Below are positions 1 through 64,000 of a stretch of 64,000 nucleotides of DNA, one piece after another (position 1 is the stretch's first letter; the number at the start of each line of letters is the position of its first letter). A model generated the notes under the pieces. It worked only from the letters and a program-made list of their open reading frames with translations. It did not search any database and was not told the DNA's origin. The stretch is from Podarcis muralis (taxonomy: Eukaryota), in assembly GCF_964188315.1 (NCBI RefSeq), contig NC_135659.1, positions 101,184,001-101,248,000 on the forward strand. The letters are read 5' to 3'. The position numbers were made by a program, and so were the translations under genes.

Positions 1-535
1 CCTCCCACAGTAGGTGGCCACCACCCTAGAAGCCTTAAAAGAAGATAATGAAGAGCTATCGAAGGCTGCTAGCCAGGACGGCTGTGCTCTGCCTCCCCCT
101 GGAAACCACAGGAAGGGGGAGAGTTGCTCTTGTGGTCAGATCCTGCATACTGGTTTCCCCTTGAGGCATCTGCTTGGCCACTGTGAGAACAGGATGCTGG
201 ATTAGACGGGCCATTGTCCTGATCCAGCCAGCTCTTCTTATCTATTCTGCCCAGTGGGAATGAGCCACCCTAACTCCTTGCTGGACCTTCCAGCCCTGCT
301 CCCAAAGCATCCTCAGCCACCATGGGCTCCTCTATTGCTGCCATGGGCTCCCTCCCACCCCTTCCAACCATGCCACCATGATGCCAACTTAGTTGCCAGC
401 ACCCTTCAGCAGTCCAGCCTTGTCCCTGAAGCAGCTTGCCACCTCTCTCAGCCCTGCTCAGAGGCGCCCCTGGGGACTTGCTCCCCCAAAGCAGCAACCA
501 AGGAGGAGTCGGGGGCCAATTGGAGGCAGGCGTAC

Positions 536-824
536 CTGAGCGTGCCACTGAATCCGGCATGCATGCGGGCGATGGAGGCATTGCAGCTGAAGTTGGAGAT
601 CTTGAGGCGGCCGCTGTTGTCCTTGGAGAGCTCCAGCTGAGTGTGGATGTGGACCCCTTCCGCCGAAGTGTTAATGGAGCCAATGTCATAGCTGGGGCGG
701 AAAGGGTTAAAAGTAGGCATGGGAGTGGGAAGGCTGACTCTCCAGGCGTCCCACAGGAGGCCAACCCCCAAGTCATCATATTTTGCTGGAAGCCACCCAG
801 AGTGGCTGGGGCATAAAGAATTAA

Positions 825-861
<37 letters not shown>

Positions 862-3434
862 GGCCAGCAGCCACACAATTCAGCCACAAAGGGAGCCCAC
901 CACAGGGCACTTGGAAGCCCAGGCCCAGCTTTCAATGCCAGGATCAGGCCAGGGTCTCAGCAGAGAGAGCGCTGAGGACCAGGCTGGGAGGGCACCATTG
1001 GCCCATTAGACCAGGCACCCCCAACCTGCGGCCCTTCTGATATTTTGGCCTACAACTCCCATGATCCCTAGCTAAGAGGACCAGTCATCAGGGATGATGG
1101 GAACTGTAGTCCAAAACATCTGGAGGGCCGAAGGTTGAGGATGCCTGCATTAGACAAAGGTTTCTGTGGGAGATTGCAGTCAAATATAATAATGCATAAA
1201 TACTAGTTAGTGCATGAAGGGGTTAAGACTACAGAGTCCTTTTCCTAGACTCAGCTAGGTCACGCCTCCTCTTCTCTGAAGAGGGAGGAAGTTAAGCCTT
1301 CTCTTTCTGTTCCCTCTCTTTCTGTGCCATATAACTGACCAAGGAAGACGTGCCTAAGCAAACTCCAAGCTTAGAGCCCGTGCGATTGAAGCAAACTTTC
1401 TGCATTTTCTACCCAACAGTATTCTGCCTGTGCTCTCTTTGCCGCTGCTTGGATAAATGCATTAATCCAACTTTTGGAACATTTTGTAAGTAAAGCATTT
1501 TAAACTTACTTAACAGTGGTCTGTTCATTGCAAAGGGGTAGAAAGAGGGGGGTGCTTTGCAAACAGACTAAACGAGATATGCAAGCAGCTTATATTCCTC
1601 TCTCTTGACTTTGCGAGTTTAAACTCTGCAACTGGGGGCTCTCCCTTGCTGGAAGGCGAGCTTAGCCCCACACTTTGATTCCAGGCACCCACTCAATTCT
1701 TTTGTGATTTACCCCACACACGTGGGTCACAGGGATTCATATTTGCCCCATTCCCCTGCATGATACATGCTATCCAGGCAGACTCATCAAACTGTAGAAC
1801 TGCAAGGCCAGCTAGTCCAACGCTTTGCAATGCATGAATCCCAGTTAAGAAGAGGTGTTGCCACTTCAGGGCTCACAGCTCCCTTGCAAGGACCCTCTGC
1901 CTCTGGTGGGAAGGAGCTGGCTCCCTGGGGGCTTAAGTAATAATTTATTATTTATACCCTGGGCGGCTTCCAACAAAGTATTAAAATACAGTACAGTGGT
2001 ACCTCGCAAGATGAATGCCTCACAAGACGGAAAACTCGCAAAACGAAAGGGTTTTTGGTTTTTTGAGTTGCTTCGCAAGACGAATTTCCCTATGGGCTTG
2101 CTTCGCAAGACGGAAACGTCTTGCAAGTTTGTTTCCTTTTTCTTAACACCGTTATTACAGTTGCTACTTGACTTTGAGGAGCAACTCATAGAACACGGTG
2201 TGGTAGCCTTTTTTGAGGTTTTTGAAGACTTTGGTGATTTTTGAAGCTTTTCCAAAACTTTCCCGAAACCGTGCTTCGCAAGACGAATTAATTTCGTCTT
2301 GCGAGGCACCACTGTAGTCTGTTAAACATTAAAAGCTTCCTTAAAGAGGGATGCCTTTAGATGTCTTCTAAAAGTCTGGTAGTTGTTCTTCTCTTTGACA
2401 TCTGGTGGGAGGGCATTCCACAGGGCGGGTGCCACCACTGAGAAGGCCCTCTGCCTGGTTCCTTGTAACCTCGCTTCTCACAGGGAGGGAACCGCCAGAA
2501 GGTCCTCGGCGCTGGACCTCAGTGCCCGGGCAGAACTTCAGGTATACTTGTCTGAGGCTTAGTTACCCCCCCCCCAGCCGGCCTCCTTCAAGGCTCCCTG
2601 TTTGGGCTGGTGTGAGAGTAGAATGCGAGTGACTCACAAGAACCAGTAGAGCAGCTGGCGGCGGAAGCGCAGGCTGATGGACCCGTTGTTGATGTTGAAG
2701 GCCAGGTGTTGCTTGGGCTCAAAGCGCAGGTCGGAGGCGGACAGGTGGAGATGGGTCACTCTCACCCTGCGGGGAGAGGGAGAGACGCAGCCTGGTACTG
2801 AATTGCAGAGTTACAGCCTGCAACTAAACTATGGAACTCCTTGCCACAGGAGGCGACCACCAACCCAGGGTGGGCGATTGGTCCCTGGCCAAGCACAGCA
2901 TCTTCTAAGCTAGGAAGCAAAGCCCCTGTGGGGCAGGGCCCCCCCCAAAAAATAAACTCACTTGCTGATGTTGTAGTGGAACTGGCCCTCCTTGCCGTGG
3001 AAATCAGCGATGGTGATGTTCTCCAACTCCTGTTCCACAAAGCGGAGCCCCTCCTGCTTCACTGCAAAAGCCCCCAGAGGGGTGTCACCGCCAGCTGCTC
3101 CCCTCACAAACCCAGGAGGGGGGTCAAGCAGCCACCCACATCCCTTGGGGCCAGGAGGTGCCGGCAAAGAGACCCACCAAGACCCCTTTGGCAGGCAGAA
3201 TGGGGCAGGACCCCAAGGCCAGAGGTGTCCTTGGCAGGAGCAGTGCTGGGGACCAGGCAGGTACCCCAAAGAGAACCGCTTTGCAGGATCCCCTCCCCTT
3301 GCCCCCGCCTCCTTACCCAGGTCCAAGCCCTTGGCTGTCATCCTGATCTTGAAGCCTGGAGTGGCAGCGGCAGCCGCTGTGCCCAAGAAGGGCAGCAGGA
3401 GGAGGAAGGGGAGAAGAGAGTGGCACAGGACCAT
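536..3434 (-). CDS. PLTP: Phospholipid transfer protein, first four coding exons; the gene continues beyond the left edge
   Basis: Exons 3434-3317 (GCCACCATGG Kozak; MVLCHSLLPFLLLLPFLGTAAAAATPGFKIRMTAKGLDL), 3061-2962 (VKQEGLRFVEQELENITIADFHGKEGQFHYNISK), 2766-2638 (VRVTHLHLSASDLRFEPKQHLAFNINNGSISLRFRRQLLYWFF), 691-536 (YDIGSINTSAEGVHIHTQLELSKDNSGRLKISNFSCNASIARMHAGFSGTLR). All GT-AG with compatible phases; matches recalled PLTP motifs VKQEGLRFLEQEL and LRFRRQLLYWFFYDGGYINASAEG; lies next to PCIF1 as in mammals. Confidence 0.96.
825..860 (+). repeat. (GAT)n microsatellite in a PLTP intron
   Basis: About 12 GAT units; it produces the poly-H, poly-M, poly-D and poly-S ORFs in the track. Confidence 0.95.
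1166..1600 (+). mobile_element. Possible solo LTR or LTR-element fragment
   Basis: Starts TGTGGGG and has a U3/R/U5-like composition with TGTAAGTAAA near 1485; boundaries and TSD not resolved. Confidence 0.35.
1994..2314. mobile_element. Tc1/mariner (Tigger-like) MITE nested in an L2 3' end
   Basis: TIRs CAGTGGTACCTCGCAAGA ... TCTTGCGAGGCACCACTG with TA duplication at 1992-93 and 2315-16; minus-strand L2 3' sequence continues on both sides (about 1940-1990 and 2317-2525). Confidence 0.9.
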
Positions 3435-4680
3435 GGTGGCACTTGCCCTGCAAGAGGTGGCAGAGGAGAGCAAGTCGTTGGCCCCAGAACATAGTTCATG
3501 CAGGAGCACATCGTTAAACTGTGGAACTCCCTCCCACAGGACTGGACAAAACCGATTCTCTTACGACACGATTCAAGAAAGCTCTATGTGCTTTAACCGT
3601 TTCATACCACAAATACGTTGTAGATTCTGGGGCTACATTTCATCTTTGATGCATGCCAACCAAAACTACTGTCATGGCCTTCAAGGTCTAAAACATCAGT
3701 ATTTTTTAATAATATCCATTCCCTTGGGCTCAAATCCCACTTGCAGGTTTCGCATTGGGTATTGGGAGGACAGGGGGCTGGACCAGATGGGCCCTCTTTG
3801 GCCTGATCCAGCTGTAGGTCCATGGGCAGCCGCTCCCTCTCCTTCCCCGCCCCCCCTCCCTGGCAAGGGATGTGTGCCAGGGGCTGCGTAGGACACAGAA
3901 GTGGCACCAGTCCCTCCCACAGTGCTGAGAGCCAGTGATTTGATGGGCACTTGGCCATCTTGAGCGCTATTCACTGCGCACAGTCCTCTGAGGAAACCCT
4001 CCTCCACATTACAGGCAGAAACCTCAGCTCCTCGGCACTGGGGGGGGGGCAGGGGGGGATCTGGATGCAACTGGCTCTGTGTCAGTCTAAGACGAGAACT
4101 TCCTGGGCCCAATTCAAGGTGCTCAGCTGGAGGTGAAAGTCCCTGACTGACCTGGGGCCCCAATTCCCGAGACAACGCCGCCTCCCGCCCCCACCTGCCC
4201 AGGCGCTGTGATCCTCGGCTGGGACTCTTCTGGGGGGGTCTCCATACTAAACTGCGGGTGGGGCCTGTGGGACAGAGCCTTTTTGGTGGGGGCTCTGTGC
4301 CTATCAAATGACCTCCCCAGTGAAGTGTTTCTCCTCCCAACCTTATCTTCTTTTAGGTGCCTGGTTTAAAAAAGAACTTTTTTCTAATGTTCTTAAAGGC
4401 TGGAGTGTGGATGATGTTCTTTATGGGGCAAGGTAATTTGAATGTTTCTATGTCTTTATGTGATCTATGGGCTACTTTAAAAATGAGACTGCACTTTAAA
4501 TTGCATTTTAACCTGTATTTTAAATTGGGTCTCCCCCCCCCCCATTATGTTTTTACTGTAATTTTTACTGGTGTTAGCTGCCCTGAGCCCGGCTCTGGCT
4601 GGGGAGGGCAGGGTAAAAATAAAATTTATTATTATTATTGCACATTACACTTTTACAGGATTTATTTTTTGAAATTGTTT

Positions 4681-4828
4681 ACCGTATTTTTCCATGTATA
4701 ACACGACCCCTCTTTTGGGGGACTCAAATTTATGAAAATGGATGACCCCTACGTATAAGACGGCCCCCGTTTTTTCACATTATTTTAGAGTAAAGAAACC
4801 TAGTCTTATACACAGAAAAGGACAGTAT
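4681..4828. mobile_element. Short Tc1/mariner (Tc2-like) MITE
   Basis: Imperfect TIRs (T)ACCGTATTTTTCCATGTATAA ... TTATACACAGAAAAGGACAGTA; a related end occurs at about 8677. Confidence 0.6.
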
Positions 4829-5949
4829 TTCTTGAATTTATCTCCTTCCTTGAAGAGGACAGATGGCCGTCTGTCCTGGAGGCTTCAGCTGAGATTCCTC
4901 CATTGCAGGGGGTGGGACTGGATGACCCTCGGGGTCCCTTCCAACTCTACCATTCTAGGGTTCTGGGGTTTTGTCTCCCACTCCTCCTCTAGGAGGTGCC
5001 TTGTTTTTGCAACAATTTTTCGTGAAGTGCTGGAGGGACACCAGTCAGTCCACAAGTGAAGAAAGACCCAAAGCTCCTTTTGCCCAGAGTGCCCGTCCGA
5101 TGGGTCACGCTGAGAGGACTGGAGAAGACAGGCCTTTGGGTCAGAGCTGGTGGGGGACTCCCTGGGCATTTTCTTCAGGGCATGCCAGCGGCTTGTGTGG
5201 TTTCAGATGGTCACACTCCTGCATTGCAGAGGGTTGGACTACATGGCCTTTGGGGTCCCCTCCAACTTCACAGTTCTAAAATCCTAAGCTTTTTAAAGAC
5301 TGACCGGAGGCCGGACCCAGTTCATGGGGGGAGGATCAGAGGGGTCCTTGCTGGGAAGGAAGAAGGATCCTCTCTTGACCTCAGCCGGAGCTTCTAGACG
5401 GGACCCCACCAAGCGCCCCTTTCTCTTCTAAGGAAAAGGGAGGCTCCTCCTCCAGCAGCTGCTATCCCTGAGCGCTCAGCAGAGCCTCCATGGTCAGAGG
5501 CAGTTATCCCCTAATTTCCACAGGACGGGCAATACGCACCAGGGACGCAAACGTCTGGCCAACGGGGCTGTGGAGATCTGGCCGCTGGCCTAGAGGGCTC
5601 TGCGAGGGAGGGGGCAGTCCAGCCTGCGGACTCTTTCTTATGCTTGTCCTTTGTGTGTGTGGCGGAGGGGGGGGTCTGGCGAGCTGCTGGAAGATCAGGA
5701 GTTTGAGGTCAGGCTGGGGCCAGAGTTTTCCAGCGGCTCCCTTCGGGCTCACTTCTCCTCCACTTGGGCGCAGCATCGCCCACTGCGCGGGAGCGAGACT
5801 GGGGGTCGCCCCCCAAGAAAGAGGAGCTCCACCGGGCAGTCCCGGGGATGGGGGGCAGCTCTCTCCAGCAGCCCCCTGAGTTTCCCCCACCCCAACTCGG
5901 GCTGCCTGGTCCCTGAGCCGGAGCACCCCCCCTCCAAGCCAGACCCGTA

Positions 5950-7050
5950 CCCGGGGGCTTAGACGAGCCTGGCCTTTGCTCCCTACCCAGCCCCTCGCAA
6001 CTGCCCCCGTCCCCGAGATCCCGGGGCGCTGCGGGTGGGGTGCCAGGCTCCCGCACCCCTCGACGCCCCCCCTCTCCATGCCCCCTGCTGGGAAGGGGCC
6101 GCTGCAAACGCGCCGCCGCCGCCTCCTCCTTCCCCCCATCGCGGGCAGGTCTGGGCCGGTCGTGCCCGCTGCAGACGCCCGGAGGCTCCTCGCCAGACGC
6201 GCATCACGAGCCCCGGCTCCGCGCTTCCCCTTTGTCTCTTCCTCGCGGGGAAGGGAAGGCTCTCCCTCGCACACGCGAGTTGCCCGCGACCGTGTGAAGG
6301 CGGCGGCGGGGACCCAACGCTCCTTTCTCCCCCGCCCCTCCCGCTGCAGAGATCTCGTGACTTGCGGACGAAGCCCGCTAACTCCCCTCTGTCCCCCCGA
6401 AGCCCTGGCCAAGCCAGCAGCCTCCCGGCGCATCACCGCGCGCGCGCGATGGAGAGAGGGGAGATGGGGGTGGTCGCTTCCCAGCCGATGCTTCCACCCC
6501 CCCGCCACCGGAGCGTGCTTGCAGGGCCAGCTGGAGTTGGGGGGTCCTCGCCTGCCCCCCACCCAAGGAGGGGTTCCCCGGGAGGCTGGTGGAGGAGGGT
6601 CCTGCAAGCGGGGGAAGCGGCCCCCCTCTCCAGCCCTTCTCTGCAACCGGGAGAGAGGCACCTCCGCCCCGCGCGGCGCCGCGCACTTGCCGGCTGCGCT
6701 GGTCCCTCGGCGGCGTCTGCTCCGACCTCTCCTCGCCCCGCGTCCCGGCTTGCCCGCCTGCGCGCCCGCCCGGCTCCTTTATACTCCCTCCTGGCGCTTC
6801 CTCGCCCGCCCCAGCGGAGGAGGGGACAGCCCGGGCGGGAGAGGCGAGGCCACTCGGGGCCGGGCAGGCAGGCAGGCAGGCAGGCGAGGGAACGGGGCGC
6901 AGTTGCTCCGGGGTTGGCGCCCCGGGATGTGCAGAACAGGAGCCTCGCTGCGCGCATCCCTCGCCGCGCCCTGAGGAGCTGGCCTGGAGGCTCTCCGGAC
7001 CGCGCCTGGCTTGCCCCACCGGCGCCTGCTTCGCCCCGGAATGAGCGCTG
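5950..7050 (-). promoter_or_regulatory. PLTP: CpG island; likely PLTP promoter and non-coding first exon
   Basis: CpG-dense stretch about 3.3 kb upstream of the PLTP ATG; minus-strand TATAAA at 6783-6778; candidate donor CG|GCAAGT at 6690/6689. Confidence 0.65.
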
Positions 7051-7404
7051 GGAGGCCAGCGTTGTCAGCTCTGGCCGGCAGCAGCTCTCAGTCCCAGAAG
7101 GGCCTCCTTTCCACCGCCTGGCCCTCCTGCCTGCTGGAGCTGAGCAATCACCTTCTTGCCCCTTCCCTTCCCAAAGCGCCTTGGGGGGTCTCTCTGACTG
7201 GGTTATCTTCACAACATCCCTCTAGGCTGGCTCAGCCTAAGCCAAGGTCGCCCACAGAGCAGGGAACAGGCCCTTGCTCTGCCCCCCCCCCCCCGCTCCA
7301 TCAGGAGAGCCCTTTCTGGACAAAAGAAAGACACTGGGATTTGCTGTGTGAAAAATGAGTTGCTTCTTGCATTCCTATCCCAACTTTTTCTTCCAGGCAG
7401 TCTA

Positions 7405-7555
7405 CATGATTCTTCTTCCCCTCCTCATTCAGTCCTCACAACAGCCCTGTGAGGTAGGCTAGGCTGAGAGGCAGTGGCTGGCCAGTGAGCTTCATGGCTG
7501 AGTGGGGATTTGAACCCAGGTCTCTTCCAGGACCTAATCTGGGTCTCACTTTTGA
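7405..7555 (-). mobile_element. tRNA-derived (MIR/Squam-like) SINE fragment
   Basis: CCTCACAACAGCCCTGTGAGGTAGGCTAGGCTGAGAGGCAG core and a reverse B-box GATTTGAACCC; related copies at about 8535-8675 (+), 39400-39550, 41950-42100, 52740-52890 and 54240-54370. Confidence 0.7.
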
Positions 7556-10000
7556 TGCCGGGAGAAGCAGAGCCCAAAGAGGCACCAATTTAGAGCACAG
7601 GAAGTCACATGGCAGAGAATCAGGCCCCCACCCACAGGGGAATTGAGGCAGGGGTCTTTCTCTTGCTCTCCCAATCTGGAGGTGCTTGAGATTTAATCCG
7701 GAGCCTCTTGCAGGGTCAACCATTGAGCTTCTCCAGTTCAGCTTGCACCATTTGGACACCAATTCCTGCCTCCCCTCCAATTGCACCTTCTGAATCGGGT
7801 TGCAAGGCTGGCCTGGCTATTTTTCCTTTTGTGGGCTGGAGTGGCCTAACTGCTCGGACATTGGGACATCAGTGTGACTCAGCCATCCTGACGGGGTCCA
7901 TAGCCTTCTCTGGGTTCAGAGAAAGCAGCAGACTCCTCTCCTGGCCACATCTTCCCAGGGCGCTCAGCTCCTCAGGTGACCTGGCAGACCCACAGAGGAA
8001 GGCCTTGAAGGGTCCCTGGAGCCCTGGGGAGTTCCAGACACGAGGTGTGGGAGGGTGTTACTTAGGAGTAGCCGGACTACAGCATGGGAAGGGCATGAGA
8101 GAGGACAGTGAAGGGCCGGGGTCCTCGTGGGTTGAGTCCCTGTGCTTCCTGCCCACCCACCCCTTTTCCTGCTTCCAAGCTGGGTCCCACAGGTTTTGCT
8201 CCTGGGGGAGGAGGGGGACCTCAGCAGTGCCCCCCCAACCCTGCCGCTAGCTGGGCTTGGCCCTCCTGCGCTTTGATGAAGGCCACATTGAAGGGGGGGG
8301 GGAGCCCTGTGTGTTTCCACAGCAGGTTGCTTCCCTCCTGCCATTGAAACCACTTATCAAAGCAGCTTCCTCAAAGAGCCTGCCTTCCTTCCTGTCGCCT
8401 CCCAGGCTTCTGATGCGACTGCAAGCACGTCTCCCAGCATGGAAGAAGCCGCAAAGGGCCGGCTCTCTGCCTTCCAGCGGCAAGTCAGCACATAAGGCTG
8501 GATCAGGCCAATGGCCCATCTACTTCTAGAAACCAGCATGGCGTCGTGGTTAGAGTGTCAGGCTAGGGCTCAGGTCAGCAGAGACTAGGGTTCAAATCCT
8601 CACTTGGCCATGAAGCTGACTGAGGGCCTGTCATTGCCCCTCAGCCTAGCCTACCTCACAAGGCTGTTGTGGGGATTACCGTATTTTTCGCTCTATAAGA
8701 CGCACCTTTCCCCTCCTAAAAAGTAAGGGAAATGTGTGTGTGTGTTATGGAGTGAATGCAGACGGGAGGCTCTGTCATGCTCCCTTTAAAGAGCCGCGTG
8801 GAGCATCTGTGCGGCTCTTGGGGGCTTTTCCCCAAGGAGGGACAAGGGATGCCCACACACACTCTGCACGCTCTTTAAAGGAAGCACAGCTCTTGGGGGA
8901 GACTTAGCCACGGGCAGTCTCTCGCGGGCAAGGGATGATGGCTCCCCTTGCCTAGGAGAGGCTGCGCGCGGCCAAGCCAGAAGCCAGGACAGCGAGCCAT
9001 CATCCCCTGCCCGTGCCCATGATATGCTGCCAGTGCCCATGATATGTTTGGGCTGGTATCGGTCTCGTGAAGTTAGCCAAAGCAAAGGGAGCAGAGACTT
9101 TGCTGGTTCCATTATGGCAGTGGTGTGTGGTCAGTGGACTGGGGGACTAGGCCAGTCCCCTAAATGTTCCCAGTAAATTAGAGTATTAAAGTATTAAAGC
9201 CTGGCGCCTCCTTCCCAGTGCCCGGGAAGCTTCTGGCTGGCTTAGGGAGGGAGGAGTGATGCTCACGCGTGCAACGTCACAGGCACGACACCGACGCCCC
9301 CATTGCCCTCGCAAGCTGGCGCCTCTGGCCCTAACTGATCCCCTACGAAAAAATTCACCGCATACCACTGCATGATAGTCCACCTGAAAGGGAGGAGATG
9401 TCATGGGGGCAAACTGGGCTGGGAAACATGAAGGGCACCAAGCGGGCAACGAATGAGAGCAAGAAAGCAGGCCAGCTCCCCAGGCCCTGCAAAGAGCATC
9501 TCTCCCTGTTCTGCTTCTTCCTCATTTTGCTGCTAACCTTAAGAGACAACCCCATCATCCCTCCCAGACTGGAGGTTGGGGCGAAAGGCGTCACTGTGCG
9601 GCTCTGCATTCCAGAGATACCGCTTTGGAGTTTTCTGTGCTGAACATCCTGTGCCTCTGAAATGCTCCCAGGCTCAGCCTCCGATACCCGCCTTTCTGCT
9701 TGGCACCCAAATGCCAGCGCAGGTCCTTGCAGGAGCGACACACCTTTCCTGTGATTCACTGCGGAGGAGGCAATGGGGTGGGAAATCTGCAGGGCTTATC
9801 TTATCCCTCTTTTCTTTCTTTTTTTGCAGCCGGGGACAAAATAAGAAAGAACAGAGCCTCCTTTGAGGGCTCTTGTAGGTCACCATTATTCCCATTTTAC
9901 ACCTGGGGATAATTAAAATGCCTATCTGCCAGATCCAATCATGGAGTTGGAAGGGAACCCCAAGAGACATCTGTGTCCAGGGCAGCTGTCTCCCAGCTCC

Positions 10001-10645
10001 ATCTGGTACGCAGGATGAGACCCTCCCTGCCCGCAGACTGTCTCACCAGAGTGGTGCATGCTCTGGTTATCTCCCGCTTGGACTACTGCAATGCGCTCTA
10101 TGTAGGGCTACCTTTGAAGGTGATCCGGAAACTGCAACTAATCCAGAATGCGACAGCTAGACTGGGGACTGGGAGTGGCCACTGGGACCACATAACACCG
10201 ATTCTGAGAGATGTGCATTGGCTCCCAGTATGTTTCTGGGCACAATTCAGATTGTTGGTGCTGACCTTGAAAGCCCTAAATGGCCTCGGTCCAGTATCCC
10301 TGAAGGAGCGTCTCCACCCTCACTGTTCAGCCGGAACACTGAGGTCCAGCGCCGAGGGCCTTCTGGCAGTTCCCTCATTGCAAGAAGCAAAGCTACAGGG
10401 AACCACGCAGAGGGCCTTCTTGGCAGTAGCACTCGCCCTGTGGTACTCCCTCCCACCAGATGTTAAAGAGATAAACAACAACCTGACATTTAGAAAACAT
10501 CTGATGGCAGCCCTGTTCAGGGAAGTTTTTAATGTGTGACATTTTGATGTATTTTAAATCTTTGTTGGAAGCCGCCCAGAGTGGCTGGGGAAACCCAGCT
10601 AGATGGGCGGGGTAAAAATAATAATAAATAATATTAATAATTATT
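10001..10645 (+). mobile_element. L2 LINE, 5'-truncated ORF2 C-terminus plus 3' tail
   Basis: ORF 9973-10539 with HALVISRLDYCNALYVGLP..KLQLIQNA, typical of L2 ORF2; ends in an (ATA/TTA)-rich tail; close copies at 18429 and 51428. Confidence 0.92.
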
Positions 10646-11280
10646 ATCTAGCCCACCCCCTGCAATGCAGGAATCACCATCCCTGGTCCCAGTTTCATCC
10701 TGCCCTCATGGCACTATGGCTCTGCCTTTGTCCCCTGCCCCATCCCTCAGTGACCCTTCCGATGAGCCTGGAGGGGGGGAGAACGTGAAGAAGGGTTAAT
10801 GCTGGGAATCCCTTTCTTAGCATGTTTGGGACTGTGGCTCCGTGGCAGCAGGAAAGCAGCCCTGGCCTGGCCAGGCAATTGCCCCTTCTTCCTCTCTGTG
10901 CCTCTGACCACCAGCGGCTCCCTCCGCAACTAATCAGCTAATCTCTGCTAGTACTTTAAGCAACCCTGGAATTTGTTCTTGCAAGGGCTGTTATGCAACG
11001 ACATGTGCTTGCTTCAGCCGCAGAGTGTGTGGGTTTTGCAGGCAGGTGGTCCCCAGTTCAGTCCCCAATGGCATCTCCAGTGGGGGCTGGAGGGGGCTCC
11101 TTTGCCTGAAACCTGGGAGAGGAGCAGGCAATGCTGAAATGGCTGGACCACTGCTCCAACGCTGCGCAAGGCAGCTTCCTGAGCCTCCTGTGCTCTTGAA
11201 CAGTGTCTTGTTCTGAAGGGAGAGAAATGGGTTTGGCGGTTTATAAGTTCCCCTCTCTGCCACTTTACTTCTCCACTGTG

Positions 11281-11527
11281 AGAGCCAGTGTGGTGTAGTG
11301 GTTCAGAGCGGTGGACTCGTAATCTGGGGAACCGGGTTCGCTTCCCCGCTCCTCCACATGCAGCTGCTGGGTGACCTTGGGCCAGTCACACTTCTCTGAA
11401 GTCTCTCAGCCCCACACACCTCACAGAGTGTTTGTTGTGGGGGAGGAAGGGAAAGGAGAATGTTAGCCGCTTTGAGACTCCTTAAAGGGAGTGAAAGGCG
11501 GGATATCAAATCCAAACTCTTCTTCTC
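11281..11527 (+). mobile_element. Near full-length tRNA-derived SINE (Squam3-like)
   Basis: A-box TGGTGTAGTGG, B-box GGTTCGCTTCCC and a TCTTCTTCT tail. Confidence 0.8.
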
Positions 11528-11814
11528 CAGCTCCTTTCACTAAGTTTTGAAGAGAAATGGGAGGCAGGGATGCCTGCTAACTTGGATGACTATTAAAGAG
11601 GGTTGGACAAAACAATGGAGTAGGAGAGGATGGCCATGCTCCTGTCTCCACAGTCAGAGGCAGCGATGTGTCTGAATCCCAGTTGCGGGAAACCGCAGGA
11701 GGGGAGAGTCGCTCTGGTGTTCAGGTCTTGTGTGCTTTTCCCATGTGGGAATCTGCTGGCCCCTGTGAGATTCAGCCGTCACCTTCTGTGCCAACTTTTA
11801 AATGCTTGCTGAAA

Positions 11815-12140
11815 ACTCCTATTAAGGACAATATGAATTAAAATGTAAAATACAATCAAGGTAACTAATTGTATCTGTAAATGAATATAGACAAACAAGA
11901 AGACATGTATATACAAAAAGATTTATTTGTATATAGACACTGTACGGATAAAGTTGAAAGAAGAACAACAATATACAAAATCGATAAAGACAATGCGACA
12001 AACTTAAGACTCGACATAAAAAAGCCAGAAGAAGGAAGGAGGGAAGTCAACTCTTAGGAGTAAATGTAAATGTAAATGTATTGTGTATATGTATAGTATG
12101 TAATCATAGAATCAATAAAGATTATCTTCAAAAAAAGAAA
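11815..12140 (+). mobile_element. L1-like LINE 3' end with AATAAA and A-rich tail
   Basis: A-rich strand bias; AATAAA at about 12113 followed by an A-run. Confidence 0.55.
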
Positions 12141-14163
12141 AAAAACTCCTATTTCTCCAGGCCCGTGTAGGTGACTAAGAGCACATCTCCCAAAGTTGGT
12201 TTAATGATGCTTTTAACCGCTTTGCTTCTTAAAATTGTTTTAAAAACTTTTATTGTATGGTTTTTACATCTTTAATGTTGTAAACCACTTTGGTACGTTT
12301 TGTGATTGAGCGGTATATACTTTTATAAAAGAATAATAGGTAATAGACTGGCCTCATCCAACAGGCTCTTCTGAAACAACTAACTAAGCATTAGCAAAAA
12401 AGGGGGCTAATTCTATTCTAGGCTGCATCAAGAAGCCTAGAGCCCAGGTCATTGCTTGCGGCTGCTGCAGCAGCAGAAACAGCTGTGCTGCCCTCCTTGG
12501 AGGCTGGATCTGTGGCCTCCTTGGCAGTCCGCCCCCCCCCCCCCGCATTGCCGCACTGCTGGTCTCCTCCTACCTCTAGGGAAGACCCACAGGATTGAAT
12601 TGATTCCACACCTTGTTCCCAACGTGGATCATCTTCCCTGGCGGGCGTGGGAATGTGCCATTTTGTGGTTAACCTCAAGTGCCAAAATGTCTTGGGGAGG
12701 CCCTGCCTCGGACGGGGCTTGTGAGATCAGAGTAAAAATCGGGGGTGGGGGGGTGGGGTGGGACACGCCTCCCAAACTTTTGACGACAGCCCTACCACAG
12801 GTGAGAAGCCAGATGATTCTCCAGCAATTATATGGGTCAGCCAACATGCTAAGAATAGTGCAGATAAACGAGATGTCGGGGCTGACAAATGTTTGCTTCC
12901 TTTTAGTACAAAGCTGAAAAGGCACGTTAAAAAATGTCAGAGTGAAAAGTGGCCTCCCCCAGCAGTTTTGGGCTCCGATCAGCCTCAGCCCGCAGAGCTT
13001 GCAGGTGCTGCTCAGGTGTTCTTTGCTTGGAGCAAGGCCTGTGTGCTTGCTTCTGTGCATCCAAACTGTCTGCTCAACTCATTCAAGGATTCCCAAACTT
13101 TATCTGGCCTCATCCCCTTGGTTAAACTTATCCCTAGTGCCCCCTACTCTATTAAAAACATTATTCAGAAGAGTGGTTTGCACGACCCACCAGGGAAGAC
13201 AATAACATTCAAAACAGTAACAAGTAATTGCACGTTAATTCAAAATCCAGTGAAAGGGATTTAATTAATTCAAGAAAATTGATGAGCTTGAATTTTTCCA
13301 AGTCTGATAGGCCTCCCTGCCACTTAGCGTCCCATCCCCCCCCCCCCAGGTAATCCCTGCATCAACCACCTTGGAAAGCACTGCTGCTAATTCACTACAA
13401 GCAAAAATACACCATCACCACCAACGGTTTATTGCAGACAGTAAAAATCCCCAGCACTGTGTTTTCACCGAAGCAAAACTCCTTTTTGTCCCCTCCAACT
13501 TTTCAGTGGCCTTTCCGCCTCGGGGCTTTTGCTCAGCCAGTGGCAGATTTAGCCCAGGAGGTCTACGGTTTGGACAAGGCTGAGCGTGCCAGAGGCCCCC
13601 GCCCTGGAAAGTACTGGCCAAGCCTGGAGCGTTTTCTTGAGGGCTGCCCTTTTTCTGCAACACGGCCTCCAGCTGGAAGAGATGCAGGAGGCGAAGGCTC
13701 AGAGCCCAAGGCAAACCGGCTGCGGGTGCAGGGACCACAGCAGGGCAGAGAGATGAAAGGCTTGGCAAACCAAAATAGCTGTGGACAAAATGACTCACTC
13801 TGGGAGGGCCAGTGGGGGAACAGCCCATTCTCACCAGGCTGTAAGAGGCAGAGCCTTGCTCTGACCACAAGAGCCAGATTTGATGCAGGTGGGTCCCCGA
13901 GGGCTTCAATTTCTTCATTTGGATGTAGCAACAGGGAGGGAGGAACCGCTGCAGATGAGGCTGAGCCAAGAGCAAAATAGTGGGGAATTAATGGAAGCCA
14001 TTTTCCCCATCAAAATCCCCACCAGCTTATTTCCACCCCATGGGGGTAGTGGAAGAGATACTAGACTCCCATTATTAATATTATTATTATTAATGCTTGG
14101 GTTGCGAATGCGATCCGTGCAGGATGCACGTTCACAACCTGCAGCGGCGCTTCTGCAACCAAA

Positions 14164-14588
14164 ATGGTCAAAGGCCTGGAAACGATGCCTTATGAGGAAC
14201 GGCTAAGGGAGCTGGGCATGTTTAGCCTGGAGAAGAGGAGGTTAAGGGGTGATATGATAGCCATGTTCAAATATATAAAAGGATGTCACATAGAGGAGGG
14301 AGAAAGGTTGTTTTCTGCTGCTCCAGAGAAGCGGACACGGAGCAATGGATCCAAACTACAAGAAAGAAGATTCCACCTAAACATGAGGAAGAACTTCCTG
14401 ACAGTAAGAGCTGTTCGACAGTGGAATTTGCTGCCAAGGAGTGTGGTGGAGTCTCCTTCTTTGGAGGTCTTTAAGCAGAGGCTTGACAACCATATGTCAG
14501 GAGTGCTCTGAAGGTGTTTCCTGCTTGGCAGGGGGTTGGACTCGATGGCCCTTGTGGTCTCTTCCAATTCTATGATTCTATGATTCTG
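14164..14588 (+). mobile_element. CR1 LINE 3' end inserted in a decayed mariner-type MITE
   Basis: [43 protein letters not shown] is the canonical CR1 ORF2 C-terminus; tail (TTCTATGA)n; MITE halves at about 14090-14163 and 14590-14760. Confidence 0.92.
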
Positions 14589-14903
14589 CACACGTGCAGG
14601 TTGCAATTTGGCGCTTCTGCGCAAAGCATGATTTAGTGCTTCTGCGCATGCGTGATCTCCGAAACCCAGAAGTAACCCATTCTGGTACTTCCAAGTTTGG
14701 GAGCGTCCGTAACCTGAAAAAACGCAACCTGAAGTGTCTGTAACCCGAGGTATAACTATTATTACTATAACAATTTGGGGTTGTAGCTTTAAGGGAAGAG
14801 GGCTAAGCAGATTCTCTGCCTCATGGCTGCCCCAAGCAAATTTCATAATTTCAAATAATAATAATAGGGAGACATTTCTAAGTCACATCTAATGTAGTAG
14901 TTC

Positions 14904-15184
14904 CCGCGGCGGGGTGCGCTCCCGTTGTTCGGTCCCAGCGCCTGCCAACCTAGCAGTTCGAAAGCACCTTCGGGTGCAAGTAGATAAATAGGGACCGCTT
15001 ACTGGTGGGAAGGTAAACGGCGTTTCCGTGTGCTGCGCTGGCTCGCCAGATGCAGCTTGTCACGCTGGCCATGTGACCTGGAAGTGTCTGCGGACAACGC
15101 TGGCCCCCGGCCTATAGAGTGAGATGAGCGCACAACCCTAGAGTCTGGCAAGACTGGCCCGTACGGACAGGGGTACCTTTACCT
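14904..15184 (-). mobile_element. Sauria/POM-type SINE
   Basis: Reverse complement of the AAGGTAAAGGTACCCCTG... head; perfect 14-bp TSD TAATGTAGTAGTTC at 14890-14903 and 15185-15198. Confidence 0.9.
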
Positions 15185-16034
15185 TAATGTAGTAGTTCTT
15201 GTTCTTGGAAACAGCTTTAGCAGATTGCAGAGCAGCGCACACAGGGGGAATGCAGCCCCAAATTTGGATGCTTTCAAAATGCCCCCTTAAAAGAAGGGCC
15301 CTCGCAGCTCAGGGGCAAAGCATCCGCTGCCAGCTGAAGGTCCCGGTCCGCGGCATCTCCAGACAGGGCTGGGCAAGAAATCCTGGAGAGCAACTGCCAC
15401 TCCATGTAGACAATCCTGAGCTGGATGGGTCAATGGCTTTGACTCAGGCGAAGGCAGCATCCGGCGTTCCTGAAGAGAAACAGCAGCAGCAGCAGAGTTT
15501 CTCCCTCTTCCTAAAGTAACTTTATTACTACTGGGGGATGACCATTGATTCATTAATCTCCTTCTAAACTCCCATCTCTCAAGGCAGTTTGCATCCATCA
15601 AAAACCAGTCAAAACCCCTTTTGCTTTTAAATTGTTTTATTTTTTCATGCTTTTATTTTTTGTAACGGTGTAAACTGCTTTGACATGCTTTGTGATTGAG
15701 TGATACAGTATATAAACGCCTTTATAAATAAAGTAAGATGCAAACAATAAATAGGCTTCTAACAAGACTAACACCCTGGCCAGAGGACCCACGTATCAGC
15801 CAGGGAAACCTTTTGGAACAAAAATGTCTTCAATTGTTTCCCGAAACTGCAGGCTGTGGATGCCGGAGGCTCCACAGAACAGGGGCAGCTACACTACAAG
15901 CCCTGCTAAGGACTGGGCTTCTGACATCTTTGGCAGGGAAGCCTCTCCTGCCGACCGACTGCAGTGATTGACTGGGTGTATAAGGGACAAGGCAGTATCT
16001 CTCTCTCTCTCCCCCCCCCAGCAATCAGGTCCTG

Positions 16035-16690
16035 AGCTGCATAGGCACTTGAACTTGACAAGTAGAGTGCATTGACAGCCATTGCAAATCCCGCAAGTAG
16101 GGAGTTATATGCCTCAAAAGATTCCATCAATGGTGTCTCCGAAAAATTTTACACATCACTTGGGAAGACAGGCGAACTACTGCCAGTGTACTGGAAGAAG
16201 CAAAGATCACCAGTGTTGAAGCAATGATTCTTCAACATCAACTTTGCTGGACTGGTCATGTTGTGCGGATGCCTGATGGTCGTCTTCCAAAGCCACGACT
16301 CTATTCCAAACTTAAGAATGGAAAGCGTAATGCCGGTGGTCAACAAGAGGTTTAAAGACTGTCTCAAGGCAAATTTTTAAAAATGTAGTATAAACACCAA
16401 CAACTGGAAAACAGTTGCCTGAGAGCACTCCAACTGGAGAACAGCCTTGACCAAAGGTGTCCTGGGCTTTGAAGACACTCAAACTCAGGACGCAAGGGAG
16501 AAATGTGCTAGGAGGAAGGCACGCTTGGCAAACCCTCACCGGGATCAACTCCCGCATGGAAACCAATGTCCCCACTGTGGAAGGATGTGTGGATCCAGAA
16601 TTGGCCTCCACAGTCACTAACGGACTCACTGTTAAGACCATGTTCATGGAAGACAATCTTACTCGGCTATGAGGGATCGCCAAAGGAGAA
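16035..16690 (+). mobile_element. RTE/BovB-like LINE 3' fragment, degenerate
   Basis: Encodes decayed LRWTGHVVRMPDGRLPK-type and CPHCGRMCGSRIGLHSH-type (C2H2) motifs of the RTE ORF C-terminus. Confidence 0.8.
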
Positions 16691-16842
16691 TATGCTGGCA
16701 GTAATTCCCCCCCCCCCATGCTAGCTGTTGCGCTCTGCACCAGCTGCAGCCTCCGAATCGAGCCCAAGGGTAGCCCCACAAAGAGCACCGTGCAGGAATT
16801 CAACCATGAGGTTACCAACGCAGGGCAAGGTCAAACTATGTA

Positions 16843-16971
16843 AGGTTACCAGATGTCCCCGTTTCCCGGGGACAATCCCTGGATTTACAAATCAGTCCCC
16901 TGGCAAAATCTATCTATTTAGTAGGAAGTTGAAAAGTGTCCCTGGATTCACTGAAAAAAATCTGGTAACCT
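16843..16971. mobile_element. Small MITE (possibly PIF/Harbinger-type)
   Basis: Perfect 12-bp TIRs AGGTTACCAGAT / ATCTGGTAACCT. Confidence 0.65.
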
Positions 16972-16976
16972 GAAGC

Positions 16977-17229
16977 CATAGGTTGACAACCTAAGGCCCT
17001 GGGGCCGGATCCAGCCCAATCGCCTTCTCAATCTGGCCCACAGACAGTCTGGGAATCAGCGTGTTTTTACATGAGTAGAATGTGTGCTTTTATTTAAAAT
17101 GCATCTCTGGGTTATTTGTGGGGCATAGGAATTCATCCTCCCCCCCCCCAAAATATATATAGTCCGGCTCCCCACAAGGTCTGGGGGACTGTGGACCGGC
17201 CCCCTGCTGAAGAAGTTTGCTGACCCCTG
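16977..17229 (-). mobile_element. Non-autonomous hAT (Charlie-like) element
   Basis: End GTTTGCTGACCCCTG; 8-bp TSD CCTGAAGC/CCTTAAGC (7 of 8 match); homologous copies at 42951-43205 and about 48515-48700. Confidence 0.8.
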
Positions 17230-18428
17230 CCTTAAGCTATCGTGACAACGGACGGGGTACTGGGAAGGCTTTGCGTGATACCCCCGCCCACATCTCATAT
17301 CTTGATTTCTTTTCGTCAATAAACGGAAACCAAGAGCTCAGGGACTCCTGGACTGTTTACTGGCCCGAATATAAACAGACTGTGGAAGCTCCGCTTTTTT
17401 TCTGCCAACTTGCAGTCCGCCTGCAGCTGTTCTTTCCTCGAGGACGACCAGGGTTGCAACATTTAAAACCCACCCAGACTTTTGCTCCAGTTAGCAAGTT
17501 CCAAATCCGTTTTTTTCTAAGGGAGTGCCCTGCCTCTGAGGGAGGAGGAGGGAAAACAGTTCCCCCTCCTGGGTATCAGAACCAGCTGCTTCAAAGGGTT
17601 CCGTAAAAATGCCCTATTGCCCTCCATTTCCTTTTGCACAGCAAATGTTTATGGCCCCATCTGAACACTGAAGGACATGCAGCATATAAAAATAAGGTGT
17701 TCATTTTGAAAATCAACAGGGGCCCCCAATGAAATGAAACTGCCATTCGGATGCAGGAAAAAGCACAGTCATATTTATCTATTTATTATTTCATAAGACG
17801 TATACACCTCTTTGATTGTAAAAAAAAGCCCCCTCAAAGCAGTTTATTGGGGGGGGGACCCATAAAATGATCCCTGAAAAAAGCAAAACAAAAAAACACC
17901 CCACCATTCCATAAATTCCAGTAAAACTATGGAAAAGCTCAGCTATATTCATCTATTTATTATTTCTTCAACTTTATGCACCTCTTGTTTGTAAAAGCCC
18001 CCCTCAATGCAGTTTATAATAAAAAAACACACACCATAAAATGATCCCTGAAAAACTAACAACATTAATGTAAGGCTTACTAAAAGTTAAAATAACACTG
18101 GACTTAAACAGATTAAAACTCGCATTAGCTTTGTAAATATTTGGGCAGGCACGTCTAAACAAAAATGCTTTCCGCAGGCGTCGAAGGGAGTGCGGTTGAG
18201 TGTCTGGTGTCATGAGGCAGGGAGTTCCAAAGTGGAGTTGCTGCTGCTGTTTAGGGGTAAATTACAATAAATTATTATTATTATTATTATTATTATTAAT
18301 ATTAATGAAAGGTCAAGTTCTTGCCCAGGCGTAAGGGGAATTAAGGTGCCCCTTCTGCAGAAGGAGGCGCTCAAGGGACCGTCGGTGAGTCAGGCCCCCT
18401 CGTGGGTAAACTGCTCTGAGCTTCAGCT

Positions 18429-19158
18429 ACTGGACCAGGTGCGCAGCCTGGGAGTCATTTTGGACTCACAGCTGTCCATGGAGGCGCAGGTTAATTCTGT
18501 GTCCAGGGTATCTGTTTACCAGCTCTACCTGGTACGGAGGCTGAGACCCTCCCTGCCTGCGCACTGTCTCACCAGAGTGGTGCATGCTCTAGTTATCTCC
18601 TGCTTGGAGTACTGCAATGCGCTCTGTGTGGGGCTGCCTTTGAAGGTGATTCAGAAACTGCAACTAATCCAGAATGCGGCAGCTAGACTGGTGTCTGGGA
18701 GTGGCTGCTGGGACCACATAACACCGGTCCTGAGAGATCTGCATTGGCTCCCAGTACGTTTCCGAGCACAATTCAAAGTGTTGGTGCTGACCTTGAAAGC
18801 CCTAAATGGCCTCAAAGGCCCAGTATACCTGAAGGAGCGTCTCCACCCCCATCGCTCAGCCCGGACACTGAGGTCCAGCTCTGAGGGCCTTCTGGCGGTT
18901 CCCTCACTGCGAAAGGCCAAGTTACAGGGAACCAGGCAGAGGGCCTTCTCGGTGTTGGCACCCGCCCTGTGGAACGCCCTCCCATCAGATGTCAAAACGA
19001 TAAACAACTACCTGACATTCAGAAGACATCTGAAGGCAGCCCTGTTCAGGGAAGTTTTTAATGCATGACATTTTAATGTATTTCTAATCTTTGTTGGAAG
19101 CTGCCCAGAGTGGCTGGGGAAACCCAGCCAGATGGGCAGGGTATAAATAAATAAATAA

Positions 19159-19205
<47 letters not shown>

Positions 19206-19208
19206 TAT
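18429..19208 (+). mobile_element. L2 LINE 3' part flanked by a 123-bp direct repeat
   Basis: ORF 18346-19068 has L2 ORF2 motifs (VRSLGVILDSQLSMEAQV; HALVISCLEYCN); (TTA)n tail. Confidence 0.92.
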
Positions 19209-19479
19209 TGAAAGGTCAAGTTCTTGCCCAGGCGTAAGGGGAATTAAGGAGCCCCTTCTGCAGAAGGAGGCGCTCAAGGGACCGTCGGTGGGTCAGGCCC
19301 CCTCGCAGGTAAACTGCTCTGAGCTTCAGCTTCTAGTTGCAACACCTTGAACTTGACCCAGACTTGCATCATCAGCTGATGCAACCGGCAGTGATGTGGC
19401 CCTGTCAGCACCGCAGCTCCACGGGCGCACTCTTCGCGGGGGAGAGGGATTTCCAACCTCATTCTAGAATCAAATTATT

Positions 19480-20660
19480 TTCTGAGCTGCGCCACCCCGG
19501 ACGGGATTCGAACTCGCGATCCCCGGCGACCCAGCGCGCGTCTCGGGTCTGCGCCTGCGCGCGGGGCGCCGCGTCTCTCTCTCTCTCTCTCTCCCCCCCC
19601 CCCCCCGCCAGCCCGGCAGTGCGCCTGCGCCGCCGCGCCGCGCCCCCCGAGCGGCGCCTGCGCAGTGCTCCCGCCGGGGTGTGTCCGGCGCCTGCGCGCC
19701 GCTGGCCGCGGGTCCCGAAGACAAGATGGCGGCGGCGGCTGCCCGGGCGAGGCGGCGGCGGGAGGGCGGCGGCGAGCGGAGAAGCCCCCAGCAGCCCGGC
19801 GCCCCGGCCCCAGGTGAGGGCGGCGCGGCGCGGGCCCGGGAGGCGGCGCGCGGGGCGGCGGGGGGCGGGGGCGCGCGCGCGAGGGGGCGGGGGCGCGGCG
19901 GGCCGGGGAGGAGGGGCCGCCCAGGGCGCCGCCGCCGCCATCTTGGAAGGAGACGCGCGCGCGGCCGAGAGGGGCGGGAGCGCGCCTGGGTCTGTGTGCG
20001 GCCCCCCTCCCTTCTGATCCGGGGCGAGGAGCGGCAGCGCCCCCTGGCGGAGGCTCCCCGGCGCCCCGGGCGGAAGAGCGGCGGGGCTGCGGCTCCTCTC
20101 GCCGGGCCGGGCCGGGAAGGGAGCGCCCAGGAGCCGCCTCGACGGAGCCACCGCCGCCGCCTTCCGCCCCGCGGCTCGGCCTCCTCTCCGTGCGCGCCGG
20201 CCGCCCTCCGTCCTGCTGCTTCCTCCGTCCTGCTCGCCTGCCCGCCCGCCTCTCTCTGGCTGCGGCGCCGCTGGCCGGGCTGCGCTGGGCGGCCCAGCCC
20301 CCGATCCACCCTCCCTGGGCCGCCCAGCCAATGGCTTCTCCCCGCCCGCCCAGCCCCTCCCTCCCTCTCTCCCTCCCTTCCTCGCTCACCGCCGCCTCCT
20401 TGCCTTGCAGCCCCGCAGCGCCCCGTCGCCGGCCCAAGGAGGCCCCAAGGAGACCTGGCCCCGGCGCCCCGCACCAGCCGCCGCTAGCCTCCTCCTCCTC
20501 CGGCAGCAGCAGCCCAGGATCGTCGCCCTCGCCGTCGCCGCAGCTTCTGGTTCCTGGCGGAGGCCGCCCCCTGTGGGTATCTCCTCCTCCTGCTGCTGCT
20601 CTGCAGCCCATGGACCTTCCTGGTGTCTCCCAGGCGGCTGCCCTCCCATTAAAACGGGGC
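19480..20660 (+). promoter_or_regulatory. PCIF1: CpG-island promoter and non-coding exon 1 of PCIF1
   Basis: Very CpG-rich; repeated NRF1-like GCGCCTGCGC (19551, 19621, about 19652, about 19688); YY1 motifs AAGATGGCGGC at 19723-19733 and its inverse at 19934-19944; donor CAG|GTGAGG at 19813/19814. Confidence 0.85.
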
Positions 20661-23068
20661 CTCCAGAAGCTCCTCCGGTCTTCTGTTTTTCCTTCTTGTC
20701 GCAAGGAATGGAGGCTTAGATGCCCCACAAGGGGCGGCTGAGCACCACAAGCAGCACCCTCCCCACTTTGGGGATCTCCCCGGTGTTCAAAGGCATTTGC
20801 TGCCCCCAACTAAAGCCTCTTACAAATTTCCCCCCGTGTACAGAGTCGTCCAACACACAAGTCAAGGTGCCTTTGCTTCTTCTCCCAAGGAATCCTGGGC
20901 GCTGCAGTTTGGGAAGGGTGCAGGGAGCTCTGTGTTCAAGGCCCCAGCACCCTTTCCAAACAGCAGTTTTCTCAGTTTCTGGGAGGAATCCTTCTGTATC
21001 CCAAATAATTCCATGGACTGGTCGGGCTCCAAGCTGCTGCTCCCAGTGCCCATTTCCACACTCCAAATGGCTTCTCAACAGAGCAGGAAGCCGCTTCTAA
21101 GCTGTAAGCTCCTTGGGGGCACGGCCTGGATTTTCAAAACATTTCAGACTCTTACCATACTATGGGCCACGTACAATACCAGGTAGCTGTGCCCTAGTGG
21201 CAGTTCAGCCTTGTGAATAAGCCTTCAGAAGTTACGAGCTTTCTAAATAAAGACATTCTGGCTTGCTGGGATGTAGCAGAGGAGGGACTGAGACCTGCAT
21301 TTCTCTGCTGTGTTTCTGTGCAGGGGGCAGAGGGTGGCTTTCATCCATTAGCAGCCCCCGTGGTTCCTTTGCTGGGCACAAAGGAGGGCTGAGTGCCGGC
21401 CTTGCCCCTCTTCAATTGCCACACTCCTTTGCCCGCATACAGCTCCTTTTCACCTATGTCTGCTGGGCAAGTTCTTAAATACAGTTATGCTAATCCCTTT
21501 GGGGGCTAAAGGAGCAGGGGGGTCTGGGGGTTCATTGGCATAATTCCCTCTGTATCCTGGGGCCCAGGGGTATAACAGACGTGGGCACAAAGAGTCCTGG
21601 CTGGCGGAATATGGTTGGCATTAGATATGTGATCAGACGAAACCTTATTATGTGCTTAGGTAGCCCAAGGGTGTCCTCTGGCCACAGCTCCTGTCACTCC
21701 TGACCGTTGGCCTTGCTGCCTGAGGGGTTGGGGTCAGCAGCAGGTTCGCCACCCTGATTCAGCCCTTCATGCACAATGCTCTGTTCTGACTGTTAAACTT
21801 GGAGTGAGTTGATGGGAGGGGGCAAACAAGAGAGGATAAGGTCACCAATGGTGCAGATAGCCTGATGAAGCTGGCCACCCCCTCTCCCCGCCCAACACGG
21901 GCTTGCCTGTGTCTTAAGTTGAATCATCACCTAACTGCCTGAGCAGGTGTCTTGCACAACCAAGCAGAGCTATTGAGGTTGCCTGGAGATCTGTAATGGA
22001 ACTCCTACTCTGTTCTGCTGCAACCAGGCTTCAAGAGCAGGCAAGTTCAAAGGGAAGCCCAGCTGGTAGCCAGGCTAAGTCATTTTCTTTTGGATAATGT
22101 TTGGGCAGCAAAAGTGGGCTCCCTGGGATGCACCCTTGAGGGACTCCTGCTCCCTCTCAGACTGAGCCTAGTGTCATACAGGCAAGGCAGATGCAGACAG
22201 CCCACCCGCCTGCCCTTGTGCCCTGCAGTGCACACTCTTGCCTTGCAGTGTGTGCACAGTCCGGCTGGTGTTCCTGGAGCGTGGCTTAAAACAATCAAAA
22301 GCTCTCAAGGCTTCCAAGAGAACTTTTCCGGTGTGCCTCCAGATTTGGTTGGCCCCAGGCCAGGACTCAGCAGAAAGGATTCTGTGGAGAAGATGGTATC
22401 TTGGTGATGCCTTAACAATAGGGAAAGGAGTCAGGGTTGGCGTGGCACGCAGGGCTCTGCACCTCCTGCTCCAGCAGAATTCGGCAGCAGAGAACGAATG
22501 GGCATGAGGCGCATCCCCAAGGGAGATGGCCTGGGGAGGGCTGTCTGGCACCCACTTCATTGCGTGGGGCTCTGTGTCCTCCAGCCACCCTCTTGGTTGC
22601 TCATCCTGGCTTGTGCGCAAATAGCCAGCCTACAGGCAGGGGGGTTTGCGGCCCAGAAGCTATAACTAGGGTGTCCCCTCCCCTTAGTGCCAGTTGCCCT
22701 ATTGGTCATGAATGACTCTGCCGCCCTCCAGGTGTGCTTCCTATCATCCCTGGCCAACAGCCATATTGGCTGGGGCTGATGGGAGCTGGAGTCCAGTGTC
22801 ATCCAAAGGACCAGAATTTAGCTACCTCAGTCTGCAGGGTCTGGGCAATTAAATGCTTTTGTGGGGTTTTTTTTGTGTTCCCTGTCTTTGGGGCGCATGT
22901 GAGGTTTTCCTTTGGACCCCCAAAACTCAGGTGTGTCTGCCTGTTTTGCCAGGCAGGCCCAAGAGGGCTGCGCATGCAAGAGCTCTTCCGGTCTGGACTA
23001 GTGGCTGTGCGAACAGGGCATTTTGTGACAGCGTTTCCTTCTGTCTCCTCCAGTGCAAATGCTGAGAA

Positions 23069-35430: not shown

Positions 35431-38099
35431 TCTGTGATCCTAAGTGGGCACAAAACTCTGAGGACGGGGGCCTGACCAAGGCAAAATGGTTAAGTCCAGT
35501 CCAAGGCAACTACGGGGTTGCGGCGCTCATCTCACTTTCAGGCCGAGGGAGCCGGCGTTTGTCCACAGACAGCTTTCCGGGTCATGTGGCCAGCAGGACT
35601 AAACTGTTTCTGGCTCAACGGGACACCATGACGGAAACCAGAAACGCCGTTTAGCTTCCCGCCGCAGCGGTACCTATTTATCTATTTGCGCTGGTATGAT
35701 TTCAAATAGAGCAGTCCAGACCACTTCTAGCGCAACCTTGGTCTGCCCAGCTGTGCCTTCGTGTGGAATCTCACTGAATTGCTTATTGCATCCTTTCTCC
35801 AAAGATATCACAATGGTCTGGGCTTATTCTGACTTCATGAGAACCTAGAGGGGGAGAGACTGGCCAAAGGCCATGTCTGATGGGCCTGAGCCCAGCTTCC
35901 GCATCCCCTGTGCCACCCTTGCCCCTTCCCCTAGGATTGATTGAGGCCACCCAAGGGTCATCTAGCCCAACCCCTTGTAATGCAGGCATCACAGTTGAAG
36001 AATCACCATCAGGTGCCCCCCCCAACCTCTGCTGAGAAACCTCCAAGGAAGGAGAATTCACTGGCTTCTGAGGGAGTTGGTTTCACTGGGGAGGAGCACG
36101 GAGTGTGCCTGAAGTGTAATTCAGTATAAATTGAGTATATAAAAAGCAAGGGTCGCCATGTTTGGCGTGGAGGTTGCAGGCCACATAGGAAAAAAATAAT
36201 TTTGTTTTCTTATATCGCCTATATTTCAGAAATAATTTTATCTAAGGTGTAAACCGAATGCAACCATGATTATGCATATGTGTGGCCTGATTTCACAGGC
36301 TCTAGAAATGTAAGTTCATGTGCATCTCTGCTTCCATTTTATTTTTAAAGCAAGTTACTAGTCCTTAATATGCCTGCAGAAACATGTCAGCTGGGTGGTG
36401 AAACCTGCGGGAGCTTCAGAAGCCAGAGCAGTGCCTGAATAATAAATACTGGGGGTGGTGGAGTGAGCAGTGCAGCATCCTTCCTCCATGACTAACCAAA
36501 GTATACCAAATGCCAGAAACTGGAATAAATTAAGGAAAATAAGAAATGACGCAAGCGGGAAATGACGCAAGTGCAGAATTATTTTGTTTTGCGAAGGGTC
36601 CCTGCAGCCCTCCATGAAACTTCAATGGGTTTGCTGCTGCACATGGAGGATGGAGAGGTGGCCAGTGTCCGCCTTCACAGGGTTGCTCCCTTGCTCCCTG
36701 GTCTGTGGGCAAGTGACCTCAAGACCTGCCTCTGGCCCATTTTCACTGAGAAAGCTAATGGTGGTTGGCTGACCGTTGTGCCGCCCTTCTCTGGAGGCCC
36801 AGAAACACCTCGTCATCTTTGCTACGTCTCCATGGCGAATTCCTTGAGTATGTGACGGACTCCCTCTTGTCTAGCCTGAGTCTGCCATCTTCCCAATTTC
36901 ATTTGAGCAAAACTTCCTTCTTTAATTTTATATCTCTTGGGCACTTCTGGACTGATGTGCTCCCACAAGTCTGTAGCGGAGAAGTTCCTGGTTTGCTGGT
37001 TTGGGTCTTCTATTCTCCATTTATACGTATTCTGCTTTCCTTCCAAGGAACCCAAGGTTCCTTGCCTGCTTCCTCCCTCCAGTTTCCTTTCCTCACGACA
37101 ACCCTGCGAGGAGGGGTGGCTCGTCCTGTTGGCTACTGGAGGTGAAACAAATGTGCTGCCCCTTACACCCCCTTCCGCCACAGGTGGAATGCCCCCTGCA
37201 TTCGGCAAGAGCTTGGGTGCCGCCTCTTGCACTTCTGCCGCCTGAGACCGGTGCCTCACCCTGCCTAATCAGTGGGCCGGCTCTGCTGTGAGACTGCTGG
37301 GGCCGAGGGGGTGGGGAAACGGCCAAGGTCACCCAGGGAGCTTCAGATCTTCCTGACCCAACATCCTGACCGCTACTTCCCTCTCTCTCACGACCAAATC
37401 ACCCACATATGTCTATTTTGATTTTCTGTGTGTGTGTGCATGTAGGTACAGACAAATAGATTATGGCACCTATTATACCTAGAAACCAATGGATGTAAGT
37501 TGCCATGACTATTGGCTTCAATAGGTTGACGGTGCAATCCGAAAGAGGTCTGATAGGAAGCAAGTCCTGTTGAATTCAATGGGGCCTAATCCCAGGTAAG
37601 TAGCATGTGGCTTGCAACCTTAAATGCTCCCTTTAATTGGCAAGGCCAAGATTGAGATGGGGGGGGGGATGCTATCTTGGATAATAATGAGAGAAGGTGC
37701 TGGGGTTTTTTTTGGGGGGGGGGATATTTTCTCTGGCGTCTTCAGGCGTCCTCTCCCACCAACCAACCCCTTTCAGTGGGTCTCCCACCTTTCCTCCAAG
37801 GCGCACAGGAGGGTGCCCGTGGCTCGCTCCCCCCCCCCGACCTGCAATATTTTCTGCACCAGCCAACCAGGTAGGGCAGAGAGGCAGTGAGTGGCCCAAG
37901 ACCCCCCCCAGGAGCACAATGGCGGGCAGCGCCACCATGGCACCATTGTCACCACAGCGAAGCGGGGCAGCGCCCTGCGAAGGATGCGCAAGGCCAAGGC
38001 CGCATCTTCTGCGTCGCCTGTCCCCTCCCCAAGCAACTTGGGGGCCTCTGGGGGAAAGGATGGGGTGCGCTGGGTCGGCGGGACCCCAGCTGTGCTGCT

Positions 38100-38900
38100 G
38101 AGTAGGGGGGGGCTTGATCCCCGCATATCCGCGGAGCTGGGGGTGGAATCAGGCCGTACATCCGGGGTGGGGGAAGCGGGGAGGGCGCCTGAGCCTGACC
38201 AGCCATCAACATCCTCTCCATCTCCTCCTCCTGCATCCCGGCTCTGTTGCCATGGCAACGGCCAGGCGGTGGCTGCCGGCGGCCCGCGCGAGCGTCTGCC
38301 CGGGGCTGCAGCAGGAGCCGGAGCGGGCAGCGCCTCTCTGGGAGGCCGGCGGGACCCCCCCGGGCGGGACGACCCCCGCCCGCCCCTCCGCGCACCAGGT
38401 AGGGAGAGGGATGGGTTCCCTTGAGCTCCGGGGGAGGAGCGGGGCGAGGAAGGACTCCAGCCGGGGCTGCCTGGGGCCCGGCCAGGCTCTCCCAGCAGCG
38501 GTACCGACGGGGGGGGCGCGATCTGGGCGAGGGGGTCCCCGAAGCCAGCAGCTGGGCAAGGCAGGAGAGAACCCCCCCTCCCCAACCCCGGGAGGAAGGG
38601 CCGCAAGCTTCTCACAGGGTTGCATGGATGTTGGGGTGGGTTTTTTTTGGGGGGGGTCCTCTGTGACCCTCCCTGAGCGCGCTGGCTGGGGCTGAGGATG
38701 GGAGCTGGAGCCCAGGCACGTCTGGAGGGCCACAGGTGCCCCCCCCCGTTCTTGGCAGCAGGTGAGGCGCTCTGCTTCTCTGCCAGCCTGCGCGCAATTG
38801 CGCGAGTGTGCCCAGAGGCCAGATGCGTCCCGCTCAGCAGCCCAGCCAAGACGGGGGGACAGGGGCCATTGGCTCAGGCCATTGCTGGACGCCCAGCCGG
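38100..38900 (+). promoter_or_regulatory. CpG-rich promoter region with a perfect RFX X-box; probable 5' end of the RNF182-like gene
   Basis: Palindrome GTTGCCATGGCAAC at 38246-38259; plus-strand donors CAG|GTAGGG (38398/9) and CAG|GTGAGG (38761/2); matching acceptor at 40074/5. Confidence 0.6.
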
Positions 38901-40100
38901 ACGAAGCCGTGGGGCTCAGCAACCTTTCCAAGGGGGCTAGGCGGATTCAGGGAGGAGGAGGAGGAGGAAGAGGGCTCTCGATGGCGCCTCGCCAGGATGG
39001 CTCTGTCTTGCCTCCCCAGTGGAGGCCGGAATACCAGTTGCTGGAAGCCACAGGAGGGGAGAATGGGGCTCTTGCGTTGGAATCCATCTAGTTCGCCCCA
39101 GGGAGAAGAGGATTGGGGACTAGATGGGCCCCCGCTTTGGCCTGATCCTGCAGGCTCTTCTTATGGCCTCCTGAGACAGCGCCCTGATGCCCAGGCAGGA
39201 GCCTGGATGTGACCCAGCCGAACTAGCCATGGGAAGGCCCAGCAGTAGAGACAAACCGGGGAAATGAAGAATATATTTCCACTTCAGAATATGCGTAGCT
39301 TCCCAGAGTTTCTTCAAGGGGAGAAAAAGGACATTTTCCTTCTTTTTTTTATTGTAGTGTATTGACATCCCACCTTTTACTCCAAGGAGGTTGAGGTGAT
39401 GCAAAGCCCCCCCCCCCCAGTCTAATCCCCCCAACAACCCTCTGGGGTAGGTTAGGCTGAGGCAGCGACTGGTCCCCAAGGTCACCCAGTGAGCTTCATT
39501 TCCGAAAGGGAGATTCGAACCCTGATCTTAGTCTGACACTGTAACTATTATGCCCCACTGGCAAAGGGCAAGGTTTTTTTTGTTTTTTAAAGAATATCTT
39601 ATGCTGCCATTTCCTCCATTTTTAAAAAAAGCAATGTTTTGATATAATAATGCTGCAAAATTCCTAGACCTGCAGGTTCATGGTAACCATCTGAGACCTG
39701 CCAAGTCTTACAGGGATGCAGGCAGCAGCTGCTTTATACCGTGCCGTCTAGTGTAGTATTGTAGACACAGGCTGGCAGCAGCGTTCCAGCGTTTCAGGAA
39801 GAGGGCACCCCCACGCCTGCCTGGGGATGCCAGGACCACCAGGGGCTGAGCCTGTGCCCTTCTGCATGCACAGCAACCAGGAGGCTCGTCTTATGCTTTT
39901 GTGGAACCTCCAAGCCCAGAGACAGCCTACCTGCGTCTCACCGGGGGGAAAGGCAGGGAATCTCATTTAGATTCTTAGGGTGAGAACAGGTTGCTGGACG
40001 AGGCAGGGCATTGGCCTGGCCCACCGGGGCTCTTCTAATCTTCTTGTGTTGTGCTCTCTCTGCCCCCCACGCAGCCAGGCTCCCCTCCTCCAAGGCCGCC

Positions 40101-40868
40101 ATGTCCCCTGGCAAGGCCAAAGCGGGGGCCCCCCAGCCGCTGGTCTTCGCAGCCCATGAGATGGAGTGCAAGATCTGCTACGAGAGATTTGACGGGCGCG
40201 GCCGCCGCCCCAAACTGCTGAGCTGCCGCCACCGCGTCTGCGCCCGCTGCCTGCGCAAGATGGTGGAGGTGGGCGAGCCGCCCGGGACCCTCAGCTGCCC
40301 CTTCTGCCGCCAGGAGATGCCCCTGCCGCCGGACAGGGACGTGGGGCGCCTGCAGGACGACGGGCAGGTCCTGGCTTTGCTCAGCTGCCGCGAGAGGGCC
40401 CGGAAGCAAGGAGGGGGCGCCAGGGCCGGGGGGGCGGCCCCCTCCCCGGAGGTGCTGTTGTGCCCCAGCGTCCTGGAGCCCTTTGCAGAGGGCGGGCACA
40501 GCTCCTCCTCGGACTGCCTGGTCATCACCCTCCTGGAGGTGCCCGAGGACATGGCGGCCCCGGAGGGGGTGGGGGTCCTGGACGTCATGCGCCTCTACCG
40601 CCCGCCCAGCCTGGCCTCGCTGCCCTGCTACGGCCCCCTGGGCAAGTGCCAGCCCTGCGCCACGTGGCGCGCCTTTCCGCGCTTCCTGGTGGGTGTCCTC
40701 TGCCTGGTCTACTTCAGCTCTCTGCCCTTTGGCATCTACCTCCTGCTGGTGGAGCGTCTCAACCTGGGCATCGTCCTGGTGAGCCTCGTGCCCTCCACCC
40801 TCATCCTCTGCGTCTTCTACAGCCTCTGCCAGTGCTTCTGCCACGAGATCTTCGACTTGCCTTCTTGA
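40101..40868 (+). CDS. RNF182-like RING-HC E3 ubiquitin ligase with two C-terminal TM helices, 255 aa, single coding exon
   Basis: Branch point CTAAT at about 40035, pyrimidine tract and AG at 40073-74, Kozak GCCGCCATG at 40101. RING ECKICYERF..PKLLSCRHRVCARCL..CPFCR; SSDCLVITLLEV and YFSSLPFGIYLLL..LGIVLVSLVPSTL..CQCFCHE match recalled RNF182 (TSSNCLVITIMEV; YFSSLPLGIYLL; CQCVCHE). AATAAA at 42596 and 42605. Confidence 0.9.
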   Translation: MSPGKAKAGAPQPLVFAAHEMECKICYERFDGRGRRPKLLSCRHRVCARCLRKMVEVGEPPGTLSCPFCRQEMPLPPDRDVGRLQDDGQVLALLSCRERARKQGGGARAGGAAPSPEVLLCPSVLEPFAEGGHSSSSDCLVITLLEVPEDMAAPEGVGVLDVMRLYRPPSLASLPCYGPLGKCQPCATWRAFPRFLVGVLCLVYFSSLPFGIYLLLVERLNLGIVLVSLVPSTLILCVFYSLCQCFCHEIFDLPS

Positions 40869-43800
40869 GTCGGGCAGTGGGGGAGAGAGGGAGATCCGGA
40901 GGGCAGGGGCCAATGCCAGCCCCCCCCGGAGCCTCCCACCAGCACCCAAGAGACAACTCGCCCTCCCTGTCCTCCCCGAATCTCGTGCCATTCCAACCGC
41001 CCTTCCTGGAAGCAGATTTCAGCAGCATTGCCCTCCTCTCCCTGCAACGGCCTGGTTGTGGTCCAGTCACCAACCGAACCAAGGGCAGTGCCAGCCTCGG
41101 AAGAGAGCCCTCCCATGTTTCAGAGCTGGAAAGGCGATGATGCGCTTCTTCAGACATGGACGATGGACTCTTAGGATGGCGAAGGATTGGCCAAGCGTTC
41201 ATGAGAACTATGTAGCAACCTTGCTGTCCGAGGAATTTATTTGTCTCCAAAGATATTTGCAAAGGCAAGAATGCCGTAATTTCACACATAGATGTTTGTT
41301 TGTCAGAGATCTCGGTCCACAAATCATAAGATCTTGAAATCCGATTCATTCTGACAAAACTAGGGAGTTCTCAAGTACAACCACATTGAGGCAGCCGGAT
41401 GATTTATAGCTGGCAGGTTGTTCGAATTTATTGCTCACCGGCCCCCTTCAGGAAGGAGCAGGCGGTTCTGTGGAGGAGGAAGAGGAGGGAGGGGGCTTTC
41501 AGGCGCTGTTGGCCACACGGCTAAGCAGAACCTCCATGTGCCAGGGCAGTGTTCCTGTCAACAGCAGGCGGAAGAAGCCCATTGCCTCCCTGCCTCCCCC
41601 TTTCAGCTTCCTGAGCACGCTTTGAGGATGCTGAGCTGGGGGGGGGGGGCGCGCCTTTGTCTCTGTTGCTCTTTGGGAAAACAGATTCTGCCCTGTTGAG
41701 AAGCTGCCTTGTTGGTGGGGACCGTGGGGGGGGGGACCCCCTCTGCCATGTGTCTCTGGTGGAACTGGGAATGGCAGGGGGACAGGATACGGCCCCCACC
41801 CCACTGAGCAACTGGGCCTGGGGGTGATGTGGGAACAGCCAACAGTCTTCTGCTGGCCCCTGCATCTTATGTATTTATTTTATTTTATTTCTTGCCTTTA
41901 GGGGCCACGTTTTTCCTCCAAGGGGGTCAAGGGGGCATATATGGTTCCCACCCCCATTGTCACTTAATCCCCACAACAACCCTGCGAGGCAGGCCAGGCA
42001 ACCGCCAAGGTCACCCTCTGGGCTTCAGGGCCGAAGTGGGAATTCGAACTCTGGTCTCTACTGGATTCTCATCTGGCACTCGAACCACCGCACCACGTTG
42101 GCCCATCGCATGTCCTACTGTGGCAACCTGCCAGCCCCTTGACGTAGAATCCTAGACTTGTATGGTTGGAAGGCACCTAAAAGGTCCACTAGTCCAACCC
42201 CTTGCACATGGACAGTTTTCCCAGAGGGGAGAGCACCCCACACCCAGTGGGTCCAGGGAGACTGGGGACCTCTTACAAACAGGGCAGGAGGTCATTTCAA
42301 AAGCCAGAGACTCTCCCTGCAAGTTCTGCAGAGTGCTTAGCAACCTGCGGGCTCAAGGGGCAAGCCTGAAGGGGCAAAAGGGGGAAAGGGTGTCCCACCT
42401 AGTGGAGTCAGACCCCTGACCTTCATCACATCCTCCTCCCCCTGAGTGCTCAGTGCCAAGTCCTGGTCTGCTCATTTCCTTACACTCACCAAAGGGTTAA
42501 AGGAAAAGCTGCTTATTTTGGTTTGCAAGTCCCGGTGCCTGGTGAAAACTGGCAGAACAGCACCTCCTGTTGTCTGTGTCCTCCATTGGTTCAGAAATAA
42601 ATGAAATAAAACAAAACTTGCCAGTATTGTAATGCCATTCTGCAAATCTATGGTGCAACCGCATGAGGAGTGAAAGTGTGCAGTTCCGTTTGCTCACCTC
42701 AAAAGGGCTGGGACAGGTTTGTCAAGGGGTTGGAGGGACTCTCCTATGAGGGACGGTGTTTGGGCCTTTAAAAGGTGAGTGAGAGAGAGACGTTTCTACA
42801 ATGATGCCTTGCGGGGGGGGGGGGGGGAAGTGGATGGAGGAAAGTTTGGGGACATAAAAAAGGAAGTGCTTCTTCCCAGAGTTAAATGGGGATTGCCAGG
42901 ACAACAGAGGATGATTTAGGGAGCTGATATCCTGTTGGAGAGTAGGCTTTCAGGGGTCAGCAAACTTTTTCAGCAGGGGGCCGGTCCACTGTCCCTCAAA
43001 CCTTGTGGGGGGGCGGACTATATTTTGGGGGGGGGAATTAGATGAACGAAGTCCTATGCCCCACAAATAACCCAGAGATGCATTTTAAATAAAAGCACAC
43101 ATTCTACTCATGTAAAAGCATGCTGATACCTGGACCGTCTGTGGGCTGGATTTAGAAGACGATTGGGTCGGATCCAGCCCCCGGGCCTTAGTTTGCCTAC
43201 CCGTGGCTTAGCCTTAGAGGAACCTGGAGCTGCCACAACCTTTTCATCCAGTAGAGGTCATGCAGAGCTGATTTTCTTTTTCCCCAGGGATGTTTGCAAA
43301 TTTTCACTTCCTCCCTCTTGGTTTAACCCCACAAGCTGCTCTGTGTAGGGCACTTTTTAGCACCAACACAAACTGTCAAAACAGATCCCCTCCATCGTCA
43401 CACCTCAGGATGAAAAAGTGTGCAACTCGGTCCTCTAAATCTTCACCCCTTCCAGAATCTAACCCTCCCCCTTGCCGGAAACCGAGCCTGATGAGGAACG
43501 GTTGAAGGAGCTGGGCATGTTTAGCCTGGAGAAGAGGAGACTGAGAGGAGATCTGAGAGCCACCTTCAGATATCTCAAGGTCTGTCCCATGGAAGATGGA
43601 GCAGGCTTGGTCCCAAACTAATATAATCCAAATTGCAACAAAAGGGATTGCAACGGAACATGAGGAATAACTTTCTGACGGTACAAGTTGTTCAGCAGTG
43701 GAATGGACTCTCTTGGAAGGTGGTGGGGTCTCCTTCGTTGCAGGTTTATAAGTAGAGTTTGGCCAGTCATCTCTCAAGGTTCCTTGAGCTGCCATTCCTG

Positions 43801-43869
43801 CATTGCAGGGGTTGGACTAGTTGGCCCTTGGGATCCCCTCTATTTCTAGAATTCTAGGATTGTAGATTT

Positions 43870-44494
43870 CGTTGTAAACAAAATCTGCCCTTACTCCCTT
43901 ATGGGGGACACAAGAGCCTTTATAGAGTCCTTTGTAGGTTCTCCATCGGTTGGAGAAAATAACAGAGGCCAACCAGAGAATATTGAGAAGCAAAGCGGCT
44001 AGTAAGCCTGATCTTTATTGAACTGTTGCAAGAGGGTGCTCCCCTCACATGCAGGATAAAGGAGGAGGACCCCCGAAACAAAGGTGTGCCTGCCCTTATA
44101 TAGACATTTTAAATTGCCTTCCCTAGAGCTCAAGACCACCCCTCCATACATCATACATACATCACAGAAAAGGTGGTCTACAACAGAAATTTGAGTGTCG
44201 TCGCTTTTCCTGTCTGCCAGGTTATCTGACAATGCCTTATCTGATTCCCTATCCTGGTAGTCTGGCCATTCCTTTGAGATGGTAATCACTTAATTCCTGA
44301 GACAATGGGAAGGTTCCCTCACCCACTCCCTCCTTGCAGAGAAAACATTTGGTCAGTTTGGGAGTCAAAATGGTTTCAGGGCGGTCTTCCTGTGCTGCTC
44401 CAGACATGTGGTCCCCATATCTATGTACGTGCTTGGTTAGTACATTTATGAACATTTATTATATATAAAAGACCTTAATTTTTTTATCTCAACT
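43870..44494 (-). mobile_element. Solo LTR, copy 1
   Basis: Homologous along its length to 62138-62807; minus-strand TATATAA (44102-44096) and AATAAA (44019-44014); termini decayed. Confidence 0.7.
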
Positions 44495-44816
44495 TGGAAG
44501 GAATCCCAGGGGTCATCCAGTCCAACCCCGCGCAATGCAGGACTCACAGGTAAAAAATCCCTGGCATGTGGCCACCCAAACTCTGCTTGAAAAACAAAGG
44601 AGAGTCGACTATCCCAGCTACTTTCAACTGTATTCGCACGATGTTCTTGTCAGCCCCTCTGGGACCTGAGGCTGAAGGACAGGCGAAGAACAAGAACAAC
44701 AGCAGCAGCTCTTCTCTTCCGCTTCCCCACCAGCCAGACAAGCCTTTCCAGGGCTCCTCCTTCCCTAGCTGGACAAAGGGGTCTCCTCTCACCCCATTTC
44801 GATGCCCTGCAGCTTC

Positions 44817-47800
44817 TCAAAGAGCCCCCCTGCCGGGCTGGGCACTGGTGGCCAGTTCAGCCACACGCCAGATCTTGGGCTTGGCGGGCAGCTCCTGCGC
44901 CTCAGCAGTGGCTGGCAGAGGAGATGGAGGCAAGCCTTGCCACCGCCCGGCCTTCAGCCAAGGGGCCGCTGTTTCTGCCAGAGAGCCATTCTGGGGGAGC
45001 TTTGTCCTCGTCGGAGGGGTGCTGGGGGCTGCTCTTTCTGCGCCGGCCTCTCCCTCGCTGTCCTCCTCTTCCTCCTCCACCTCTCCCTCGGCCTTCGGGG
45101 CCCGGGGCGCCCAGCAAGCCCGGTTCTCCTTCTTGAGCCTCCGGCGGGCGTTGGCGAACCAGGTGGAGACCTGCGTCAGGCTCATCCGGCTGACGATGGC
45201 CAGCAGCACCTTCTCCCCCTTGCTGGGGTAGGGGTTCTTGGGGTGCTGGCCCAGCCAGGCCTTGAGGGCCGCCGTGCTCTCCCGGGAGGCGGCCGCCTTG
45301 CCCCGCGACGGGTCCTCGGGGGTGCCTGGCCGCAGGAGGGGCGAGTAGAGCAAGGGCGCCGGCCACAGCAGGGGGGGTCCGCCAGGCAGCTCGCAGGGGG
45401 CGGCAGAGACCTGGAGCACACAAAGGCAAGAGCAGCTGTGAGAAGCAGGAACCCCAAACAACTCCGGGTGTTGCAGGAATTTATGTATAGGTTGGGGGGG
45501 GCATTGCCCCTCCAGCAGATATCATGCACATGCAGCCCACTACCAATATCAGCACAATCACTTTTGTGATTTGTCCCCACAAAACACTCCATCACCGTTT
45601 CTTCCTATCTATTCAAAGGGCCTCTGCTGCACAATACCAAATGTAAGAATTCACTGATCAATGTATCTCTGTACTGGCTCACTGGGAAAACTTCAGAAAT
45701 TCCTATAGACATGTGAGCTCAGCTCCTCAGCAGCCCCTCTGCCTGAGGGATAATCCCTGGCATCCTGATACCTGAGTGCCAGACAGGTAGCCATTCCTGA
45801 ACTAACAAACCCAGGTGAAGACCAAAGGGTGGGATTAACTTGGCTGGGAAACAGGGAAATGTAAAGATCTCTTTTGCTCCACTTGATGGGTGTTTGGTGG
45901 AGGGCAAGGGGAACCATGGGGCAGGGTCCAGGATGCTCAGATTCCTGCCACCAGACCTCCCCTTTCATGATGTAACCATGATGTATGAGTGATGTAGTCT
46001 GGGGGGTGGGTGTAACATGGGGATTAAAAAGGTAAAGGGACCCCTGACCATTAGGTCCAGTCGTGGCCGACTCTGGGGTTGCTCATCTCGCTTTATTGGC
46101 CGAGGGAGCCGGCGTCCAGCTTCCGGGTCATGTGGCCAGCATGACTAAGCCGCTTCTGGCGAACCAGAGCAGCACACAGAAACGCCGTTTACCTTCCCGC
46201 CGGAGCAGTACCTATTTATCTACTTGCACTTTGACGTGCTTTTGAACTGCTAGGTTGGCAGGAGCAGGGACTGAGCAACGGGAGCTCACCCCATCGCAGG
46301 GATTCGAACCGCCGAACTTCTGATTGGCAAGTCCTAGGCTCTGTGGTTTAACCCACAGCACCACCTGCGTCCCACAACATGGAGATTAGCAGCTAATAAA
46401 AGTTTGGGGGCTCTTTTGTTGGGGGCTTCCATCTCCTTCCACCTTGTGGCAGGTGGGAGTCCTGTCTCGACTGTCTTCAATCAAGACCAAGCCTACTGGC
46501 TGCTGTTTTGCTCTGGTATTCCTGGCTGGTGTCCTTGTTTTTGGTCCAAGGGAGCCCTCAGATTTCTCCGTTAACAGGGAAATGTTGGCTCCTCCAGTCT
46601 GCTCTGGCCCCCTGCATACTCCCCCACATTTCGGGAGGGCAAATTGGGGCACACCCGCACCATCCTGCCACCCCTGTCACTTGCCTGCTCAGCCCCAAGA
46701 CCACTGCCCACCCAGCCCCTCCCTTACCTGCCTGCCCCCTTCACCTGCTGCCTCCTGCCGCTGCCACTGCAGCCTCCCAGAGGTGTTTTGGTCCCACCCT
46801 TTGATGATTCCCAAAGCGATCCCGGAAGGCTCTCTGGTGCTCGCCAGCACAACCCTGCTGACTCGCGCCAGGGTGCCCGTCTTAAACAGGACATTCCGGG
46901 ATCCAAGGCAAAGCCAGAATTGGCTTTTGTGATCCGGGATGCCCTGCTTAAAACAGGACACTTGTCCCTGCTAGAGGAAAGAAGCATGCCTGGATGCAGG
47001 CTGAGTCAACGACAGAAGCCTGTACAGAAGAAAGAGACAGAAATTGAAGTGTGCTTGAAATGTGGCCCATGCAATGGAAACCTGCTCCACCCTGAAAGCA
47101 AAGGCAAGCAGAGAAAGGTTGTGGCATATGGGACGTTTTGGAGAAAAGGCATGATGGAAATTAATGGATGCTTTCTCTGCCCTCCTGAGTGGGGGTCCAT
47201 CTGTCCTGGAGGGCATCCCTCTCCCCCTAAAGGATGTGGGGTGCTCTTGGGTCCAGCCTTGCCACTGGGGCTGCAGCTGCCCTCAAGGACCTCGGGGTCC
47301 TTTCATCAACTTTGACCTCTGCACCAACCCTGGCTCTACCAGGACAGAGTTTGTTCTGGTTATTCACACTCTGGGCCCCTCCTGCTTGAGTGGGGCGGGC
47401 AGAGCTTTGCGGATGGTGCTGCCACATTTGCTGAGGTCGAGAGGCGGGCACTGTGCCCCCAAGGGGCTTTGCTTCTTCAGCTCTGCTGCCTCCTCTTGTT
47501 TTCTGCTGCTATTTTTAGTCCCATCCCAGCGTTTCTCCTGCCTCCCAGAAAAGGCCCCTTCCCTGTCTGGTTGAGAAGCCACCACAAGGACTCCCGCTCT
47601 GCAGATATTTTTAAACATCTCCAGACCAGAGAGAGGAGCGCCTGTCATGCAGCCCAGGGCTGGGAGGAGCGGGCTTGAGCTGCGTCGATGCCAGCCTGCC
47701 CACTGTGCCAGGCTGTGTACGTTTGCCATCCTGCGTTTCTTCTTGCCACAAGGGTGGCTTGCCTCCTCCTATAGCCCCTCAAATCATAGCTGTCAACTTT

Positions 47801-48139
47801 TCCCTTTTCTTGCGAGGAATTCTATTCGGAATAAGGGAATTTCCCTTAAAAAAAGGGAAACATTGACAGCTATGCCTCAAATGGGGGGGAACTTGGCGCA
47901 AAGAGAATTAGGACAGAGAACATGAATCCCAGGCAGAGGCAGGACTCAGGAATGGGACACCTGTGCTGCATGCAGAAGGCCTTTCTCCCCATCCCTAAGA
48001 ACTCATGAGGAAGATCTCTGGAGGAAGCTGGGGTGGGGAGGAGGTTTGGGACAGTCCTCTTGGTCTCTGGAGGGGGTGATGGCACAAGTTTGGGAGGGTC
48101 AGTCTGGATGATGCCTTGACTCCCTTCCAGCTCTGGGGA

Positions 48140-48187
<48 letters not shown>

Positions 48188-50373
48188 TAAAGGGCATGAG
48201 AGCAAGCTCCCCCAACTAGGTAGTGAATTTGGCTGAGCAGTTAAGCATTGCAATTAGTACAAGCAAAGAAGCTGCTCTGTGCCTTCGGGCAAATGGCCAT
48301 TGGGCCTCCCCCCCCCCCCCCCCCCCGGCGGCTAGGAAGAAGCAGGCTGGAAGCTGGAGACACAGAGACATCTCCAAATATCTGAAGTGCTGCTGTTCCA
48401 TGCAAGACACAGAAGCTTGATTTTTTTTCTGCTGAGGACCAGGAACAACAGATTCAAATGACATGAAAAAGCCATTTGACAGAGGAGCGGTCTCCCTTGG
48501 AAGGTGGTGGACCAGGGGTCAGGGGGCTGGACTATATTTGGGGGGGGGGGATGAAGGAATTCTTATACACCAAAAATAACCCAGAGATGCATTTTAAATA
48601 AAAGCACACATTCTACTCATGTAAAAAGACGCTGGTTCCTGGAGCGTCTGCAGGCCAGATTGAGAAGGCGATTGGGCCGGATCTGGCCCCCGGGCCTCCC
48701 CATGTGGTGGACTCTTTCTTTGGAGGTTTCTAAGCAGAGATTGGATGGCCATCAGTCATGGATGCTTCAGTTGTGATTCCTGCATTTCAGGGGGTTGGAC
48801 TAGATGACCCTCAGGGTCCCTTCCAACTCTTCCGTTCTATGATTCTATGAAGGGAACTCGTGAGGGCGTCTCCTGCAAGCCAGTCTGACCCCACCCTTGC
48901 CCGCACCCCACCTGAGATCTGGTGCCAGTGGCTGCCTGGCCTTTGTTTGACAACCTGCCCCCCAACGGCTGGCCCCATTGCTCACCCGCCCCCCCCCCGG
49001 CCTGCTCTGCCTGCCTGCTACCTTCTCCCCTGAGCAATATTCTCCCCATAAGTTCCTTCTCCTCACGCTTGGCACCCCCCAGCCACAGGTAAGCAGCTCC
49101 AATGAGCTCCCACCTCAGAACTGATGGAGATTTGCCAGGTAGGAACACAGAGACATGGGATGCTGGCTTACATGGGTGTAGCCAGGAGTTTTGTTAGGGG
49201 GTGCAGAACCTCAGTTAGCTATGCATTTTTATTGATTTAGGGGGGGGCAGCTGTCCCTCCCTCCCCCCCCCGCTACGCCCATGCTGCTTTACACGGAGAC
49301 ATTGGTCCAGCTTTCCCAGTATTGTCTGCACTGGCTGGCAGCAGCTGTTGAGTTTTTCAGGCAGAGGTGCCTCCCAGCCCTGCTAGGAGATGCCGTTGGG
49401 ATTTGAACTCAGGACCCTTTGCCTGCAAGGCAGATGCTCCACCAGCTGAGCTGCAGCCCTTCCCCAAACGTAGGAGTTCTATTTTGAGGCCATCGATGCC
49501 TGAAAACCTTCATGAGCCTTGCATCTATTTCAGAAGGGCCAAAAGGAAGGAGTCCAGGACTATGAAAAGAATTATTAGCCAAGGACAATTAAATGTAATA
49601 TAGAAATTAAGAAATGCAGAATAAGTGATAAAGAACAGAAAAGCATCAGAGGCATTGATGGAAGTCTAAAACATTGTTTAAGATGAGAAGATATGTTGTA
49701 TGGCTGTTGGAAGTGATATGTTAAAAAATTTAAAAAATGCATATATATAAAAAGAAAGGAGTCCAGAATGGACACATGGAAACAAAAAACGCCAGACGGA
49801 CACATTCGGAAAGAACAAAAGAAGTCTGGTGGGCAGTTAATCTGCGGGACTCCCTGCTGTTTGGTTGCTGGCGCTGTTAAAAGAGGAGGAGAAAGGCAAG
49901 TGAATTCTTTTATGATTCCAGCAAGTGTGTCACTAGCCTGAGGGCTGCTGGAAGCAGTAAAGCGCAGAGGACCTGAGTGGTCCTGGAAGCTTTTCAGCAC
50001 CAAAAGTTACACCTTCTCCCATGCAACTGAGAGAGGGAGAGAAGAGTCTCGCCTTCAGAAGGTGTTTGGCCCAGCCAGTCCCACCCATCTTTCAAGCCCC
50101 CAGGGGCTCACCTGGGCCCAGCCCCTCGCTCACCTCAATGCAACATAGAACGCCCCCCTCCATGCCCCCCCAGTGCCTGGAGTCACTTACCGGCTGGGCG
50201 AAGAGCCCCAGGGGCGGTGGCTGCAGCAGGCTGTAGCAAGGGAGAGCAGGGTAGGCGCAGGGCAGGTGGGGCAGCAGAGGGGGCAGGGGGGCAGGCGGGG
50301 CCCCTAGGGGACACCAAAAGCCCTCCGCATCCCCACTGCCCACAGGCGTCTCTTGGGAGGGTGCTGAGGCCAT
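44817..50373 (-). CDS. IRX7: Solitary Iroquois-class TALE homeobox gene, irx7-like, two exons, 258 aa
   Basis: Exon 1 50373-50191 (MASAPSQE...[23 protein letters not shown], donor GTAAGT, phase 0). Exon 2 45410-44817 with homeodomain [55 protein letters not shown], an acidic tract and IRO box [31 protein letters not shown] and KKENRACWA resemble recalled zebrafish irx7 (AEDPGRVAK..RESTSALKAW; KKENRVSWA) more than Irx1-6. Irx family certain; irx7 orthology is inference. Confidence 0.85.
46027..46375 (+). mobile_element. Full-length Sauria/POM SINE in the Irx intron
   Basis: Head AAAGGTAAAGGGACCCCTGACCATTAGGTCCAGTCG; near-TSD AACATGGGGATTA / AACATGGAGATTA. Confidence 0.88.
49171..49283. mobile_element. 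Small hAT-type MITE in the Irx intron
   Basis: TIRs CATGGGTGTAGC / GCTACGCCCATG; decayed 8-bp TSD CTGGCTTA / CTGCTTTA. Confidence 0.6.
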
Positions 50374-50419
50374 GCTGTGCAAGAGTGGCTCTGGGGCGGG
50401 AGAGGCTGCGCTTGGGGGA

Positions 50420-50425
50420 TTTATA
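50420..50425 (-). promoter_or_regulatory. TATA box of the Irx gene
   Basis: Minus-strand CCCTATAAATCC; the TATAAA ends 47 nt upstream of the ATG at 50373. Confidence 0.7.
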
Positions 50426-51427
50426 GGGGCAGAGAGGTGAAGGGCAGTTGATTAGGGGCATTAGCAGACAGCGGGCACAGCTTACTTTAAAGGGGCAGCG
50501 TCAGGATGCTGCAGTTGGAGGAGCAGAGCCTTGTGCCAGAAGCTGGATTCTCACTCGCCGGAGCGGCTGCCTTTGCCACACGTCCTGGAGGGGTTTAAGG
50601 ACCCCCATCGCAGCCCCCTCCCTGAGCTCATGCCTGGTTACAGCAGAGCAGGACTGGGGTGGGGGCTGCTCTCTTTCCCCACAACAAAGCACTAGGAAAC
50701 GATTAGATGGGCACAGGATATTGGCTGCCCAATAATGATGACCAAATGGGAAAATCTTTGGAGAACAAATATGAAATGTATGGCGTGTCAAGGAAAATAT
50801 GTTAAAGATGCAGCATGGATGGTACCTCACCCCCTCAAGACTATCTAAGATGTACAAAAATTTAGGTACTAGGAAACCTCTGGGTGCTCCAGGCCTGGAG
50901 AGGTGGACAAAGAACCTCGTTTGGACTGCGGTTCCCCTTCTAAGTCTTGGCTAAAGAGCATGCGCAGAGTGCTACTCCCTCGTTGGTGGAACAGCTGCAT
51001 TGGGTCCCCAGCTGAGTCGCACGGTGGTCATGGGGGCAATTCACTTCCAGGCCAATGAGATGTAGTTTCGAAGGAGGTTTGGGCAGGTCTGTCTGCATGA
51101 TGCCCCGAGTCCCTTCCAGTCCTGGGGGTCCTGGACGCAGGGAGGGTTAGAATCTAATGGGGGATTCTATCGTTAAACTAGTCAGACAATTTTATTTTGG
51201 TAAGACAATGTCCTTGGCTGGCCACTTAAGTGTCCTCATCCACATCCCAAAAGAATGAGTCAGGTTGCAGGAGCCACAACTAAGGGATGGGACCTTCCAG
51301 GCTAACAGGTGGGCCTTTCCTTCACCACCCCTCCTACCTAGCTGCCAGGTATAGGAGAACAAGACCCTGAGAGTTGAGCAAGAGCTGAGCTGGAGACCCA
51401 GAGACCTGCTTGCTCTGTGCTGGATCC

Positions 51428-52043
51428 AAAGCTGAGACTACGCAGGATGAGACCCTTCCCGCAGACTGTCTGGCCAGAGTGGTGCATGCGCTAGTTATCT
51501 CCCACTTGGACTACTGCAATGCACTCTATGTGGGGCTACCTTTGAAGGTGACCTGGAAACTACAACTAATCCAGAATGCGGCAGCTGGACTGGTGACTGG
51601 GAGCAGCCGCAGAGACCGCATAGCACCGGTCTTGAAAGACCTACATTGGCTCCCAGTACGTTTCCGAGCACAATTCAAAGTGTTGGTGCTGACCTTGAAA
51701 GCCCTAAATGGCCTTGGTCCTGTATACCTGAAGGAGCATCTCCACCCCCATCGTTCTGCCCGGACACTGAGGTCCAGTTCCAAGGGCCTTCTGGCGGTTC
51801 CCTCACTGCGAGAAGCCAAATTACAGGGAACCAGGCAGAGGGCCTTCTCGGTGGTGGCGCCCACCCTGTGGAAGGCCCTCGTCAAAGAGATAAACAACTA
51901 CCTGAAATGTAGAAGACATCTTAAGGCTGCCCTGTTCAGGGAAGTTTTTAATGTGTGACATTTTAATGTATTTTTAATCTTTGTTGGAAGCCGCCCAGAG
52001 TGGCTGGGGGGACCCTGTCAGATGGGCGGGGCACAAATAGTAA

Positions 52044-52098
<55 letters not shown>
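51428..52098 (+). mobile_element. L2 LINE 3' part between the Sowah stop and the Irx promoter
   Basis: ORF 51410-51958 with HALVISHLDYCNALYVGLP; (TTA)n tail at about 52045-52098. Confidence 0.92.
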
Positions 52099-52099
<1 letters not shown>

Positions 52100-52560
52100 G
52101 GAGAAGCAAGATCTCCTAGAAGGATGTTGATGCTGTGACCCCTCCATCCTACGCTCAGGCTGTATCTATGTGTAAGTAAAACCATCTGTAAGTATATCCC
52201 AAAGACACTGGTCTCCGCTGACGTTCATTTCAAGGAAACCAAATCCTGGGTATGTTGCATCAAGGCCTGGAGTCCCTCATCTATTGGAGAGGCCTGGAAG
52301 AAGACACAGCCAGCCATGGAAGGAAGGGAGCTGGGTGGGGGGGGCAAAGTCTAAGGCTTCCCCAGCTCAGGAAGGGGGCGGGGGCTGGTTTCATTTATTT
52401 GTCTGTTGCATTCATACTCCACCCTTTTCTCTTTCCCCCCAATATATTTTATTAAAGCTTGAAAGGAGATATACAAAGATGAATACCAACTATAAAATAT
52501 CTTTTTAGAATACAAAAGGTAAAAAAACCGATTAAATAAAAACAAATACAAAGGAAGTAG

Positions 52561-52565
<5 letters not shown>

Positions 52566-52626
<61 letters not shown>
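52566..52626 (+). repeat. (GA)n microsatellite; others include (TG)n at about 27367-27400 and 48142-48186 and (GATA)n at about 56346-56390
   Basis: Directly visible simple repeats. Confidence 0.95.
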
Positions 52627-52631
<5 letters not shown>

Positions 52632-52938
52632 TGCTTCTGATTCTTCACCTCTTGGCTGTAATGTATATAGAAAGTTATTCAAAACATTTGCTCCATTTAG
52701 AGCCCCAAATTTTCCGCACAGCGCTCAAGGGGCCTGGCACGATTCTCCCCCCCATTTCCCCCTCACAACAGCCCTGTGAGGTAGGCTGGGCTGAGAGGCA
52801 GCGACTGGCCCCCAGTGCCACTCGTGGAATGACTGGAACCCTGGTCTCTCCCAGGTCCTGGTCCAATGTTCTAACCACTGCACCACCACTGCCTCTCCCG
52901 GAGCGAGAGGCTGGCCGAGTCCAGGGGCCTCTGTCTGT

Positions 52939-55342
52939 CTAGCGAGAGAACTTGCGCACGGCCCGGTAGCTGCCTGGGGGCGCCAGGCGCTGGGGGGTCT
53001 CCTGGGGCTCCTCTTCCTCCTCCTCTTCCGCCAAGTCGTTGGCTGAGCCCCATCTGCGCTGCGCTGGGTGGATGGTCCTGGGCAGGAGGAGGCAAGCCAG
53101 CTTCCGGTTCCTGCTCCGCTCCCCCCGGATCGGGCTCAGCTCTGGGGAGACACCAGCAGACCCCCCAGGGGGGCACGCTCACACAGATGGCAGAGTTGGA
53201 AGGGACCACCAAGGGTCATCTAGTCCAGTGTTTCCCAACCACTGTTCCGCGGCACACTAGTGTGCCGCGAGATGTTGCCTGGTGTGCCGCGGGAAAAATT
53301 AAAAAATTGAAAGATTTTTTTTTTTAAAGTCAAATTTTCGATTGGGGCGCCGTCACTAGATGACCCCTGGGGTTCCCTCCCTCCCTCCCGCTCTGCGCCT
53401 CCCTCCTCCTCCTCCTCCTCCGGGGAGGCCCTTCCTGGCTCTCGGCCAAGGCTTGGCGGCTGCCACTCACTCACTCGCTCGCCCACCCGTCCCTCCATTC
53501 CTGCACCCGGCCTCTCCCCCTCCGTCCCCGGCGCGGGGGCTGCCGGGATCCGTAGTCCCCTCGCCCTTGGGCTCCGCGCCCGCGCGGGGTGCGCAAACTA
53601 CGTTTCCCAGCGTGGCCTGGCGGGCCGGGCGTTTTGTTTGAAGTGCTCTTCTCCCGGCCATGGAATGAGCGCGGCGGCGGCGGCCGGGCGGGCAGGGGCT
53701 CTTCCGCGCAGACCCCGCGCAGCCTGCCTGCGCCCCCGCGGAGATCGGGCGGCAGGATGGAGGCCGGGGATCCCCACGGAGGCGGAGCGGCGGAGGCTGC
53801 CCCCCAGGTAGGGCTGCGTCGGGGTTTTTTTATTTTTGCAATGCTGCATCCACGCCGGAGGGGACGCATCGGACTGCGGGGAGACCCCTTGGCGGGCGTG
53901 CAAGGCAATGCATGCGTGCAGGCGTTGCATGGAGTGCAGTGCAATGCAATGGCAACGCGGCGCCCTGCATGCATGGATGCAACTTCCACCGGCGCTCCGG
54001 ACTTGGCAGGTGAGGGGGGTCCCCAGTGGGCGGCAGAGAGAGCCGGGAGGGCAAAGGGGAGCCGGGGAGGAGCAGCGCTGCTCCCCGAGCCGAGCCCGGG
54101 GGGAAACTTCGGCGTCGTTGCGCCGGGTGTTGGAAGCGGAGGCTGGCGGGGGCCCCTCACCTGCAAAACCTGGTCGCCTCTCATATATTTCGTGCATTGC
54201 ATTCATCGCCCGCTTTCTCCTCCAAGGAGCTCCCGGGGGCGCGCGTGGTTCTCCCCGTGTTATCCTCGCAACAACAGCCCTGCGAGGTGGGTCAGGCGAG
54301 TGGCACAAGGGAGCACCCAGGGATTGTCCTGGCCAGGTGGGGTGATTTGAACCCTGCTCTCTGCCCGGTCTTCGTCCTCATTTAGCCCTCACATGTGCAT
54401 GACTGTGCATGACTGAGGTTTTCCCCCCTCGTCTTGGCTATGGTGTGAGTCTGTGCTGTTAATTAATGGGGTTCTGCCTTCAGAGAAGATGAGCCAGGCA
54501 TCAAGGAGGTGATTATGTAATTTGCTAGCAATTCATGTCCCTCCCGGTGTGACGCTGCGCGCTGACGTCACGGGGCTGTAATGGTGGTGTGCCTCGAGAT
54601 TTTTTTCATGAAACAAGTGTGCCTTTGCCCAAAAAAGGTTGGGAAACACTGATCTAGTCCAACCCCACGTCCCTCCCCTCTCCCCAGAGGCCCTTCCGCC
54701 AGACAACCTAGAAGCTCTGGGAAGGGGGCTGCAAGCAAATCCCCTTTAGGGTCCCTTCCCCTCTTCCACATGCAAACAGGGAGCAGAAAGGGACCCCTCC
54801 CCACATATCTATGGGACCGCCTCTCCTGGTCTGCCCCACGGAGGACCTTAAGGTCCATGAATAACCATAGTTGAGAGGTCCCGGGCCCTAAGGAAGTCAG
54901 ACTATCCTCCACCAGGGGCAGGGCCTTTTCAGTGATGGCTCCGACCTGGTGGAATGCTCTGTCCCAGGAGACCAGGGACCTTCAGAATTTAACCTCCTTC
55001 CGCCGCGCCTGTAAGACAGAGCTATTCCGCCTGGCCTTTAATCTGAATTCAGCCTGATCTTTTCTTCCCCTTCCCTCCCTTTTTATGAAGATTACCTGCT
55101 CTGAGACCCCACAGCTAATTCTCTCCTGGTCTCCTCGCTGGCCCAAGTAGGACCAATTCAGCCAGCTAGCCCTGGGGATAATCTAATGCTTATTTCCCCT
55201 AAATTGATTTTTGAATTTTATTGTTATTCATGTTTTTATACTGTATTTTATGCTGCTTTTATAATTGTTTTAAAGTGTTTTAAATTTGTTGTTAGCTACC
55301 CTGAGCCCGGTTTTCGAACCGGGAAGGGTAGGGTATTAAAAA

Positions 55343-55386
<44 letters not shown>

Positions 55387-56346
55387 GAACATTCGCAGAG
55401 CCTGGCTGTCAGATGCTCCCAACGGGAAGACAACAATCAGGATTCGAACCCAAGAGCCACACTCTCCCCTCCTGTGTTTCCGGCAGCTGTGAAGCAGGAG
55501 CATCGCTGCCTGCTCCACCTCTGTGAATTTGTCCCATCCTCTTTCAAAGCCATCCCTGCTTCCTGTGGCAGGGAGTTCCGCAGTCTAACCCGGCGCTCCA
55601 CGTGAAGGACTTCCTTTGGCCCGTCCTGAACCTGCCCTCCCAGGCCGCCCTCCCTGTGGAGGCGCACGCAAAGGCAAGAAGGGGGGGGGCGCTGTTCTTA
55701 CGGGGTGGGGTGGGGGCTCCCTCCGGGGTCTCCACGCAGAGGTAGTGCTTGGCCAGGCGGCCACTGTAATCCCGCACGTCCTGGTTGGCACCTGTGGGGC
55801 GACAGGGAGCTGAGGTGCCATCGGGGAGGAAGAAGCCGCCCTTAAAGAGGGCCGACCCCTTTGGCAGGGAGGGAGGGAGGGGCGTGGATGATGTGGGGGG
55901 GGGCATGTCTTCCTCACCGTGGGTCCAGATGAGCAACTCCATCAGCCGCCGGTGGCCGTGTAGGGCAGCAATGTGCAGGGGGGTGTAGCCCTGGTTGGGG
56001 GGCAGAAGGAGGAAGAACAGGCCCTGAAGCACCTGACTCTGAAACTACCAGACCCCCCCCCAACCCCCCCAAAACGCGCTTTGCCCAGTGCCCCCTTGCC
56101 CTCTGGCACCAAGATGCCTGCACACAGCATGGAGACCTAATACTTTATGGGGAGTGGGGGGCGCCCCACCCGCCACCCAGACCCTCCCACCCCTGGGGTC
56201 TCCAGCAACCCTCCAGCAGGCTCTGCTCTCGGGGGCCTTGCTCACCCCCAAAGCGATGCCCCCCCAGGTCCAGCACCTCTGAATACTCACCCCCTGTGTG
56301 TGTTGCAGGAGAAAAGGGGCAGGAGGGTGGAGGAGAAGGAAGGATG

Positions 56347-56378
<32 letters not shown>

Positions 56379-59300
56379 TAGATAGATAAATAAATAAATA
56401 GATAAAATAATTAATAAAATAATATTATACCCTGCCCATCTGGCTGGGTTTGTGCAACTGGTTGTGCAACTGTGGTGCCCCCCACCCTGCTCCCACTTGG
56501 GCCCCCATGTTAAGGGGAGCAGCTCCACGCTGAAGCTGCAATTCCAGCCCTGGATGGTGCAGGACGCCCCCCCCCCCCAAAAAAACCACACCTATGGTGT
56601 TGCCCTTGTCTACTCACAGGGTCTACTCACATGCTTCGTGCAGAGGGGTCAGCATGGGAGGAGGAAGAAGGGGACATTTAGGGGAACCCCGAACACCTCC
56701 TCTCTCCCCAGGATTCGGGGGGGGGGCAAGCCCGCCTTGCTGCGCAGCCCCCTTCTCCCAGCCCTGCAAGGGACTCACCGCTCGCATGTTGACGTCGGCC
56801 CCGGCCCCCAGGAGGAGGGTCACCAGCTCCTCCTTGCCGTGCTTTGCTGCCCAGTGGAGGGCTGTCTGGGGGGAGAGCGCAGGGGGGTCACCGGGGGGAG
56901 CCTTCCTCCCCCCACCCAGCAAGAAAGAGGCAGCCCCCCTTCTGCCCACCCACTGAACCTCCCAGGAGCAGGAAAGGACGGAGGCTTGCTTCACACACAT
57001 CAGAAGAGCCTCCGGATCAGGCCCCAGGACCCTCTTCTCACAGGAGCCAACCAGAGTGTGGGGGGTCAGGTGGGATTGCTATGAGGAATTATGAAAAATG
57101 CAGCAAGCCATGGTGTCCGCGATGAAAGCATTGCTTGACTGGGCTTGAGTCACTGGCAATAATTTCTGATCAAATCCCACAAGCCTCTGCATCTCTGCCC
57201 CATTTTCTCCACCTGACAGGCATGTATAAGCATTCTGAAACACAGACCAGTTGCTTCACCATTCATCCTGGGCCAGAAAGATAGGAGGTAGATGTTGTTA
57301 ATCTTTAGGTAGATCTTAAGGGCCAGGAAGAGAGTTCACAAGGAGATGGTAAACACTATCTTTCCTTGCCTGTCCTTCCTTTCCTATTTACTGCCTGTTT
57401 ATGACCTCTGGGGTTTGCTAAATGCATTCCTCCTTGATTCCTGTTTTATGCATGCTCAAAGTAGTTATTTGCAGGATTTCTCTGATCTGACTTTGTCCCA
57501 TGTGGTAATTTTTTGAAATGCTCACAGGAAATCTGATTGGTTCGTACAAGTGCTGTGTAAGAGTTCTTTTAAGAGTTAATAAAACGGTTTGGACGAAGGA
57601 GTGGCTATTGGCCCTTCCTCCCAGAGTCTTGCTGGCCAAGCCTGGTGTGTATTTTATTAATCAGGGTCCAATCCTTCCTTTGCCTTCGGAACGCAACACA
57701 GGGGCCCGTCAGGGGAACCCCACAAGCAGTGCTCTCTCCTGCAGAGCCCTCCTCACTAGGAGCCCTTGAAAGCCCTCCGGTCCTCCCTGCCTTGCAGGCC
57801 TTTTCAGGGGCCTGGACTGACTCCAACTGCAAAAGCTGGGCTGGGCTGGGCTTGGGGTTTTTCTGCTGGCGGACAGTTGCTGCTTTGTATCTTTATTTTA
57901 GATATTACGATTTATGTGAAGATTGTTTAACTTGGTTGTGCACTTTTTGATATTTTATTTTTTGTTCATGACTACTTCTGCCATGTTTGTATTTCCGTCC
58001 CCCATCCCCCCCCCCTTGTAAGCCGTCTTGAGCACAGTTCTAACTATGGAAAGGTGGCATGCAAATAAAATGTGCCATATCGGTGAGCGGCTTACACTTA
58101 ATCCAGTGGGAGGGAGTTCCATAGTTTAACTCCACAATGTGAGATGAAGGATTCTGGGGAGGAGAAGGGGGCATTTAGGGGTAAGGGGAGGAAATCAGTA
58201 GTTGGGACCAAATACTTACAAACTGTGTCAGGTCAGGCAGCAGCAGCAGCAGCAGCAACCGTGGGAGAGAAGAAGAGTCATTAAAATCCCCACCCAGGAG
58301 AGACTCCAGTTCCCAGGGAGAACCTCCCCCCCCCCAAAAAAAAAGACGGTGGGAGGCTGTGGGGTGGGGGGGGGTCACAAGCAGAGAGCACCCCAAACCG
58401 AAAGAGGGGCAGTGTGCCAGGCAGGTGGGTGGCATTGGCGCTGGGTCTCAGAGACAGTGCCCATCAGGAAGGCAGACAGCCTGAGGCAGAAGGGACCCCC
58501 CCCCCAGAGCTACGCCAAGGCGACCTGACCCACGTGGGTCTAGACTTACCCCCTGAGCAGAGCGGGAGGAGAAGGGACAGGCGGCAGATTTGGCAATGGG
58601 GGAGGGAAACAGAGAGAAGGGAGCGTTAGAGCCACGCGGTGCATCCTGAAGCCCTCTGAACATGTGCAGAGTGTCACACCCACAGCCGGCACTCACGCAC
58701 CCGGGGCTGCAGTAGGGATCCCCCCCGATGGCTGGGAGGGTGGGGGGCAGAAACATTACAAGGGGATTTGGGCCCCCCTTCCACAAAGGACCCCAAGAGG
58801 AGGAAGATGTGGAGGCCCAACATGACCCTGCCGGGAGTCACAGGCTTAGAATTAAAGCACAAAGCGCCCCCCCCCTGTCTGCAATGGAGACCCCATTCCA
58901 GGGGGGAGCACCTGCCTGAACGGGGCCCCGTCTGCCAGGCTCACCCCCCCCCCCAGGCCTCAGCCCCCTTCCTGACCAGGTGAGACATGGTGGCTGGGGG
59001 GCAGCTGACCCAATTCTGCACTCTCCAGGTGAGGGAGGGCTGGCTGGCGGATCCAGGACCGCCGGCAATGTCTGGGCAACACAATGACCATGTACATATG
59101 CAATAAACGATCTTTTATAGAATTCCTTCAAACCATAACATTGCTGACGTTCTCGTTGCAACACAGGGGCTGGTTTGATCCAGGACCGCGGCTGCTTCTT
59201 TCCAAAGCTCCTTTTGTGTGGGCTCAGCCCCCCGAGAAGTCTTGGGCTCCCAAAGAAGAACATGAGAAGAGGCTGCAGGATCAGACCAGTGGCCCACCTG

Positions 59301-61498
59301 GTCCAGCATCCTCTTCTCACAGGGCAATCTACCCGGAAGAGAATTGTATTTGGAGGAGATAGCGCTCTAAGGTGGTTCCCTTCCTGCCTCTGTTTGCTTC
59401 CCCTCTCTATCTCTTGTTCAGCTCTTGGATGGCTGAAGAACAGCCTTTTAGTGCCCTAATCTGTAAGAAGGGAAGGAAGTGATATTGCTGGGTAGCTGCT
59501 TCTGATGTTAGACATTGTTTAAAGAAAGTAAGGCACTGAGAGAGGTGGCTAATGAATAATCTGTACATAGCTGGTAGCATGTAAGCAGTCAGGCAAGCCA
59601 CACAGGTTAACAGGTTAAAGGTAAAGGTACCCCTGCCCGTACGGGCCAGTCTTGACAGACTCTAGGGTTGTGCGCCCATCTCACTTAAGAGGCCGGGGGC
59701 CAGCGCTGTCCGGAGACACTTCTGGGTCACGTGGCCAGCGTGACAAAGCTGCATCTGGCGAGCCAGCGCAGCACACGGAAACGCCGTTTACCATCCCGCT
59801 GGTAAGCGGTCCCTATTTATCTACTTGCACCCGGGGGTGCTTTCGAACTGCTAGGTTGGCAGGCGCTGGGACCGAACGACGGGAGCGCACCCCGCCGCGG
59901 GGATTCGAACCGCCGACCTTTTGATCGGCAAGCCCTAGGCGCTGGGGCTTTTACCCACAGCGCCACCCACGTCCCATGCTAACAGGTTAGCTATCTATAA
60001 ATCGGAAGGTTTGGGTGGAGTTATTAGAAGCTCCTGCACGGACTGATTGATCGCAGGGCCCTGCAAACTGAGGCTCCCTGGGGGAGTCCCTTCGCCGCTT
60101 CTTGAGGGCTTCCCTGTGGCAGATCCAAGTGCTTGCTTGGTAATGTATGCAATGCTTGCTGTTTAGAAGAAAATCTTTAATCTTCTCACTCACTTGTGTT
60201 TGTCTGAATCTCATTGTAAAAGAACCGCCTGGCATTGGGCAAGACAGCCAGCCAGGCGCCCCTTGTGGGTCTGAGCCCCAGAGTACAAGATCAAGGACAG
60301 CGTTCACACTCACCGAGGTGAAATCCTGGAAGCAGCAGCCGGAGCGTCACGGGAGGGAGAGAAAAGAGGGGCTCAAGTCAGCACCCGGAGGGTGGCAAGC
60401 GCAAGGGAGCCCCTTCAGATGCAGGGAGATCCTAGAGGCAGACTGGGGTTTTTCCAATTTCAGCAGTGCCCTGTGCAGAACCCATTGACCCCGACCCCTG
60501 TCTCTTCCCTTCTGCTCAATTCATTACAGCAGAGTTGCAACGCCCTGCAGTGCCCCCCAGACTCAGCACCCAGAGCAGGGACGCTGGCGGAGGAAGAGGT
60601 GTGCGGGGGGAGCGCACCGCCCCCGGCAGCACGATCCCGGCGGTGTGCCATTGTTGCTGCTTCCCTGCCCACGCTGGGTGCCATGCCCCTATGGGGGGAA
60701 CCACACCCCCAAGACGCATGCCACACCCTTATGGGCGGTGTGCCATGCCCCCAGGACACACGCCATGCCCCCAGGATGCGCACCGGCCCCGCCCCGCCTG
60801 CTCTCTGCCCCCTGGTGCCAGAGCATGAAACTCTGCCACTGCGCAGGGGAACCGGTTGCGCTGCCCTAAATCCGCCTCTGGCACCCCCACCCCCCCCCCA
60901 ATCTAGCAGCAGGCCCTCCTTGGCAGAGGGAGGGGATGCTGGATGCCCAGGGCAGTTCTGCCCCTTCCTTGCAGGCCTCTGGACTCTCCCAGGCAGCGAG
61001 AACCAGCCGGCCTCAAGTCTTGCTCTCTTGCTGGGCTCTCCTGCCCTTGGAACCAGCCGGGGCTGGCCAAGTCGGGCACTGGCTCCGAGGGGCCCAGCCG
61101 CCGGGCGATCTTACCTTCTTGGAGGCGAGGGTGGGGTCCTGCTGGAGTAGGTGGCTGAGGGTGGCCACGTGGCCCCCGGCCGCTGCCTGCAGCCACTCCT
61201 TCTCCAGGGGCTCCAGCTGCAAGGAGAAAGACCCTCTCTCAGTCTCCCCACTGAGGCTCATTTCTTACGTTTTCTGTATGTTTTGACTGTGTTGCCTTTA
61301 TGGATTTGTGTTGTGAGTCGTTGTCTTAATCCAATAGTCCCCCTTCTTGCAGGATCTCCACCAGCCCCACACAGAGTCCCCTGTCTTCTCCCCAGAAGTA
61401 CCTGACCCCTTTCTGGCCCCATCACTCACCGCCACTGGGCTGGAGACCCCCGGGCCACTTCCACCCCCGTCGTCTGCGGCGTCTCGGTCCGACTGGGG
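52939..61498 (-). CDS. SOWAH: Intron-rich Sowah (sosondowah/ANKRD43 family) ankyrin-repeat protein; at least 11 coding exons; 5' part unresolved
   Basis: Exons 61498-61430, 61216-61115, 60325-60314, 58552-58550, 58222-58220, 56865-56779, 56633-56631, 56293-56291, 55990-55918, 55791-55702, 53141-52939. Spliced product: ..PVA|LEPLEKEWLQAAAGGHVATLSHLLQQDPTLASKK|DFTS|G|F|TALHWAAKHGKEELVTLLLGAGADVNMRA|H|G|GYTPLHIAALHGHRRLMELLIWTHG|ANQDVRDYSGRLAKHYL..|..RWGSANDLAEEEEEEE..RKFSR*. Matches the Sowah signature LEPLE.EW...DF.SGFTALHWAAK.G...N.RSHGGYTPLH.AALHGH...VRDYSG. The last exon is less certain. Confidence 0.9.
53226..54651. mobile_element. 1.43-kb non-autonomous hAT element with a CpG-rich interior in the last Sowah intron
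   Basis: Perfect 15-bp TIRs CAGTGTTTCCCAACC / GGTTGGGAAACACTG and perfect 8-bp TSD ATCTAGTC (53218-25 and 54652-59), splitting a minus-strand CR1 tail. Confidence 0.88.
54905..55385 (+). mobile_element. L2-like LINE 3' end with (TTA)n tail
   Basis: RAFSVMAPTWWNAL-like decayed frame; tail similar to the copy at about 4360-4640. Confidence 0.65.
59618..59979 (+). mobile_element. Full-length Sauria/POM SINE in a Sowah intron
   Basis: Head AAGGTAAAGGTACCCCTGCCCGTACGGG; 10-bp TSD TAACAGGTTA (59608-17 and 59980-89). Confidence 0.9.
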
Positions 61499-62137
61499 CT
61501 GCAATGGGGAAAGAGAGGAGGGAATGGGGCACAGATGCTGAGTTGCCACCTCCCCACCCCAGACAGAGCTCCCCTGCCCAGAGGTGCTGCCCCAGACGTG
61601 GGTGCCCTGCGCCCGCTCCCTGCGTGGAGGCAGACTCCCTGATCCGCCATGATCCTATTAACACGAGAAAGTGATTGCTGCCAGTGGCTAAAGAGCTTAT
61701 GAGCGGGGCTGAGCTGGAAAGAGGCAGGCTGAAGGCCAGGGGGTGCTCAGCCGTGGTCCTGAGCGCCATCCTGCCTGCCTGCCAGGTGCTTTCCCTCTCT
61801 CCAGGCTGGGACCCCGGGCAGGGGGGCAGCCCAGCACCCGCTCAGCAGGACCTTGGCCCTTCCGTTCTCCTACAGTGGCCAACCCAAAGGGTCACCTGCC
61901 AAAGAGCAGCCCTCTCCCCTCCTGGAGTTTCCATGAGAATTTGTCCCATGGAAGATGGAGTTGGCTTGTTTTCTTCTGCTCCAGAGGGCAGGACTCGAAC
62001 CCACCAACTCCAATTGCATGAAAGGAGATTCAGGTTAAACGTTAGGAAGATGGCAAGAGCTGTTTGACAGTGGAATGGACTCCTTTGGAAGGTGGCAGAC
62101 TCTCCTTCCTTGGAGAAGGTGGAGGGCCATCTCGCAT

Positions 62138-62807
62138 TGTTGTAAACAAATAATCTGCTGTTTTTCCCTTATGGGGTATCCAAGAGCCCATATGGAGTCC
62201 TTACATAGGTTCCCTATTGGTAGGAGAGAATAACAGAGGCCAACCAGAGAATATTGAGAAGCAAAGCAGCTAGTAAGCCTGATCTTTATTGAACTGTTGC
62301 AACAGGGTCCTCACTCACCACATGCAGGAAAAGGAGGACCCAGAACAATGGTGTGCCTGCCCTTATATAGATATTTTAAATTCCCTGCCTTGGAGCTCAA
62401 GACCACCCCCCAGATACATCATACCTACATCACAGAAGAGGTGGTCTCCAGCAGAAATCTGAGTGCTTTGTTTACCTCCTGTCTGGCAGGTTACCTGTTA
62501 ATGGTCACTTGATTGGATTGCCTGGGGAGCCTGGCCAGTCCTTTGTAATGATAAATACTTAGTTCCTGAGCCAGGTCACAGGCTCACACCCTATTCATAC
62601 ACAGACATACGCTTAAGACAGGATTTGTGAAGGAAAAGACAATGGGGAGGCTTTTCCAGTTTGACCTTGCAGAGAAAACATTTGGTCAGTTTGGGAATCA
62701 AAATTGGTTTCAGGTCAGTCTTCCTGTGCCGATCTATGTATGTGCATGGCTGGTCCATTTACGAACATTTAAAATATACCTAAGACCTTAAAATTCTTAT
62801 CACAACA
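62138..62807 (-). mobile_element. Solo LTR, copy 2, inserted into a CR1 3' fragment
   Basis: TGTTG...CAACA termini; minus-strand TATATAA (62369-62363) and AATAAA (62290-62285); CR1 sequence stops at 62137 and resumes at 62808. Confidence 0.8.
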
Positions 62808-64000
62808 TGGATGCTTTAGTTGAGATGCCTGCATTTCAGGGGGTTGGACTAGATGACCCTTGGGGTCCCTTCCAACTCTACCATTCTATAGTTTGGGGCC
62901 TTTGGCAACATGCAACCTCTGATTTAGTGTCTTGGCAGAGCAAGCGGCCATCCTCACCCCACAGTTCTGAGGCAAGCCCACCGCAACTCCTTCTCCAGCT
63001 ACCCAATTTCGGTTCCGGAGCACTAGCAGCCCCAGAGGCCCCAGGAAACCTACCGGTGCCCCATCATCGCAGACAGTGACCAGGATCTGAGGGGCTGACA
63101 TGTCTCGCCAGCACGGAGACTCTCAGGAGTACCACAGCGACTGGACGGCTGGACAGATGTCCCGCTGGGGGCTGGTCTTCTGTGCCCCCTCCCACTTTGG
63201 AGCAGTCGCCACAGGAAGACGCTTCTCCTGCAAAACAAAACAGCTTTTCTAGCAAGACCCTCTTAGCTGTCCCCGGGCACAAATTTCCTATGCAGTTAAG
63301 ACCCCCGGCTCTCTTCCCTGTATTGACATTTATTTCAATACTTCATTTGTGGATTATGGGGATTTCTACCTAATCAGGGTGTTATACAAAGCAAAACAAA
63401 CAAACAAACAAACAAATTGTGCCAGAATGTGGCATCTGGGAACTCAAGGTCCTTAGACCGCTGATGCAGGTGTTCATCTGTTTTTAGTCTATGGCTGCTT
63501 TAACTTTCTAAAAGTTTCAAATTATTGTTTTTTGTTTTTTCCCCTAATTGATAATTTTATCATTTTCTTGTGAACTGCTTTGAGCTTTTCTTTTCCAACT
63601 GAGCATTGTACAGACAAGCTAAATAAAAAATAGAAAGAAGGCTGAGAGGGTTCACAAGTGCACGTGTGAATTAGGCGCCATGGATTAAGCACCATGGATG
63701 GGATAATCAGAAGGGGGGGGGGGGAGAGAGAAGGAAGTCGCCTCCTTCAGTGCAGCATCCTGTTTTTGTCAGCAGCGGATGAGGAGGAGGGCAGGGGCCA
63801 CCACAGCTCAGTTGCAAAGCATCCATCTCTGCTTGCAGGAGGCCTGGGACTCAACCCCCAATGGCAGCATGTCCAGGGAGGGGGGGGGAGACCCCTGCCT
63901 CCCACCCCCCACTGCCAGTCATTAGACAAAGGACTGACTTTCTACAAGGCAGCGTTTTACGTTCTCATTGCTTCGCCCCTTTACTCAGAATAATGAGGAC

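Follow-up and report, generated by a model that had tools for sequence, protein, structure and literature searches.

An intron-containing Sowah gene adjoining an irx7-like gene in the lizard Podarcis muralis, probably an ancient neighbor pair shared among sauropsids

Described Iroquois–Sowah and irx7 loci

The Iroquois–Sowah block serves as a standard case of gene order being preserved by regulatory entanglement, and of retrogene replacement as a way of freeing it. In Drosophila (sowah–araucan/caupolican) and amphioxus, the ankyrin gene Sowah is linked to Iroquois genes and its large introns contain tested Iroquois enhancers, which provides the published precedent for a regulatory block (PMC12311624; PMC5010895). 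According to the passages in later papers that cite Maeso et al. 2012 (PMC5803294, PMC8793726, PMC5585340), the block is absent from tetrapods, and papers up to 2022 describe it as dismantled in 'all tetrapods', whose SOWAHA-D genes are, per the cited literature, intronless and unlinked to Irx. The gene irx7 is treated as fish-only, and a 2023 paper describes it as a teleost-specific duplicate; in the papers that we consulted from searches on irx7 with sauropsids, tetrapods or chicken, an amniote irx7 is nowhere reported. Nor did we find a report of a sauropsid Sowah–irx7 pair in the literature, although Maeso et al. 2012 may mention such copies.

The window, by which we mean the whole 64,000-nucleotide stretch of P. 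muralis DNA that was analyzed, carries a multi-exon Sowah gene and an Irx gene, both on the minus strand. Judging from sequence comparisons, we consider it highly probable that these are the Podarcis orthologues of an ancient neighbor pair, the parental intron-containing Sowah and irx7. One copy of the bilaterian block would have passed by vertical inheritance into the sauropsid lineage.

Structure and family identity of the lizard Sowah gene

Within the window, the Sowah gene comprises 12 coding exons separated by 11 introns, consistent with an earlier note on this DNA that had counted at least 10 introns. Exon phases are consistent, AG/GT splice sites occur throughout, and all features lie on the minus strand. 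The gene starts at 63101 at least, not at 61498, and its stop codon (TAG) lies at 52939-52941, giving a span of about 10 kb within the window with small, repeat-rich introns. Its first coding exon in the window, exon X (63101-63054; MSAPQILVTVCDDGAP), is followed by a gtaggt donor, corresponds to residues 1-16 of the P. muralis protein P0262 at 100% identity, and has an in-frame stop 7 codons upstream; its P-x-I-x-VT motif can be aligned to fish and turtle Sowah. Exon A (61498-61430), an acidic Gly/Ser-rich linker delimited by splice sites and frame, matches turtle L001 at 955-1027 by blastn. Exon B (61216-61115; 102 nt, phase 0/0) encodes the LEPLEKEWL helix that precedes the ankyrin repeats and is 58% identical to its caecilian counterpart, and the 12-nt exon C (60325-60314; DFTS) has equivalents in eel, turtle, Pogona and goose whose donors read gtaagt or gtgagt.

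Four 3-nt microexons lie on either side of the first ankyrin exon. In the C–D intron these are Gly (58552-58550), at the sole AG-GGN-GT site, and Phe (58222-58220), at the sole AG-TTY-GT site, both with gtaagt donors; Pogona, swan and shark proteins also have the Gly residue, while the Phe appears in P. muralis model P0002 and its TTT followed by gtaagt is kept in eel, turtle, Pogona and goose. The D–E intron holds His (56633-56631; gtgagt donor), at the sole AG-CAN-GT site, and a second Gly (56293-56291; gtgagtat donor), at the sole AG-GGN-GT site, each kept in the same four species. Thus each of the four patterns occurs once per intron, in the correct order and with a gtaagt or gtgagt donor. 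Exon D itself (56865-56779; 87 nt) encodes the first ankyrin repeat (TALHWAAKHG...; Pfam Ank 6.1e-9), and exon E (55990-55918; 73 nt, ending in phase 1) encodes the second (GYTPLHIAALHGH; Pfam Ank 3.7e-6). Exon F (55791-55702; 90 nt, phase 1/1) is equally long in eel (90 nt) and slightly longer in turtle (93 nt), with phases unchanged, and the last exon, G (53141-52939; …WGSANDL…YRAVRKFSR), ends in TAG. Elsewhere in the window there are large GC-rich open reading frames without Pfam matches, which are probably not genes.

This exon structure is conserved in other vertebrates. Lizard, turtle and eel agree in the length, phase and splice sites of exons B, D, E and G, and, from the LEPLEKEWL exon through to the stop, every Sowah boundary coincides with that of the moray eel, including the 12-nt exon and the four microexons, which are common to Podarcis, turtle, Pogona, goose and eel. 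The intron positions therefore agree with those of a teleost Sowah, a comparison on which the earlier note had made its interpretation depend. Whereas the tetrapod SOWAHA-D genes are described as intronless and unlinked to Irx, the lizard gene has introns where fish have them and lies directly next to an Irx gene.

The protein, compared by way of single-exon references and database proteins rather than as one spliced peptide, aligns over its full length with the Sowah proteins of fish, coelacanth and caecilians, a clade whose members combine a WHD_SOWAH domain with ankyrin repeats. Two central ankyrin repeats follow an L-x-P-x-EKEW helix (Pfam Ank on exons D and E and on P0262), and this region is alignable to coelacanth, shark, caecilian and fish Sowah. 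The SOWAHA-D proteins belong to the same protein family and share the central ankyrin pair after the LxPxEKEW helix. The C-terminal tail is nearly invariant across the alignment: a phmmer search with exon G against 1.8 billion representatives returned 15 matches, all sharing this tail, and the 12 that were identified come from sauropsids, a caecilian and coelacanth. In a tree confined to 26 members of the intron-containing clade, sauropsids are monophyletic (100/99) and stand beside caecilians, and the topology follows the species tree. The end-to-end alignment and the species-like tree bear out the assignment of the protein to Sowah and not to another ankyrin family. We conclude from these comparisons that the lizard gene most probably falls within the intron-containing Sowah clade, which is represented in sharks, coelacanth, lungfish, caecilians and ray-finned fish.

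The irx7 gene and its neighbors

A TATAAA box (50425-50420) lies about 50 bp upstream of the Irx ATG and 2514 bp below the Sowah stop on the same strand, so that the spacing of about 2.5 kb from the Sowah end at 52939 reported earlier is confirmed. Exon 1 (50373-50191) begins with the ATG at 50373, comprises 61 codons, and ends in phase 0 at a gtaagt donor; it is conserved in turtle by blastn, and the N-terminus can be aligned to Pogona P0004. Exon 2 (45410-44817), which is identical (100%) to P. muralis LOC144327878, encodes a TALE homeodomain at about 45305-45117 (Pfam Homeobox_KN 6.8e-15) and an IRO box at 44882-44844 before the stop. The IRO box lies near the Irx C-terminus and has a counterpart in gar irx7, KSKIWSLAETATS.

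Several lines of evidence point to this gene as an irx7 orthologue that lies outside the IrxA and IrxB clusters. The homeodomain and IRO box are shared with Irx1-6, but those genes form three-gene clusters in what the literature calls gene deserts, whereas the lizard gene, with 258 aa and 2 exons, is solitary and has gene-dense surroundings. Zebrafish irx7 likewise has 2 exons, while Irx6 entries have 6-7 exons and about 390-550 aa (PMC12702339 Table 1). The single phase-0 intron lies before WFANARRR, at 83 residues in Podarcis, 84 in two eels, and 82-84 with Pogona included. Among the best 120 matches listed, the top non-sauropsid Irx matches are named 'iroquois homeobox 7', a result that is partly biased because the length band used left out the longer Irx1-6.

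The order ZNF – Sowah – irx7 – RING – PCIF1 is repeated in Pogona and goose (Anser), the green turtle (Chelonia) has the same order from Sowah onward, and the window matches it too, with the RING gene at 40.1-40.9 kb followed by the WW domain of PCIF1 at 24.4 kb. The sauropsid block, with a ZNF335-like gene at its head, is compact, GC-rich and gene-dense. Beyond sauropsids, the moray eel Gymnothorax javanicus (GJAV_G00193450 / GJAV_G00193460) shares the gene pair, its strand and its order, together with the Sowah exon series from B to the stop with its microexons and a two-exon irx7 with the same phase-0 intron. The fish Sowah differs in extending over 33 kb and lying 14.6 kb upstream of irx7, compared with a 2.5 kb lizard spacer, and eels have a TNFR-like gene downstream where sauropsids have RING and PCIF1. 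The caecilian Sowah is longer still, at 106 kb. Order and orientation of two unrelated genes are deeply conserved as microsynteny in eel, lizards, turtle and goose.

These comparisons uphold the proposal that the lizard keeps an ancestral intron-containing, Irx-linked Sowah, with its fish-like exons, phases and microexons and its recurrent adjacency, and that the dismantling of the block was not tetrapod-wide, the pair being present in lizards, turtle and goose. Some qualifications apply. The linked gene is most probably irx7 specifically, the survivor being a third Irx–Sowah block, and retention is sauropsid-wide rather than lizard-specific. Within birds, Sowah has nevertheless disappeared on at least one occasion, with irx7 retained: crow keeps irx7, and no Sowah exons are detectable in the 2.7 kb that separate its ZNF gene from irx7. 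From the human map, we take this copy of Sowah to be gone from mammals as well. Exon B also gave a weak tblastx match within the ZNF gene of crow, a match dismissed as chance.

Linkage, regulation and fate of the pair

In regard to what keeps the two genes adjacent, we suggest that the pair may be held together mainly by its tiny spacer and by a region in which breaks are rare. The two genes may also share proximal regulation or be joined by read-through transcription, while large intronic enhancer arrays like those of the IrxA/B clusters would be a less likely cause of linkage. A stronger proposal is that the locus is a true genomic regulatory block, in which irx7 enhancers within the Sowah introns or spacer, or read-through from the Sowah promoter, created an entanglement that preserved linkage from fish to sauropsids; we regard this as possible but doubtful. 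Order and orientation are constant from eel to lizard, turtle and goose, the sauropsid spacer is only 0.5-2.7 kb, an older NCBI model (P0002) splices Sowah exons onto Irx exon 2, and flies and amphioxus offer a precedent, all of which would suit such a block. Unlike the large, enhancer-bearing introns of fly and amphioxus Sowah, however, the lizard introns are small and full of repeats, and a blastn comparison (word size 9, E<1e-3) of the window at 44-64 kb with the turtle, crow, eel and bowfin loci recovered exons only. This crude test, which would miss short or fast-evolving enhancers, revealed no non-coding elements conserved between lizard and turtle, and the intergenic spacer (50426-52938; 2.5 kb, mostly repeats) likewise has no blastn conservation with turtle. 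Thus the earlier prediction that Irx enhancers reside in the Sowah introns is unsupported so far, and the presence of irx7 without Sowah in crow argues against a strict regulatory dependency.

Vertical inheritance of a functional pair must also be weighed against the idea that the lizard Sowah is a decaying, truncated remnant, a bystander heading for loss, which we consider improbable. One reason to entertain it is the missing winged-helix domain. Using precomputed domain matches and tblastn, we found that WHD_SOWAH (PF25877) has a precomputed match in nearly all listed fish, caecilian and coelacanth members and in no sauropsid model; by tblastn, it was found neither at 61.5-64 kb of the window nor in the complete ZNF–Sowah intervals of Pogona and goose. 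Upstream Podarcis exons past base 64000 are possible, as the domain search there ends with the window. Whereas fish Sowah carries this domain at its N-terminus, the lizard protein starts at an internal Met without it. The long sauropsid tree branch (0.49) and the loss of Sowah in crow could be taken in the same direction. On the other hand, open frames, splice sites and all four microexons have been kept in long-diverged lizards, turtles and geese, and the C-terminal tail is nearly invariant. Furthermore, dN/dS values of 0.27-0.42 for Sowah and 0.26-0.59 for Irx indicate that purifying selection continues to act on the pair in lizards, turtles and waterfowl. We read the absence of WHD_SOWAH as the probable loss of a domain from an orthologue in this lineage, and do not take it to exclude the gene from the Sowah family. 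The sauropsid protein would work in a shortened form, with two ankyrin repeats and a conserved C-terminal tail in place of the full fish architecture, and both genes are presumably expressed and functional.

An artefact of assembly or annotation, or a secondary re-association of the two genes within lacertids, is scarcely credible as the source of the adjacency: GC-rich, microchromosome-like regions are error-prone and one NCBI model is chimeric, but the order is identical in four independent assemblies from three sauropsid orders, including those of Pogona, Chelonia and Anser, and a teleost has the same orientation, so that replicated synteny refutes an artefact for practical purposes and the adjacency first noted in the lizard is real.

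The persistence of one parental Sowah–Irx pair into sauropsids, some birds included, refines the timing and completeness of the block's 'dismantling'. Amniote developmental genetics would also gain an unstudied homeobox gene, a seventh Irx gene in reptiles and birds that papers do not discuss. More tentatively, and with the odds in our view against it, the amniote ancestor may have kept the third Iroquois–Sowah block as a regulatory unit that still works in sauropsids, with irx7 control or read-through tied to Sowah. If so, birds and reptiles would have a seventh, unstudied Irx developmental gene within an ancient block open to dissection in duck, turtle and lizard embryos. Goose and crow provide a natural comparison with and without Sowah. 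The advance lies in the interpretation of already annotated genes, not in a new kind of system; public annotations already carry both genes, though misleadingly named ('SOWAHC-like' and 'IRX-3-like', for instance).

Structure and ancestry of the Sowah gene

The multi-exon ankyrin gene upstream of the Irx gene, on the same minus strand, ends with a TAG at 52939-52941, and the distance from this stop to the Irx TATA box, put at about 2.5 kb in the earlier note, measures 2514 bp. Exons X (63101-63054), A, B, C, D, E, F and G (53141-52939) have clean AG/GT borders and mutually consistent phases. Across the C-D and D-E introns lies exactly one AG-NNN-GT site for each required kind of microexon (Gly, Phe, His and Gly), the four being in the correct order with gtaagt or gtgagt donors, and Pogona, swan, Lacerta and sharks have annotated proteins that contain the encoded residues. 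We thus count 12 coding exons and 11 introns within the window, in keeping with the proposed minimum of 10 introns; the gene itself holds up, and its start has to be moved from 61498 to at least 63101. In both ankyrin repeats of Sowah, the beta-hairpin residues come from a 12-nt exon and the four 3-nt microexons (56291-60325, minus strand), which are variably included or skipped, in differing combinations, among annotated Sowah isoforms.

Comparison with fish is informative about the origin of this structure. In length and splice sites, exons B (102 nt), D (87 nt) and E (73 nt) do not differ between the lizard, the green turtle and a moray eel, Gymnothorax javanicus; exon F measures 90, 93 and 90 nt, respectively, with phase-1 ends common to all three, and exon G opens with the same split codon in each. 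Eel, turtle, Pogona and goose all possess the 12-nt exon, which encodes DFTS, and the four microexons, arranged as in the lizard and bearing strong donors. Because a retrogene could not acquire this shared architecture, the lizard Sowah would be of the parental, intron-containing type, and the agreement with eel Sowah in exon lengths, phases and microexons bears out the ancestral status that had been claimed for it.

Protein searches place the gene in the same lineage of descent. A phmmer search of 1.8 billion representative proteins with the 66-residue last exon returned only 15 proteins, all sharing the C-terminal tail …WGSA-DL…Y(R/K)xVRKFSR; the 12 that could be identified belong to lizards, tuatara, turtles, ducks, geese, rhea, caecilian and coelacanth. 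Querying with coelacanth Sowah yielded several hundred relatives from sharks, chimaera, lungfish, caecilians, sturgeons, gar and teleosts, which, among the matches listed, carry ankyrin repeats and in nearly all cases WHD_SOWAH (PF25877). Mammals, frogs, snakes and crocodilians, as represented by predicted proteomes, contributed none to the last-exon search or to the listed matches of the two Sowah searches. An alignment of 15 sequences shows the sauropsid proteins to be homologous end to end, from a P-x-I-x-VT motif through the C-terminus. In a maximum-likelihood tree of 26 members, sauropsids are monophyletic (100/99) and adjoin caecilians, with coelacanth, lungfish, and cartilaginous and ray-finned fish outside them. 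The topology matches the species tree, as would be expected of one vertically inherited orthologue.

Among the matches listed, WHD_SOWAH occurs on none of the sauropsid models, whereas those of fish, caecilians and coelacanth carry it almost without exception. With seven winged-helix queries, tblastn found nothing in the window upstream of exon A, nor in the whole 4.2 kb ZNF-Sowah interval of Pogona or the 4.2 kb interval of goose. In Podarcis, an in-frame stop precedes the Met of the MSAPQILVT exon by seven codons, and two other lizard models begin at the same Met; these results point to a sauropsid Sowah protein that is shortened at its N-terminus. Its evolution is fast, as seen from the long sauropsid branch in the tree. 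Despite this, it is constrained, with dN/dS values of 0.27-0.42 between Podarcis and Pogona, turtle and goose. Synonymous distances probably come out too low in DNA of such high GC content.

Identity of the Irx gene

The homeobox gene has a TATA box (TATAAA, 50425-50420, minus strand) and an ATG at 50373, both read in the sequence. Exon 1 (50373-50191, minus strand) comprises 61 codons and ends at a gtaagt donor; exon 2 (45410-44817, minus strand) has 197 codons and the stop, and encodes both a TALE homeodomain (Pfam Homeobox_KN, 6.8e-15) and an IRO box near the C-terminus. The exon 2 translation is 100% identical to an NCBI P. muralis protein. Exon 1 is real, since its DNA is conserved with green turtle and its peptide aligns to the Pogona orthologue.

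All non-sauropsid best matches among those listed are annotated "iroquois homeobox 7", a ranking biased by the length band of the homology search, which left out the longer Irx1-6. The assignment to irx7 is backed independently by gene structure and settled by synteny. The single phase-0 intron precedes WFANARRR by 83 residues in Podarcis, 82 in Pogona and 84 in each of two eels; in the table of a 2025 review, zebrafish irx7 has two exons, against 6-7 for the Irx6 genes beside it (PMC12702339). A short irx7-like protein is found in many other birds among the matches listed. Between Podarcis and Pogona, turtle and goose, dN/dS of the Irx gene is 0.26-0.59, values subject to the same probable underestimation of synonymous distance.

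A conserved neighborhood

In Gymnothorax, Sowah (78,995,421-79,028,367) lies on the same strand as irx7 (79,042,951-79,044,273), 14.6 kb upstream of it. In many teleosts the contigs carrying the two genes are equal in length, which suggests that they share one chromosome. Gene order in green turtle is multi-exon ankyrin gene, irx7-like gene, RING gene and PCIF1; in Pogona, ZNF, Sowah, Irx, RING and PCIF1; and in swan goose, ZNF, Sowah, Irx, RING and a 708-aa gene at the PCIF1 position, with a Sowah-Irx gap of only 478 bp. The window agrees with these orders: the WW domain of PCIF1 is found at 24.4-24.7 kb, and the RING gene occupies 40.1-40.9 kb. The single-exon RING-finger gene (39984-40865, plus strand; zf-RING_5, 1.9e-7) sits between PCIF1 and irx7, where turtle, crow, goose and Pogona have it as well. 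PCIF1 (24429-32300, plus strand), with exons matching crow PCIF1 up to about 32.3 kb, is transcribed toward the 3' end of irx7. Thus, the adjacency of Sowah and Irx, first noted in the lizard, recurs in turtle, Pogona and goose, and is neither an assembly artefact nor specific to lizards.

Hawaiian crow (Corvus hawaiiensis) has irx7, the RING gene and a 711-aa gene at the PCIF1 position whose exons match the PCIF1 region of the window. Sowah was not detectable in the 2.7 kb ZNF-irx7 interval of this crow (positions 7275-10001 of the crow locus, L002). With irx7 directly following a ZNF335-like gene, the crow presents a natural case, within birds, of Sowah deleted and irx7 kept. PCIF1 and ZNF335 are presumably adjacent on human 20q13.12, in which case mammals would have lost Sowah, irx7 and the RING gene here. 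The bowfin Amia calva carries two tandem irx7-like genes (locus L003, 5471-6797 and 10001-11265) of 323 and 338 aa, on the same strand and about 3 kb apart, one of them labelled "IRX1B, partial".

According to secondary sources, Maeso et al. 2012 reported that tetrapods lost the Irx-linked parental Sowah and that retrogenes replaced it (PMC8793726, PMC5585340, PMC5803294), the loss being worded in one as extending to "all tetrapods" (PMC8793726) and the block in another as present "apart from tetrapods" (PMC5585340). The Sowah-irx7 pair in lizards, turtle and goose upholds the earlier suggestion that this dismantling was not tetrapod-wide. As for irx7, a 2023 source terms it a teleost-specific duplicate (PMC10161429), and the table of the 2025 review has an irx7 entry for zebrafish only (PMC12702339). 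Full-text searches, with Maeso et al. 2012 represented by secondary sources, returned nothing on sowah with irx7 or on irx7 in sauropsids, and, among the papers examined from those on irx7 with tetrapods or chicken, none reports an amniote irx7. The locus therefore represents a retained copy of the known Irx-Sowah block in a lineage thought to be without it, and brings with it an amniote Irx gene previously undiscussed.

Retention of the pair

Sowah introns had been predicted to house Irx enhancers, a prediction that our scan for conserved elements did not sustain. Exons were all that emerged when the 44-64 kb part of the window was compared by sensitive blastn with the loci of turtle, crow, eel and bowfin; the Sowah introns and the Sowah-Irx spacer showed no conserved non-coding DNA. 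Together with the loss of Sowah in crow, this argues against a need of irx7 for large conserved enhancer arrays in Sowah, and we consider passive retention of the pair in a compact region the somewhat better supported reading. A weaker coupling may exist: the two genes are separated by a very short spacer, and P0002, an older NCBI model for P. muralis ("IRX-3-like isoform X1"), suggests read-through transcripts by joining Sowah exons X, A, B, C and D, with the Phe microexon before D, directly to Irx exon 2. Real regulatory coupling seems rather unlikely to us: the introns contain obvious repeats and lack blastn-detectable conservation, as does the spacer, and crow keeps irx7 without Sowah. The P0002 chimera may represent a true read-through transcript or may be an artefact of gene prediction. 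At a few residues, probably polymorphic, its sequence departs from that of the window.

One repeat-derived ORF (…LDYCNALYVGLPL…) occurs in several copies, including 51389-51955 (plus strand), 9913-10536 (plus strand) and 18654-19007 (minus strand), and Pfam gave no match on the two copies scanned. Copies of a tRNA-like SINE lie in the Irx intron and in one of the Sowah introns, as well as a short way past the stop codon of Sowah.

Follow-up and report, generated by a model that had tools for sequence, protein, structure and literature searches.

An irx7-type Iroquois gene beside Sowah in the wall lizard Podarcis muralis

Analysis of a 64 kb stretch of Podarcis muralis DNA (the window) revealed a two-exon Iroquois-type gene on the minus strand, with a predicted product of 258 amino acids. 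The protein is very probably a short TALE-class Iroquois homeodomain transcription factor, the product of a functional protein-coding gene that is the lizard orthologue of irx7. The searchable literature gives six Irx genes for tetrapods and describes irx7 as teleost-specific.

Gene structure and protein motifs

The TATA box, two exons, intact TALE homeodomain, acidic tract and IRO box that the original prediction had named are all present. The features of the gene are as follows.

50425-50420, minus strand: TATA box (TATAAA), read from the sequence, 47 nt 5' of the ATG, conserved in Zootoca and Pogona
50373-50191, minus strand: coding part of exon 1, ATG at 50373, 61 codons (MASAPSQ...GLFAQP), phase 0
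50190-45411, minus strand: single intron, 4,780 nt, phase 0
46573-46629, minus strand: alternative first coding exon (MWGSMQGA...) taken by the current NCBI model, lying within the intron
45410-44817, minus strand: coding part of exon 2, with homeodomain, acidic tract and IRO box
45311-45123, minus strand: 63-amino-acid TALE homeodomain (PSRGK...NPYPSKGEK...WFANARRR), Pfam Homeobox_KN, E=6.8e-15
45089-45048, minus strand: acidic tract of 14 amino acids, read from the translation, aligned to the acidic tracts of other irx7 members
44882-44844, minus strand: IRO box of 13 amino acids, matching the KPKIWSLAETATS motif of fish irx7 and Irx1-6
44455-44460, minus strand: predicted first polyadenylation signal 3' of the stop, from a motif scan, with a second at about 44019

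Exon 1 ends at the donor cagccg/gtaagt and exon 2 begins at the acceptor ctccag/gtc, both exon boundaries being in phase 0. Exon 2 contributes 197 codons (45410-44820) and the stop codon tga (44819-44817), and its residues match the NCBI Podarcis muralis LOC144327878 product at 100%. The NCBI models disagree with the gene model given here: the current one begins with the alternative first exon, and in an older one exon 2 is joined to exons of Sowah. Because the sequence of the alternative first exon runs contiguous with exon 2 in Zootoca, it is probably an extension of the open reading frame into the intron and not a conserved exon. The description of the gene as compact is correct for its coding part and has to be restricted to that part, because the intron measures 4.8 kb in Podarcis and 2.5 kb in Zootoca.

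Analysis of the homeodomain identified the three-residue PYP insertion between helices 1 and 2, a TALE feature, within NPYPSKGEK, and the best solved-structure matches are the TALE homeodomains of TGIF1, PKNOX1 and MEIS. The recognition helix is of the Irx type with alanine at position 50, the same as in every Irx1-7 and invertebrate Irx sequence retrieved, and the IRO box C-terminal to the homeodomain is a further Iroquois family feature. About 10 of the 63 homeodomain positions deviate from the Irx consensus. The lizard protein carries irx7-type residues, namely MSLTQV, ALKAWL and an N-terminal arm without 'KN', and the ..C/GYSLLP.PP.. motif of exon 1 can be aligned to exon 1 of irx7 from fish and skate.

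Phylogenetic placement of the gene

The closest database relatives of the protein are from Podarcis muralis (100%), Zootoca (89%) and Pogona (66%), together with turtles, birds and fish genes named 'iroquois homeobox 7'. Further members were found in ten turtles and birds, the birds ranging from Rhea and Struthio to passerines, and outside the teleosts irx7-type genes occur in skates, Callorhinchus, Latimeria, Protopterus, reedfish and sturgeon. In the maximum-likelihood tree, 13 sauropsid genes, fish irx7 and the short Irx genes of skate, elephant shark, coelacanth and lungfish form one clade of 30 rows with support of 100/99; a 108-row quick tree also recovered the clade (SH-aLRT 98) and misplaced the sauropsid genes within teleosts. 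The sauropsid genes are monophyletic (100/100), with squamates apart from turtles and birds. The irx7 clade is sister to Irx1/3 (94/67), in a tree whose Irx1-6 outgroups were drawn from one similarity search that supplied no verified Irx6 and no verified tetrapod Irx1 or Irx5. The lizard gene lies outside Irx1-6, and the nesting as a recent duplicate that would have refuted the original prediction is not seen.

One phase-0 intron at a homologous position, just upstream of a (F/Y/C)(D/E)L(K/P) motif, is common to seven species (skate, pike, seahorse, Amia, Pogona, Corvus and Podarcis muralis). Zebrafish irx7 has two exons, encodes 314 amino acids and lies outside the clusters (PMC12702339). Teleost irx7 (iro7), solitary outside the four teleost clusters, agrees with the lizard gene in its two exons, in intron position and phase, in short length (314 versus 258 amino acids), in the MSLTQV/ALKAWL homeodomain, acidic tract and IRO box, and in its place in the same clade. 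The lizard gene differs from it in about 10 homeodomain substitutions, in a shorter C-terminus that ends just past the IRO box and in its GC3 of 81%, and its path in the tree is about twice as long as that of fish or coelacanth irx7. Irx1 and Irx3 of the IrxA and IrxB clusters belong to the same family and are its nearest paralogy group, and the irx7-type homeodomains of shark and skate closely resemble Irx3. In contrast to the lizard gene, Irx1 and Irx3 stand in three-gene clusters, have 4-7 exons (PMC12702339), are about twice as long and lie in a neighbourhood other than Sowah, RING and PCIF1.

A sauropsid-specific duplicate of one Irx1-6 gene, for example Irx3, that diverged fast and merely resembles irx7 might account for the labels at NCBI, where the sauropsid genes are called IRX-1-, -2-, -3-, -5- or -6-like; the sauropsid sequences are also long-branched and compositionally deviant, and long branches with biased composition can mislead trees. 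We consider such an origin very improbable, given the 100/99 clade with the irx7-type genes of fish, shark, coelacanth and lungfish, the irx7-type single intron, Sowah linkage and residues, and a position outside the IrxA and IrxB clusters. Forcing the sauropsid genes to join Irx1/3 cost 23 lnL units and was disfavoured by the AU test (p=0.038), a marginal rejection.

The placement within the clade bears on a second alternative, in which two ancient genes, that of sauropsids and irx7 of teleosts, descend from different duplicates, such as two extra Irx-Sowah blocks, and are therefore paralogues and not strict orthologues. The careful tree placed the sauropsid genes next to the ray-finned fish with weak support (88/53), whereas the species tree would group them with coelacanth and lungfish. 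The species-tree arrangement, however, was not rejected (AU test, p=0.31), and each non-duplicated genome sampled holds one copy within the single well-supported clade, with identical intron position and phase.

Genomic neighbourhood of the gene

The neighbours of the Irx gene in the window are listed below.

52942-63101, minus strand: upstream neighbour, an intron-containing Sowah (ankyrin) gene, from gene calls with Ank domains and exons that match Sowah of Pogona, turtle and pike
40101-40868, plus strand: downstream neighbour, a single-exon RING-finger gene of 255 amino acids with a RING domain, convergent with the Irx gene
27610-32303, plus strand: 3' exons of PCIF1, from exons that match the gene calls for PCIF1 in Pogona, turtle and crow

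A six-frame scan of the 64 kb found a single TALE homeodomain, in agreement with the claim that no other Irx gene lies between the neighbours. The gene is the only TALE homeobox gene in the window, with no three-gene cluster around it there, and in the tree it falls outside the Irx2/5, Irx1/3 and Irx4 clades and does not group with one of Irx1-6. The predicted Sowah and RING-type neighbours do flank it, the first with Ank/Sowah exons (Ank Pfam match at 56773-56883) and the second, a putative RNF182-like gene, on the basis of its RING domain. For PCIF1, the segment 29669-29845 gave a PCIF1_WW Pfam match (E=1.1e-14).

Comparison of the loci revealed the sauropsid gene order ZNF(335-like)-Sowah-Irx-RING-PCIF1. 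Sowah is immediately 5' of the Irx gene and on the same strand in Podarcis, Zootoca, Pogona and Chelonia, and the RING gene has the same position in Zootoca, Pogona, Chelonia and Corvus. In crow, gene calling gave no Sowah in the interval from the zinc-finger gene to the Irx gene. At the pike irx7 locus (L008) a WHD_SOWAH/Ank gene is directly upstream on the same strand, so that a solitary irx7 with Sowah upstream is common to pike and lizard. The downstream neighbours seen differ: within the 10 kb to which the fish loci reach, a TNFR gene, possibly cd40, follows irx7 in pike and seahorse, whereas sauropsids have RING and PCIF1 there. This difference would favour descent from two different duplicates; against it stand the exons of pike Sowah, which match those in the window and lie in the same orientation, and in view of all the evidence we regard hidden paralogy as improbable.

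Our analysis therefore supports the identification of the Podarcis muralis gene as an irx7 orthologue, because the 100/99 clade, the common phase-0 intron, Sowah upstream in pike and the diagnostic residues all agree. The original prediction held that irx7 is an old vertebrate paralogue and not a teleost novelty, and four independent lines, namely phylogeny, gene structure, microsynteny and shared derived residues, support this conclusion. The presence of irx7 in skates, chimaera, lobe-fins and ray-fins shows that the irx7-type lineage is older than the divergence of cartilaginous from bony vertebrates. The results extend to this pre-gnathostome age and to a sister position to Irx1/3 of only 94/67; irx7 may have arisen by vertebrate whole-genome duplication, as part of a third Irx paralogon, and may be what is left of a vanished Irx cluster.

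Maeso et al. (2012, Genome Res 22:642) reportedly described a bilaterian Iroquois-Sowah regulatory block, said to be ancestral in invertebrates, teleosts and elephant shark. According to a later summary of that work (PMC5803294), Irx-Sowah linkage was dismantled in tetrapods, with loss of the parental Sowah from the Irx loci. The lizard locus resembles the block in having an Irx gene directly beside an intron-containing Sowah in the same orientation and, unlike the tetrapod dismantling as summarised, the linkage persists in lizards and turtles.

Selection, promoter and transcription

Comparison of the coding sequence with Zootoca revealed a dN/dS of 0.19, from 15 nonsynonymous versus 26 synonymous changes, a departure from neutrality with binomial p=6e-7, and within the homeodomain none of the six differences is nonsynonymous. 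Against Pogona, dN/dS was 0.26 overall and 0.09 in the homeodomain. The dS between Podarcis and Zootoca (0.15) equals the divergence of the intron, whose alignable parts are about 86% identical to those of Zootoca and which carries two Podarcis-specific insertions. The Zootoca orthologue of exon 1 (L005:7384-7566) is intact, with 88.5% amino acid identity and the same donor, and exon 1 of Pogona is intact as well. Lizards, turtles and birds all carry intact reading frames, and by established dating their common ancestor lived more than 250 million years ago. In the very divergent snake orthologues, a motif search gave no IRO box.

The original prediction had suggested relaxed or altered constraint. 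The gene proved intact and constrained in relatives, and relaxed constraint today is not supported, as a consequence of the overall dN/dS between lacertids and the unchanged homeodomain residues. These codon comparisons indicate that purifying selection keeps the gene today, and for the sauropsid irx7 lineage the data show fast evolution with a composition biased towards GC, and purifying selection after it.

Comparison of the promoters identified two further conserved elements.

50485-50492, minus strand: upstream promoter motif CTTTAAAG, with no difference among the aligned promoters of Podarcis, Zootoca and Pogona
50445-50458, minus strand: promoter motif CCCCTAATCA(A/G)CTG, a TAAT core and an E-box-like element, conserved in Podarcis, Zootoca and Pogona

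The TATA box and both motifs are kept from lacertids to the agamid, and a role of the CCCCTAATCA(A/G)CTG element in the promoter is putative. RNA-type runs (presumed RNA) hold 9-18% of the words of the locus. For the exon-1 region (49950-50460), the share of words found is 0.15-0.36 in the presumed-RNA runs of one study and zero in some runs.

Runs devoid of exon-1 words are what would be expected of a decaying relic, a chance open frame under relaxed constraint that is transcribed only as read-through from Sowah. The older annotation that fuses Sowah exons to exon 2, the divergent homeodomain and the snake orthologues point the same way. The excess of synonymous change at a dS equal to intron divergence, the homeodomain without amino acid change against Zootoca, the long-preserved reading frames and the conserved TATA promoter and exon 1 are contrary to decay, and make a relic highly unlikely. 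A functional irx7 gene is the reading that we follow below.

Proposed role and significance

The gene would be transcribed from its own TATA promoter, and its two exons would be joined across the one phase-0 intron. Through its intact Irx-type recognition helix the product most likely binds DNA, with the IRO box and acidic tract as putative protein-interaction and regulatory modules. Its DNA target and the tissue and stage of its expression are matters that we infer (zebrafish irx7 is active in hindbrain, retina and joints), and it may act as a developmental patterning regulator, as other Irx proteins do. The gene belongs to a seventh Irx lineage, nearest to Irx1/Irx3 and older than the cartilaginous/bony split, that remained beside the intron-rich Sowah and survives in sauropsids (lizards, snakes, turtles and birds) between the ZNF335-like gene and PCIF1. 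Tentatively, sauropsids might keep a working bilaterian Iroquois-Sowah block, a seventh Irx gene with enhancers inside the introns of its intron-rich Sowah neighbour.

Although irx7 is called fish-specific in papers, it is present also in sharks, coelacanth, lungfish, turtles, birds and the wall lizard. If the block does persist in sauropsids, its dismantling in tetrapods would hold for the IrxA/IrxB loci and for mammals (possibly amphibians) and not for all amniotes, and birds and reptiles would pattern some tissue with an Irx gene that is absent in mammals.

Structure of the Irx gene in the window

Analysis of the minus strand revealed an Irx gene between Sowah and the RING/PCIF1 genes, with the elements listed below.

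Elements of the Irx gene of Podarcis muralis
50425-50420, minus strand: TATA box, TATAAA
50373, minus strand: start codon ATG
50373-50191, minus strand: exon 1, 61 codons, ending cagccg/gtaagt at 50191
Between exons 1 and 2, minus strand: intron, 4,780 nt
From 45410, minus strand: exon 2, after ctccag, 197 codons to the tga at 44819-44817
45089-45048, minus strand: acidic tract, 3' of the homeodomain
44882-44844, minus strand: IRO box

Both exon boundaries are in phase 0 and the product has 258 amino acids. Exon 2, which matches the NCBI product of LOC144327878 from Podarcis muralis at 100%, encodes a TALE homeodomain (Pfam Homeobox_KN, 6.8e-15) with the PYP loop and an Irx-type helix; its nearest solved structures are TGIF1, PKNOX1 and MEIS. 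The two-exon gene with TATA box, TALE homeodomain, acidic tract and IRO box was confirmed as originally predicted, and so was its solitary state, as a six-frame scan of the 64 kb window found no second TALE homeodomain. Nine long ORFs of the window were rejected as genes; they have no Pfam match and are spurious ORFs of GC-rich DNA.

Phylogenetic position of the sauropsid genes

A careful tree of 65 proteins (274 columns) was calculated with IQ-TREE under LG+C20+F+G4. Paralogue and outgroup clades were named by source annotations (mammal IRX2, catfish Irx5b, alligator IRX3, shark Irx3a, Chaetodon Irx1b, fish Irx4a and Irx4b, hagfish genes); the clades named in this way also included genes of spider, crustacean, mollusc, tunicate, brittle star and midge. 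The proposed irx7 orthology of the lizard gene was upheld: it belongs to a clade with fish irx7 supported at 100/99, in a tree with long branches and deviant composition for the sauropsid rows and an incomplete sample of Irx1-6. Within this irx7 clade the earliest branch is chondrichthyan; coelacanth plus lungfish come next, followed by ray-finned fish and sauropsids. All 13 sauropsid genes form one group (100/100), which splits into squamates versus turtles and birds, matching the species tree. The sister of the irx7 clade is Irx1/3 (94/67), followed by Irx2/5 (98/94) and then Irx4.

Sauropsid genes were found outside Irx1-6. Constraining them to join Irx1/3 rather than fish irx7 made the tree 23 log-likelihood units worse (p-AU 0.038), while grouping them with lobe-fins, as expected from the species tree, was not rejected (p-AU 0.31). 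A quick tree had placed sauropsids within teleosts beside seahorse; since this placement disappears in the careful tree, it is attributed to an artefact of long branches or composition.

Comparison of gene structures and residues revealed further likenesses to irx7. In each irx7-type gene examined (from skate, pike, seahorse, Amia, Pogona and Corvus), as in the window gene, a single phase-0 intron occupies the homologous position, 3-4 residues before a (F/Y/C)(D/E)L(K/P) motif. Zebrafish irx7 has two exons, compared with 4-7 in Irx1-6 (PMC12702339). Both irx7 and sauropsid genes carry MSLTQV and (G/A/S)ALKAWL where Irx1-6 carry MTLTQV and TLKAWL, and their N-terminal arm is without the 'RKN' of Irx1-6. 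Many of them also show H-L-K in place of H-R-K, and S-W in place of T-W after the homeodomain.

Distribution of irx7-type genes

Similarity searches recovered lizard, snake, turtle (at least 10) and bird proteins of 170-340 amino acids, labelled 'IRX-1/2/3/5/6-like' or 'uncharacterized'; among the matches listed, the bird members span Rhea and Struthio to passerines. At least hundreds of fish proteins are labelled 'iroquois homeobox 7', gar and reedfish included, and cluster representatives with irx7-like homeodomains were traced to skates, Callorhinchus, Latimeria, Protopterus, sturgeons and Amia. The irx7-type matches listed include no protein from mammals, amphibians or crocodilians, and such lists do not prove absence. 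A protein atlas search returned generic Irx clusters only, without taxon range.

Sauropsid members differ in preservation. Snake orthologues (P0049, P0122 and P0178; Crotalus and snake-like sequences) are extremely divergent, with an end branch of 2.05 and LAVLSQRSLSQV as homeodomain helix 2; no IRO box turned up in these three in a motif search, and constraint may have changed in snakes. In bird proteins P0029, P0035 and P0060, only about 210-230 amino acids long, the IRO box has partly degenerated (KPKIWSVAEMLES or KPKIWSVAAMLAS). Turtle models P0007 and P0110 have a wrong N-terminus, caused by an ORF running into the intron upstream of exon 2.

Duplicate copies occur in several fish. Amia calva has two tandem irx7 genes 3 kb apart on its contig (L009:5471-6797 and L009:10001-11265), with identical first exons and homeodomains and different C-termini. 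That identity rules them out as remnants of an ancient irx7 cluster and points to a tandem pair of recent origin or to duplication during assembly. In sturgeons, already polyploid, irx7-type copies also occur in pairs on one contig. The irx7-like genes of the elopomorphs Megalops (P0262) and Aldrovandia (P0153) form their own clade beside standard teleost irx7 (99/98), possibly as retained copies of the teleost duplication.

Genomic neighbourhood

In Podarcis, Zootoca, Pogona and Chelonia the Irx gene lies between Sowah on its own strand and a RING gene on the opposite one, with PCIF1 beyond the RING gene; in lizards and turtles irx7 still adjoins the intron-rich Sowah gene. A large zinc-finger gene lies on the upstream side of Sowah in Pogona. 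The order in the crow is zinc-finger gene, Irx and RING, then a gene with exons matching the PCIF1 exons of the window; no Sowah was called between the large C2H2 zinc-finger gene and Irx (Corvus hawaiiensis contig L004, 1-10977). The linked Sowah may have been lost or relocated in birds, with the Irx gene retained.

Of the neighbourhood proposed for comparison with fish irx7, the Sowah side was recovered: directly upstream of pike irx7, as in lizards and turtle, lies a WHD_SOWAH/ankyrin gene on the same strand whose exons match the Sowah exons of the window. The downstream neighbour in pike and seahorse is a TNFR gene, possibly cd40; the human cd40 gene lies near PCIF1 and ZNF335 on 20q13. 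Apart from the seahorse TNFR gene, the skate and seahorse irx7 loci have no informative neighbour within 10 kb. A transposon-like ORF containing LDYCNALYVGLPLK is present in several copies in the window (51410-51958, plus strand; 18466-18822; 9961-10293), one of them between Sowah and the Irx promoter, and also matches an ORF beside pike irx7.

First exon, promoter and transcription

Public gene models disagree on the start of the gene. The current NCBI model (232 amino acids) begins in a small exon at 46629-46573 (minus strand; MWGSMQGA...), inside the 50190-45411 intron. An older public model splices Sowah exons (63101.. and 56814-56782, minus strand) onto Irx exon 2, giving an ankyrin-homeodomain fusion of 304 amino acids. 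The disagreement may stem from faulty annotation or reflect genuine read-through transcription from Sowah into Irx. The NCBI exon was rejected as a conserved start, as in Zootoca it is plain intron sequence contiguous with exon 2; in Podarcis a 1.1-kb insertion parts the 'MWGSMQ' exon from exon 2.

Three sequence comparisons mark the exon at 50373-50191 as the conserved first exon: the annotated protein of Pogona begins with the same exon; Zootoca has an intact copy (L005:7384-7566; 88.5% amino acid identity) in which both the ATG and the gtaagt donor are retained; and the C/GYSLLP.PP motif of this exon can be aligned to exon 1 of irx7 from skate, lungfish and fish. Alignment of the promoters revealed TATAAA, CCCCTAATCA(A/G)CTG and CTTTAAAG common to Podarcis, Zootoca and Pogona. 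The intron is 4,780 nt in Podarcis versus 2,542 nt in Zootoca; two Podarcis stretches, approximately 45469-46576 (about 1.1 kb) and 48939-49808 (about 0.87 kb), are without Zootoca counterpart and are probably lineage-specific insertions.

Runs guessed as RNA, from several studies, contained 9-18% of the sampled words of 44700-50500, roughly the exonic fraction. For 49950-50460, of which exon 1 makes up about 40%, the share was 0.15-0.36 in the runs of one study and none in another. These shares fit, and do not prove, a spliced, condition-specific mRNA including exon 1. Neither of two Logan contigs examined as candidate spliced transcripts showed splicing: L010 (bird) continues through the intron upstream of exon 2, and L011 is genomic sequence from a different squamate in which the intron is short.

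Selection and predicted function

Comparison of the Podarcis and Zootoca genes gave a dS of 0.150 (nearly the same as the ~14% divergence seen in the aligned intron), a dN of 0.028 and an omega (dN/dS) of 0.19. Nonsynonymous differences number 15 and synonymous 26, against 74% nonsynonymous expected under neutrality (binomial p=6e-7); in the homeodomain the counts are 0 and 6 (p=2e-4). The comparison of Podarcis with Pogona yielded an omega of 0.26 overall and of 0.09 for the homeodomain. The original prediction of relaxed or altered constraint is therefore not borne out as to relaxation: the low omega and unchanged homeodomain indicate that its unusual residues are fixed, now conserved states and not ongoing decay. 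These residues arose along the fast-evolving sauropsid lineage, whose path from the base of the irx7 clade is about twice that to coelacanth or pike. Together with the high GC content of the lizard gene (81% at third codon positions), this long path suggests GC-biased evolution, adaptive change, or both.

Judged from sequence, the Irx-class DNA-binding domain, IRO box and acidic region are intact and under purifying selection and the TATA promoter is conserved; the product is very probably a functional transcription factor. As in its family, it would bind DNA as a TALE homeodomain factor and would regulate developmental patterning genes. Zebrafish irx7 acts at the hindbrain boundary and in retina and joints (PMC12702339, PMC10161429); by analogy, an overlap of the lizard roles with these is conceivable, perhaps a little short of an even chance.

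Significance for the Irx family

Six Irx genes are described in tetrapods including birds, with irx7 an isolated zebrafish gene (PMC12702339, 2025) or 'a teleost-specific duplicate' (PMC10161429, 2023), and six were assigned to the osteichthyan ancestor (PMC2674049, 2009). Tetrapod Irx loci are described as having lost the parental Sowah gene and with it the Irx-Sowah linkage (PMC5803294, summarising Maeso et al. 2012). No report of an amniote irx7 was found in the searchable literature. Gar and reedfish genes already bear the name irx7 in databases, and the sauropsid genes are present in public annotation, where the label 'IRX-n-like' misleads. What is gained is therefore that the gene is recognised and its orthology put right; no new kind of gene is involved.

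Overall, our analysis identifies irx7 as a gnathostome-wide seventh Irx lineage, nearest Irx1/3, that is maintained by selection in lizards, turtles and birds and exists in snakes as very divergent copies. The account of gene loss in this major family of developmental regulators changes accordingly, which is a real correction to the accepted account, of moderate to good interest for evolutionary developmental biology. Phenotypes of zebrafish irx7 now bear on work in amniote models, chick, quail and Anolis among them, and sauropsids versus mammals offer a natural comparison for the loss of one Irx gene and its regulatory block.

What the first reader, a model, noticed from the sequence alone, without database searches (positions are those of the whole stretch)
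56291..60325. Sowah ankyrin beta-hairpins built from four 3-nt microexons and one 12-nt microexon
Seen in sequence (minus strand): TTCCAG|GATTTCACCTCG|GTGAGT (60325-60314, DFTS); CTGCTCAG|GGG|GTAAGT (58552-58550, G); CTGACACAG|TTT|GTAAGT (58222-58220, F); CACGAAG|CAT|GTGAGT (56633-56631, H); CACACAG|GGG|GTGAGT (56293-56291, G). Each has a pyrimidine or branch-like region, AG and a consensus donor. The large exons alone give SKK..TALHW and VNMRA..GYTPLH, missing residues of the Sowah consensus. The five microexons occur in the right genomic order and fill both gaps exactly: DFTSGFTALHW and VNMRAHGGYTPLH. Four single-codon exons that are all correct in identity and order are very unlikely by chance. 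All are phase 0, so any subset can be skipped in frame (up to 32 isoforms), editing only the beta-hairpin loops that form ankyrin binding surfaces (established ankyrin structure). Standard gene predictors and read mappers usually miss 3-nt exons, so this is probably misannotated. I cannot tell whether it has been reported for fish or invertebrate Sowah.
Basis: partly seen in the sequence, partly recalled or inferred. Interest (0 to 1): 0.95.

Follow-up and report, generated by a model that had tools for sequence, protein, structure and literature searches.

The report
Single-codon exons in lizard Sowah gene
A small ankyrin-repeat gene (the Iroquois-linked Sowah gene) in this wall-lizard window has one 12-base exon and four 3-base exons that are conserved from tuna to birds, but lizard RNA shows only three of the five spliced in, and public annotations handle them inconsistently.

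Summary
All five AG-exon-GTRAGT islands are at the stated minus-strand coordinates. Four of the only eight AG-NNN-GTRAGT sites on that strand of the 64-kb window are the claimed ones.

They are real, ancient coding microexons. The same five islands occur in the same order, with only synonymous codon changes, in Lacerta, Phrynocephalus, leatherback turtle, tufted duck, spotted gar and yellowfin tuna. Tuna, duck, goose and swan mRNA assemblies contain all five.

Reads and contigs give KK-DFTS-F-TALHW and MRA-G-GYTPLH. So the 12-nt exon, the Phe codon and the second Gly codon are spliced in. The first Gly (58552-58550) and the His (56633-56631) are absent. The second Gly is skipped in one run. 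The Phe codon is TTC in RNA but TTT in the window.

RefSeq Podarcis muralis isoforms X2-X5 already carry the three used microexons. Other models (UniProt, newer RefSeq, other species) are wrong at exactly these junctions.

The gene is the intron-bearing Sowah gene next to an Iroquois homeobox gene. I found no paper describing these microexons. It is an extreme but recognisable case of microexon splicing.

The parts
63054..63101 (-). Coding exon 1 (start codon; MSAPQILVTVCDDGAP); donor gtaggt
   Evidence: tblastn of P0151/P0153, 100% identity; splice check
61430..61498 (-). Coding exon 2 (69 nt, PQSDRD...SPVA), phase 0
61115..61216 (-). Coding exon 3 (102 nt, LEPLEKEW...ASKK), first degenerate ankyrin repeat; donor AAG|gtaaga
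   Evidence: RNA depth and joints
60314..60325 (-). 12-nt microexon GATTTCACCTCG (DFTS). Spliced into Podarcis mRNA.
   Evidence: Letters between joint 56865->61114 in the X4 contig and X23 reads, and in the X10 contig. Conserved in 7 other species.
58550..58552 (-). 3-nt microexon GGG (Gly, 'G1'). Conserved island; NOT seen in the Podarcis RNA sampled.
   Evidence: Motif. GGG in all 7 other species. Included in tuna, duck, goose and swan mRNAs and in Sceloporus RefSeq isoforms. Absent from Podarcis joints.
58220..58222 (-). 3-nt microexon TTT (Phe). Spliced into Podarcis mRNA, where it reads TTC.
   Evidence: mRNA ..TCG|TTC|ACA... No AG-TTC-GT exists anywhere in the intron. The Lacerta orthologous island is TTC. 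TTT in the other species.
56779..56865 (-). 87-nt exon (TALHWAAKHG...VNMRA), ankyrin repeat 2 without its first two residues
   Evidence: Pfam Ank match starts at profile position 3
56631..56633 (-). 3-nt microexon CAT (His). Conserved island with a weak AAG acceptor in lizards; NOT seen in the Podarcis RNA sampled.
   Evidence: CAT or CAC in all 7 other species. Included in tuna, duck, goose and swan mRNAs and in one turtle mRNA. Absent from Podarcis joints.
56291..56293 (-). 3-nt microexon GGG (Gly, 'G2'). Alternatively spliced in Podarcis.
   Evidence: Joint 55991->56778 with one extra letter gives GCG|GGG|GGC in 14 X23 reads and the X4 contig. The X10 contig joins 56779 directly to 55990. 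The codon is GGG, GGT, GGC or GGA across species.
55918..55990 (-). 73-nt exon (GYTPLHIAALHGH...WTHG), ankyrin repeat 3
55702..55791 (-). 90-nt exon (ANQDVRDYSG...PTPP)
   Evidence: joint 55788->55915 in all four runs
52939..53141 (-). Last coding exon (..LSPIRGERS...RKFSR, stop)
   Evidence: The 12-exon model gives a 231-aa ORF. Without G1 and His it is 229 aa, the length of RefSeq isoform X4, from which it differs at 3 residues.
58048..58153 (-). Alternative exon. The acceptor ccccag|AATCC is joined directly to the 12-nt microexon in one run. It lies in repeat-like sequence and, by my reading, has an in-frame stop.
   Evidence: X10 contig, joint 58154->61114 with 10 letters between

Best explanation
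**What it is.** The window carries, on its minus strand, the intron-bearing Sowah ankyrin gene that lies beside an Iroquois homeobox gene. It encodes about 230 aa. The loops before helix 1 of ankyrin repeats 2 and 3 are encoded by five consecutive microexons: 12 nt (DFTS), 3 nt (Gly), 3 nt (Phe), then the 87-nt exon, then 3 nt (His) and 3 nt (Gly). This layout dates back at least to the common ancestor of ray-finned fishes and tetrapods.

**How it is spliced.**
- Shown: every microexon has a canonical AG acceptor behind a pyrimidine tract, and 29 of 30 donors across six species are GTRAGT.
- Shown: UGC motifs are about twice as frequent as expected just upstream of the acceptors.
- Inferred: a 3-nt exon cannot be recognised across the exon, so the flanking short introns (145-1761 nt here) are probably removed one after another by intron definition. 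The strong donors and upstream UGC enhancers would help. UGC enhancers are the element type used by SRRM3/SRRM4-dependent microexons.

**What it does to the protein.**
- Shown: all five microexons are phase 0.
- Inferred from phase 0 and the fold model: each adds or removes whole residues in the inter-repeat loops without touching the helices.

**Inclusion by lineage.** In fish and waterfowl mRNAs all five are included. In Podarcis the transcripts sampled include the 12-nt, Phe and second Gly exons (the last optionally) and skip the first Gly and the His. So inclusion depends on lineage and probably on tissue.
For: - Motifs and rarity.
- Podarcis RNA: (X4 contig and X23 raw reads give KK-DFTS-F-TALHW and MRA-G-GYTPLH; X10 skips G2).
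- Strandedness of X23 fits a minus-strand gene.
- Tuna mRNA contigs L003/L004 mapped on tuna genomic L002 place all five as unique AG..GT islands.
- The same five islands are in Lacerta, Phrynocephalus, Dermochelys, Lepisosteus and Aythya.
- Only synonymous variation: Gly GGG/GGT/GGC/GGA, His CAT/CAC, Phe TTT/TTC.
- dN/dS for the ankyrin region is about 0.13-0.25 in comparisons not saturated at synonymous sites.
- All 13 transcript-derived teleost proteins and 4 duck, goose or swan transcript proteins read DFTSGFTALHW and HGGYTPLH.
- 29 of 30 donors are GTRAGT. UGC count upstream is 56, against 25-31 expected; 0 of 5000 resamplings reached it.
- AlphaFold model of the duck orthologue: DFTS lies in the loop at 130-135, and G136/F137 start helix 136-146. 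H167/G168 lie in the stretch between helices 149-157 and 172-179, where DSSP calls a 3-residue turn at 167-169 and confidence is lower (block mean pLDDT 64).
- Iroquois-class homeobox exon 7.5 kb downstream on the same strand.
Against: - G1 and His were not seen in any Podarcis read or contig examined, nor in any lacertid RefSeq isoform. Their use in this species is unproven.
- The tissues of the coded runs are unknown, and only four runs could be laid.
- The window's Phe codon (TTT) differs from the RNA (TTC). I attribute this to a T/C polymorphism without a DNA check.
- The UGC enrichment counts six species that are not independent (two are lacertids), and it is only a correlate of SRRM3/4 control.
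- The order of intron removal is inferred, not observed.
Confidence: 0.85

Rival explanations
1. All five microexons are normally included, and the main protein reads DFTSGFTALHW and MRAHGGYTPLH.
For: All five islands have intact, strong splice signals in Podarcis and Lacerta. Fish and waterfowl mRNAs include all five. Sceloporus RefSeq isoforms include G1.
Against: Raw reads (X23: 5-7 and 14 junction reads) and contigs (X4) from two studies contain exactly 15 and 3 extra bases. That leaves no room for G1 or His. P. muralis and L. agilis RefSeq isoforms also lack both. The lizard His acceptor is AAG rather than CAG.
Confidence: 0.1
2. In lacertids the first Gly and the His islands are recently retired relics. 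They were microexons in the ancestor but are no longer spliced, and they look intact only because too little time has passed.
For: No RNA or annotation support exists in either lacertid. Podarcis and Lacerta introns are still 78-88% identical throughout, so identity of the islands between these two species proves little. The His acceptor is weak (AAG). Podarcis also has a duplicated donor segment after CAT.
Against: Podarcis introns cannot be aligned with those of Phrynocephalus, turtle, gar or tuna. Yet both islands keep AG, the correct codon and GTRAGT in every lineage, including both lacertids. UGC motifs and pyrimidine tracts are also retained. This implies selection along most of the lacertid branch.
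Confidence: 0.3
3. The AG-NNN-GT sites are chance motifs. The extra codons in mRNAs come from shifted donors or acceptors of the large exons, or from indel polymorphism.
For: AG-NNN-GT without further constraint is common (about 210 per strand in the window). MicroExonator notes that spurious 3-nt matches are a real problem (PMC7821500).
Against: The bases next to the large exons are gtaaga, cag, gtgagt and cag. Shifted sites cannot give GGG or TTY. Strict sites are rare and 4 of 8 are these. In Phrynocephalus the strict scan finds no other 3-nt candidates in the two introns. Order, codon identity and synonymous-only change hold in 8 species.
Confidence: 0.01

Closest known systems
Vertebrate microexons of 3-27 nt, including the SRRM3/SRRM4 (eMIC)-dependent neural and retinal programme (Irimia et al. 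2014, cited in PMC6314551; MicroExonator, PMC7821500)
   Same: Tiny, in-frame, deeply conserved exons with strong splice sites and UGC-rich sequence upstream of the acceptor. They add one to a few residues to surface loops of interaction domains. Aligners and annotators often miss them.
   Different: Here five microexons, four of them single codons, sit next to one another within about 33 codons of one domain. In fish and waterfowl mRNAs they look constitutive. Neural specificity and SRRM3/4 dependence were not tested.
Cytohesin-1/2/3 3-nt GGG microexon (diglycine/triglycine switch; PMC6314551)
   Same: A conserved 3-nt exon adds a single glycine to a binding loop, and its skipping is a functional switch. 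G2 here is likewise a 3-nt Gly exon that is alternatively skipped, giving AGG or AG before YTPLH.
   Different: That case is a PH domain, a single microexon and a proven change in lipid specificity. Here no ligand or functional difference is known.
Genes with several neighbouring microexons: RPS24 (3, 18, 22 nt; PMC12686416, PMC12207440) and conserved plant microexon clusters (PMC8831610)
   Same: Runs of microexons in one gene. There is widespread misannotation of microexons of 15 nt or less, deep conservation of the gene structure and GTRAGT donors. Intronless copies arise by reverse transcription.
   Different: RPS24's microexons lie at the C-terminal/3' end. The plant 'clusters' are families of homologous microexons across species, and the one adjacent pair I read about is 5 + 12 nt. 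No case of four 3-nt exons in one domain turned up in my searches.
Iroquois-Sowah genomic regulatory block (Maeso et al. 2012, Genome Res 22:642; seen only through summaries in PMC5803294, PMC8793726, PMC12311624)
   Same: An intron-bearing Sowah gene lies directly beside an Iroquois-class homeobox gene. In the window the homeobox exon at 45410-44820 is 7.5 kb from Sowah's last exon.
   Different: The summaries say the parental Sowah was pseudogenised or lost in tetrapods and replaced by retrogenes. Here it is intact, spliced, expressed and under purifying selection in a lizard. Intact coding exons and microexon islands are also found in a turtle and a duck, and annotated orthologues exist in tuatara and a caecilian (not checked at the DNA level). 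The sauropsid proteins carry no N-terminal WHD_SOWAH hit in the precomputed Pfam lists, whereas the fish orthologues do.

Membership tests
Microexon (internal exon of 30 nt or less that is spliced into mRNA) | Canonical acceptor AG and donor GT directly flanking a segment of 30 nt or less inside an intron | tested here: met
   All five sites in the window and in 7 other species
Microexon (internal exon of 30 nt or less that is spliced into mRNA) | The segment is present in mature RNA of this species between the flanking exons: 12-nt, Phe, Gly-2 | tested here: met
   15 extra bases (GATTTCACCTCG+TTC) and 3 extra bases (GGG) at the two junctions, in raw reads and contigs. RefSeq X2-X5 agree.
Microexon (internal exon of 30 nt or less that is spliced into mRNA) | The segment is present in mature RNA of this species: Gly-1 (58552-58550) and His (56633-56631) | tested here: not met
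   Absent from all junction reads and contigs in 4 runs and from lacertid RefSeq isoforms. It is met in orthologues: tuna, duck, goose and swan mRNAs for both; one turtle mRNA for both; Sceloporus RefSeq models for Gly-1. Tissues were not sampled systematically.
Microexon (internal exon of 30 nt or less that is spliced into mRNA) | Evolutionary conservation of position, frame and encoded residue | tested here: met
   Same order and phase in 8 species. Only synonymous codon changes in the 3-nt exons; the 12-nt exon has one T-to-I replacement in the turtle.
SRRM3/SRRM4 (eMIC)-dependent microexons | UGC-containing enhancer close upstream of the 3' splice site | tested here: met
   56 TGC in the 40 nt upstream of 30 sites, against 24.8 (random intronic) or 30.7 (pyrimidine-rich AG control); 0 of 5000 resamplings reached it. 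A (TGC)7 run lies before the Phe exon.
SRRM3/SRRM4 (eMIC)-dependent microexons | Neural, retinal or endocrine-enriched inclusion, and loss of inclusion without SRRM3/4 | not testable with these tools
   Run tissues are coded and no perturbation data exist.
Sowah (sosondowah) ankyrin family | Ankyrin repeats with the ..DF..GFT.LHWAAKHG.. and ..GGYT.LH.AA.HGH.. signature, and names and similarity to Sowah proteins | tested here: met
   Pfam Ank hits. Homologues are named SOWAHA/B/C/D(-like) by NCBI and UniProt. Invariant columns in A1.
Sowah (sosondowah) ankyrin family | N-terminal SOWAHA-C winged-helix domain (PF25877) | tested here: not met
   The domain is precomputed on the fish orthologues but not on the lizard, turtle or bird proteins. 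The lizard protein starts 38 residues before the ankyrin region. My own hmmscan copy did not report PF25877 even for tuna, so this rests on the precomputed column.
Parental (Iroquois-linked, intron-bearing) Sowah rather than a Sowah retrogene | Introns in the coding region and physical linkage to an Iroquois-class homeobox gene | tested here: met
   12 coding exons. Homeobox_KN exon at 45410-44820 on the same strand. A RefSeq read-through model fuses the two genes (P0182).

The most novel reading that the evidence does not exclude
This may be the densest known run of minimal exons in an animal gene: four single-codon exons plus a 12-nt exon within one ankyrin domain, kept for over 400 million years. 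On this reading it works as a combinatorial, SRRM3/4-tuned code that sets the length of two ankyrin loops residue by residue in a tissue- and lineage-specific way. It would sit in a parental Iroquois-linked Sowah gene that, contrary to the published summary of 'loss in tetrapods', is still alive in sauropsids.
Probability: 0.3. Interest if true: 0.75.

Novelty: new member of a known kind. Interest (0 to 1): 0.6.

Why it matters
- **Model for minimal exon recognition.** Five neighbouring microexons, four at the 3-nt minimum, have natural variation in inclusion between lineages: all five in fish and ducks, three in lacertids. The bird introns are compact (90-436 nt) and would suit minigenes.
- **Annotation.** This is a clear, checkable example of what 3-nt exons do to annotation. 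Across more than 170 database proteins the models disagree at exactly two junctions, showing read-through 'VS' from GTGAGT, added 'Q' from CAG, and missing G, F or H.
- **Gene history.** The parental Iroquois-linked Sowah gene is retained and expressed in sauropsids. This qualifies the textbook 'retrogene replacement in tetrapods' account.
- **Protein function.** No function can yet be assigned to the loop variants.

Tried and rejected
- **The search of protein representatives** with the 162-aa ORF spanning exon C, its intron and exon D. The result was swamped by generic multi-ankyrin proteins, and no Sowah protein was evident among the best 150. The single job was wasted.
- **Literature.** No paper holds 'sowah' together with 'microexon', and none describes tandem 3-nt exons in ankyrin repeats. 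Maeso et al. 2012 could not be read by DOI or PMC id, so whether it mentions Sowah's tiny exons is unknown.
- **The look-up of encoding contigs** failed for non-longest isoforms (Mauremys X8, Cygnus X2, Anas X5, Microcaecilia X2). There is therefore no amphibian locus.
- **BLAST of Podarcis introns against distant species**. Only the large exons align, so there are no extended conserved intronic blocks around the microexons. Podarcis versus Lacerta aligns everywhere (78-88%) and so cannot discriminate.
- **Search for an AG-TTC-GT site** to explain the RNA's TTC: none. I settled on a T/C difference at 58220, supported by Lacerta's TTC.
- **Shifted splice sites or NAGNAG** as the source of the extra codons: rejected, because the neighbouring bases do not fit.
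- **Not attempted:** invertebrate or cartilaginous-fish Sowah gene structures, and the retrogene paralogues. The homologue search lists only the best 120 hits, all of them orthologues.
Full report
**1. The observation**

Reading the minus strand confirms every motif at the stated coordinates:
- a 12-nt segment GATTTCACCTCG between ttccag and gtgagt (60325-60314);
- GGG between ctcag and gtaagt (58552-58550);
- TTT between cacag and gtaagt (58222-58220);
- CAT between cgaag and gtgagt (56633-56631);
- GGG between cacag and gtgagt (56293-56291).

All junctions are phase 0.

The motifs are not chance. A scan of the whole window finds only 8 AG-NNN-GTRAGT sites on the minus strand and 3 on the plus strand. 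Four of the 8 are the claimed ones, each behind a pyrimidine-rich tract. From the density of the other 7 sites, about 0.28 are expected in the two introns. Requiring the correct codons in the correct order brings the chance probability to roughly 1e-10 (my estimate).

**2. The gene**

- Annotated relatives were found with the ORF that spans the GYTPLH exon. They are small proteins named 'SOWAHA/B/C/D-like' from Podarcis muralis, Lacerta agilis, Zootoca, tuatara, turtles, a caecilian and fishes.
- tblastn of these proteins on the window gives the full minus-strand gene: start codon at 63101, exons at 61498-61430 and 61216-61115, the five microexons around the 87-nt exon, exons at 55990-55918 and 55791-55702, and a last exon at 53141-52939 ending RKFSR.
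- With all five microexons the ORF is 231 aa, with canonical AG/GT at every junction.
- The window agrees with P. muralis proteins apart from a few allelic substitutions. Three of the differences seen in run X23 are positions where the older P. muralis models differ from the window.
- An Iroquois-class homeobox exon lies at 45410-44820 on the same strand, 7.5 kb downstream of the last exon. One RefSeq model even fuses the two genes (P0182).
- This is therefore the intron-bearing, Iroquois-linked Sowah gene of the Iroquois-Sowah regulatory block (Maeso et al. 2012, known to me only through PMC5803294, PMC8793726 and PMC12311624).

**3. RNA evidence in this species**

One read-laying run was allowed. 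I laid three RNA contig sets (X10, X4, X26) and one raw-read RNA run (X23) on window 55650-61300.

- Depth sits on the exons, and X23's strandedness fits a minus-strand transcript.
- **Junction 61115 to 56865.** The X4 contig and X23 reads carry 14 letters between the sides, plus one base the aligner placed on the intron. In mRNA sense this reads AAGAAG|GATTTCACCTCG|TTC|ACAGCC, that is KK-DFTS-F-TALHW. The 12-nt exon and one Phe codon are spliced in. The GGG at 58552-58550 is not.
- **The Phe codon.** It is TTC in the RNA and TTT in the window. No AG-TTC-GT exists anywhere in the intron, and the orthologous Lacerta island is TTC. I read this as a T/C difference at 58220. This is inferred and was not checked in DNA.
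- **Junction 56779 to 55990.** Fourteen X23 reads and the X4 contig carry exactly three extra G, giving GCG|GGG|GGC, that is MRA-G-GYTPLH. The neighbouring intron bases are gtgagt and cag, so the GGG must come from the island at 56293-56291. There is no room for CAT.
- **Skipping.** The X10 contig joins 56779 directly to 55990, so the second Gly is skipped there.
- **An alternative exon.** X10 also joins the 12-nt exon to an alternative acceptor at 58153.

These isoforms are the ones RefSeq lists for P. muralis: X2-X5 read DFTSFTALHW with AGGYTPLH or AGYTPLH. My 229-aa splice of the window has the length of X4 and differs from it at 3 residues.

**4. Evidence that all five are real exons**

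- **Tuna.** Two independent RNA assemblies (L003, L004) encode DFTSGFTALHW and HGGYTPLH. Mapping the mRNA on tuna genomic DNA (L002) leaves 12+3+3 and 3+3 bases unplaced. Each of these has a single AG..GT match in the right intron and order: GACTTCACCTCA, GGG, TTT, CAT, GGG.
- **Other species.** A uniform scan finds the same five islands in Lacerta, Phrynocephalus, Dermochelys, Lepisosteus and Aythya. In Phrynocephalus no other 3-nt candidate exists in the two introns.
- **Codon variation.**

| Microexon | Codons seen across 8 species |
|---|---|
| Gly-1 | GGG in all |
| Phe | TTT, TTC |
| His | CAT, CAC |
| Gly-2 | GGG, GGT, GGC, GGA |
| 12-nt | third-position changes, plus one T-to-I in the turtle |

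- **Invariance.** Spliced together, the segments read KDF(T/I)SGFTALHWAAKHG and HGGYTPLHIAALHGH in all eight species. dN/dS for the region is about 0.13-0.25 in comparisons not saturated at synonymous sites.
- **Introns.** Outside the islands, Podarcis introns do not align with any of these species except its close relative Lacerta.
- **Transcript-derived proteins.** All 13 from teleosts and 4 from ducks, geese or swans include all five. One turtle transcript has G1, Phe and His but a single Gly before YTPLH.

The layout is therefore at least as old as the bony-vertebrate ancestor.

**5. Annotation**

Across more than 170 retrieved proteins the models disagree at exactly these two junctions.
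- At the first junction: DFTSGF, DFTSF, DFTSG, DFTS, and DFTSVS (GTGAGT read as Val-Ser).
- At the second junction: HGG, HG, GG, G, VSG and QGG.

The UniProt P. muralis model (P0151) reads DFTSVS and AQG. The newer RefSeq product (P0152) is a 128-aa fragment. The Phrynocephalus model lacks all five. However, RefSeq X2-X5 of P. muralis already contain the three microexons that the RNA supports.

**6. How it probably works**

Shown:
- 29 of 30 donors across six species are GTRAGT, often GTRAGTAT.
- 24 of 30 acceptors are CAG. The lizard His acceptor is the weaker AAG.
- UGC is about twofold enriched in the 40 nt upstream of the acceptors: 56 observed against 25-31 expected, and 0 of 5000 resamplings reached it. 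A (UGC)7 run followed by CUGAC branch-point-like repeats precedes the Phe exon.

Inferred, from general knowledge of microexon splicing that I recalled and did not check here:
- A 3-nt exon cannot hold acceptor- and donor-bound factors at the same time. The short flanking introns are therefore presumably removed sequentially by intron definition.
- Near-perfect U1 pairing and upstream UGC enhancers of the SRRM3/SRRM4 type would assist this.
- Weak points, such as the AAG acceptor of His in lizards, would make particular exons skippable.

At the protein level:
- The Pfam Ank profile starts at position 3 on the 87-nt exon alone. G1 and Phe supply positions 1-2.
- In an AlphaFold model of the duck orthologue (ankyrin region pLDDT mostly 81-93), DFTS lies in the loop at 130-135 and G136/F137 begin helix 136-146.
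- H167/G168 lie in the stretch between helices 149-157 and 172-179. DSSP calls a 3-residue turn at 167-169 there, and confidence is lower (block mean pLDDT 64).

Skipping therefore changes loop length by single residues and leaves the helices intact. What these loops bind is unknown.

**7. What remains open for the window**

G1 and His are intact in Podarcis but unseen in its RNA. There are two readings.
- They are included only in tissues not sampled. This is favoured by their retention in every lineage although the introns have otherwise diverged beyond alignment.
- Lacertids retired them recently. This cannot be excluded, because Podarcis and Lacerta are too similar for their shared islands to prove selection.

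I put about 0.3 on the second reading.

**8. Comparison with what is known, and novelty**

- Three-nucleotide microexons are known. The cytohesin GGG exon is a close functional analogue for a one-glycine loop switch (PMC6314551).
- Genes with several microexons are known (RPS24).
- Conserved, widely misannotated tiny microexons are documented in plants (PMC8831610).
- Aligners are known to fail below 8-10 nt (PMC7821500).
- I found no paper mentioning Sowah microexons or a run of single-codon exons, but I could not read Maeso et al. 2012.

I therefore file this as a new and extreme member of a known kind. It is partly captured already by RefSeq isoforms.

A side result is that the parental Iroquois-linked Sowah gene is alive in sauropsids. 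The sauropsid proteins carry no N-terminal winged-helix hit in the precomputed Pfam lists, unlike the fish orthologues. Secondary sources describe this gene as lost in tetrapods.

Noticed in passing
window 44820-45410 (minus strand): An Iroquois-class (TALE, Homeobox_KN) homeobox exon lies 7.5 kb downstream of Sowah's last exon. The ancient Iroquois-Sowah linkage is therefore retained in this lizard, with an expressed, intact Sowah. Summaries of Maeso et al. 2012 say the parental Sowah was lost in tetrapods. A RefSeq model (P0182) fuses the two genes.
   Followed up: partly
window 58048-58153 (minus strand): In run X10 the 12-nt microexon is spliced to an alternative acceptor (ccccag|AATCC), just downstream of the Phe microexon. 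The exon lies in repeat-like sequence and, by my reading, has an in-frame stop. It is likely an exonised repeat giving a truncated or unstable isoform.
   Followed up: partly
window 58220: The last base of the Phe microexon is T in the window (TTT). RNA from two studies reads TTC, as does the Lacerta genome. This is probably a synonymous T/C polymorphism at the -1 position of the donor.
   Followed up: partly
window 59617-59975 (intron between the 12-nt and Gly-1 microexons): A repeat element with tRNA-like sequence has summed RNA word depth above 50,000 and hundreds of loose read ends. This expression comes from many other copies in the genome. It inflated the 'share of words' of RNA runs in the first run search.
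   Followed up: no
window 56600-56630 (just downstream of the His microexon): Podarcis has the donor segment twice (gtgagtagac cct gtgagtagac), whereas Lacerta has it once. The second donor lies 13 nt downstream of the first. Its use would shift the frame.
   Followed up: no
window 53141-53155: RefSeq isoforms ending ..PTPPR-VSPELSP need an acceptor at about 53153 that is preceded by TG in the window. The ..PTPPQ-LSP isoforms use the canonical AG before 53141. The longer form may rest on a non-canonical site or on a sequence difference between assemblies.
   Followed up: no
orthologue proteins: Fish orthologues carry the N-terminal WHD_SOWAH domain (PF25877, precomputed). Lizard, turtle and bird proteins show no such hit and start shortly before the ankyrin repeats. 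The sauropsid gene is a truncated version of the parental Sowah.
   Followed up: partly
L008 (Aythya fuligula) 7959-9599: In the duck the same eight exons, from exon 3 to the GYTPLH exon, span only about 1.6 kb, with introns of 90-436 nt. No Iroquois gene is annotated within 9 kb. The annotated neighbours are a RING-finger gene and a gene with WW and PCIF1_WW domains.
   Followed up: no
window 56340-56430 and 55340-55385: There is a (CTAT)n/(TTTA)n microsatellite inside the intron between the His and Gly-2 microexons, and an (ATA)n run after the exon at 55791-55702. The read-laying tool skipped 56331-56437 as a repeat.
   Followed up: no

Follow-up and report, generated by a model that had tools for sequence, protein, structure and literature searches.

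The minus strand of the 64,000-nucleotide stretch of Podarcis muralis DNA analysed here (the window) carries the old, intron-rich, Irx-linked copy of Sowah, which contains five genuine coding microexons of 12, 3, 3, 3 and 3 nt, all in frame. They occur in RNA, and their conservation reaches back to fishes. Their inclusion is probably decided exon by exon on the basis of strong donors, with the upstream UGC triplets uninformative and no neural switch acting on all five together.

Spliced together, the exons of Table 1 give an open 233-aa protein, and the model with the Phe and Gly2 residues differs from P0286, a RefSeq-type isoform of P. muralis, in three substitutions only (V56M, R144H and R218H). 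The mRNA has up to 12 exons when all four 3-nt exons are counted. The protein has the features of the Sowah family: its two ankyrin repeats follow LxPxEKEW...DFxS, its C-terminus is the WGSAxDL...RKFSR tail, and its orthologues are named Sowah. PF25877 WHD_SOWAH is found in fish members. A protein search gave 344 matches at E<=1e-10, and the best 120 listed were nearly all named SOWAHA-D or SOWAH-like. A HMMER search with a 162-aa ORF was dominated by giant multi-ankyrin proteins and returned no Sowah match. A Homeobox_KN gene lies just downstream of the orthologous Sowah in turtle, sturgeon and tarpon (loci L004, L006 and L007). The TALHW exon matches Pfam Ank at 9e-10, beginning at profile position 3-4. 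Residues were placed in the ankyrin repeats from Pfam profile coordinates; by this placement, DFTS and two 3-nt exons (Gly, Phe) would form the start of repeat 1, and the other two (His, Gly) would make the loop ahead of repeat 2 longer.

Table 1. Exons of Sowah and UGC motifs upstream of its microexons in the window; slashes within splice-site letters mark exon borders.
Feature	Coordinates	Strand	Evidence or remark
Coding exon 1 (MSAPQILVTVCDDGAP)	63054..63101	-	ATG at 63101
Coding exon 2 (PQSDRD...SPVA)	61430..61498	-	joint 61216/61430 in 31 + 21 reads and contigs
Coding exon 3 (LEPLEKEW...ASKK), ordinary control exon	61115..61216	-	RNA joints; UGC at -5
UGCUGC at -12 and -9 before DFTS	60332..60337	-	sequence read
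12-nt microexon DFTS (cag/GATTTCACCTCG/gtgagt)	60314..60325	-	letters between exon 3 and TALHW joints, all four runs
UGC at -7 before Gly1	58557..58559	-	sequence read
3-nt microexon Gly1 (cag/GGG/gtaagt)	58550..58552	-	sole AG-GGN-GT in 3448-nt intron
(CTG)7 microsatellite, UGC at -17 to -35 before Phe	58237..58257	-	sequence read
3-nt microexon Phe (cag/TTT/gtaagt)	58220..58222	-	sole AG-TTY-GT in its intron
Ordinary exon TALHWAAKHG...DVNMRA, body of ankyrin repeat 1	56779..56865	-	Pfam Ank, RNA joints
UGC at -9 before His	56640..56642	-	second at -21, 56652-56654
3-nt microexon His (aag/CAT/gtgagt)	56631..56633	-	sole AG-CAY-GT in 788-nt intron
UGC at -14 before Gly2	56305..56307	-	second at -28, 56319-56321
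3-nt microexon Gly2 (cag/GGG/gtgagt)	56291..56293	-	sole AG-GGN-GT in its intron
Ordinary exon GYTPLHIAALHG...WTH(G), ankyrin repeat 2	55918..55990	-	Pfam Ank, RNA joints
Ordinary exon (G)ANQDVRDYSGRLAKHYL...	55702..55791	-	126-nt intron joint in reads and contigs
Last coding exon (...WGSANDL...YRAVRKFSR, stop)	52939..53153	-	peptide walk of P0152 on window

For each residue needed, there is a single AG-codon-GT candidate per intron, and its donor is GTRAGT in every case (GTGAGT or GTAAGT at all five microexons of Podarcis). AG-NNN-GTRAGT occurs at 11 sites in the 128 kb of both strands. Four of these are the 3-nt microexons, whose codons and order are as the protein requires; chance would give this combination with a joint expectation of about 6e-11. 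The RNA joint letters read KK-DFTS-GGG-TTT-TALHW in runs X9 and X1, and KK-DFTS-TTC-TALHW in X23, X24 and X1. The existence of the five microexons, proposed by the first-pass annotation, is thus borne out by the single candidates per intron, the joint letters and the recurrence in eight other species. It could be argued that the 3-nt exons are chance AG-NNN-GT matches force-fitted to the sequence and that the true protein is without those residues, as two annotated models (P0164 of Caretta and P0162 of Phrynocephalus) skip them. This reading is refuted by the RNA joints, the conservation in nine species, the 6e-11 estimate and the transcript-derived proteins, and its probability is practically nil.

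The comparison covered five sauropsids and four fishes, which are phylogenetically non-independent (Podarcis, Lacerta, Phrynocephalus, Chelydra, Mauremys, Lepisosteus, Acipenser, Synaphobranchus and Megalops); bird and amphibian genomic sequences were outside this set. The microexons keep their order in the eight species besides Podarcis, which comprise lizards, turtles and four fishes (gar, sturgeon, eel and tarpon). DFTS, Gly1, Phe and His are each conserved in 9/9 species and Gly2 in 8/9, not being found in Acipenser. Codon changes of the recurring microexons are synonymous, with CAT or CAC at the His exon and TTC at the Phe exon of Lacerta, and 43 of the 44 donors are GTRAGT. Position, order and reading of the microexons have been kept from ray-finned fishes to lizards and turtles. 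The AG-free zone, a proxy for the distance between branch point and AG, has a median of 75.5 nt at the microexons versus 34 nt at 36 ordinary exons of the same genes (Mann-Whitney p 9e-11), and spans 17 nt at coding exon 3. Of the hallmarks of the SRRM3/4 programme, a length of 3-27 nt in frame, a strong donor and, by this proxy, a long distance from branch point to AG are found. A conserved Rbfox motif (GCAUG) at the His exon was rejected as the mere product of the letters AG/CAT/GT; it is missing in turtles, where the codon is CAC.

Inclusion was read from four lizard RNA runs (X9, X1, X23 and X24), which could all be neural or all non-neural. All runs contain Phe, read as TTT in X9 and X1 and as TTC in X23, X24 and X1. 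No AG-TTC-GT or near match that could be another source of the TTC of X23 and X24 was found in the intron; an allele of the Phe exon at 58220-58222 is the likelier source, because Lacerta has TTC at the same exon. Gly1 appears as GGG in contigs of X9 and X1, one X1 contig joining 58550 via TTT to 56865, and is absent from the X23 and X24 reads among the joint rows listed. Gly2 is found as GGG at the VNMRA/GYTPLH joint in 14/14 reads of X23, 30/30 reads of X24 and one X1 contig. The X9 contig joins VNMRA and GYTPLH directly, without the letters of Gly2; the evidence from X9 being a contig, absence there is weak because contigs lose minor isoforms. His was unseen in all four lizard runs among the joint rows listed. 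The pattern of X23 and X24 is therefore DFTS, Phe and Gly2 in and Gly1 and His out (about 100% and about 0%, respectively), and that of X9, whose haplotype differs, is DFTS, Gly1 and Phe in and His and Gly2 out. No coordinated or nested inclusion of the five microexons was found between samples, as Gly1 and Gly2 swap order.

Annotated proteins and transcript assemblies extend these patterns. RefSeq isoforms of P. muralis differ by Gly2, and lizard RefSeq models skip Gly1 and His. Transcripts of birds, fishes and turtles contain the His exon, and bird and fish transcript assemblies have all four 3-nt exons in. DFTS-GF-TALHW and HG-GYTPLH occur in 13/13 Logan fish proteins listed as cluster representatives, and also in four more fish and four duck/goose members of Logan clusters. 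The hairpin-shortened, in-frame isoforms anticipated by the first-pass annotation do exist, since mRNAs without one or two hairpin residues occur in both lizard RNA and RefSeq.

The UGC positions described earlier upstream of the five 3' splice sites agree with the minus-strand letters exactly. The "run" of UGC upstream of Phe is a CTG microsatellite. A branch-point-like CUGAC (-53) and a UCUC tract (-43..-35) lie ahead of DFTS; the CURAY sites at -53 (DFTS) and -74 (Gly1) are putative branch points, and in Podarcis the elements at DFTS, Gly1 and Phe would follow the textbook series from branch point through UCUC tract and UGC to AG. Nevertheless, UGC lies at -22..-5 before 42-55% of the pyrimidine-rich AGs in the window, and the chance of finding it at 5/5 microexons is about 0.01-0.03, or up to 0.05 with a wider search interval, before allowing for the free choice of that interval. 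UGC likewise precedes four of the gene's five ordinary exons (at -5, -5, -16 and -14), including coding exon 2 at -5, the TALHW exon at -16 and the GYTPLH exon (55918..55990) at -14; none was found within 30 nt upstream of the exon at 55702..55791. Across the nine species, UGC at -20..-5 precedes 23 of 44 microexons versus 17 of 36 ordinary exons (Fisher p 0.82), and 19.5 of the 44 would be expected from local background.

Conservation of the motif is uneven, with UGC at -20..-5 before DFTS in 5/9 species, Gly1 in 4/9, Phe in 6/9, His in 7/9 and Gly2 in 1/8. UGC is conserved near His and, in sauropsids, near DFTS, where the triplet at about -9/-8 is retained in all five species; it is not conserved for DFTS in the fishes (0/4), for Gly2, where only Podarcis has UGC in this interval and Lacerta has UGG, or in position for Phe, where it shifts. 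Lacerta has (CCTGA)n in place of the CTG repeat, with the nearest UGC at -30. Before Gly1, Lacerta shares the position of Podarcis and turtles have UGC at -10; gar and sturgeon have their nearest triplet beyond -20..-5, at -23 or -21, and none was found within 30 nt in Phrynocephalus, eel and tarpon. UGC is uninformative as the pointer to SRRM3/4 that it was taken for, since it fails to distinguish the microexons from ordinary exons of the same gene or from the background. The triplets are what GC- and pyrimidine-rich sequence yields anyway, and by themselves they lend no weight to SRRM3/4. Since UGC is no commoner than chance, a nerve-cell splicing switch is unproven by the motif, a sobering outcome for the neural-switch claim that shows a motif count by itself to be uninformative.

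The neural switch predicted by the first-pass annotation was weighed as a model in which SRRM3/4 would turn on all five microexons together via upstream UGC, giving full hairpins in neurons and endocrine cells and short ones elsewhere. UGC is found at most 17 nt from all five Podarcis acceptors, strong donors and long AG-free zones accompany it, the arrangement at DFTS, Gly1 and Phe is a bipartite UCUC...UGC, and UGC occurs in 74-79% of SRRM3/4-dependent microexons (bioRxiv 10.1101/2024.09.17.613571). However, ordinary exons have UGC equally often, and the microexons are retained where it is missing, as with Gly2 in 7/8 species and DFTS in all four fishes. The patterns of X23/X24 versus X9 fit neither a single switch nor a nested series of sensitivities. 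Three exons are in and two out in the same sample, and Gly1 and Gly2 are reversed elsewhere, which argues against one coordinated switch and makes it very unlikely. Most alternative vertebrate microexons of 3-15 nt are neural and SRRM4-dependent, and the prior therefore favours some role of SRRM3/4. Such a role could be limited to the weakly included exons (Gly1, His and perhaps Gly2), with DFTS and Phe constitutive: both Gly1 and His are left out in X23/X24 and by lizard RefSeq models, UGC is kept before them at -7 to -16 in most sauropsids, and full-inclusion forms are known in birds, turtles and fishes. This is rather unlikely, as Gly1 is included in fishes, yet eel and tarpon are without UGC within 30 nt, and Gly1 inclusion in X1 tracks the allele of the Phe codon, indicating a cis-genetic cause.

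The differences between runs may indeed be genetic, a P. muralis haplotype with TTC, V56M and R144H skipping Gly1 and the TTT haplotype of the window including it. The fixed SNPs of X23/X24 are those of the older RefSeq protein haplotype and their reads have TTC without Gly1; X9 is identical to the window with GGG-TTT; the two forms are equally deep in X1 (6.66 and 6.6); and the annotation of Lacerta (TTC) is likewise without Gly1. This explanation is a real possibility that falls somewhat short of probable, because TTC at 58220 was seen in RNA, among the joint rows listed, and not in DNA, RefSeq isoforms of a single genotype vary in Gly2, and the tissues of the runs may differ too. The coupling of Gly1 to a haplotype was seen in one run (X1) and assumes that TTC is an allele of 58220-58222. 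It is also conceivable, if doubtful, that tandem pairs of 3-nt exons at both ankyrin hairpin tips have for >400 million years been spliced combinatorially to tune hairpin length, partly under SRRM3/4 (Gly1, His) and partly under cis variants. For Gly1 the variant may be the haplotype that TTT/TTC marks; for Gly2 it may be the UGC of Podarcis versus the UGG of Lacerta ahead of the exon.

In the preferred account, that of exon-by-exon inclusion, each microexon would rely on its near-perfect GTRAGT donor and unusually long upstream AG-free zone, and recognition would proceed mainly via U1 on the strong donor together with a distant branch point. The downstream intron would be spliced out first. 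In an X1 contig Gly1, Phe and TALHW are joined while the intron upstream of Gly1 remains, which agrees with the downstream-first removal reported for microexons of very small size (PMC10250204). DFTS and Phe are always in among the lizard runs, Gly2 is truly alternative and His unused, and Gly1 inclusion appears to follow one haplotype. SRRM3/4 may help some of the microexons, for which Gly1 and His are the best candidates.

Microexons of the SRRM3/4 programme have consensus donors and long AG-free zones, and UGC is not strictly needed even in known members (bioRxiv 10.1101/2024.09.17.613571); the 6-nt exon 34' of TAF1 is an example of an eMIC-dependent microexon (PMC6948980). Like these, the Sowah exons combine strong donors with a branch point predicted to be distant, UCUC and UGC being present at some of them, and they are predicted to change a surface loop of a protein-interaction domain. 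Unlike them, the Sowah exons show unenriched and partly conserved UGC, and the five are uncoordinated within a sample. The 3-nt microexon of cytohesin-1 and -2 adds one glycine to the PH domain, and that of cytohesin-1 has a PSI of 76% in HeLa cells (PMC6314551). Being well included in non-neural cells, it indicates that 3-nt exons need not be neural. Sowah resembles the cytohesins in having a conserved alternative 3-nt exon that places a single Gly into a structured domain and extends a loop by one residue, whereas the cytohesins have one such exon and Sowah has four, in two tandem pairs and beside a 12-nt exon.

Plant microexons are 1-15 nt long, some of them adjacent, with conserved GTRAGT donors, ancient and often misannotated, and in some lineages they have been lost via reverse-transcriptase-mediated intron loss (PMC8831610). 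The Sowah exons are likewise tiny, adjacent, ancient, followed by GTRAGT and missed or patched by gene predictors, although kingdom and splicing factors differ. Intronless mammalian SOWAH retrogenes reportedly carry the DFxSGF and HGG residues within a single exon, and this would parallel the loss of plant microexons. Tetrapods are reported to have lost the parental Sowah from the Irx locus (Maeso et al. 2012, Genome Res 22:642, as given in a summary in PMC5803294). The lizard gene is like the ancestral Irx-linked Sowah of that summary in being intron-rich and, judging by the orthologous loci of turtle, sturgeon and tarpon, adjoining an Iroquois gene; unlike the tetrapod loss reported there, it is intact and expressed in the lizard and annotated in turtles and birds. 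A literature search found no paper combining sowah with microexons, zebrafish sowah gene names led to unrelated papers, and sowah is unnamed in the supplements of a zebrafish srrm4-mutant preprint.

U1 and U2 are unable to occupy a 3-nt exon simultaneously, and three-base exons are therefore an extreme case of exon recognition. Sowah offers four of them in two adjacent pairs, verified by RNA and conservation and variably included. Natural contrasts in the supposed enhancer exist at the locus: related species differ in whether UGC precedes a given exon, and a CTG repeat supplies a variable number of UGC, besides a skipping of Gly1 that may be haplotype-specific. What UGC and SRRM3/4 contribute is therefore open to direct testing. 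If splicing were combinatorial, the locus would be a natural mutagenesis series for spliceosome recognition of 3-nt exons. Gene prediction is broken by these microexons, fish models being split or patched with 'VS' or 'Q' residues, and the Sowah annotations of fishes, reptiles and birds need correction.

The minus strand of the window carries a small Sowah-type ankyrin gene (ATG 63101, stop 52939) whose five very short exons, named here by the residues they encode, all lie between 60325 and 56291; the window contains no N letters. The gene model with Phe and Gly2 gives a 233-aa protein that differs from the P. muralis database isoform P0286 only by V56M, R144H and R218H, of which V56M and R144H are exactly the fixed differences of the reads in two lizard RNA runs, X23 and X24. 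The 3-nt exons were initially expected to be chance AG-NNN-GT matches filling missing residues, an expectation rejected by site counts and RNA. AG-GGN-GT and AG-TTY-GT each occur once in the DFTS-TALHW intron (3448 nt), as do AG-CAY-GT and AG-GGN-GT in the TALHW-GYTPLH intron (788 nt), and all four sites have GTRAGT donors and stand in the correct order within each intron. Across the whole window, both strands, there are 11 AG-NNN-GTRAGT sites, and the joint chance of the four 3-nt exons is about 6e-11. The five Sowah microexons are real, and remarkable.

Sowah microexons in the window and species with UGC at -20..-5 from the exon start (transcript sense)
Microexon	Position	Strand	Acceptor	Exon	Donor	UGC in -20..-5
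DFTS	60325-60314	-	cag	GATTTCACCTCG	gtgagt	5/9 species, sauropsids only
Gly1	58552-58550	-	cag	GGG	gtaagt	4/9 species
Phe	58222-58220	-	cag	TTT	gtaagt	6/9 species, positions shift
His	56633-56631	-	aag	CAT	gtgagt	7/9 species
Gly2	56293-56291	-	cag	GGG	gtgagt	1/8 species, Podarcis only

Annotated orthologues were found by a word search with an ORF of the window, and genomic loci of eight species were then compared (Lacerta agilis, Phrynocephalus, Chelydra, Mauremys, Lepisosteus, Acipenser, Synaphobranchus and Megalops). All eight have a 12-nt exon followed by 3-nt exons for Gly, Phe, His and Gly in identical order, except that Gly2 was not found in the sturgeon (Acipenser) locus. The codons vary synonymously (TTT/TTC, CAT/CAC, GGG/GGT/GGC/GGA), and GTRAGT donors are present at 43 of 44 microexons in the nine species. 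Among Logan transcript-derived fish proteins, all 13 cluster representatives listed read DFTS-GF-TALHW and HG-GYTPLH, as do four more cluster members from fish and four from ducks or geese. Every partial combination of microexons occurs in RefSeq-type models, and many models bear patches, "VS" where gtgagt was translated and "Q" where cag was. Predictors also divide the Sowah gene of eel, sturgeon and tarpon (L005, L006, L007) exactly at the microexon region into an upstream model with the WHD_SOWAH part and a downstream one with the ankyrin part. Part of this structure is already in databases, since P. muralis isoforms have Phe and vary in Gly2; a literature search found no paper naming Sowah together with microexons. 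Fish orthologues (340-385 aa) retain the WHD_SOWAH domain (PF25877), while lizard, turtle and bird proteins (~229-287 aa) begin shortly before the ankyrin part and are without it.

The TALHW exon begins at position 3-4 of the Pfam Ank profile, which places Phe at position 3 and makes Gly1 the conserved glycine of position 2 in repeat 1. Since the GYTPLH exon begins at position 2, Gly2 and His extend the loop preceding repeat 2. Skipping shortens the hairpin tips by one or two residues and leaves the frame intact. The first-pass annotation was correct in proposing hairpin-shortened but in-frame isoforms. Cytohesin-1 likewise has a 3-nt microexon adding a single glycine, with a functional effect, and it is well included in non-neural cells (PMC6314551), which indicates that 3-nt exons are not necessarily neural.

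The proposal of that annotation was that all five microexons are under one SRRM3/4 neural switch, marked by UGC near the acceptor. Its positions are exact (-12/-9 at DFTS, -7 at Gly1, -17 at Phe, -9 at His, -14 at Gly2), with further TGC in a run back to -35 before Phe, at -21 before His and at -28 before Gly2. The premise is also backed by the literature: SRRM3/4-dependent microexons typically have the enhancer UCUCUC[N1-50]UGC between branch point and AG, and 74-79% of them have UGC, though it is not strictly required (bioRxiv 10.1101/2024.09.17.613571). In the window, UGC lies within -22..-5 at 42-55% of pyrimidine-rich AGs, and its presence at 5/5 microexons has p ~0.01-0.03, rising to as much as 0.05 if the window is widened, uncorrected for free choice of that window. 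UGC does not appear to mark out microexons: ordinary exons of Podarcis Sowah have it at 4/5 (-5, -5, -16, -14), and in nine species of lizards, turtles and fishes it falls in -20..-5 at 23/44 microexons (19.5 expected from local background) versus 17/36 ordinary exons (Fisher p 0.82; p-values are descriptive given shared ancestry). Conservation holds for His and, within sauropsids, DFTS, but not for Gly2, where the Podarcis UGC is UGG in Lacerta; at Phe the UGC positions shift, and the run in Podarcis is a (CTG)7 microsatellite with a (CCTGA)n counterpart in Lacerta. Judged from these sequences, the UGC argument appears to add nothing beyond background, the count separating these exons from nothing else. 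The microexons are set apart by their core architecture: the donors match the consensus and the AG-free zones are long (median 75.5 nt versus 34 nt at ordinary exons). Upstream of DFTS and Gly1, Podarcis also has CURAY sites far from the exon, with UCUC tracts after them. This architecture is common to Sowah microexons and SRRM3/4 targets, but is not specific to the latter. At His, AG-CAT-GT creates GCAUG, the Rbfox core, in 7/9 species (turtles have CAC), probably as a by-product of codon and splice sites.

RNA evidence came from raw reads (X23, X24) and contigs (X9, X1) of four lizard runs with coded tissues. At the joint of exon 3 (61115-61216) with TALHW, the inserted letters are GAT TTC ACC TCG GGG TTT in X9 and X1, and GAT TTC ACC TCG TTC in X23 (5/7 joint reads), X24 (8/8) and X1. 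Gly1 is fixed at its genomic place by an X1 contig in which 58550, with its upstream intron still attached, is joined through TTT to 56865. At the VNMRA-GYTPLH joint, GGG is added in X23 (14/14 reads), X24 (30/30) and X1, and X9 joins the two directly. None of the four runs showed the His microexon. Within the same samples, X23 and X24 thus have DFTS, Phe and Gly2 essentially fully in with Gly1 and His absent, and X9 shows the opposite for two exons, with Gly1 in and Gly2 out. Neither one on/off factor nor a graded factor with a fixed order of sensitivity fits both patterns, which argues against a coordinated five-exon switch; with UGC at background level as well, control of all five by SRRM3/4 is very improbable. 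Dependence of some microexons only, Gly1 and His, is a tentative candidate. In the partly spliced X1 contig, a single observation, the introns downstream of Gly1 were removed before its upstream one, an order that, in most cases, SRRM4-dependent and very short microexons are reported to follow (PMC10250204).

It appears rather likely that inclusion is decided exon by exon, with core signals and cis variants as the main drivers. X23 and X24 have the older RefSeq protein haplotype with Phe codon TTC, X9 matches the window with TTT, and X1 has TTC without Gly1 and TTT with Gly1 at equal depth; Lacerta has TTC, and its annotation is likewise without Gly1. The Gly1 difference between runs may therefore be genetic, TTC having been read in RNA and not, at 58220, in DNA. 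If the two codons are alleles, this 3-nt exon carries a synonymous polymorphism, one that seems to go with Gly1 skipping. Of the five, Gly2, which varies among RefSeq isoforms within one genotype, is most clearly a true alternative exon; its UGC is also the least conserved. A (GATA)n microsatellite (56340-56400) lies 50-110 nt upstream of Gly2 in transcript sense, in the zone where the branch point must lie, and holds that zone's only yUnAy matches.

Other features were also observed. In the P. muralis database protein model P0182 (304 aa, named IRX-3-like isoform X1), an Iroquois homeodomain is joined to Sowah exons 1 to VNMRA, DFTS and Phe among them; the model represents a read-through transcript of Sowah and Irx or else a chimeric prediction. 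A tRNA-like SINE within a Sowah intron (59616-59975) reaches a read depth of 360-400x in the RNA runs and, in the contig runs, a word depth of 47,000-70,000. At both its ends hundreds of reads pass into unlike sequence, so it belongs to a very abundant, transcribed repeat family. At 57100-57700 in the large Sowah intron, a plus-strand transcript is indicated by RNA reads (depth 2-8) whose first mate lies on the minus strand and which have fixed SNPs of their own at 57424 and 57688.
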